Origin: a virus
Lineage: Duplodnaviria; Heunggongvirae; Uroviricota; Caudoviricetes
DNA length: 35,108 nucleotides
Reading direction: 5' to 3' (one strand)
Virus record (IMG/VR): IMGVR_UViG_3300029474_000225
Coordinates: 1-35,108 of that record
Part shown: positions 1 to 35,108 of the stretch, one piece after another
How the letters are laid out: each line of letters begins with the position of its first letter
Numbering within the stretch: the stretch's first letter is position 1
Notes under the pieces: model-generated
Seen by the model: the letters and a program-made list of their open reading frames with translations, nothing else
Database searches by the model: none
What the model was told of the DNA's origin: nothing
Made by a program: the position numbers and the translations under genes

Positions 1-174
1 TTAGTTGTTAATAATCATAGAATAAAGTTCCCATTTGGCGTTTGGATATTTGCTGATATTTTCACAGACAAGTTTATGGACATCATTCATATTCCCTAAA
101 TTCTTGTCAATATGAATTACTTTTCCACCTGTTATTTCGATTTCTTCACAAATTACATTGTAATACATTCCCAT
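1..174 (-). CDS. Small hypothetical protein, 57 aa (MGMYYNVICEEIEITGG...IINN)
   Basis: Read by hand (below ORF-track cutoff): ATG at 174, TAA at 1-3, preceded by SD AAGGAG right after the XRE stop. Confidence 0.7.
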   Translation of the reverse strand: MGMYYNVICEEIEITGGKVIHIDKNLGNMNDVHKLVCENISKYPNAKWELYSMIINN

Positions 175-189
175 AGGCACACATCTCCT

Positions 190-387
190 TTATCTCTTTA
201 TACAAAATAATTCATATAAGTCTACATGTAACGCAAGAGATAAAGCGACTGCATGAGATAATAAAATATCAGAAGTATATCCATTTTCTAAATTAGAAAT
301 AGCAGTAGAAGATAGTCCGCATCTCTTGGACAATTCTGATATTGATATATTCTGTTTATACCTATATTCACCAACTTTATTCTTCAT
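190..387 (-). CDS. XRE/Cro-CI family helix-turn-helix regulator
   Basis: 65 aa with HTH_3 pattern ISISELSKRCGLSSTAISNLENG. Confidence 0.9.
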   Translation of the reverse strand: MKNKVGEYRYKQNISISELSKRCGLSSTAISNLENGYTSDILLSHAVALSLALHVDLYELFCIKR

Positions 388-393
388 GTAATG

Positions 394-422
394 TAGTATG
401 CTTAGAATTATTTTGTATATTC
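394..422 (-). promoter_or_regulatory. Sigma-G/sigma-F-type (forespore) promoter, probably giving a leaderless XRE mRNA
   Basis: Minus strand GAATA-N17-CATACTA, then 6 nt to the ATG at 387; no SD. Confidence 0.55.
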
Positions 423-463
423 ATATAATACATAAGAAAATATTAACCAGAATTGGTAATTTT

Positions 464-474
464 TGTGGTATAAT
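464..474 (+). promoter_or_regulatory. Sigma-A extended -10 promoter pointing antisense into the lysis genes
   Basis: TGTGGTATAAT (TRTGnTATAAT) in the intergenic gap; no clear -35. Confidence 0.45.
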
Positions 475-486
475 ATAAAAATACAG

Positions 487-969
487 TTATTTTTTTTCAA
501 CTTCTTTTATTGGCAAACATAATACTTCTGGTTTTAATTTATCATGGTAAATATCATCGCCACCAGCATCTTCATAAATATTCCCTAATTCAAGGAAGGT
601 TTTTATTCCTGATTTATCTATATAACCACGCTCTGTAAATTTCCCATGTAAGTCATAAAGTTGATTTCTAAGAGTTGCAACGGTCTTTGCTTTATCTTTA
701 ATCTCTTTTTGCACTAACGTATCTTTAATATCGTCAATACCTTGAGATATTTTTGATATTTCTTTATATTGCCAATTATCATGTTTTTCTAAAGTGGTTA
801 TTCTGTCTTCAATTGTTTCTTTGTCTTCTTCAAATCCAAATTTTATCCTAAGAGTCTTTTTTATCTTTCCGAATAAAAAAATAATTTTATCAATTCCTAA
901 GATGATAATAAACAATCCCATAAGCCAAGGCGCAAAATCAAAACTGAGTAAATTTTCAATTTCAGTCAT
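487..969 (-). CDS. Lysis-cassette membrane protein (holin-associated; N-terminal TM helix plus coiled coil)
   Basis: Hydrophobic N-terminus, C-terminal YEDAGGD motif, directly after the holin. Confidence 0.55.
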   Translation of the reverse strand: MTEIENLLSFDFAPWLMGLFIIILGIDKIIFLFGKIKKTLRIKFGFEEDKETIEDRITTLEKHDNWQYKEISKISQGIDDIKDTLVQKEIKDKAKTVATLRNQLYDLHGKFTERGYIDKSGIKTFLELGNIYEDAGGDDIYHDKLKPEVLCLPIKEVEKK

Positions 970-989
970 TTTTATTACCTATGATCTTT

Positions 990-1253
990 CTACTTTTCTG
1001 ATTTAATAAAATTTTTAAATGCTTCGTATAATCCCGTAGAAGCTAGTCCAGATACTAAACCACCAAGCAAAATCTCAGGTGTAAAACTCATATTCATCCA
1101 TGCATTCAACACGACTCCAATTACTGCCATAATTAACGGAATATATTTATTGATTGTATCTGTTGTTACAAGATTTTTTAATACATAGCCAATACATAAG
1201 CAAATACCAACAATAATTGGCACTGCAAAATTTGTTAAAAATGTTACATCCAT
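990..1253 (-). CDS. Holin
   Basis: 87 aa, three hydrophobic segments, KYIPL and GLASTGLYEAFK motifs, basic C-tail, next to the endolysin. Confidence 0.9.
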   Translation of the reverse strand: MDVTFLTNFAVPIIVGICLCIGYVLKNLVTTDTINKYIPLIMAVIGVVLNAWMNMSFTPEILLGGLVSGLASTGLYEAFKNFIKSEK

Positions 1254-1267
1254 AATTTTTTCTCCTT

Positions 1268-2017
1268 TTATTTAAACTTTTTTAACTTGCCAGCTTTCAG
1301 AAGAATTAGCATCTGATTATTCTGTTCTGCCGTAAATTTGTAATCTTTAATTTCGTTTGCCTTTGCAATCTTTGTTCTTGTTTCTTTAGAAGAATCAATA
1401 TGTACAGACTCTAAGGCTTTTGCAAGAGTTGTATATGATTTATTACATTTTGGATAATAAGCTGAATTGCTTGTAGAAGTAGAAGATGGTTTTGTTGTGG
1501 TTGTTTCTTTGTTGATAGAATAGATATACTCAACATGCCCGATTTGTTTTGGACGAGACGGATCAGATCCAACAAACAATATTGCATCTCCAACCTTTAA
1601 AATTTCAGGATTTGTAATATGACCATTTTTAATCTTTACTGGAACAGTTTCAAACAATGAACTTGTATAAATTCCTGCCGTGTTTAGTAACGGTACACTA
1701 TATCCAATTTTCTTAAACGTAGCACATCCACTAGAAGAGCAGTCTGAATAATACTTCCCCTTATATGGAGTATATACATATGATCGTAACGACTGATTAT
1801 ATGAGTTCCGACCTAGAATAGTTTTATATGTGTCATGGAACTTTTTACGTCCAGAATCGGTAATTTTCTTTAATCGTCTTACTGCAACAACGCCTTTATG
1901 TTTTCCGTTTGGAGCAATACTTTTATATCGACTTTCAAGATATGCGTACATATTTTTAGTAGACGGAGTTCCTGATCCGTGACCACAGATTGTAATATCT
2001 TTTTCGGTTACTGCCAT
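1268..2017 (-). CDS. Endolysin, NlpC/P60-type cysteine peptidase with C-terminal cell-wall-binding domain
   Basis: DCSS catalytic Cys, GDAILF and GHVEY His motifs, Thr/Ser linker, C-terminal RTKIAKAN...YKFTAEQN domain. Confidence 0.85.
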   Translation of the reverse strand: MAVTEKDITICGHGSGTPSTKNMYAYLESRYKSIAPNGKHKGVVAVRRLKKITDSGRKKFHDTYKTILGRNSYNQSLRSYVYTPYKGKYYSDCSSSGCATFKKIGYSVPLLNTAGIYTSSLFETVPVKIKNGHITNPEILKVGDAILFVGSDPSRPKQIGHVEYIYSINKETTTTKPSSTSTSNSAYYPKCNKSYTTLAKALESVHIDSSKETRTKIAKANEIKDYKFTAEQNNQMLILLKAGKLKKFK

Positions 2018-2033
2018 AATAGTTTCCTCCTTC

Positions 2034-2258
2034 CTATGTTAATTCATAATTACACCATTTCTTATAAACGTCTTTTGTGTCGTTTCTAATAAAAGTCATT
2101 ATTATAATTTTCTTTTCACATTTGGGACTATAACTCGTATATACATCCACTGGATAAACATTAGAGTCGATGTAAAAAGTTTGTTGGTCTCTATTATATA
2201 TACGGACAACTTCTTTTTCGGTGTAATTTCTTGGTTTTAAATTACTTTCAATTATCAT
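2034..2258 (-). CDS. Hypothetical protein, 74 aa
   Basis: ORF with SD (AAAAGGA) in operon orientation. Confidence 0.7.
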   Translation of the reverse strand: MIIESNLKPRNYTEKEVVRIYNRDQQTFYIDSNVYPVDVYTSYSPKCEKKIIIMTFIRNDTKDVYKKWCNYELT

Positions 2259-2293
2259 TCCTTTTTATTCCTCAGTTAAATAGCGTAAAAAAT

Positions 2294-2332
2294 AGGGATT
2301 ATAACATTGAATAGTGGTATGTTATAATCCCT
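2294..2332 (-). terminator. Rho-independent terminator
   Basis: 13-bp inverted repeat AGGGATTATAACA/TGTTATAATCCCT followed by a T-run on the minus strand. Confidence 0.7.
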
Positions 2333-2344
2333 TATTTAAAATCA

Positions 2345-2719
2345 CTATTCAACATTACTTTCAGCCTCTTTTTCGACTTTTGTAACAATATCTTTTTTGA
2401 CAGATTTAGCCTCTGTCTTTTTATTTTCTTTCTTAATAACTTGTGCTTTTGCCTTCATGATAGTGGCAATAGAATTCTTATAACTTTCGCCAAAGTATTC
2501 TTTTCTGCTTAAATCTAATTTTTCTAATTTTGCTTTTGCTTCGATATATGTCATGCGTCCATCTTCAAAAGCAGAAGTTACTTCGTCAATTTCATGACAA
2601 TTATCTGAACACCAACAAAAATACCATGTTGGCTTCAAACGGTCTTCTGGATTACAAACTGGACAAAACGAATAAGTTTTACCGCAAAGCACACAAGTTC
2701 TCAATTCTTTCTTTGACAT
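2345..2719 (-). CDS. Cys-rich (Zn-binding) protein with Lys-rich C-terminus
   Basis: CVLC, CPVC and CWCSDNC motifs; SD GGAGG. Confidence 0.7.
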   Translation of the reverse strand: MSKKELRTCVLCGKTYSFCPVCNPEDRLKPTWYFCWCSDNCHEIDEVTSAFEDGRMTYIEAKAKLEKLDLSRKEYFGESYKNSIATIMKAKAQVIKKENKKTEAKSVKKDIVTKVEKEAESNVE

Positions 2720-2737
2720 TATTCCTCCTTGTAAGAA

Positions 2738-2761
2738 TAGGGCAGTAATTTAACTGCCCTA
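2738..2761 (-). terminator. Hairpin/terminator after the tail tube gene
   Basis: TAGGGCAGT...ACTGCCCTA inverted repeat. Confidence 0.6.
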
Positions 2762-2768
2762 CATGTCC

Positions 2769-3617
2769 TTATAATTCGATGTCGTCCTCTTCCTCATCAA
2801 TGTAATAAATAGAGAAAAGTTCTCCATCTGTAGAGCAAGCATTTAACATCATAGAACCCTTATAATCCATCGTCTGAGAATCACCACCCTGTAATGCAAG
2901 TGAGAATTCAGGACTTGGCATAAATGAAGGGATATGAATGATAGCTGCTTTTAATACATCAGTTTCACACTTATCTACTACAAGTGCCTTGAAGAACAAC
3001 TCATGAGACTTAGGGAACTTTTTACCTGAGTTAGTAATCTTTGCTCCACTCTTAATTGTCTTCTTATACTTGACAATATACTGAGTTTCACCATCTGCTG
3101 TAGGCGGTGTTAATACATCACTCGCAGGAGTTGTTACATGCTGATCTCCTGGATCTTTTACCTCATCAGTATGCTTAATTGCATATTCAGTAGCAGAAGC
3201 AGCAGATCCTTTCTTAAATTCGTCCTTACCCATAGAACCTTTTGTAGAAAGAGCATTTACATGAATAGAACCTTCAACAAATCCCGTAACATCCAATGTC
3301 TCGCCAGCTTTTACGATCTGAATCATCGGCATAACAATACCCTTATCTGCGGTTGCAATCTCAGCATCAGTAGCAGAAATAGTCTCTACAACAGCAAGGT
3401 TAAGGAATGCGTTAGTTACAGTAACCTCACCTTTCTTACCTGTATACTTACGATATACAAGGTTTCCATCCTTATCATTGATATCTGTTGAGTCAGCAGT
3501 AATATCAATATTTGCCTGTGTAAGCTGTGTTAAAGCATACAGAGGTGTACCATTAGACTTTGCACCGTAACCAAACTGAAGTCTATCTACGATTACGTCA
3601 CCTAATTTAAATGCCAT
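2769..3617 (-). CDS. Major tail (tube) protein
   Basis: 282 aa, beta-rich, strong SD GGAGG, flanked by terminators, follows the neck genes. Confidence 0.65.
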   Translation of the reverse strand: MAFKLGDVIVDRLQFGYGAKSNGTPLYALTQLTQANIDITADSTDINDKDGNLVYRKYTGKKGEVTVTNAFLNLAVVETISATDAEIATADKGIVMPMIQIVKAGETLDVTGFVEGSIHVNALSTKGSMGKDEFKKGSAASATEYAIKHTDEVKDPGDQHVTTPASDVLTPPTADGETQYIVKYKKTIKSGAKITNSGKKFPKSHELFFKALVVDKCETDVLKAAIIHIPSFMPSPEFSLALQGGDSQTMDYKGSMMLNACSTDGELFSIYYIDEEEDDIEL

Positions 3618-3669
3618 AATTATTTTCCTCCTTTAAAATTTTTATTTTTATGCAATAAAAAATGAGCGA

Positions 3670-4503
3670 TTATAATTCGCCCATAAAATTGATTAAATCT
3701 TCAGGAACATCTTTAGCCGACACCATGCCACCATAGATCCCATGTAGAGCAGCCGTTCCCTGTTCATATTTTTGAATTCTGTTTACAGAATCCATAAACT
3801 GACATATATTCACTTGTTTTAATTGTTCCAAATTATATTTAAACCCAGGATGATTTATACAACTTGAAACAAGTGGTAAAAGAGTTGATGCGCCTTTCTT
3901 TTTATCATCCTGTTCTGCTTTCATTCTATCTTCTTGTAAAATCCATTGTTTTGTTGTTTTACCTTTTGCCTTTTCAACCTTTGGATGAACATTCATCATC
4001 GCTCGAATAAATTCAGCAATTTCCATATATTCATCATCATAAATAATCATATTTTTATCTTGATTTAAAAGCGCAAGATGATTGTATTCTGGATCGTCAA
4101 CATTTTTTCTTGCTTGAATCAGCTCAAAACCATCAAAACTAAAATCTTTGAATAGTAGCTTTAACGGCTCTTTATCTTCGAGCAATTGATATAAGATATA
4201 AAACACTTCAATATCTTTTGTTTTGTTCCAATCCTTTTTAAATACATCATAAAGAAGAACTCGAATAGAAGTAGAATTACTCAGAAAAGGAGAGATTGCT
4301 TGGTAAAATTTTGATTCACCAATATTTAAAATATCTCCTATGGTTGGAATTGAAATAGTTATACCATTTATTGTATAATCCTCACCAAAATACATTTTTA
4401 GTTTGTCAAAATGGTATTCTGGATTATGACTTTTTTCTTGTTTCTTTTTTATATCTTCTTCAGCAGCAAATTGAAGATTATTTAGTGTTTCTAATACATC
4501 CAA
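3670..4503 (-). CDS. Virion morphogenesis protein (possible tail assembly chaperone)
   Basis: Position; C-terminal YNLEQLKQVNICQFMDSVNRIQK resembles chaperone C-termini. Confidence 0.45.
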   Translation of the reverse strand: MDVLETLNNLQFAAEEDIKKKQEKSHNPEYHFDKLKMYFGEDYTINGITISIPTIGDILNIGESKFYQAISPFLSNSTSIRVLLYDVFKKDWNKTKDIEVFYILYQLLEDKEPLKLLFKDFSFDGFELIQARKNVDDPEYNHLALLNQDKNMIIYDDEYMEIAEFIRAMMNVHPKVEKAKGKTTKQWILQEDRMKAEQDDKKKGASTLLPLVSSCINHPGFKYNLEQLKQVNICQFMDSVNRIQKYEQGTAALHGIYGGMVSAKDVPEDLINFMGEL

Positions 4504-4507
4504 ATAA

Positions 4508-5158
4508 TCACCGCCTTATACCGTAATTCATAATAGAAGACTTTTTATCTGTTGTTTTATGAATTCCATTAGTGTCAACAACTTGGAATACAAGGGTGCG
4601 AACAAGATAATTATTATCTGTTGTAGATTCCTTTGATGATACAAGATGTGTTTGCATTCCAAATATATTAGACCAATTAAATCGCTCTCTTATAATAGAA
4701 GCAATGAGATCATGCCTTGGAATACCTGTTAATTTATCATTTCTGTCATTACCATGAACAAAAATAGTAAATGTAACATTGGTATACTTTAATGTATCCT
4801 GATAGCGAGGCATTTCATCAAAAGATACTTGGTAACAGATATAATGTTTTACTTCGGTCTGAGTATCAGGAATAAATAAATAAGGACGAATATTAGACGT
4901 TCCACCAAAATATCTATCCCATTCCCCAAGAGGTTCATACTCTTTTGTATCTTCGTTCCATTCCCAGTTGATATTACCATCATCATCAAAAAGTTCAGAT
5001 TCTAATGATTTTTCATTAAGTGCATATAAAAGACATGGATTAAGCATAAGTGCTTTTTCAATCTTTTTCTTATACTGAATATTTTCATCATCGGGAGTAG
5101 TCTTATATGCACGAAGCTTATTTAACAAATCATTCTTTGTAACTAATTTTTCTGCCAT
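4508..5158 (-). CDS. Neck / tail terminator-like protein
   Basis: Position between head-closure-like gene and tail tube; VTFTIFVH...RHDLIA pattern. Confidence 0.5.
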   Translation of the reverse strand: MAEKLVTKNDLLNKLRAYKTTPDDENIQYKKKIEKALMLNPCLLYALNEKSLESELFDDDGNINWEWNEDTKEYEPLGEWDRYFGGTSNIRPYLFIPDTQTEVKHYICYQVSFDEMPRYQDTLKYTNVTFTIFVHGNDRNDKLTGIPRHDLIASIIRERFNWSNIFGMQTHLVSSKESTTDNNYLVRTLVFQVVDTNGIHKTTDKKSSIMNYGIRR

Positions 5159-5168
5159 AAAACACCTC

Positions 5169-6431
5169 CTATTCAGTTAATTCCAACGGCAAAATTTCAG
5201 ATTCAATCGGCAAGTTATCCTTAGTGATTTCGCACTTAATAGACAATATTTTGCCGATAGTAGAAGCGTTATTAGGAAACTTTACTTTCTTTTGATTGTA
5301 CTCTGTACCAGCTCGCCATGTAACTTTATCAGTCCAATCTTCATCGTCAATAGAACAAACCCATGTAAAGGTTGCATCAGCGTATTCAGTTGTAATATCT
5401 TCATTGGAATCATTGAATAGATTTACTGTAAGATTTTTATAAGAGCCACCAACTTTAATTGTTGAAGTGGATGCTGAAATTTTTACTGCGATAGAAGATG
5501 GGGGAGTGGTTGGAGTAGATGGATCTGTTGGGACGATTTCTGAATCGAAATAGTTCGCATACATTTCACCTGTTTCAAGATTGACATAATCAGTATGCTC
5601 GTTCCAAAATGCCGTATATATAGTAAGTTTTTGAATACCAAATGGCATTGAATTTTCAACCTTGGTCACTGTCCATACTGTAGGATGTTCTGTTAAAGCA
5701 CTTACTACAACACGCATATTTTTAGAATCTTCAGAAGTGTACCAAAACTTCTCTGTAATAGAGTTCATTGGCAACCATATCTTATCCTGATTATCTGTGT
5801 GTGTAAAATATCGGTCTGTATAAGTTCCTATAGTATATGAATTCTGTTGTCTTAAACAACACCACATACGTCTCTTAATACGCTTATCATTAAATTTTTC
5901 AATCCATGTAAGTTCGTAATTTACTGGCAAAATCAGATACTTAGGAAACTGATTAGCTGGTTCATCACGGCAAATAATCCATTTATGATAAACTCCTCTA
6001 TCATCTGGAACGTCCACGAAAAGCCCTATCGGAAATGTCGCTCCATAGCGTTTTCTAAAATTAGTCTCATAATAATAAAGGTCATCACCTTCATTAAATC
6101 TTACAGGCTGACTTGGACGAAACATAAGATAGTATTCCACTTGGTCTTTATCCATTGACTGATAAGATTTAATAATAAATTTTGCGTCAATCTTTGTCTT
6201 ATTGGTATTTTCATAAGTCATACCTTCAGCAAGAGAACGTGTAATTCCATGTTCATCTGTGAAAAAATCATCATGAAAATGGTCATAGATGTAACAAGTC
6301 TTTGTAGCGATGTCGTTTTCAAATGTCTGTTCCATCGCCCAATCAGACTGTTCTTTATAAATCTGCCCAATCGTTTTAGCTCCGTTGTTCTTGGCGTTTG
6401 CGACACGCCTAGCTGTTTGTAGACTCGGCAT
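5169..6431 (-). CDS. Head closure/neck protein with C-terminal Ig-like domain
   Basis: 420 aa; Pro/Thr linker then ISASTSTIKVGGSYKNLTVNL...FTWVCS Ig-like segment. Confidence 0.55.
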   Translation of the reverse strand: MPSLQTARRVANAKNNGAKTIGQIYKEQSDWAMEQTFENDIATKTCYIYDHFHDDFFTDEHGITRSLAEGMTYENTNKTKIDAKFIIKSYQSMDKDQVEYYLMFRPSQPVRFNEGDDLYYYETNFRKRYGATFPIGLFVDVPDDRGVYHKWIICRDEPANQFPKYLILPVNYELTWIEKFNDKRIKRRMWCCLRQQNSYTIGTYTDRYFTHTDNQDKIWLPMNSITEKFWYTSEDSKNMRVVVSALTEHPTVWTVTKVENSMPFGIQKLTIYTAFWNEHTDYVNLETGEMYANYFDSEIVPTDPSTPTTPPSSIAVKISASTSTIKVGGSYKNLTVNLFNDSNEDITTEYADATFTWVCSIDDEDWTDKVTWRAGTEYNQKKVKFPNNASTIGKILSIKCEITKDNLPIESEILPLELTE

Positions 6432-6774
6432 CGCTTACACCTCCCTCAAACATCTGCTTAATATATCCGTGAGAATCTAAGATTGCCCTACGGAATTTTT
6501 TGTAACTAAAATGGTCGCTCTTGAAATTATCCATAGCACCTTGTAAAGTTGCCATAAGAGTTACCATAAGTCCGTTATCATTAAATAAGGTTTTTGTGCC
6601 ACCTAATTTAAACATAACATTCTCAAAGAAGACGAGAAATGCTTCGTCATCTTCAAATATTTTCTCTTCAATTGTCTTATCTTTGTAGAGCAGTAGTTTG
6701 TGAATGTCACCATGCATTGCACGAACTGCTTCATTGATTTGCTTGTCTGTGAAGTCACCATATATGTATTGCAT
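6409..6774 (-). CDS. Hypothetical virion-module protein (start re-called at MQYIYG)
   Basis: ATG 6774 has an SD and abuts the upstream stop; ORF track begins at 6822. Confidence 0.6.
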   Translation of the reverse strand: MQYIYGDFTDKQINEAVRAMHGDIHKLLLYKDKTIEEKIFEDDEAFLVFFENVMFKLGGTKTLFNDNGLMVTLMATLQGAMDNFKSDHFSYKKFRRAILDSHGYIKQMFEGGVSDAESTNS

Positions 6775-6775
6775 A

Positions 6776-7231
6776 TTAGGACTCCGTATTAATATAAGAA
6801 TTATACATATATCCGTAATCACGAATACGTTTATTCAATTCAGTTTTCATGGAATCCAGACGGTCAATCATATTTTTATGATTGTCAAGTAGCTTCTTTT
6901 CTTCCTTTCCACCTATCATTACTGATGTGTGCATAATAGAATCAACCTGTGGCTGTAACCACTCAATCGTCATTCCAAGTACAAGAATTCCTACGACAAA
7001 ATTCATATCAGCCGTTTCATCTACTGAATTATTTAGCGTAAAAACCAACTGTTGAATTTCATCATCGAGTGTGAGAGAAGAGAATAGTCTGCGCACTCTT
7101 GGATTAGAAATTACATTGTTTAATCGCTCTGTATATATTTCAAGCAAATCATTTTCGTCAAGAGAAAGTTCTTTCATATCTGAAATTCGTCCTCTTGTTC
7201 GTGAAAAAATTGTTTCGTATGGAAGCGTCAT
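6776..7231 (-). CDS. Head-tail adaptor/connector protein
   Basis: 151 aa helical protein two genes downstream of the capsid gene; SD GGAGG. Confidence 0.55.
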   Translation of the reverse strand: MTLPYETIFSRTRGRISDMKELSLDENDLLEIYTERLNNVISNPRVRRLFSSLTLDDEIQQLVFTLNNSVDETADMNFVVGILVLGMTIEWLQPQVDSIMHTSVMIGGKEEKKLLDNHKNMIDRLDSMKTELNKRIRDYGYMYNSYINTES

Positions 7232-7246
7232 TGTGAGCCTCCTTTA

Positions 7247-7789
7247 CTATTCAAATAATTCAGACATCAGTGTAAAATTCGTACCATAAAATGCATCAAG
7301 TGCTTTAATTTTCTTTACACTGTCAACACGTCCGTTTGCTATCAAAGTTGCTGCAATATTTTTAATTGATTCCTTTGCACCATCTGGAAGTGTTTCAATT
7401 GTCGCAATCATGGTATCTGCATCTGGGTTAATTAATAAATCTTCTAAGTCGCCAACTGAATACATAGTTGTATAAATTTTCTGAACCTGCGGAAATTCTG
7501 CAAGAAAATCTTCATCCTGAATGATAAAGAAAGGTTCTGTGATATGTCTCTTACCTGAACGAATAGCAGCTACAAGATCCTGATATTCCACCTCTGTCAC
7601 ATCTCCACGACCAGCCCATTCATAATTTACACCTGATTTAATTCCAATCATACCAAGACATCCAGAAACAATTGATTTACATTCGATGGCATCTGTCGCA
7701 TCAAACTTTCTAACTTCCTTTTTAACTGTAGATTTCTTTTCTTCTATATTCTCCGTCCTGGGAGTTGTTGTTTTCTTTGTATAAGCCAT
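7247..7789 (-). CDS. Hypothetical protein following the major capsid gene (start re-called at MAYTKK)
   Basis: SD AAGGA before ATG 7789. Confidence 0.65.
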   Translation of the reverse strand: MAYTKKTTTPRTENIEEKKSTVKKEVRKFDATDAIECKSIVSGCLGMIGIKSGVNYEWAGRGDVTEVEYQDLVAAIRSGKRHITEPFFIIQDEDFLAEFPQVQKIYTTMYSVGDLEDLLINPDADTMIATIETLPDGAKESIKNIAATLIANGRVDSVKKIKALDAFYGTNFTLMSELFE

Positions 7790-7815
7790 TTTATAATCCT
7801 TTCGTTCCATAAAAA

Positions 7816-7843
7816 TAAGAGGTTGGATTATACCAACCTCTTA
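7816..7843 (-). terminator. Terminator after major capsid gene
   Basis: TAAGAGGTTGG/CCAACCTCTTA inverted repeat plus T-run. Confidence 0.75.
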
Positions 7844-7858
7844 CAACTTCTATTTTAT

Positions 7859-8968
7859 TTAGGCAATAGTCCAAACACCGAAGTATCTATCAAAGATACA
7901 TGCGATACCCATTTCTCTCTGCACTTCGTATGTCATGAAGTCGTCAGCTCTATCAGCCTTTTCAGTAACCTCAACAATTTCTGTTTCTCCAACATCTACA
8001 AACTTGCAGAACTTATTGTCAACATTAGGAACAATAAGGAGAGTACCAGGCTTGATGAGTTTCTTTGTAACATCATTCTTAACAAATCTCTGTGGAATTT
8101 CGACAAGAGTAGTAGTCTCGTATGTGCCAAGTCTACCAAGTTTTGCCATATCCTCTTTCTGAGCATCTGTAGCCCAATCAACATCTGTAAATGCATTAAG
8201 CTTTTTAAGATCTGTCTTTAAACCGAATACTGTTACATCAACTCCACCATTAGCAGCAGAAACATCATCAAGTAACTGATCAAAAGATTCCTTATTAGAA
8301 GCAGTAATCTCCTTTGTTACATGGAATACTTCCTGTGCAGGAATTTTATCACCTACAGACATTACCTCTGTAAGCATATCATTCTGAACTTCTTCCTGCA
8401 TAGCGATTGATACAGCGTCAACAAACTTAGACCAATCTTTGCGACCTGTAAGATATACGTCAATATCCATACCAACCTTGATTGCGTAGTTGGATGTCTT
8501 TACTGAGAAAGATTCACCCTCTGCAAGTTTCTGCATTGATAAGTCATGATGATCCCCAGATACTTTAGCAACAGTAAGAATTACATCCTTATCTGTCCAG
8601 AACTCATTTTTATCTCCCTGAGAAATATTCTTTGACTCAACAAACTGATTAAAGAATTCGTTTTCCTGTAAACCAGTTGTAACCTTAATATCAAGAGTAT
8701 CCTCAAGAACCTCCATAAGTTCAAGACCGTTTCTCTTCATTGCTCTTTTAATATCTCTCTTTGAATATTTCTGTGTAGGATCTAATCCTAAAATGTCGAA
8801 ACAAACACTGTTAATTTTTGCATTTACAGCATTCTTAGGAACTTCGTTTCCGTCCTCGTCATATACTGTTATACCATGTGTATAATCATAGAAAAGCTTT
8901 CTAAAGCCTTCAAAATCGTTCTCTGGTTTAGAGAATACTCTTTTTAAATTATCAGAAAATACTAACAT
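7859..8968 (-). CDS. Major capsid protein (HK97-fold, SPbeta YonB-like position)
   Basis: 369 aa, strong SD, highly biased codons, ends FGVWTIA, position after protease and decoration genes. Confidence 0.8.
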   Translation of the reverse strand: MLVFSDNLKRVFSKPENDFEGFRKLFYDYTHGITVYDEDGNEVPKNAVNAKINSVCFDILGLDPTQKYSKRDIKRAMKRNGLELMEVLEDTLDIKVTTGLQENEFFNQFVESKNISQGDKNEFWTDKDVILTVAKVSGDHHDLSMQKLAEGESFSVKTSNYAIKVGMDIDVYLTGRKDWSKFVDAVSIAMQEEVQNDMLTEVMSVGDKIPAQEVFHVTKEITASNKESFDQLLDDVSAANGGVDVTVFGLKTDLKKLNAFTDVDWATDAQKEDMAKLGRLGTYETTTLVEIPQRFVKNDVTKKLIKPGTLLIVPNVDNKFCKFVDVGETEIVEVTEKADRADDFMTYEVQREMGIACIFDRYFGVWTIA

Positions 8969-8992
8969 ATTATTTTAAACCTCCTTCCATAA

Positions 8993-9469
8993 TTAAGCTT
9001 CAATGGTAAGTTTCTTAGCACTTACGCCTGTGATTGCCTTTCCTACTTCTGGTTTTCCATTGAATCCTTCAGTAGAAAGTTCAAAAGTGTCATATTTGTG
9101 CAAACCATAGCAACGAACTCTGTCGCCAGCTAGGTTATAAAGGTTTGACTCTTTCTTCCATGTATTAGTCCAATCTTCAGCCCCAACAGGAACGGAATAT
9201 ACTAAAACTGCATCTCCAGGATCTGTAACGAGTACAAGATAATTACCATTGCTCATCTGCTGTACGATTTTTCCTGTAAAAGTAGTTACAGCAGCTTCCT
9301 TGTAAAGATCGAGACTCTTCCAATCTCCAATTGCGATTAAATTACCATTATCGGTATCTGTTGTAAGTTCAACAGAAAACATATGCTCGCCATAATTTGC
9401 TGCTAAAACATTGGAAGGATTAGCAGTTGCATGTTTGGCAATTTCATACTTAATTGACATATTTGCCAT
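8993..9469 (-). CDS. Capsid decoration/cement protein (start re-called at MANMS)
   Basis: DNGNLIAIG and DTFELSTEGFNGKPEVG motifs; between protease and capsid genes; SD AAGGAGG. Confidence 0.6.
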   Translation of the reverse strand: MANMSIKYEIAKHATANPSNVLAANYGEHMFSVELTTDTDNGNLIAIGDWKSLDLYKEAAVTTFTGKIVQQMSNGNYLVLVTDPGDAVLVYSVPVGAEDWTNTWKKESNLYNLAGDRVRCYGLHKYDTFELSTEGFNGKPEVGKAITGVSAKKLTIEA

Positions 9470-9505
9470 AATAAAATTCCTCCTTAAAATTTTTTGCATT
9501 AAAAA

Positions 9506-9528
9506 ACTCGTTGCAAAAAAGCAACGAG
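9506..9528 (-). terminator. Terminator after protease/scaffold gene
   Basis: CTCGTTGC/GCAACGAG inverted repeat plus T6 on the minus strand. Confidence 0.7.
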
Positions 9529-9556
9529 CATATTGATTGTTAGTTGTGTTAAATTT

Positions 9557-11251
9557 TTAATTAAACTTTAAATTTCCATAGCGATTATTTTTCTTTTTTG
9601 TGCTATTCACATTCGTAAACATCTTAACTGAATTTGTGTTTTTCTTTGTGCCAGTAGAAGAGAAGTTCGCATGTGCAGACATATAATCTGAATGCATAAC
9701 TTTTACCTTTGTTTTAAAGTCTTCTACAGAATAATTGTCCATAGTCTTTACTAATTCAGCGAAATCAGCATTTATATAATTCCCCTCTGAATCTTTCTCT
9801 GTAAGAACAGAATAATTATCAGTATTGAGAATAGCTTCTTTCTGGGCATGAAGCTCATTCTTTTCTGCTGTCTCTTTGAACTCCTTGAGGGCGGCATAAT
9901 TTGAACGCATAGATTCAAGTTCAGCCTTCTCACTTGCTGTTAAAAGTTCACGGAATAATTCTATACGCTCACCATCAAATGAAACATTATCTCCATCTTT
10001 TGTATAGTTCTGGCGGTAAATTTTATCTGTACACCAACCCTCATATACAAAATAAGAATCAAATACATTTGAGATATAGTAATAATCATTATCCGACTCT
10101 TCATATGGGGCTAACAGATTATAGAGTGCATATCTTGTATCTTCGTGAGAAATCTCATATGTACGAACAATCTTTTCAAAAGTCTGACTTCCACCTTCAT
10201 CACCATCTGGATCAGAAGCTCCTTCGCCATCACCTTCTCCATCATTGGAAGGTTCACCAGATTCTCCGTTATCTGAATTGTCTCCGTCTGAATTGTCATC
10301 ATCGAACATCTCAGCGAATTTTGCTTCAAGTTCCTCATCTGACATTTCTGCATAGTCAAATGCTACATCTTCAACAGTTTTACCATACTTGGCAAGTAAC
10401 TCTTCAAATTTTGTCATTTTGTTATTTGTTCCTCCTTCCTTTGGTGTTTGAACAGGAGTCTGTTCTTTATTGAAATTAGAAAGTGTCTTGTTAAGATTTT
10501 CTAAGAGTTCAATCATTTTTTCATCTTTGTCAAATTTTACTGAATTGTTATTTACACTAAAATCTGCAATATCAGCACGAGAACCTTCCATGCCTTCCTG
10601 AATTTCTGTACCATCATCATGACTTCCTAACAAAGTTGAAGCATTTACATAGAAATCGTTTAATTCAAGATACTTTTCTTTGGCGTTGTAGGATAATTCA
10701 TCAATGAAAAGCTCACAGCTATTTTTTGAACCTTGTTTTGCACGAATAATTTCACAAGCCTTTGTATATTCTTCGCTAATATAAGCATAAGCACATACAT
10801 AATCTTTATCTAAATTATCATCATGTTCCCAAAACGCAGGTTCAGATGAGAAAGAGCCAACTTGAGATTCAATATATCTAAGTTCTTCATTACCTTTTTC
10901 GTCTTTAACAATTTCCATCTCATGACCTTCGAAATCCCAAGTTCCGTCTGCAAGCTGATGGATCGCCGCCAACACAGGTCTGTCAGCAATTGTATTCATT
11001 GCTTTCTCAGCAGCATCCTTTGATACATAACTCTTATTTCTGTTAAGTCCTATATGAAAAATTCTGAATTTAAGACGCATCATTCCACGATGATTTTCGT
11101 CTACGGTATCGTCTATCTCAAAAGTAGTAGGTACTTTTAAAGCCAACTGATAGCCAGTATCTTTAGAACTGAATTTTGCAAATTTCTGCTCTTGACAGAA
11201 TTTTAGTAAATCATCTTCAGTTAAAATTTTCTTTTTAATAACCTTTGGCAT
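9557..11251 (-). CDS. Prohead protease-scaffold fusion
   Basis: N-terminal protease-like region (HIGLNRNKS, KNSCEL, LLG...EGMEGSR), acidic D/G linker, coiled-coil C-terminus; between portal and capsid genes. Confidence 0.75.
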   Translation of the reverse strand: MPKVIKKKILTEDDLLKFCQEQKFAKFSSKDTGYQLALKVPTTFEIDDTVDENHRGMMRLKFRIFHIGLNRNKSYVSKDAAEKAMNTIADRPVLAAIHQLADGTWDFEGHEMEIVKDEKGNEELRYIESQVGSFSSEPAFWEHDDNLDKDYVCAYAYISEEYTKACEIIRAKQGSKNSCELFIDELSYNAKEKYLELNDFYVNASTLLGSHDDGTEIQEGMEGSRADIADFSVNNNSVKFDKDEKMIELLENLNKTLSNFNKEQTPVQTPKEGGTNNKMTKFEELLAKYGKTVEDVAFDYAEMSDEELEAKFAEMFDDDNSDGDNSDNGESGEPSNDGEGDGEGASDPDGDEGGSQTFEKIVRTYEISHEDTRYALYNLLAPYEESDNDYYYISNVFDSYFVYEGWCTDKIYRQNYTKDGDNVSFDGERIELFRELLTASEKAELESMRSNYAALKEFKETAEKNELHAQKEAILNTDNYSVLTEKDSEGNYINADFAELVKTMDNYSVEDFKTKVKVMHSDYMSAHANFSSTGTKKNTNSVKMFTNVNSTKKKNNRYGNLKFN

Positions 11252-11305
11252 CTACTTAATCTTTTCCTCCTTTCTGACATAATAAAAGTCGCCCAAGGAA
11301 GACGA

Positions 11306-11485
11306 CTAAAATGTAAGCATACTTGTATACTTTAATTTATTTATATCTATATTTTCTGAAAACCGAAGAGTATCAGTATTCAAAAATACATAAATACCAT
11401 TAGAATTTTGCACCTGTTGATATCCTAATTGAGATAGGAGAGTAGCAGTAGGTGCATCTTGCGTTTGTATAAATTTTTGATTCAT
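11306..11485 (-). CDS. Small hypothetical protein, 59 aa (MNQKFIQTQD...SMLTF)
   Basis: Read by hand; SD AGGAG overlaps the portal stop. Confidence 0.75.
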   Translation of the reverse strand: MNQKFIQTQDAPTATLLSQLGYQQVQNSNGIYVFLNTDTLRFSENIDINKLKYTSMLTF

Positions 11486-11496
11486 TCCATCAACTC

Positions 11497-13074
11497 CTAT
11501 TTATCATTTAAATTCTCGTCTCTTGTACGAAGTCCCGCATCTGTAAGTTCCGAATCATCCTTCTCTTGACCACCGCCTTTATCATTACCTGTCTGAGTAT
11601 AAGTGCTAGATAGTGGCTTGAATTTTGAACTAAGCTGCAAACAGTCTTCTTCCAAAAAGTTCATAGATAACGTATCTTTTTCAGACACACCATTTAGTGT
11701 GTTATAAAGAATTTTGTTTGGCAATCCATTGGTACATGATTCCAAGATTGATTTTCTAAAGTCATCTTTCTGATAAATAGAGACATCAAAGAATTTAACT
11801 TTACAGGGTTCAGATATCCAACTAGATAAAAGTCGATTTACAATCGCTTGAATCTGTGGAATAAGAGTTGAAATAGAAAATGTAGAATCTGCAAGTACGC
11901 CATATTTAAAAGCAGTAGAGTTAGAAGCGGAGTTTAAATTTAATATCTGAGCACCACCAGCCGTATTGAGAATTTCTTTTGTAGCTTTTTCAACCTTTGT
12001 AACATCACCTGTTGCATCATCTGGAAAACTAATTTCATGTAATTCACCAGGAACAATAGCAGCGGAAATATAAGGAGGTAATGCTTCTTCAAGCATACGA
12101 TTGAAATACTGAATCATTATATCTGGATTTACAGCCCAATCATCTACATCATTACCCATAGTTTTCATTTCAAGCCATACTAATTTATAAATATTAGCTG
12201 CTTGTTGAACTGCTTGATAATCAGAAGCGTCCATAAGATCAATCAATGATAAAAATATAGGTGTAAGCACGGGAACGATGGTTTCCCAGTCTTCAGACCT
12301 AAATTTAATACATACATTATATTCTTCGGGAATTAGCTGATATTTTTCATTTGTACTCTGATATGTATTCCACATACTATTAAATGGTTCGCCCCAATAT
12401 TCAAGAAGTTCCTGATGACTACGGAAATAACTCATATCCATAGCTCCTGCAAATGAACCATCAGGAAACATACCTGCTATTTTCATATAATCTGGATCTA
12501 ATGGAAGAACAAACATTCCTTGTCCCTCTGTATAGTAAGCACATCCATAAAATACATCTTCTCTTAAAGTGATAGACGCAGCTTTACGAAATTCATAATT
12601 CAATCCTAGAGTGTCAACTATATCAACTGTTTCTTGATACTTTTGTAATGTGGATTGCACATCATTTTCGCCTGAGATTATAAATGGAGGAACTATATTA
12701 CGAATTGTAAGATCAATCTGATTTGCATAATATTTACAAAGACGATAATAGATTTCTGAACGATAATAAAGATAACGAGATAAGCTTCGTAGATTCTTTT
12801 CATTAGAAGAGATATTCTTTATGTATGTTTTTACATCTTCCTTTGAGTAGTTACTGATTGACGTATATCTGGATGATTTCTGAATATCTCGAAGACTTGT
12901 AATTGCACTTGTTGCATCTTCATAACGTTCAAGTCTACTTTTATTTTTCTCATACCATTCACGCATTTCATTTGCGGTTGGCTGTTTTGGAGTAGAAGAA
13001 GTAGTTTTCTTCTGTGAATTATTTACTTTAGCAGGTGCATTAGAATTTGCATCTACTTTCTTAGGTCTAGGCAT
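11497..13074 (-). CDS. Portal protein
   Basis: 525 aa helical protein right after the large terminase; ends PLSSTYTQTG...GG. Confidence 0.8.
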   Translation of the reverse strand: MPRPKKVDANSNAPAKVNNSQKKTTSSTPKQPTANEMREWYEKNKSRLERYEDATSAITSLRDIQKSSRYTSISNYSKEDVKTYIKNISSNEKNLRSLSRYLYYRSEIYYRLCKYYANQIDLTIRNIVPPFIISGENDVQSTLQKYQETVDIVDTLGLNYEFRKAASITLREDVFYGCAYYTEGQGMFVLPLDPDYMKIAGMFPDGSFAGAMDMSYFRSHQELLEYWGEPFNSMWNTYQSTNEKYQLIPEEYNVCIKFRSEDWETIVPVLTPIFLSLIDLMDASDYQAVQQAANIYKLVWLEMKTMGNDVDDWAVNPDIMIQYFNRMLEEALPPYISAAIVPGELHEISFPDDATGDVTKVEKATKEILNTAGGAQILNLNSASNSTAFKYGVLADSTFSISTLIPQIQAIVNRLLSSWISEPCKVKFFDVSIYQKDDFRKSILESCTNGLPNKILYNTLNGVSEKDTLSMNFLEEDCLQLSSKFKPLSSTYTQTGNDKGGGQEKDDSELTDAGLRTRDENLNDK

Positions 13075-13092
13075 ATTTGATAATGCACCTCC

Positions 13093-15087
13093 TTAATTGT
13101 ATTTTGCTTTACGGATTGTAAGCTTATTGATGAAACTTGTGGCATCACTATATGAAAGTTTTCTGTTAGTAATATTCTCACGTCTCATATTAGAAAGTTG
13201 CCAGCCCATTAAGGCGCACACATAGGCTTTATCATCGTTTAGCTTTCCTGCTTTATCAGGCGCAAGGTCAAATCTATCTCGACCATTACTTTGATTAAAA
13301 CGATAAATATTAACAAGCTCTGTTTTCATACTATCAATCAATTTTAATGAGAGTTCTTCATCTCTTTCAAGATGCCTGATTTTATTTTCAATAGTTATAC
13401 CTTTTTTCTTAAGTTCTTTTTCCTCTTTCTCAGATGGGTATGTATATCTCTGTTTCATTTCTCCATTTGGATATTTCTCGTATAAAAGAGTTAAATATCC
13501 TTTATGCATATATTCTTCTGTAAACTCAATCAAATTCTGTTGCATCATTTTAATCAATGCTTCAAACAAATCTGGTTTATATTTTGCAGGAGAAATAAGA
13601 TGGAGAATACCATCTATGGCATTTGGAAATTTTGTCTTCATTTTTTCATCTGGTCTAAATTCTGAATCAATAAGACCACGATGCATAACGCCTTTTTCAT
13701 CTTCCCAATCTTCACAAAGAAAATCAGTAATGGGTACACCCGCACCCCCAGATCCGCTATCCACTAGAATAGCAAGTATATTTTCATAATCTGCATTTCC
13801 TTCTCCATTGTAATCAAGAATAATTTGTTTTAATGCCTTAATCTGATTAGGTGTACTCATTGGTGTTTTCTTTTTGGTAAGAACATCAGCTAACTGAATT
13901 ACATTTACAATACGAGCTTTCCAACCAACATTTTCATCACAATAAACTTCAGTTACAAGTACAACAGATCGGTCGGCAAGTCTAGCAGGATCATACGTGA
14001 TAATATATTTAGAAGCACCATCCTTATTTTTTAAATCTGGAACACGAGGTACTGAATTACGAATAATATCAGCACGTCTTATAATCTGACCGTCACCACC
14101 CTCAGAGGTGAAGATGTTCCCGTATTCTCTTAGACCTGCTTCTTTATCTTCACGCATACGAGCGTCAACAACTTCTTGAGTAAGAAGAGGTTTTGGCATT
14201 AACACACCGCCTTTGGTAGCTTTGATAACTGTATCAGCATTTATATCTGCACAAAAATAACGCTTATCACCAGCATCCATGTGTAAACTGCATTCTCTAT
14301 ATTTTCGGAATAAATATTGGTCAGTACGACCAGCAGAGGAAGCGTAGATAAGCTGATTAGGAAACATTGGTGGCTCAATTAAAGCATCTGTTGCATCATA
14401 ATCAACACCATCACCAAATTCGGAGTTCTGAGTACAGAATGGTTCAGAGGTTTCAAATAATTCATCTGGCGAATTCATACATTCATCATAAAAATTGCAA
14501 TTTGAACGTTTTGATCTATTGTTATCATAAGCACCATTTAAGGTATAACATGCGCTATTATTGTAAAGATGGAACTGATAGCTTGATGGATTATGTGTGA
14601 ATCCATTGCTATTCGCTTGACTTTTAACAACTTCTCCTTGAAAAACATCCGTTAATGTCTTAAAGGAAGGAATTGCATTAAAAGCTAATTTCTCTATCTT
14701 GGAAAATAATTCTATACTTTGAGATCCGACACCGCAGAGTATATATGCAGAAAAATTGGGCACGAGTAAAGTACGTGTCATTAAATAGATTGCACCTAAA
14801 ATAGATTTTCCTGAGTTACGTCCCATACACCACACAACAAATTGTGCATTCCACGTATTCATAAAAACATAACGTTGATAGTCCATCATAGAAATTCCGA
14901 ATATTTGTTCCGCAAATAAAACTGGGTTGCGCCTGCCCCATTGTATAAATTCGGAAATTTGCTTTTGTTCTTCTAATTGCTTTTGAGTTAGTCCATAATT
15001 TAATTTAGCATCAAAAAACTTATAATCATCTGGAACTAAAATTCCACTATCAGTCGTTTTCAATGATTCTATAATTCTCATCAACAA
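13093..15087 (-). CDS. terL: Terminase large subunit
   Basis: Walker A GRNSGKS, Walker B FYDE, YASSAG motif, nuclease TYDPA and NDD; exact start uncertain. Confidence 0.92.
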   Translation of the reverse strand: MLMRIIESLKTTDSGILVPDDYKFFDAKLNYGLTQKQLEEQKQISEFIQWGRRNPVLFAEQIFGISMMDYQRYVFMNTWNAQFVVWCMGRNSGKSILGAIYLMTRTLLVPNFSAYILCGVGSQSIELFSKIEKLAFNAIPSFKTLTDVFQGEVVKSQANSNGFTHNPSSYQFHLYNNSACYTLNGAYDNNRSKRSNCNFYDECMNSPDELFETSEPFCTQNSEFGDGVDYDATDALIEPPMFPNQLIYASSAGRTDQYLFRKYRECSLHMDAGDKRYFCADINADTVIKATKGGVLMPKPLLTQEVVDARMREDKEAGLREYGNIFTSEGGDGQIIRRADIIRNSVPRVPDLKNKDGASKYIITYDPARLADRSVVLVTEVYCDENVGWKARIVNVIQLADVLTKKKTPMSTPNQIKALKQIILDYNGEGNADYENILAILVDSGSGGAGVPITDFLCEDWEDEKGVMHRGLIDSEFRPDEKMKTKFPNAIDGILHLISPAKYKPDLFEALIKMMQQNLIEFTEEYMHKGYLTLLYEKYPNGEMKQRYTYPSEKEEKELKKKGITIENKIRHLERDEELSLKLIDSMKTELVNIYRFNQSNGRDRFDLAPDKAGKLNDDKAYVCALMGWQLSNMRRENITNRKLSYSDATSFINKLTIRKAKYN

Positions 15088-16267
15088 GACCTTTATTGCG
15101 AAGATAATCTTTCAAATCCTTATTTTCCATAAGTAATTTTCGAGCATCCTCAACTGCCTTGTCTCTTTCTTTGCTCAACTTTTCGACTAACTCAACTTTT
15201 ATATCTTTTATTTCTTGAGCAATATTTTCATCATATCCAATTTGCTTATGACGAGCAGCTTCACTAATTTCTGCCACTTGTTTCATACCTTCACATGTAC
15301 CTATATCAAAGGAATTGATTTTTGCATCACGCAAGCCTATTTCTGTTAATTTTTTAATTTTACCAGATAGGGTATTAGCACCTTTGGATTTATTATTATT
15401 AAAATTAACTGATATACCATTATCTTTCGCAAGAGTAGAGGCAACATTCATAAGTTTCTGTGAGCTACTTGCCATTTTATCAATTAAAGGCATGTTATCA
15501 GCAGCATGAGATGAGTCGCTGATATATTTATCAATCTGATCATTCAGTTTTTCAGCCTGATTAAGCTTTTTAACAATCTGTATGACAGCACCCATTTTCA
15601 TACCATCATTTTTTGTCTCGTCATCAATAAATGAATTCAACTGAGCGTATAAAATAGGTTTATCTTCTTCGACAGGATAATTCTCAAATGGATCATACCC
15701 AATAGCATGAATTGTATCTCGTCTATTCATTTTGTACTGCTCAAGAATTTCTTCATTCTTTTCTCGTACAATATTATTATTTTCCTTTTGAGATTCCTCA
15801 ATTTTTTCTGTTTGCTCAGTTTGCAATCCATCAGAATCCTGGTACGTTAGACAATTCCAGTTTCCCATAGCAATGTTTTTTGAATACGCCGCCCAAACAT
15901 TTGATTTAATTTTTCCTGATGCAAGATTTTCAGACTCAGCAATACTAGCATCCCATACTGTCTCTAAGAATGGTTTGTTAAGGTATCGTAGGGCAAGTCG
16001 TACTGAAATTTTATCTGGCTCATGTTCAACTTTATCCTTACCAATTGACAATGCTAAACGTTTTGCACAGTCTTTACAAATAGGAGTAAGACCACTTTTA
16101 TTTAATGGATCTGTACTTACATAAAATTTATCCCTTGCTTTATGCGTGTTACATAGATAACACCATGCACCATCTTTTAATGTCTGTACTTTATTTTCCA
16201 AATCTTCAATTCGTTTCTTAGCTTGTGCAACTGTCATTTTCGTTGCAGATTCTTTTGCTGTTGCCAA
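15050..16267 (-). CDS. Putative terminase small subunit with N-terminal Zn finger
   Basis: CYLC...CKDC motif, coiled-coil body, overlaps the terL start. Confidence 0.6.
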   Translation of the reverse strand: MATAKESATKMTVAQAKKRIEDLENKVQTLKDGAWCYLCNTHKARDKFYVSTDPLNKSGLTPICKDCAKRLALSIGKDKVEHEPDKISVRLALRYLNKPFLETVWDASIAESENLASGKIKSNVWAAYSKNIAMGNWNCLTYQDSDGLQTEQTEKIEESQKENNNIVREKNEEILEQYKMNRRDTIHAIGYDPFENYPVEEDKPILYAQLNSFIDDETKNDGMKMGAVIQIVKKLNQAEKLNDQIDKYISDSSHAADNMPLIDKMASSSQKLMNVASTLAKDNGISVNFNNNKSKGANTLSGKIKKLTEIGLRDAKINSFDIGTCEGMKQVAEISEAARHKQIGYDENIAQEIKDIKVELVEKLSKERDKAVEDARKLLMENKDLKDYLRNKGLVDENYRIIEND

Positions 16268-16299
16268 TAACAGTCACTTCCTTTCTTTCCAATAAAAAT

Positions 16300-16328
16300 A
16301 GAAGAGTGGTTAAGCAACACACTCTTCT
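16300..16328 (-). terminator. Terminator overlapping the stop codon of the nuclease gene
   Basis: AGAAGAGTG/CACTCTTCT inverted repeat plus T-run. Confidence 0.6.
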
Positions 16329-17668
16329 TTGACAAGTCCAAGTCTTTCGACTAATATATTTTCCATATTTTTATATTCACTTTGTTTAATTCTAATAAGT
16401 TCTATATCATTATCTTTACAATAGTTATTTTTTATTTCATCGTGTTTCTTTCGTTTTTCAAACTCTTTAATTCCACCAAATCTTTCTACGGGCATATCAT
16501 GTTGCAATCCATCAGTCTCAATACAATATTCCTTATTATTCAGTTTTAAATAAAAATCATATCTTAGTTTTATTTTTGCCACACAACCATCAAAGGTTTT
16601 CTGTGTTTCATAATTTAGATGGTATTTATCAAGAATAAATTGACAATGAGTTTCGATTTGACTTTTAGATAAAAGTGGATGTTTACAATAAGAAGAAATC
16701 ATTGCTCCAACAGTTTGCTCAAATATTGGACTAGCTCCTTCTGGTAAATCATTTCCAAGATATTTCCATTTGTATTTTTGTTTATAACCATGATATTCAT
16801 TATTTAAAAATTCATAGTCAGGTCTATACAATTTCATAAATAGATTGATGTTATATACAGCATACTTATTGTTTTTTAAAATACTAAAACCATAATCTCT
16901 TCGTAATAAGAAATGTATTCTAACTTGATAAATAAAACCAATATCATCCTTACAATATACAGGTTTATGCGAAGATTCATAATCTGATTCATCAATCATA
17001 GTAAAACCATTTTCTGCAAGATAATCTCTCGCATTATCTAATGTCCAATCGGTCTTATTTTCTCTATCATAATAACAAAGTTTACATCCTGTACCACCAT
17101 GTCTTATATGATTCCAATCAGCCCAATATGGTTCATGTGATTTATTTGGACATTGAAGCTTTACTTTTACTTTAGCATTTTCTTTTTTGATTTCTAAAAT
17201 AAGATATCCATTTTTATTGTTATCAAGCCATTGTTGACAAGTTTCAATATTCCAATATGAATATGGAATAATATCATTACAAAATGGACAATAAGTAGTT
17301 CCTCTTCTTAGGTTATTCAAAGTTCTTTTAAAGTGATGATTTTCTTTACATTTAAGAGTAAGTGCGTTATTTATACAAGATAAATCACCGTCAACATATT
17401 CAAAGCCATATATAGATATTTCTTTTATTTTCTGCTCAGGTGTTAATGCCACATAAGGTTTTTCTTTTTTACATTCCTTACACGAAAATCTACCTACCTT
17501 AACATATTTCCATGCATATTTCATTTTGTTATTCGGATGTTTTAAACAATGACAATCCGATTTTTCAAGATGATTAAAATCTTCTCTTGGAGTATCAAGA
17601 TATAAGCCTCGTTCTTGAAATCCGTAAAACGCTTCTTCATAACTATTCTTTTTGTATTTTTGTTCCAT
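16310..17668 (-). CDS. Free-standing homing-endonuclease-like protein: Zn-ribbon repeats plus C-terminal Vsr/DUF559-like PD-(D/E)XK domain
   Basis: Repeated C-x2-3-H...CxxC units; LRYDFYL...CIETDGLQHD...DEIKNNYC...LIRI. Confidence 0.75.
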   Translation of the reverse strand: MEQKYKKNSYEEAFYGFQERGLYLDTPREDFNHLEKSDCHCLKHPNNKMKYAWKYVKVGRFSCKECKKEKPYVALTPEQKIKEISIYGFEYVDGDLSCINNALTLKCKENHHFKRTLNNLRRGTTYCPFCNDIIPYSYWNIETCQQWLDNNKNGYLILEIKKENAKVKVKLQCPNKSHEPYWADWNHIRHGGTGCKLCYYDRENKTDWTLDNARDYLAENGFTMIDESDYESSHKPVYCKDDIGFIYQVRIHFLLRRDYGFSILKNNKYAVYNINLFMKLYRPDYEFLNNEYHGYKQKYKWKYLGNDLPEGASPIFEQTVGAMISSYCKHPLLSKSQIETHCQFILDKYHLNYETQKTFDGCVAKIKLRYDFYLKLNNKEYCIETDGLQHDMPVERFGGIKEFEKRKKHDEIKNNYCKDNDIELIRIKQSEYKNMENILVERLGLVKEECVA

Positions 17669-17831
17669 TCATCATTTCTCCAATCTCTCCATATCAACAA
17701 CAATAATAGAAGAGAAGAGTGGCTGGATATGGAGTACAGCCATTCACGAAGATGATCAGTCCTCGTTATTCTTCCCTTGATCCCAACTACCTGCAATCGA
17801 AACAGTAACAATCCTCTCATAATTGGCTATA

Positions 17832-17843
17832 TATTTATTCTCT
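17832..17843 (-). promoter_or_regulatory. Conserved phage promoter-like motif AGAGAATAAATA
   Basis: One of seven intergenic same-orientation copies of RGAGAATAWAYA. Confidence 0.65.
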
Positions 17844-17948
17844 TTTTAAATTCCATCACAACACAAAAAGAAGCCACTTCATGCGAAATGACTTCTCATA
17901 ATTTCCGATATTAAATTTCCAATGAAAGTGCAAATTCTTGACACTTAA

Positions 17949-18021
17949 CACACATTCTACGATTTGAACATAGACCTGACGATTTTGGAGATCGTTGCTC
18001 TACCAATTAAGCTAAAGGTGT
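17949..18021 (-). tRNA. tRNA-Trp (CCA)
   Basis: Anticodon arm ACGAT-CTCCAAA-ATCGT, T arm CTATG-TTCAAAT-CGTAG, G73; one acceptor mismatch (C5.U68). Confidence 0.88.
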
Positions 18022-18065
18022 ATATAATAAAAGAGCCATCTCTTATGAAATGACTCTTTCTTGAA

Positions 18066-18139
18066 TCTGGATAACAGGACTTGAACCTGCGGAATCATGA
18101 TCCCAAATCATGCATTCTACCAAACTGAATTATATCCAG
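18066..18139 (-). tRNA. tRNA-Pro (UGG)
   Basis: Acceptor CTGGATA/TATCCAG, anticodon arm CATGA-TTTGGGA-TCATG, GGTTCAAGTCC. Confidence 0.92.
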
Positions 18140-18194
18140 ATAATATTTTTAAAATTTCTCCACATACTAATCAAAACATCTAAGGAGAACACCC

Positions 18195-18863
18195 ATGAAC
18201 ACATCATACAAAACAGCAATTCAATTCAAAGATTTATATATTCCCGTAAAAATGTTAAAAACATCACACAATAGTTCTATAGAACTTAATCAACTCTGCA
18301 AAGACTCCAAAGAAAGAGTGCGTTATATCAAATTTTGTCCATCTTGTAATAAAGAAATCCACAATGAAGATATTGTAAAAGGATATAAATATGCAGAAGA
18401 TAAGTATGTTATTTTGGAACAACATGATATAGAATCAATTACATCAAACAAAGATAGAACACTTTCAATAAAATATTTCTGTAAATCAAAGGAAATATCA
18501 GACCTACTCATAGATAAATCATATTATTTAATTCCTGAAATGGAGTCAGAAATCGAATATGAACTTCTTCGTAAAGCTATGACTATGAATAGAGTAGTAG
18601 GTATGGCTGAAATTGTATTGGGTACAAAACAAGAATTAGTTGCGTTGTTTGCCAATAAGAATTGTATTATTGCAACCATTTTATTTTATGAGAACGAGAT
18701 TAACGAATTACCGATTATCATGAAGCATAAAACAGATAAACAGCAACTCGAAAATCTCAAACAAGATATCTTAGATAATACAAAAGAATTTGATTTGGAA
18801 TCTCATTATGATAAATATCAACTCAAGTTAAGAAAATTGATATTTGATAAAATTCCAAAATGA
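18195..18863 (+). CDS. ku: Ku DNA end-binding protein (core domain only)
   Basis: IQFKDLYIPVKM, RVRYIKFCPSC, DIVKGYKY...YVIL and KSYYLIP motifs; SD AAGGAG; the only credible plus-strand gene. Confidence 0.92.
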   Translation: MNTSYKTAIQFKDLYIPVKMLKTSHNSSIELNQLCKDSKERVRYIKFCPSCNKEIHNEDIVKGYKYAEDKYVILEQHDIESITSNKDRTLSIKYFCKSKEISDLLIDKSYYLIPEMESEIEYELLRKAMTMNRVVGMAEIVLGTKQELVALFANKNCIIATILFYENEINELPIIMKHKTDKQQLENLKQDILDNTKEFDLESHYDKYQLKLRKLIFDKIPK

Positions 18864-18867
18864 TATT

Positions 18868-19050
18868 GCCTTTCTCATTCCATCCTCGAATGGCGAGCTT
18901 TCATCTAAACTGCATAGGACGTATCCTATTGTTACAACAGTACCAGTCCGAAGACCGCAAAGGGCATAGGACGGTAGTAAGTGTTGAGCTTACACGCCTA
19001 AGTTCCGTATGCATCCAAAAAATAGGTTTTGGCATCAGGTTTACCGCATA
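18868..19050 (-). ncRNA. Unassigned structured RNA(s) downstream of tRNA-Glu
   Basis: GGTC-TTCG-GACT and ATAGGA-TACG-TCCTAT UNCG hairpins, closing GCC(C)TTT/AAAGGC, adjacent long hairpin. Confidence 0.5.
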
Positions 19051-19055
19051 AAAAA

Positions 19056-19126
19056 TAGGGCATAACGGACTCGAACCGATACTCATGGAATGAAAATCCA
19101 TTGTCTTACCTTTTGACTAATGCCCC
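19056..19126 (-). tRNA. tRNA-Glu (UUC)
   Basis: Acceptor GGGGCAT/ATGCCCT, anticodon arm ATGGA-TTTTCAT-TCCAT, GGTTCGAGTCC. Confidence 0.88.
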
Positions 19127-19158
19127 ATATTTAGGGTGGAAAAATACCACCCATTATT

Positions 19159-19635
19159 TTACAGAATAACTTCTGTTTTACCTTCAAACTTAGTGTTCAA
19201 GGCACGAATCTCAGCAAGCTTCTTACCGATTTCTTCCTGAATCTTAGTAGCGAAAAGTTCAACTTTTGCCTTACCAAGTTTCTCAACACTATCAAAAGGT
19301 GCTTTGACTTCTGATTCTGGAATCTTTGTAACATCTATAGAGAATGTAATGTGAAGGTTTTCATCTACAACAAATGACTGGTTGATAATATCTTTTAATT
19401 CAACAGAGATAATAGTTGAATCATCAACTTCACTATCAGTTGTAACTGGATCTCCATTAGAGTCAGTTTTCATATTAGATTTAAAGGATATTTTAGAATA
19501 TTCGATTGTTCTGACAAAATTATGTAACATATCTTTTTCAGTGGCAGCATCAGTATCAGATGTACCTAATTCTGCAACAGAAATATCTACACCAATAATA
19601 TTTTCATCAATAGTTTTGCTAATATTTAATTTCAT
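19159..19635 (-). CDS. Hypothetical protein, 158 aa
   Basis: ORF overlapping the upstream stop (ATGA), followed by a hairpin at 19133-19152. Confidence 0.75.
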   Translation of the reverse strand: MKLNISKTIDENIIGVDISVAELGTSDTDAATEKDMLHNFVRTIEYSKISFKSNMKTDSNGDPVTTDSEVDDSTIISVELKDIINQSFVVDENLHITFSIDVTKIPESEVKAPFDSVEKLGKAKVELFATKIQEEIGKKLAEIRALNTKFEGKTEVIL

Positions 19636-19928
19636 GAATTTGTGCCCTCACTTTCGTTGTAAATAACTTGTCTGTAAGCATCTTTAATTGAAATAAAGAA
19701 ATCTCGTAATACATCTTTATCAATCGAACAATCAAGATTTGATGTTTCAAATTTTGGATTATATACTGTAAAATCTAATGTTCCATTATCCCTAGGTACA
19801 AATAAAATTTCTACATTGTTATTTAACTGTAATGTAATTGAATCTATTTTCTCACCATTACTAGAAGTAACTTTTCGTACTTGTCCGACCTTTAACGGGG
19901 TTTGTTCAATTACAAGTCTATTTGCCAT
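19632..19928 (-). CDS. Hypothetical protein, 98 aa (start re-called at MANRLV)
   Basis: SD AAAGGAG 7 nt upstream of ATG 19928; the longer ORF-track start runs through a tRNA. Confidence 0.75.
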   Translation of the reverse strand: MANRLVIEQTPLKVGQVRKVTSSNGEKIDSITLQLNNNVEILFVPRDNGTLDFTVYNPKFETSNLDCSIDKDVLRDFFISIKDAYRQVIYNESEGTNS

Positions 19929-19975
19929 ATACATACTCCTTTCTTTTATTTTTCGTTTTCCTTTTAATCGTTTAG

Positions 19976-20049
19976 TTGCGGAAACAGAACTCGAACCTGC
20001 ATATTCTTGGTTATGAGCCAAGTGAGCTTCCATTACTCGTCATTCCGCT
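19976..20049 (-). tRNA. tRNA-Met (CAU), initiator-like but atypical
   Basis: CTTGG-CTCATAA-CCAAG anticodon arm, unpaired A1.A72, GCGGAA/TTCCGC acceptor, GGTTCGAG T loop. Confidence 0.75.
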
Positions 20050-20052
20050 ATG

Positions 20053-20154
20053 ATAATAGGAGAGGAGCGACCTCTCCATATTATATGTAGATTGGTAAGA
20101 TCTACTGCCGATTGATTACCAGTCAACCGACAAAGAGAACATTGAAAATTCTCT
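20053..20154 (-). ncRNA. Four-hairpin RNA with complementary loops
   Basis: Four consecutive stems directly downstream of the promoter-like motif at 20166-20177. Confidence 0.5.
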
Positions 20155-20165
20155 GATATGTTACT

Positions 20166-20177
20166 TATATATTCTCC
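20166..20177 (-). promoter_or_regulatory. Conserved promoter-like motif GGAGAATATATA
   Basis: Copy of the repeated motif. Confidence 0.6.
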
Positions 20178-20184
20178 ATATATT

Positions 20185-20580
20185 TTCAGTCTTCGGAGTA
20201 AAGACCAATTGATAAGGTTTCATATCTCTTACCAGTTAATTAAGGTTCTCATTAACGCAGAGAAGCACGAACATTTTCTCATTTCTGAAGGCTGAGAGAA
20301 ACCGATGATCCGAGATGTTGGTAGGAGAGATATAGGTCTTACAATACTACATGAATAGCAAATGCCAAGATATGTTAATCGTCTACTAAGCCAAGACCTC
20401 TCCATAACACCGCCAATGAGCAGTAAGCAGTGGGAAGTTTTAGACCATTCCAAGGTCAAATATTTCTGCAAACCGACCTTTATATTTGTGTCGCATATCG
20501 GTCAGCGACAGCTCATTTGTAAAAGCCTATCAGTGAACTGACAGACCGTCCTCACTTCCTTTGGATGTGAGTAGCTTGTT
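20185..20580 (-). ncRNA. Large (~400 nt) unassigned structured RNA
   Basis: No credible ORF, more GC-rich than flanks, many stems with G.U pairs, begins just after the motif at 20586-20597. Confidence 0.5.
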
Positions 20581-20585
20581 ATATC

Positions 20586-20597
20586 TATTTATTCTCT
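20586..20597 (-). promoter_or_regulatory. Conserved promoter-like motif AGAGAATAAATA
   Basis: Copy of the repeated motif. Confidence 0.6.
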
Positions 20598-20692
20598 ACA
20601 TTGTCGTCACCTCTCGGCTCAAATATCACGTTACTATGCTTTCTTGTTTAAATTAAATTGTTGATGTTAGACGAAGGCTTCATCGGGATTGC

Positions 20693-21727
20693 CTACAAAT
20701 CAGAAAGTGATTTTTGTTCTACTTGTTTTATTTCTCCATCAGCAAAATATTTTGCAAATTGCTCATCTGCATCAATATCCTTGTACACTGATACCATATC
20801 TAGCGAACTCCATCCGACTAGCATTTGAATTACATCATCAGGAAGACCGCTTCGAGAACAAGAAGTTGTAAAGAAGTGACGAAGACTGTGAAAATAAAAG
20901 TCTTCTCCTAAATGCTTACTGAATGTATCAGCCCAGCTATCAAGAGTGCTTGAATCCATAGGTTCATCTATATATTCTCCATTTACTTTCTTTGGAAATA
21001 ACCATTCTGATTCAATTCCGTGTTCTTTTCTATAATTCATCCACAAATCAAAATATGGCTTAAACGGTTTTGCAAGTGTATATACCACTAACATTTTTCC
21101 GCGAGATCCTCTTCCTTTTGTTTGGATCTTTTCAGGTGTTTTATATAAAGAACCGTATATGATATTTTCATCATCGAAATAAGATACTTTAAATCGTGGT
21201 AACTCACTCTTACGTCTGCCACTAAATGCAGCTAATGCTAAAATACAAGCCTTGTCATATTTACCTTTTTCAACCCAATAATCAAGCATACCCTGTACTT
21301 GTTCATCGGATAATACAGTTTTAGTAAATACTTTCTCATTTGCAGGATTTTCAATCTTACGTATAATCGGTTTAAAGTCCTCATACTCATCATCTAATAT
21401 AGCTTCGACATAATTTGAAAGAGAAGAGAGAGTAGATTTTACTCTATGCATTCTAGCTGGCGACCATTTATATTCAGTAAGACAAAAACTCTGATAACGA
21501 GCAATATCCCTCTTAGATAAATCAATAAAGAATTTGTTGTCGCAATGCTGAAGTAGATAAACCCAAAAAATAAAAAGGTCACGTCTATATGCATTGATTG
21601 TATTTGGGGTTCTATCAACTGAACGAAGATAATCCAAAAAGTCATTTCCTAATTTTATATTCTCTTTATTACACTGAGTCAATAACTCATCAGTAACAAT
21701 ATTATTGTGTTGTATTTTTCTACCCAT
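20693..21727 (-). CDS. Tyrosine recombinase (XerC/D/integrase family)
   Basis: SAM-like N-domain (TINAYRRDL), GRRKSE Arg, HSLRH, LVGW and SVY Tyr. Confidence 0.92.
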   Translation of the reverse strand: MGRKIQHNNIVTDELLTQCNKENIKLGNDFLDYLRSVDRTPNTINAYRRDLFIFWVYLLQHCDNKFFIDLSKRDIARYQSFCLTEYKWSPARMHRVKSTLSSLSNYVEAILDDEYEDFKPIIRKIENPANEKVFTKTVLSDEQVQGMLDYWVEKGKYDKACILALAAFSGRRKSELPRFKVSYFDDENIIYGSLYKTPEKIQTKGRGSRGKMLVVYTLAKPFKPYFDLWMNYRKEHGIESEWLFPKKVNGEYIDEPMDSSTLDSWADTFSKHLGEDFYFHSLRHFFTTSCSRSGLPDDVIQMLVGWSSLDMVSVYKDIDADEQFAKYFADGEIKQVEQKSLSDL

Positions 21728-21776
21728 TAAATCTCACTTCCTTCCAAATAAAAAAGAAGTGAGATAGTAGTAAATA

Positions 21777-23075
21777 CTAAGCCACTTCTTTCAAATATTT
21801 ATTCAATATATTTCTATATGTTTCTTCATTCATTTCATCTGGTAATAAAATATAATAATCAAGTCCATTGCGTTCAAAAATATCACGTTTTTGGTATAAT
21901 TTCTGTCGATACAATTCTTTTGACTTTGATTTTATTGGAGTATTATTTCGATAAGCTTCTTGATGACCTTTGTTCCCAAGTATGCCAGCAAGTTCTATAT
22001 AGACTTTTTTATTATTGAAAATAATAAGATAATCGCAATTCATATTGCCATTATAAGAATTATCTATAGATTTGTATGGAATATTTCTGAAATAACTTTC
22101 ATTAAATAAAATATTATTACTTCTCAAAAATCTGCTAAATTCATATTCATATAAAGATGTCGTAACTTCTCCATCATCGAATTTATAATTCATTCCATTT
22201 CCTGCTTTTTGTAATTCATATCCTAATGAATTTATATATTCTCGGAAAGAACAATTCTTTAATTTCTTACAAACTTCTGCATATTTACGATTGTCTGCAT
22301 AAGTACCATATTTTCTAAAGTCATTATATGTAATAACACTTCTATTTTCTTGAGTTTTTATCAGATTACACACATCATTAATTTCTTTGATAGTATCTTC
22401 ATCTGATAAAATACTTCCATGTTTGCCAGTTATTTTCATTCCAAGTTCTTTTTGCATTAGCCATAATTCGCCCCAAAATTTTCGTACAGTTCTAATACCA
22501 ACACCATCTTTTTGTTTTGGATAAAAATCATATACATCCAATGGTGAACATTTGCGTTCTTGCATTTTCATTACAATATTTATTACATCTTGTTTTGAAA
22601 GTTCTCTTTCAGACTTTCTTTTAGCTTTAATCTCTTCATATCCCTCTTGGTATTGAAAAGTGTAATGCTGTACTTGATTCCATGTTATATTATGTATATT
22701 TCCTTTTGAATCAATGTAATCCATCTTTTCTCGTGATGCACCATTAACAGGAAGATTAGTTCCATCAATATGCAAATCTATATTATTTAATTTACAATAT
22801 AAATTTATATTATCATATGTATATGGATTACCTAAAAAGAATCTGTTTAAACATGTATATCTTCCCTTGCCATTCTTTATTTGATGGTACTCTGTTCTGT
22901 GTTTATATCCATAATTGTCAATAATATCTAAGTAATATTTTCTCGATTTTAATTTTTCATTGTATACAACTTCAATACTCTCATTCAATAAATTGTACAC
23001 AACATCTTCCGAAAATTTTACTGGAAAACTATTTCTTATAGCTTCCAATTGTTTGTTTACATTTTTTGTTCCCAT
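21777..23075 (-). CDS. Free-standing homing-endonuclease-like protein with C-terminal PD-(D/E)XK domain
   Basis: TSLYEYEFSRFL...NCDYLII...YIELAG...YRQKLYQKR C-terminal domain; cassette organised like 16310-17668. Confidence 0.65.
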   Translation of the reverse strand: MGTKNVNKQLEAIRNSFPVKFSEDVVYNLLNESIEVVYNEKLKSRKYYLDIIDNYGYKHRTEYHQIKNGKGRYTCLNRFFLGNPYTYDNINLYCKLNNIDLHIDGTNLPVNGASREKMDYIDSKGNIHNITWNQVQHYTFQYQEGYEEIKAKRKSERELSKQDVINIVMKMQERKCSPLDVYDFYPKQKDGVGIRTVRKFWGELWLMQKELGMKITGKHGSILSDEDTIKEINDVCNLIKTQENRSVITYNDFRKYGTYADNRKYAEVCKKLKNCSFREYINSLGYELQKAGNGMNYKFDDGEVTTSLYEYEFSRFLRSNNILFNESYFRNIPYKSIDNSYNGNMNCDYLIIFNNKKVYIELAGILGNKGHQEAYRNNTPIKSKSKELYRQKLYQKRDIFERNGLDYYILLPDEMNEETYRNILNKYLKEVA

Positions 23076-23219
23076 AATTTTTCCTACTTTCTCACCTACT
23101 CTAATACATAAAAATAGAATGGGAGAGAGGTAGGTGACTCTACTCTGTCAGCTCATGACTTCTGACAGTCCCATTCCATAAATCCCACAATCAGCTATGA
23201 CACCAATCATGAGCACATA

Positions 23220-23231
23220 TATTTATTCTCT
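23220..23231 (-). promoter_or_regulatory. Conserved promoter-like motif AGAGAATAAATA
   Basis: Copy of the repeated motif at the head of the nuclease leader. Confidence 0.65.
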
Positions 23232-23295
23232 GTTTCCATATAAAGTTCGTTGCCGATTTAACATCTCCCAATCCGTATATAAAAACATTGAAAAG

Positions 23296-23378
23296 TCCTC
23301 CCACTTGGTAATGCTCCAAGCCGATCCGAAGACGACAGATTTACAGTCTGCCCCACATCTTTAGTGGTCTATGAGAGG
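23296..23378 (-). tRNA. tRNA-Tyr (GUA), atypical
   Basis: GCAGA-CTGTAAA-TCTGT anticodon arm, long variable arm, acceptor CCTCTCA/TGGGAGG, A73; non-canonical D and T loops. Confidence 0.75.
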
Positions 23379-23385
23379 ATACAAA

Positions 23386-23413
23386 AAGAGTGTGTAGCAT
23401 ACACCACACACTC
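23386..23413 (-). terminator. Terminator
   Basis: AGAGTGTGT/ACACACTCT inverted repeat plus T-run. Confidence 0.65.
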
Positions 23414-23420
23414 TAAATAT

Positions 23421-24095
23421 TTAAAAAATAAAATCAAGCAAATCAAATAATCTTCCAACCGAATTATATTCGTCAAAATCACTTAAATCAATCGGCTTAC
23501 TAGAATAAAATTCACGCTTTTCATATCCATTAACATCACTTTTAACAGAAGTAAATCCGTGAATTTTTCCGTTTTCATCTTTATCGAATGTAATATTTTT
23601 ATGAGAATAATCACTTACGTCACTGCAACTGCAATTCTTACAATTACCATCACAATCATCGTCTACATCTTCAGCGTCCTCACCAATGTTGAATTCATGA
23701 ATAATGCATCCAGAATCTTTATTGTCCATAACAAAAGCTGAACTCACATCTCCATGAATAAATACAATGTCTGTCTCATCCATATTGATATAAGTATCAC
23801 TTCCCTCATACTTGGCAGCTTGAACCCATACATTCATTTCAGAATCAATATTAAGAATAAATGCGTCATCATAACCGTCCCAATAAGGATCATTCAAATC
23901 GTTACAAGAAGCAAGTTTAAAATTCGTATTTTTAATAACAGAATTAAGAACATCTTTCATCACATCATACTTAGCCACAACTACAATTTCTGAACAATCA
24001 TCGTCATAATCTCTTGTACAAACATCCAGCTTGTCAAAAGTATCTGCTAAAAATTCAGCAAAATCATTTGTATCTGTAAAACCAAATGTTTTCAA
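23421..24095 (-). CDS. Acidic hypothetical protein with a Cys cluster (CDGNCKNCSC); start probably TTG 24095
   Basis: ORF track 23421-24110; GGTGGTGA SD favours the TTG. Confidence 0.7.
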   Translation of the reverse strand: MKTFGFTDTNDFAEFLADTFDKLDVCTRDYDDDCSEIVVVAKYDVMKDVLNSVIKNTNFKLASCNDLNDPYWDGYDDAFILNIDSEMNVWVQAAKYEGSDTYINMDETDIVFIHGDVSSAFVMDNKDSGCIIHEFNIGEDAEDVDDDCDGNCKNCSCSDVSDYSHKNITFDKDENGKIHGFTSVKSDVNGYEKREFYSSKPIDLSDFDEYNSVGRLFDLLDFIF

Positions 24096-24115
24096 TATTT
24101 TCACCACCAATCAAA

Positions 24116-24409
24116 TTAAGCGTTCTTTACAGCTTCTTTAAAAGCCTTACCAGCCTTAAATTTTGGTGCTTTAGAAGCTGGGATAGAAATTGATTCGCCA
24201 GTAGCAGGATTTCTTCCCTCTCGTGCAGATCTTGTTGTAGTTTCAAATGTGCCAAATCCTACAATCTGAACCCTCTCACCTGCAATAACAGTATCCTGAA
24301 TTGCCTTAATTGTCGCATCTACAAACACTGCCGTATCCTTTGCAGTTACTCCTTCTAATGTCTCTGATACTGTATCCTTAACTACCTTAATTAATTCTGT
24401 CTTTGTCAT
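24116..24409 (-). CDS. hup: HU histone-like DNA-binding protein
   Basis: MTKTELI...VQIVGFGTF...AREGRNPATGESISIPASKAPKFKAGKAFKEAV. Confidence 0.97.
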   Translation of the reverse strand: MTKTELIKVVKDTVSETLEGVTAKDTAVFVDATIKAIQDTVIAGERVQIVGFGTFETTTRSAREGRNPATGESISIPASKAPKFKAGKAFKEAVKNA

Positions 24410-24509
24410 TTTAAATTTTCTCCTTTAAATTCATAATATTTTTTATTTTTTTTGTAATATAAAAGAGGGTAGCGTCTCGTTCGAGTACACTCCCTCTGAA
24501 ATTAGTATT

Positions 24510-25700
24510 TTATTTAAGCTCAATAGGGTAGTAAGCTTTTACTCCCTTATCAGTACAGATACAAACCATCTGTGACGGTTTGCCTGTTAATCTCTTTTCA
24601 ATTGTATATGAGTCTCCGCAGCCAGCAAGAGATCCACCACGAATCATTTTTACACCGTTCGTTTCATCTACAGAACAAACATGTAAATGTCCATAAGTAA
24701 TTGCATATGGAACAAAACCAAGTGCTAAACATAAATTTTGAACACCAGATTTGTTAAATCCGTCATAATCGCCATGTACGGCAATATATGATTTTCCTCT
24801 GATTAAAATATCAGAAATGCCGGTATCAATATTTATGTGTAAAACATGAAAATTATCAATATGTTTTAGAGATAATTCAACCGCCCAACTGATAATATCA
24901 TCCAAACGTTCATCATGAATTGCATCATCTTTACGATCCATGCGAGTATGATTTCCGCTAACATTTGACATAAATACCGTTTCGAAATGTAACGACAATT
25001 CATAGCAGAATGAAGATATTAACTCTGTAGCAATTTTAATCTGTTCAATTACATTTTCTCTATTTGATACCTGGATTGATTTGTGAATATTTCCTGAAAT
25101 TAAATCGCCTTGAAGACTAACATAACAATTTTTAGAATTATGTAATTCACGAATAGAAATGACTTCATTCAATAATTGATTAAGTCTATCTTTTGCAATA
25201 TCTGTATTATATTTACCAAAAATAGAATCAAAAGTCTGTCCAATATGTAAATCACTCAAAATAATTAACATATCATTATCTGAATTGATTGAAACATTAT
25301 TGTGTTCGTCAAAATTAGTTCTTCCAAGAGAGGTTAGTTCTGACTCTAATTTATCAAGTTTTTCTTCAACCCTGGCATCCGTAAAATTTTGTTTCTGCCA
25401 AGCGTTTCGCTCATCTCTAAATTGAATTTTCTTACGTTCTAATTCACGTTTCTGAACTTCAATTTCCTTTAACTGAGCATCTGAATCAGCAAATTTAGAT
25501 TGATTTGCAGCCAACATCTTATCGAAAGCTTGTCTCTGTTTTCTAAACTTTGATTCGGTATACTCAGTGCCAAGTAACTCATTTAGAATATCGGCTACAT
25601 CCTGCCAAGAACCAATCTGGTCTTTTTCACCTGTAATTCTATAAATGAGTTCTTCATCTGACTCTCCATTAAATCTTTTATAGACTGTTATAATGTCCAC
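24510..25700 (-). CDS. Calcineurin-like metallophosphoesterase with N-terminal HTH/coiled coil (SPbeta YonJ-like)
   Basis: SDLHIG, GDLISG, GNHTR, VHGD and GHLH motifs. Confidence 0.85.
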   Translation of the reverse strand: MDIITVYKRFNGESDEELIYRITGEKDQIGSWQDVADILNELLGTEYTESKFRKQRQAFDKMLAANQSKFADSDAQLKEIEVQKRELERKKIQFRDERNAWQKQNFTDARVEEKLDKLESELTSLGRTNFDEHNNVSINSDNDMLIILSDLHIGQTFDSIFGKYNTDIAKDRLNQLLNEVISIRELHNSKNCYVSLQGDLISGNIHKSIQVSNRENVIEQIKIATELISSFCYELSLHFETVFMSNVSGNHTRMDRKDDAIHDERLDDIISWAVELSLKHIDNFHVLHINIDTGISDILIRGKSYIAVHGDYDGFNKSGVQNLCLALGFVPYAITYGHLHVCSVDETNGVKMIRGGSLAGCGDSYTIEKRLTGKPSQMVCICTDKGVKAYYPIELK

Positions 25701-25707
25701 CTACTCT

Positions 25708-25917
25708 CTACTCAGTAGATTCCGATTCTTCATCTGGAAGCTCAATACTAATTTTAATATCAAAAATAGTAGTACCTTCTGGTAACATTTCAGCAATACG
25801 ATCTACAATAGAACCTTCATCATCAACGAAAACTCCGTTTTCAATTCTTACACCACTTGCTGTAATATTCTTTTTAGCAGCACTAACAGTTGCTTTCTTA
25901 ATTTTACTATCTACCAT
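25708..25917 (-). CDS. Small acidic protein (YonK-like by size and position)
   Basis: 69 aa, SD AAAGGAG, upstream of the phosphoesterase. Confidence 0.55.
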   Translation of the reverse strand: MVDSKIKKATVSAAKKNITASGVRIENGVFVDDEGSIVDRIAEMLPEGTTIFDIKISIELPDEESESTE

Positions 25918-25963
25918 GTTTTCTCCTTTTTCTCAAATAAAATAGGAAAGCAGTGCGCTCTCC

Positions 25964-26602
25964 TTAAAATAATTCCTCAATATTTGTAATAATGTGGTCA
26001 GCTACACCCTTTTCAATAATCTCGTTAGCATCTAACCACCAATTTTTACGATAATTTTTATCATATTCACTCTCAGTAATCTTTGTATGACTTAAAATGA
26101 ATCGTTTTGTATCTTCCTCGATTTTCTTAGTTCTCTCTAAGTCATCAAGCACTTTACCAGTATCTCCATAACTGCCAGTAGAACCATCATGAATAAGTGC
26201 TTCAGTTGATGACAAAATATATCTGTTACCCTTTGGAATACCCATGAGCAAAAGCCCACCAGCAGAGTAACATTTACCCATCCCAATAGCATGAACTGGT
26301 GTTTTTGACAGATTACAGATATTAATAAGCTCGTTTATTGCATTAAGAGAACCACCATTTGAATTAATCCAAATCTTAATTGGCTTTCTTTCGGCAATTG
26401 CTATATCCTTATCTTCTCTATTCCATTCAACTATTTCCTGAGTCCACTCTACAATCCAATCATCAATATCTTGGTTAATCAGAATTTCCCGATTATTTAA
26501 TCGCTTATAATAATCAACAAGAGTAGGATCTGCAAGTTTGTAATTTGCTTCACTTCCTAAATTATCAAATTCTAACTGTAAATAATCTTTATTCATAGGC
26601 AC
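25964..26602 (-). CDS. clpP: ClpP-like peptidase
   Basis: PIKIWINSNGG, CYSAG Ser, LIHDG His, WWLDANE...GVADHII. Confidence 0.85.
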   Translation of the reverse strand: MPMNKDYLQLEFDNLGSEANYKLADPTLVDYYKRLNNREILINQDIDDWIVEWTQEIVEWNREDKDIAIAERKPIKIWINSNGGSLNAINELINICNLSKTPVHAIGMGKCYSAGGLLLMGIPKGNRYILSSTEALIHDGSTGSYGDTGKVLDDLERTKKIEEDTKRFILSHTKITESEYDKNYRKNWWLDANEIIEKGVADHIITNIEELF

Positions 26603-26625
26603 TTAGCCTCCAATTTCATAATATT

Positions 26626-27864
26626 TTACATAGCATCAGCTACAGCAGCAATCTTACTTCTGTAGATGTTCTGTAATTCAATTTCTCCATAAAAATCATG
26701 TCCTCTGAATATCTCAGACATTCTTCGCATACCATTATTATTGCCTGCATATTGATTTAGATCGACTTGAACATTGTAATCGCCATCTACAATGCAGATC
26801 GAATCTTCGCCAATTCTCTGTAATGCAAGTTTCATAAGTGATATATCTAAATTCTGTGCCTCTGTAATATAGACCGCACAATTCAAACCACTCGTATCAA
26901 ATCCTCGAATATCACACATTGGTAAAATAGAAAGTTTATTTCTTGATACAAGCTGTTCAATCATAAACTTATCTCCAAGTTTTCCTGCAAGCATGTTACC
27001 AATACTTGAATCAACAAGCTTATCTAACTGTGTTCCTGGCAAGAAACCAATCTTAGCCGAATTCATAGTAGGAATTGGGTTAGCAAAAATCACAATTTTA
27101 TCAATCTTATGCTTTTCAAGCAACCACATCATATACCCAACTGCAAGATACGATTTTCCTGTACCAGCAGAACCTTTAATCATAGTAATCTGATTATTAG
27201 AGAAACTATTCAAAGCCATCTGCTGATAAATATCTCCATTAAGAGGCTTAACTACACCAAAGTAATCTGATTTGATATTTGGGAATTTAATATTTTGATA
27301 CATTCCTTCTCGCCAAACGAGAGTGTCAACGACATGATTATTAGAATCTTTTAAGATAAGATATTCATTTTCAAGTAATCCATAGATATTTTCCTGTAAA
27401 TGTTCATAAAAACGAGCCATTTCTAACTCTGAAAGCGTTTTTTCTATAAATCCACTATAATCATCCACTGGCTCATCATTTACACCTTTTACAGTAAGAT
27501 TAAATATTTTTCTTGCAATCATTTTACAAGCAATATCATCCGTAATAAAAACAACATCCTGCATTCCGCTTATAAATGCACAGCTACCAACTATTTTAGT
27601 ATCAGGTGTTATTTCCATATTTTTCTCAAGTATGTAGTTTTCAATTGCGTTGTCATATACAACAACTTCATATTTATCCGAATTTTCATCAAGTAGATGT
27701 AAAGTTTTTCGTGCCTCATACTTTACTTGATCATCTTTGTTTCGAGATACTTTAATGTGCTCTAATTCTTGTAATGTTACAGAACTTATAATAAAATTTT
27801 CCTCAAATATTTTGTCCTGTAATTTTAAAACAGCATTAGTATCATAAAATTTTATTGTACCGAT
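26626..27864 (-). CDS. phoH: PIN-PhoH protein (PIN RNase domain plus PhoH ATPase); probable non-AUG start ATC at 27864
   Basis: Frame stays open 82 codons above ATG 27618 and encodes FYDTN...TLQELE PIN motifs; GSAGTGKS, GFLPG, IRG, EAQN and RS motifs. Confidence 0.85.
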   Translation of the reverse strand: MGTIKFYDTNAVLKLQDKIFEENFIISSVTLQELEHIKVSRNKDDQVKYEARKTLHLLDENSDKYEVVVYDNAIENYILEKNMEITPDTKIVGSCAFISGMQDVVFITDDIACKMIARKIFNLTVKGVNDEPVDDYSGFIEKTLSELEMARFYEHLQENIYGLLENEYLILKDSNNHVVDTLVWREGMYQNIKFPNIKSDYFGVVKPLNGDIYQQMALNSFSNNQITMIKGSAGTGKSYLAVGYMMWLLEKHKIDKIVIFANPIPTMNSAKIGFLPGTQLDKLVDSSIGNMLAGKLGDKFMIEQLVSRNKLSILPMCDIRGFDTSGLNCAVYITEAQNLDISLMKLALQRIGEDSICIVDGDYNVQVDLNQYAGNNNGMRRMSEIFRGHDFYGEIELQNIYRSKIAAVADAM

Positions 27865-27899
27865 GGTTTCCGACCACCTTTCATTTTAGATTTCGTTTA

Positions 27900-28067
27900 T
27901 TAAACGATTTTGCTTTTCCTGTACTCATCCAAAGCTTTTAAGTTATTGTAAGACTCAACCAGATAATACTTAGAATGACCACTATAAGTCTTTTTTACAT
28001 TCTCGTTCCCAACAAGTTTCCTCATTGCAAAAGCTTCTGTTTTGTTAATTAATAAAATAATTTTCAC
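27900..28067 (-). CDS. Small basic hypothetical protein (~53-55 aa, ...LLINKTEAFAMRKLVG...KSKIV)
   Basis: Read by hand; SD AAAGGATGTGA; start is GTG 28067 or ATT 28061/28058. Confidence 0.65.
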   Translation of the reverse strand: MKIILLINKTEAFAMRKLVGNENVKKTYSGHSKYYLVESYNNLKALDEYRKSKIV

Positions 28068-28106
28068 ATCCTTTGATTTATTTCCTACGATAGAGTAGGA
28101 TAGTAG

Positions 28107-28181
28107 TTGGAAATGTAGGATTTGAACCCACGACCTCCTGAACCCAAATCAGGCGTTCTAACCAAACTGAACTAATTCCCA
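28107..28181 (-). tRNA. tRNA-Pro (UGG), second copy
   Basis: CCTGA-TTTGGGT-TCAGG anticodon arm, GGTTCAAATCC, acceptor TGGGAAT/ATTTCCA. Confidence 0.9.
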
Positions 28182-28191
28182 AAATAAAAAA

Positions 28192-28213
28192 ATCCCATAC
28201 CGAAGTATGAGAT
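28192..28213 (-). terminator. Terminator with UUCG loop after the GOLLD-like RNA
   Basis: ATCTCATAC-TTCG-GTATGGGAT-TTTTT on the minus strand. Confidence 0.75.
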
Positions 28214-28225
28214 CCTTACTTAATA

Positions 28226-29052
28226 TAGGCTGAGATATTTGACCTAACACACCAACATCTACTGTGGTTGGACACAGTTTATCACACAAGCGATTAGCTT
28301 GTAGTTAGCAACAACACCAGTTTTGACATAACCGGCAAACTCTTACCATAAAGTATTATAGATTTTCTTTCTACACATTCTTCCTTGCGAGATTCATAGG
28401 TTGCAGCCTATTAGAGTTGCATATACTTGTACTTTCTCACATAATACCTTGCGAGTATTATATGTGTCCATATTACAGGACAATAAGTTGTTTTTCTCTT
28501 TATGGTCATACACACTTTTGCTGTTTTACAATCTTCTTTTAAATATTATCTGCCTAAAATAATTTGATTTTTCAAAAGTATGTACTTATTATGGACGATG
28601 AGGTGTACATTTGACCATCCGTACCTTTTGAGTACAGCCCAATCATCACCATCCTGCTCGGATTGCGATCTCCTTACTTTGTATTAAGTTTCCTATCTTT
28701 CAATTTAAGAAAACTACCTACAATCTGATCAGCAGTTATACTTGCGGTATTCCCACCAACCATACACAAATCATACCCACATTTCTGCGTTACTACAGTG
28801 CCTATTTCAAGACACCCACCATATCAACTTGTTTAAGAATTATCAAACCGTAAGATTATCAAATCTACATAAACTTGTAAATAGTCATTATCAGTTGACC
28901 TCTGACCTTAGATATGGTGTAGATTTTATGTGTTTTCCGTTAAACTGTATTTCACAGTCGCAGCCTTATAATACGATAAGAACCACTTTATACATGTCGC
29001 CATGCTTATTTTTGAGATTTAACATCTCCTGATCCGAAACCAACCAGTCCTA
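28226..29052 (-). ncRNA. GOLLD-like giant structured ncRNA (~830 nt)
   Basis: Between two tRNAs, no credible ORF; ordered 3-prime-half segments CTCAAAAG, GCAAAAGTG, CCTGTAAT, CTCGCAAG and terminal ATCTCAG resemble GOLLD as recalled from memory; several GNRA loops. Confidence 0.72.
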
Positions 29053-29066
29053 CAAAAGTAGAAAAG

Positions 29067-29139
29067 CTCTCCCAGTAAGACTCGAACTTACGACTTTCGC
29101 ATTAACAGTGCGATGCTCTACCAGCTGAGCTATAAGAGA
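29067..29139 (-). tRNA. tRNA-Asn (GUU)
   Basis: TAGCTCAGCTGGTAGAGC D arm, TCGCA-CTGTTAA-TGCGA, GTTCGAG, G73. Confidence 0.92.
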
Positions 29140-29144
29140 TTAAG

Positions 29145-29495
29145 AATTGTCAGTGACCATACCACAGGAACTGTAGCACAGCCACCGATCTATAAGAAGA
29201 GGAGTACAATATGAATATGTACCAATCTTAGAAATGAACTTTAGAATTGTTCAGAACCGCCAATGAATTAGTAGCGATGGAATCTCTTAGATTTTATCAG
29301 TTCACCAAATAAGCTGATTATCCGTAGTTTACCAACTTAACATTAAAGTTAGCATTTATGGCTGCTTGCACCACATACATTGTCTCTATGGACTTTATTG
29401 CCTCAGTATGATACGAGATCTAAATCACTGTTCTGAATTTAATTTGTGTTATATTGTGTCCGTATAGGACGTTGTTCTAATGTCTCTCGACAATT
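29145..29495 (-). ncRNA. Unassigned ~350-nt structured RNA
   Basis: Starts at the promoter-like motif; chain of hairpins ending in an 18-bp stem with six G.U pairs (29150-29188). Confidence 0.55.
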
Positions 29496-29506
29496 ATATA
29501 TTCTCT
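29495..29506 (-). promoter_or_regulatory. Conserved promoter-like motif AGAGAATATATA
   Basis: Copy of the repeated motif at the head of the ncRNA/tRNA block. Confidence 0.65.
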
Positions 29507-29610
29507 GTTTTATCAGCCAAGAAAAGCTGATTTCATTGTTTTCCATTACTGATATATAACACCACAAAAACAGCTATAAAGCCTTATTTTACAAGGAAAA
29601 CTCGGATTTT

Positions 29611-30465
29611 CTATTTCGCTACTCTATATTTATGAGCAATTTTTCGCTTTCTTTCACGCTCATTTAAAGTCGCACAATCATAACAATACAATCGTTTATT
29701 CCCTGTTTTTTCAATAATCCCACCACAACGTTTGCAACGAGAATACTTATTATTATGTCCACGCCTAACAGAATAATAGTCTTTTTGGTAGTTTTGAAAA
29801 TATGTATTTAACGACCTATTTATATATTTCACATAGAAATTGTCTTCAGTGATAAAATCATAATTATTTACAATCTGAGTCTTATCTTCATATTCTCCAA
29901 TCAGTTTGCAATTATCAAAACATTTTCTCAAAAATCCTTCAACAACTTTTTTATATTCATTCCAAGATAAAGTCATTTTCTCCATTTGAAAGCGTTGTTT
30001 GAGTTTTTCGGCTTCATCAATTGCATCGTCAATTATATCTGTAGCTGTATCTGCATCCATTTCAATTCCAGATAACCAATCGAAGTACATTAATTTTGGT
30101 TTTTTTAATAAGTCCATATACTCCTTATTGAGAATTACTTCTTTATCAAAATATCTTGTATAAATATTATTGATTTTCTGCCTAATAATAGCACACCAAT
30201 TTTCCTCTTTAGTCATTGACTTATAATATCTGTATTCAATTCCAGACCATGTATCAAATACTTGTCCAAGTTCTGTATTAAGTAAGTCCTTTCTGACCTT
30301 AAAATGAATTGTTTTCATATATGTGCGTCTTTTATTATCAGAAGCCCATATTGAGGAGCAGAACGAGTTGAATATCTCGTCCTTTACCTCATTATTCTCT
30401 GCTTCTTTGTAATCTTCTATAATTTCATATAGAAATGTTTCATTACAGTCGTAAATATGTATCAC
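29611..30465 (-). CDS. Helical protein with C-terminal Zn finger; candidate transcription factor/RNAP partner
   Basis: CKRC...YCYDC plus basic tail; start overlaps the RNAP gene end. Confidence 0.6.
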   Translation of the reverse strand: MIHIYDCNETFLYEIIEDYKEAENNEVKDEIFNSFCSSIWASDNKRRTYMKTIHFKVRKDLLNTELGQVFDTWSGIEYRYYKSMTKEENWCAIIRQKINNIYTRYFDKEVILNKEYMDLLKKPKLMYFDWLSGIEMDADTATDIIDDAIDEAEKLKQRFQMEKMTLSWNEYKKVVEGFLRKCFDNCKLIGEYEDKTQIVNNYDFITEDNFYVKYINRSLNTYFQNYQKDYYSVRRGHNNKYSRCKRCGGIIEKTGNKRLYCYDCATLNERERKRKIAHKYRVAK

Positions 30466-33070
30466 CTACCTCAAATTCATAGTATTTTCCAAGATATTCA
30501 TATGAGTTGTCCGTTTTATAAGGAACTTCTCTTATTGATATATTTCTCTTTGGATTTGTGTTATTCTTGAGATTTTTAATGATATAATCACCATAAGCTG
30601 ACCATGCAAGAGATTTGCTAATAGAAACAGAAGAGTACGAAGCTTTGATAATATAATTTGCTATAATATTTTCAGGCAACCCAATCTCGTTTAGGAGTTC
30701 TGCCTTATATTCATTTACGACTTCATCCATATTAAACTTATGGTCTTCATCGTCCGACTTATCTCTATGCAGATTCAGATGTTGCTTAATATCAACCGCA
30801 TACATATTTATGAACTTCCTGCATTTCTTTAAGACTTTTTTATCAGACAAATTCAAATCATTATCAATAATTAAACATCTAGTATCAACTAAATCTATCT
30901 TATTGTCCCATAAGATATTTTTCTTTTCCCAAGTTTCAATATAATCACACAACTCGTTCATAGGAGAGGGAGAGTGGTATGCATTGAGATATTCTTTCTC
31001 ATCATCAGATACATCTTTGTTCTTTTTGATTATATTCATATAGGATTTCATTTTCTTTGGGTAATTGTGAAGTAGAAAATACGGAAGTTGTTTAAGATGT
31101 TTTCTAAGACCTGAATTCATATGCCATCTGAATCCCGTTTTGAGGAAGTCGATTTCTTTGCCCTGAAAAATTCTTAGAAGAGAAGAGTAGTCAGAATACA
31201 ATTTTTGTATAACTGGATTAGTCGTATATTTATTCTCTATACTTGTAGCAACATTTGTGATTTCACCAATACGATTATCTCTTGTCATAACCTCGTACTC
31301 AATTAAATTCTCTTTTGTATAAGGCTTAGACTGAGCAGTTACTTTATCTTCAATATCAAGTATGATATGCTTATCTATCTTTGAATCAATAATGATAGGA
31401 TCGTTGCTTAAATAGAAAATATCACCATCAAAATCTGCGCCGCCTTGCTGTGGAGCTGATACATCATACATATTAAACATTACTACATCTTGGTCTTTAA
31501 AATAATCAAACCATTTTGTAAGAATGTCATTTCGTACAATCTTAATCTTATTTACCTCTGATGGATCAACAAGCGGAGAACGGAATGAACAACAATATCC
31601 TGGTTCAAAATTTGCTGTATATAATTCTCTTTCTCCAAGACAACCAATTGGTTCTTCACCAACGGCATACTGAAGATAACCAATCATATCACCAACACCT
31701 GTATGATAAAAACCTGAACAATAAATTTTACCAACCTTTGCTTCATCAATAGACTTTTTGAGTTTTCTATAAATGAATTGCTTAACGGCAGGATCTTTTA
31801 ACATAACATCATTTACCAATGCAGCTTCAAGATATTTACTTTCTGGCTCATAATCTTCTGTATCTGTAATTCCCATGAATTTATATGTATAAAATTTATC
31901 ACCTCTAATGATTTTTTCATACATATTAGTGGTATATTTTGCAAGCTTAATGATTTTTCCATCATTCTTAGAATCTAATATGTCATAGTCCTTTTTTGTT
32001 TTATCTGTATAACATTTAACATATTTATCATTCCAAAGATCCAGACATTGTAAATACTGAAAATTCATTCGTGTATATTTATTTAAATGCTTAATATGAT
32101 GACTGTATTTACTGATTCCAAGTTTGAATTCATACTTTCTGACAGTATTCATATATTCAATCCATGCGTTTTCGCCATAAGTTGACTTAAAAATCTTGTG
32201 CCCTTTAAACATCGAAATGTTCCAAATGCAATCTACATCATCAACATTATGAACATGACCATAGATGTCAGTGATAGTAGTATAGCCCCATTCTTTAAGA
32301 ATTTGTTTAAATGGTACATACACAGAATATCCTTTAATAAATGGTAAACGCACCTGTGTTCCAATAACTTTGTAGTCTAATCCAAGTTGCTCACTCACAG
32401 TATTCATAAAGTTTTCTTCATGACAACCACAACCATCAAAAGGTGATAGTCCAATATCCTTTAATCCTTCTTCGATTTCTCTGGTTTTATATTTCTTTTT
32501 CTTACCAGTGTTTTCATCAACAAATTCTTTTTCTCTTTCAACTACATATTTGATAAGCTGATTTTTCAATGTTTTTTCATACTCGCCAATAATTACAATA
32601 TTAGGCATATAATCTTTAATAAGAGTACATGAACTAAAAGGCAAACATCTTTGAGCTTCATACTTAGAAATAACACACTCATCAATTTTAATATCCATCT
32701 GAGTAATTAAATATAATTCATCAAAAATTTCATCGCATACAAATGCAGTAATTCCATCCTTACCTTGAGAAGCTGATTTACCAAAACGAGAGTAATGAAC
32801 TCCATTATATGTAAATCCATTATTTAGAATTGTTCTAAGAGATTCTTCTTGTTTTGGATTTTTTTTTGCAACAACCAACATGAGTTCACTTATATGAGAG
32901 GACGGTTTGCCACGAAGCCTCTGAATCTGATCAAATAAAGGAGAGTCACCTTGTTTGATAAGATATTCCTTTTTTATTTCGGTTTCTCTATTAATTTGAA
33001 TATTAAAATTCCCATCTATAAGTTCTCTTATTGGTATTTTAACTAATGTATATTGTACCTTTTTTATAAT
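30443..33070 (-). CDS. YonO-like single-chain DNA-dependent RNA polymerase (double-psi beta-barrel, RdRP-related); probable non-AUG start
   Basis: GADFDGD catalytic loop, FRSP, DGCG, QVRLPFIKG, IG.ITN and IDF.KTG motifs; frame open 64 codons above ATG 32881 to a strong SD. Confidence 0.88.
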   Translation of the reverse strand: MIKKVQYTLVKIPIRELIDGNFNIQINRETEIKKEYLIKQGDSPLFDQIQRLRGKPSSHISELMLVVAKKNPKQEESLRTILNNGFTYNGVHYSRFGKSASQGKDGITAFVCDEIFDELYLITQMDIKIDECVISKYEAQRCLPFSSCTLIKDYMPNIVIIGEYEKTLKNQLIKYVVEREKEFVDENTGKKKKYKTREIEEGLKDIGLSPFDGCGCHEENFMNTVSEQLGLDYKVIGTQVRLPFIKGYSVYVPFKQILKEWGYTTITDIYGHVHNVDDVDCIWNISMFKGHKIFKSTYGENAWIEYMNTVRKYEFKLGISKYSHHIKHLNKYTRMNFQYLQCLDLWNDKYVKCYTDKTKKDYDILDSKNDGKIIKLAKYTTNMYEKIIRGDKFYTYKFMGITDTEDYEPESKYLEAALVNDVMLKDPAVKQFIYRKLKKSIDEAKVGKIYCSGFYHTGVGDMIGYLQYAVGEEPIGCLGERELYTANFEPGYCCSFRSPLVDPSEVNKIKIVRNDILTKWFDYFKDQDVVMFNMYDVSAPQQGGADFDGDIFYLSNDPIIIDSKIDKHIILDIEDKVTAQSKPYTKENLIEYEVMTRDNRIGEITNVATSIENKYTTNPVIQKLYSDYSSLLRIFQGKEIDFLKTGFRWHMNSGLRKHLKQLPYFLLHNYPKKMKSYMNIIKKNKDVSDDEKEYLNAYHSPSPMNELCDYIETWEKKNILWDNKIDLVDTRCLIIDNDLNLSDKKVLKKCRKFINMYAVDIKQHLNLHRDKSDDEDHKFNMDEVVNEYKAELLNEIGLPENIIANYIIKASYSSVSISKSLAWSAYGDYIIKNLKNNTNPKRNISIREVPYKTDNSYEYLGKYYEFEVGDTYLRL

Positions 33071-33083
33071 AATTCACCACCTT

Positions 33084-33296
33084 TTATAAATTTTCCCAAA
33101 ATTCATCTTCAGAATCATACCCACCATAATCTAAGCTCTCTGCAAACTCGTGAGATGATTTTGTAGAAGCTTTGTAATAACATTGCTCCAATTCAGAGCA
33201 TTCTTCACATCTAAAATTGTTGTCAAATTCACATTCCGAAAGTTCATCTACAATCAATTCTTTCATTTCTTCAACATTGTCAAAATTATTATTCAT
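33084..33296 (-). CDS. Small acidic Cys-containing protein
   Basis: 70 aa, SD GGAGG, CEEC...QC. Confidence 0.7.
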   Translation of the reverse strand: MNNNFDNVEEMKELIVDELSECEFDNNFRCEECSELEQCYYKASTKSSHEFAESLDYGGYDSEDEFWENL

Positions 33297-33313
33297 ATAA
33301 ATTTACCTCCACT

Positions 33314-33325
33314 TATATATTCTCC
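33314..33325 (-). promoter_or_regulatory. Conserved promoter-like motif GGAGAATATATA upstream of the RNAP operon
   Basis: Copy of the repeated motif, a few nt before the SD of 33084-33296. Confidence 0.65.
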
Positions 33326-33346
33326 AAATGAAATTTCTATTTATTC

Positions 33347-33622
33347 CTAATCCATAAAATAAACATCAACATATTTTTCACCATTCTCTAAACAGAGCAA
33401 ATATGTAGCATATCCATCTATCAGCATAAAATCTCTGTTGAGTATAACCTGCGACTCATACATATTATTCTTACGGTAAAATTCACGTTTTTGTACCATT
33501 TTCTTGAATCTAGGGTGAGTAGCCCTGAATTCTTCTGATATAATAATGTCTTTGATATTTACCTTATATACTTGTCCAGATTTACAGAACATCTTCTTGA
33601 TTTTTCTAATAATCTTATTCAT
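33347..33622 (-). CDS. Small ParB/Srx-like N-terminal-domain protein (start re-called at MNKIIRK)
   Basis: VILNRDFMLIDGYATYL...YVDV motif; SD GGAGG. Confidence 0.6.
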   Translation of the reverse strand: MNKIIRKIKKMFCKSGQVYKVNIKDIIISEEFRATHPRFKKMVQKREFYRKNNMYESQVILNRDFMLIDGYATYLLCLENGEKYVDVYFMD

Positions 33623-33851
33623 CGTTCTCCTCCGTTTCATATCTAAATCCTAACCAATTAATCATCCAATTAATTCCAGCAGATCCAACGCAATCCTCAT
33701 GTATATATTCTCCTTGTTCATTATCAAGATACCTTTCGCCTTGATAAATTCCTTCGTTGCAATAGCAGCAAGTTATTCTTGGGCGAGTAGGAGAATAGTA
33801 AGGACATCGTGGATCGTGCGTACCATCATATCTGTTACATAGACTACACAT
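33615..33851 (-). CDS. Small Zn-finger protein
   Basis: CSLC, HDPRCP, CCYC and HEDC motifs. Confidence 0.7.
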   Translation of the reverse strand: MCSLCNRYDGTHDPRCPYYSPTRPRITCCYCNEGIYQGERYLDNEQGEYIHEDCVGSAGINWMINWLGFRYETEENDE

Positions 33852-33987
33852 ATAGTTATTCCATTCTCCTTTAATACAGTTGTGTAAATTTTTCAGTTAT
33901 AATTTTTAGGCGAGTATTTGTTCACCGAATGGTGTAGAATTTTCTGTGCACTGTCAGAATAATAAATTCTCAGCTAGAAATGGTATC

Positions 33988-34206
33988 TCAGTTATTTTTA
34001 TTATTTGGAACCTTTTCTTTATAACTTCTAATACTATTTTTCATTTGCATGTTACATGATCTATCAAATCTCCAAGCAGAAGCGATTTTATCTGCAATAT
34101 TTTTACTTCCTTCATAGTCAGTACAAAAATCGGACTGACAGATAAGCCCACCGTATGTATTTGCGTACTTATGATTCTTTGATTCGATTGTTACTGTTTT
34201 GTTCAT
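33988..34206 (-). CDS. Hypothetical protein, 72 aa
   Basis: SD AAAGGAG upstream of the ATG. Confidence 0.65.
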   Translation of the reverse strand: MNKTVTIESKNHKYANTYGGLICQSDFCTDYEGSKNIADKIASAWRFDRSCNMQMKNSIRSYKEKVPNNKNN

Positions 34207-34285
34207 TTAATTGTTCTCCTTTGATTTTTAAAATTTTATTCATTGTAATCAGCTCCTTTTAAGTGCTGTGTTAATTGGTTACATA

Positions 34286-34297
34286 TGTTTATTCTCT
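34286..34297 (-). promoter_or_regulatory. Promoter-like motif variant AGAGAATAAACA
   Basis: One mismatch to the repeated motif; intergenic, same orientation. Confidence 0.55.
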
Positions 34298-34302
34298 ATT
34301 TA

Positions 34303-35108
34303 TTAGGAATTTTGTGGTGAATTGTCTTTGATCCATTTTTTTAGAAGATTTCGCATTCGTATACTTGGGATATATACCCAAATTTCCTTGCCATCACGAA
34401 TAGCTGATCGCCATATAAACTGAAGCATTTCAGAAAGTGCATAACCATTCTCGTCTACACTAATATGATTTGTTGTGAAAAAATTTTTAATAAATGGATT
34501 GAGGTAACGATTTATAAGATATGCTACAGAAGTTCTGTCTCGATATTCATTGGTGGCTCTGCAATTACATGATAGATATCCTTTTGTATATCCTTTCCCT
34601 TTTAATATTTGTTGGTATTCTTTAAATGTAGTCCATATGTAGTCATTTGAATTTGTATTTCGCACATTATGGAAGAAATTATATATATTCTTTTTTAATA
34701 TCTTCATTGATGCGTTGTTTTTATTTCGAGAATACCAGGAAAAAGACAAGTCAGAATCTCTATCGCCAATCATATTTAATTTTTCATTCTCACAAATATG
34801 AATTAGCTTACTATAATCATAAGATGTATATCTGATATTTGAGCTATATGGAATAAGATGATAATTTTCCATAGAATCGCCTTGAACAGACCAGTATGTA
34901 TATTGAACTCCATAATAGTCATAGTAATATTTCTGCATTTGCATATCAAAATAATATGTAAGAATATAGATATTCCTAAATGAATTAAATGTCTCTATAG
35001 GAAATAACCATACCATTAAGTTATCTCCATAACATACAAGACTTCCTAACTCACATAAACGCTTTTCATTATCAAATTTACCATGATAATCAGAATATTC
35101 ATCTTTCC
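34303..35108 (-). CDS. C-terminal part of an SF2 helicase-like protein (5-prime end outside the window)
   Basis: Frame open to the window edge; YILTY, NCRATNEYR and SEMLQFIWRSAIR (motif VI-like) segments. Confidence 0.6.
   Translation of the reverse strand, partial: KDEYSDYHGKFDNEKRLCELGSLVCYGDNLMVWLFPIETFNSFRNIYILTYYFDMQMQKYYYDYYGVQYTYWSVQGDSMENYHLIPYSSNIRYTSYDYSKLIHICENEKLNMIGDRDSDLSFSWYSRNKNNASMKILKKNIYNFFHNVRNTNSNDYIWTTFKEYQQILKGKGYTKGYLSCNCRATNEYRDRTSVAYLINRYLNPFIKNFFTTNHISVDENGYALSEMLQFIWRSAIRDGKEIWVYIPSIRMRNLLKKWIKDNSPQNS

Follow-up and report, generated by a model that had tools for sequence, protein, structure and literature searches.

Solitary look-alikes of host type III antitoxins in the tRNA island of an SPbeta-like provirus suggest a phage decoy library

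The window analyzed here (35,108 nucleotides; positions 1 to 35,108 of IMG/VR record IMGVR_UViG_3300029474_000225) is a tRNA and non-coding RNA island of an SPbeta-like provirus whose genome (G000) is 85% complete. An original prediction, made from the sequence alone, had described a dedicated RNA polymerase (RNAP), a GOLLD RNA, four orphan RNAs, odd tRNAs and an RNA-acting enzyme, with the RNAs mostly placed behind a common promoter-like motif and read as one coordinated programme. The parts themselves are present, namely a YonO-type RNAP, a PIN-PhoH fusion, a GOLLD of ~835 nt, six tRNAs and an odd tRNA-Tyr (Table 1), but a single RNAP-driven programme is not supported. The predicted large non-coding share of about 2.5 kb agrees with the 3,005 bases of 17832-33070 that lie beyond ORFs and tRNAs, leaders and terminators counted in. 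The orphan RNAs had been given without coordinates, and we examined every non-coding block instead.

Table 1. Features of the island and their positions in the window.
Feature	Position	Strand	Remarks
tRNA-Trp(CCA)	17948..18022	-	tRNA search
tRNA-Pro(TGG)	18065..18140	-	tRNA search
Conserved structured RNA, ~85 nt	18966..19050	-	directly behind tRNA 3' end; 72 locus records; no Rfam match
tRNA-Glu(TTC)	19055..19127	-	tRNA search
tRNA-Met(CAT)	19975..20049	-	extended connector, low score
Four hairpins preceding tRNA-Met	20050..20165	-	fold z -5.2
PK7, pseudoknot of CptI-like geometry	20174..20206	-	S2 3' strand is an RGAGAATA site; no host match
PK6, pseudoknot	20212..20238	-	compensatory S1 variants in relatives; degenerate in window; no significant host match
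PK5, candidate ToxI mimic of L280/L281/L291 host subfamily	20246..20269	-	among the two most widespread units; z 5.5; covariation
PK4, ToxI-like pseudoknot	20277..20303	-	resembles repeat of host locus L285
PK3, possible pseudoknot or hairpin, weak candidate	20305..20331	-	spotted by eye in variants; no host match
PK2b, ToxI-like pseudoknot	20381..20403	-	S1 mismatch in window allele; z 2.7, p 0.025
PK2, conserved H-type pseudoknot	20433..20457	-	106 locus records, both stems intact; host match z -0.6
PK1, CptI-type H-pseudoknot	20471..20510	-	6-bp S1, 1-nt L1, 6-bp S2, A-rich 12-nt loop; single copy, no toxin
Two conserved hairpins heading chain	20515..20590	-	behind motif 20590-20597; 47 variants, 5/16 pairs doubly changed
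Tyrosine recombinase	20693..21727	-	directly upstream of pseudoknot chain
Hairpin leader of orf432	23116..23177	-	in front of orf432
tRNA-Tyr-like RNA, elbow-less fold	23296..23378	-	GTA anticodon arm intact; D and T loops non-canonical
Metallophosphoesterase	24510..25700	-	best family 'exonuclease' phrog_284
PIN-PhoH fusion	26626..27882	-	profile match, PIN domain joined to PhoH ATPase
tRNA-Pro(TGG)	28106..28181	-	slot in relatives: Lys, Thr, Ile or Pro
GOLLD RNA, ~835 nt	28227..29062	-	directly behind tRNA-Asn; Rfam match and covariation
tRNA-Asn(GTT)	29066..29139	-	tRNA search
PKA, ToxI-like pseudoknot	29351..29373	-	inside block 29140-29500
YonO-type single-chain RNAP	30443..33067	-	PF05183 (E 1e-10), phrog_8308, DFDGD motif; tblastn to annotated yonO of SPbeta-like phages

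The RNAP gene combines the family profile and the DxDGD motif of YonO-type enzymes; a PDB search using it as query gave no match. It resembles SPbeta YonO (Forrest 2017, PMC5467207) in family (phrog_8308) and in its comparable position upstream of the packaging genes, although the two proteins are 23% identical. The PIN-PhoH protein has the domain fusion expected of PhoH2 and scores 87 bits against the NCBIfam PhoH2 equivalog cut-off of 680. The metallophosphoesterase, a candidate RNA-acting enzyme, falls best into an exonuclease family; like the PIN-PhoH fusion, it is tied to the island RNAs by proximity alone. An apparent integron-like attachment site behind the recombinase was discarded, because its conserved word reads as the final codons of a different recombinase allele.

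Rfam searches at gathering and E-value thresholds returned tRNAs and GOLLD only, with no match to ROOL, ribozymes or abiF. The GOLLD 3' domain (28227-28654) aligned to model positions 1-416 of RF02032 with 99 bits (E 1e-25; gathering score 150), and a 5' domain with 37 of 93 predicted pairs doubly changed among 13 variants reaches ~29062. Because this covarying domain continues there, the stretch is GOLLD and not an orphan RNA. Its length near 800 nt, structured 5' domain, tRNA in front, conserved 3' and variable 5' domains and prophage tRNA island setting are those of GOLLD (RF02032; excerpts of the Kretsch 2024 preprint); unlike the RF02032 type, it scores under the gathering threshold and in close relatives is absent or replaced by another allele, such as that of L011 and L012 (159-171 bits). 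Two further orphan candidates accompany neighboring genes: 23116-23177 travels with orf432-like genes among relatives, and 18865-18965 with Ku in all 10 Ku-bearing loci. An odd tRNA does occur, in the form of the elbow-less tRNA-Tyr-like fold, undetected by ARAGORN and Rfam and found in 4 other loci, with one compensatory change in its anticodon stem. The putative sub-motifs shared by several island RNAs are 8-10 nt long.

The promoter-like motif, RGAGAATA, is real: it is the top-ranked 8-mer (z 14.7), with 101 of 106 sites on the coding strand. Its 58 sites not deep in ORFs are spread over the whole genome: 47 fall in the other arm (36.6-126 kb) and 6 between 30 and 36.6 kb, leaving 5 for the island, and an RBS with a start codon lies within 60 nt of 47 of the 58. 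This spread argues against an RNA-specific promoter, a reading that we rejected. A sigma70 scan showed no excess (61 versus 62.9). Nor can the motif be assigned to YonO, because the YonO promoter is not established in PMC5467207. Distribution was patchy: the window RNAP allele recurs in 1 of 28 PhoH-anchored relatives and window-type GOLLD in 19 of 28 loci, while a CptI-like unit occurs in 5 of 26 relatives' loci and a ToxI-like unit in 20 of 26. Twelve relatives with a readable RNAP plus the window comprise 5 alleles, 20-38% identical, and the island RNAs assort independently of these at least five alleles. It is therefore very improbable that RNAP, GOLLD, orphan RNAs, odd tRNAs, PIN-PhoH and phosphoesterase form one coordinated programme with an RNAP-specific promoter, even though orientation and motif are common to the components and, in the excerpts of Forrest 2017 (PMC5467207), the SPbeta YonO late transcript begins at an unannotated ncRNA; GOLLD, moreover, is missing from some close relatives. 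A weaker, family-level link between solitary CptI and YonO-type RNAP survives, in that a phrog_8308 RNAP is likewise encoded by the two distant, near-complete phages that have solitary CptI copies (n = 2, without a control group). Recombination has made the whole region a mosaic, and GOLLD, tRNAs, RNAP and PIN-PhoH are probably neighbors within one exchange zone and not a single machine.

The orphan RNA at 20174-20510 consists of H-type pseudoknots strung into a chain. Pseudoknots are in excess on its sense strand (5 versus 1.27, with 0 of 30 shuffles as high) while the opposite strand has 1, and no terminator-like site was seen inside the chain. The RGAGAATA site at 20170 forms the second strand of a pseudoknot stem. 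We compared ten candidate units with 57 host antitoxin regions under a structure-preserving null of 200 draws, for which p 0.005 is the floor (61 loci less L297, L328, L342 and L348, which have no visible antitoxin array). PK1 matched CptI (z 4.9) and PK5 a ToxI subfamily (z 5.5), each at p 0.005, and 0 of 7 control pseudoknots fell at p<0.13. PK2b, PK4 and PKA matched weakly, and PK0, PK2, PK3, PK6 and PK7 had no significant host match. PK4 and PKA each pass one test and fail another: PK4 gave z 3.1 in one and z -0.1 in another, later one, where host-region trimming had removed its matching repeat, and PKA scored 32.7 against a null maximum of 31.5 and then z 1.4 (p 0.10), background matches in sequence-only scoring reaching 32-34.5. 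The earlier z test, in which PK4 reached 3.1, had a GC filter that removed the host repeats matching PK5, and it gave a coding false positive at z 3.5.

Host-only models likewise put PK5 and PK1 at the top within the window, and PK5 is the best match of the ToxI model across 126 kb (E 0.013). A one-stem CptI covariance model (17.5 bits, background 17.3) was too weak to separate from background. Joint phage-host alignments, whose rows were hand-picked, preserve both stems, with 98.7% of cells paired for ToxI (3 of 7 pairs doubly changed) and 93.8% for CptI (9 of 10). The ToxI descriptor, drafted like the others after the phage units had been seen, gave 26 sense and 0 antisense matches in host loci. 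The 2.9 kb of island yielded 3 matches, a GOLLD hairpin among them, and the remaining 247 kb yielded 2; host-form ToxI patterns had 0 matches each in viral contigs.

PK1 agrees with CptI in its H-type fold, S1 length (5-6 bp), one-nucleotide L1, long A-rich loop and core sequence. It has an 18-nt core in common with CptI_Er of the PMC4627078 primer table (one match in the window, 0 in 100 shuffles), keeping the loop and S2 core while S1 differs through paired changes. Relative to the excerpted description of Eubacterium rectale cptIN (Rao 2015, PMC4627078, PDB 4RMO), PK1 lacks the tandem repeat, terminator and toxin, its second loop is longer (12 nt versus 9 in the 45-nt unit) and its flanks are nearer the L324/L334 type. 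No host with its exact unit was found. PK5 is a compact pseudoknot with invariant inner S1 pairs, a 4-5 bp S2 and likeness to host repeats, as in ToxI, more so than PK2b, PK4 and PKA. With toxIN from Lachnospiraceae-type hosts (L277-L306; Blower 2012, PMC3401426, in part), PK5, PKA and PK4 have in common an invariant G-C pair closing the inner end of S1, the four-base S2 and the 3' tail, but they are solitary, mixed with other types and toxin-free. As a CRISPR-repeat mimic PK2, the one chain unit tested against CRISPR arrays, was rejected, with 14 of 251 genomes matched, below the reversed control, and no arrays. For block 29200-29500, looked up in plasmids, phages and 301 host genomes, a related prophage was the one match above chance level, and block E gave chance-level matches only among INPHARED phages.

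The five unmatched candidates would suit one or more structural RNAs of the GOLLD/ROOL kind in which antitoxin likeness is a by-product of small pseudoknots. We consider this quite unlikely, as single units are gained and lost among relatives, the block as a whole folds modestly (z -1.9), and the identity of PK1 and PK5 with host antitoxins reaches loops and tails, beyond the structure-preserving null.

ToxN, TenpN and CptN were not found in G000, nor CptN in 5 of 5 related records. The hallmarks of a type III toxin-antitoxin locus are lacking, with no toxin ORF downstream of the RNA (in a genome 85% complete) and no tandem near-identical repeats with terminator. The CptI core occurs in 95 viral loci, 76 of them from this phage group, all 76 single-copy. 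In a complete, distant YonO-type phage (L186/G409), a chain behind tRNAs holds two units, distinct from each other, that are almost identical to host cptI (scoring 67 and 74.5 against null maxima of 38 and 43), and no toxin was found. One could suppose that a temperate phage once captured whole type III loci and later lost their toxins, the units persisting as neutral recombination anchors: in G408, one of five relatives, a full TenpIN-like locus sits as cargo ~29 kb from the chain, cptN adjoins 8 of 9 viral loci with a full L327-type pseudoknot, PK2b and PK6 are degenerate in the window, and the region is mosaic. However, chain-bearing loci hold no toxin fragment (E<=0.1), the units are separated by neither host-type tandem repeats nor a terminator that we could see, the 70-190 locus records per unit preserve both stems amid variable loops, and units of different families stand back to back in two distant phages, so this origin appears improbable.

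Rather, we favor as the probable reading a swappable tRNA/ncRNA island in which 20174-20510 holds H-type pseudoknots resembling host type III antitoxins that would likely inhibit host ToxN and CptN ribonucleases in infection. Given that no matching toxin gene was found in the sequenced genome, the units likely act as decoys keeping host defense off; the suggestion of decoys against RNA-targeting defense in the original prediction thus gains support and a name, solitary type III antitoxin look-alikes, while its coordinated programme around the RNAP runs into the patchy, independent distribution that the prediction itself had named as refuting. The chain would be transcribed, each toxin would cut out and bind its own unit as with host repeats, and the phage units would replace antitoxin decaying once host transcription stops. 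Antitoxins work strictly on their cognate toxins, so that each additional toxin variant met by the phage would call for a unit of its own; this would explain why the chain is made of different units and not of identical repeats. In the excerpts on CptIN_Er (PMC4627078), non-cognate CptI failed to neutralize. Counting against decoys are RNA data that give no evidence of expression (contigs over the island all at depth 2-5 in public runs, four of six listed; in an RNA library, a single contig of 235 nt at depth 2), the five of ten candidates unmatched, the longer second loop and altered flanks of PK1, the failure of CptIN_Er to protect E. coli from coliphages, the single phiTE repeat that was not antitoxic, the TenpIN-like locus of G408 and the 85% completeness of G000.

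The decoy library would best be read, from sequence comparison, as a multi-family extension of what phiTE does with its pseudo-ToxI. Both are phage-borne, antitoxin-like non-coding loci without toxin, and RNA mimicry suppresses ToxN in phiTE (Blower 2012, PMC3475682, in part), the only case of type III antitoxin mimicry found in our literature search. phiTE, in those excerpts, has 1.5 copies of one repeat and escaped by laboratory expansion, a single over-expressed repeat not being antitoxic, whereas in the island chain several different units occur once each, represent at least two families (ToxI, CptI) and form standing variation in many natural genomes.

The mimics might alternatively counter the toxin-antitoxin addiction imposed by rival mobile elements, or be expressed from the prophage to buffer the lysogen, and not act against abortive infection. 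CptIN_Er stabilized plasmids and in E. coli gave no resistance against >200 coliphages (PMC4627078 excerpts), and G000 is a provirus. This too we regard as unlikely, since ToxIN and TenpIN abort phages and the position of the chain, in a tRNA island upstream of packaging genes and behind a phage-wide motif, would fit lytic expression. Under the favored decoy reading, a phage of the native host group keeping a CptI copy offers a direct test of the CptIN role.

RNA anti-CRISPRs are solitary repeat units, in which a phage copies one host regulatory RNA unit to jam a defense protein. The chain follows the same copying logic with a different target, and a natural, multi-family array of swapped units would be the RNA counterpart of anti-CRISPR clusters. 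It would also account for a class of orphan RNA that Rfam misses in the tRNA islands of phages, and offer a route to new RNA-antitoxin systems from the phage side. More tentatively, with the odds slightly against it, YonO-type gut phages may keep recombining antitoxin-mimic libraries, one unit per host ToxN, CptN or TenpN variant, as standing counter-defense; unmatched pseudoknots would then point to unsampled type III toxins, and CptI mimics to an anti-phage CptIN in native hosts. Among likely hosts, toxN was present in 45 of 251 genomes, cptN in 30 of 201 and tenpN in 15 of 201.

Type III toxins are RNases restrained by processed pseudoknot repeats, and this antitoxicity is cognate-specific. 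The tRNA/ncRNA island of the window probably holds, judging from sequence, a multi-family library of mimics of such RNA antitoxins. The surrounding provirus record (126,254 bases, 85% complete; its bases 1-35108 are the window) has SPbeta-like gene content, with holin, portal and terminase on the left side and, to the right of the packaging genes, in order, Ku, a tyrosine recombinase, HU, an exonuclease-family metallophosphoesterase, ClpP, PIN-PhoH and a YonO-type RNAP. A related prophage (PhoH 73%) was found in a Coprococcus genome (L029), and the family of that genome, presumably Lachnospiraceae, was therefore taken as the host pool.

A pseudoknot scan of the block holding the chain of PK units (small H-type pseudoknots with stems S1 and S2) found five candidates on the coding strand, compared to 1.27 in shuffles, and one on the opposite strand. 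PK1 and the Eubacterium rectale CptI antitoxin (CptI_Er), as given in the primer table of Rao 2015 (PMC4627078), have an 18-base core in common, and the S1 letters differ yet pair fully. The CptI pattern has a single occurrence in the window and none in 100 shuffles. Across 117 viral loci, variants of block 20170-20590 have gained or lost short units one at a time while the joints between them are conserved. Most changes in phage variants of PK1, PK4, PK5, PK6 and PK7 keep pairing, with some positions fixed by the search patterns, and in one PK5 variant (locus L024) the S2 bases have become those of the host repeat. Relatives also hold units absent from the window, for instance one resembling the host cptI of locus L338 (z = 4.4).

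Host-family genomes were positive for toxIN (45/251), tenpIN (15/201) and cptIN (30/201), and 57 of 61 upstream regions made up the host antitoxin set. Against these 57 regions, using a null that preserves stems, PK1 and PK5 scored z = 4.9 and 5.5, and PK2b and PKA z = 2.7 and 1.4; PK0, PK2, PK3, PK6 and PK7, half of the candidates, had no significant match. PK4 reached z = 3.1 in another host comparison but had no match in this one, where its matching repeat was trimmed off. None of the seven control pseudoknots reached p < 0.13. When a ToxI covariance model was trained solely on host repeats, its top match in 126 kb was PK5 (E = 0.013); a CptI model ranked PK1 first, barely above background. 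In joint phage-host alignments, with rows chosen by hand, both stems are maintained with double changes.

Profiles of the three toxin families found no ToxN, TenpN or CptN in G000, the genome record containing the window (85% complete), or in chain-bearing loci, and CptN was not found in five related records. In one relative (G408) the chain and a complete TenpIN-like locus are about 29 kb apart. The CptI core was identified in 95 viral loci, of which 76 belong to this phage group (single copy) and 1 is a canonical cptIN; the remainder comprises 4 loci able to form S1 and 14 unable to. A solitary CptI-like unit was also seen between genes of a 16.6-kb viral fragment (L173), with no tRNA or toxin nearby.

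Two further, independent phages carry CptI-type units. At L186, a locus of a complete 107-kb phage, a chain behind tRNAs contains two different near-exact host cptI units plus two weaker ToxI-like units, and no toxin was found in the record. Of the 9 viral loci with the full pseudoknot of a second cptI type, 8 have cptN alongside; the only other one is L186. In L195 the CptI_Er core immediately follows tRNA-Asn. The 3-kb loci of both gave no blastn match to G000 and their genomes no match to the window's terminase allele; both phages encode a YonO-family RNAP.

Phage phiTE is reported to evade ToxN by expressing pseudo-ToxI, an antitoxin look-alike without a toxin (PMC3475682), and according to a review ToxN is released when host transcription is shut off. 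In the present phage, mimics of different types would be transcribed as a chain, providing a stand-in antitoxin for any toxin variant that a host might carry; the set would be renewed by recombination at the joints. Such a library is probably a new form of an already known counter-defence. This reading is weakened because CptIN is reported to have failed to stop coliphages in E. coli, the PK1 loop is longer than that of CptI_Er, a single phiTE repeat alone is described as inactive (PMC3475682), and half of the candidates are without a cognate in the host set. The literature searched (few subscription papers, preprint supplements outside its scope) described neither CptI mimics nor mixed antitoxin arrays; it covered only the phiTE work and its reviews.

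The original prediction had placed these RNAs in one coordinated programme. Its parts list was largely right. The shared promoter-like motif (RGAGAATA) is real but not RNA-specific, occurring genome-wide and mostly ahead of protein genes. A single programme is unsupported: components assort freely among 28 loci anchored on PhoH, the patchy distribution that the prediction itself had named as refuting coordination. The window's RNAP allele occurs in 1 of the 28, and five RNAP alleles (20-38% identity) were found among the window and 12 relatives with a readable RNAP; all 7 RNAPs tested fall in phrog_8308. GOLLD of the window type is present in 19/28 loci and another allele in two, and in some loci a protein gene occupies the slot.

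ARAGORN and Rfam identified six tRNAs in the window. The GOLLD match covers the whole Rfam model (E = 1e-25) with a score under the gathering threshold. The 400-base stretch separating it from tRNA-Asn shows the covariation of a structured 5′ domain, which brings the RNA to ~835 nt, in agreement with the size in the GOLLD preprint. By analogy with the mimics and toxins, the varied tRNAs may counter anticodon nucleases.

Features of the window and of related loci (L-numbers, fetched viral or host loci)
Feature	Coordinates	Remarks
PK1	20471..20510 (-)	
PK2	20433..20457 (-)	
PK2b	20381..20403 (-)	
PK3	20305..20331 (-)	
PK4	20277..20303 (-)	
PK5	20246..20269 (-)	
PK6	20212..20238 (-)	
PK7	20174..20206 (-)	
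PKA	29351..29373	in block 29140-29500
GOLLD (Rfam match)	28227-28654	
Linker before GOLLD slot	29501-29530	conserved
~85-nt conserved RNA	18966-19050	immediately 3′ of tRNA ends; 72 locus records; no Rfam match
tRNA-Tyr slot	23296-23378; L002 14408-14492; L013 15895-15979; L014 ~13890-13990; L017 ~14408-14510	window: Tyr-like fold, non-canonical D and T loops
Odd tRNA-like scaffold before GOLLD	L011 ~8715-8790; L012 ~8712-8787	
~175-nt non-coding module, head of GOLLD slot	L011 8415-8590; L021/L022 ~9550-9730; L027 8670-8835	replaces block A; no Rfam match in L011 or L021
tRNA, stop (TTA) anticodon (ARAGORN)	L027 19677-19761	
RNAP slot	30443-33067; L001-L028	at least five alleles despite near-identical PhoH
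Ku gene	18195-18863	opposite strand, within tRNA cluster
Long ORFs flanking island	21777-23075; 16310-17668	variable across relatives
Solitary CptI-like unit	L173 1490-1535	
TenpIN-like locus	L580 (G408:C1:25000-26300)	divergent; own repeats and terminator

What occupies the tRNA-Tyr slot depends on the locus: a normal tRNA-Tyr, one of two odd Tyr variants, or a tRNA-like RNA whose anticodon arm is rebuilt and which has an additional hairpin. The scaffold before GOLLD differs in its anticodon loop between L011 and L012, being of Met type in one of these phages and of Tyr type in the other. The linker is foldable as a pseudoknot, with the RGAGAATA motif as part of its second stem, and had no match among the host antitoxin regions compared. 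ClpP, exonuclease and recombinase are, like the RNAP, exchanged for distant alleles among the window and L001-L028. Ku is present in 10/28 relatives, accompanied by a 3′ hairpin block of its own. One of the two flanking ORFs matches HNH/homing endonuclease families, and the other is linked to it via a common match in L013.
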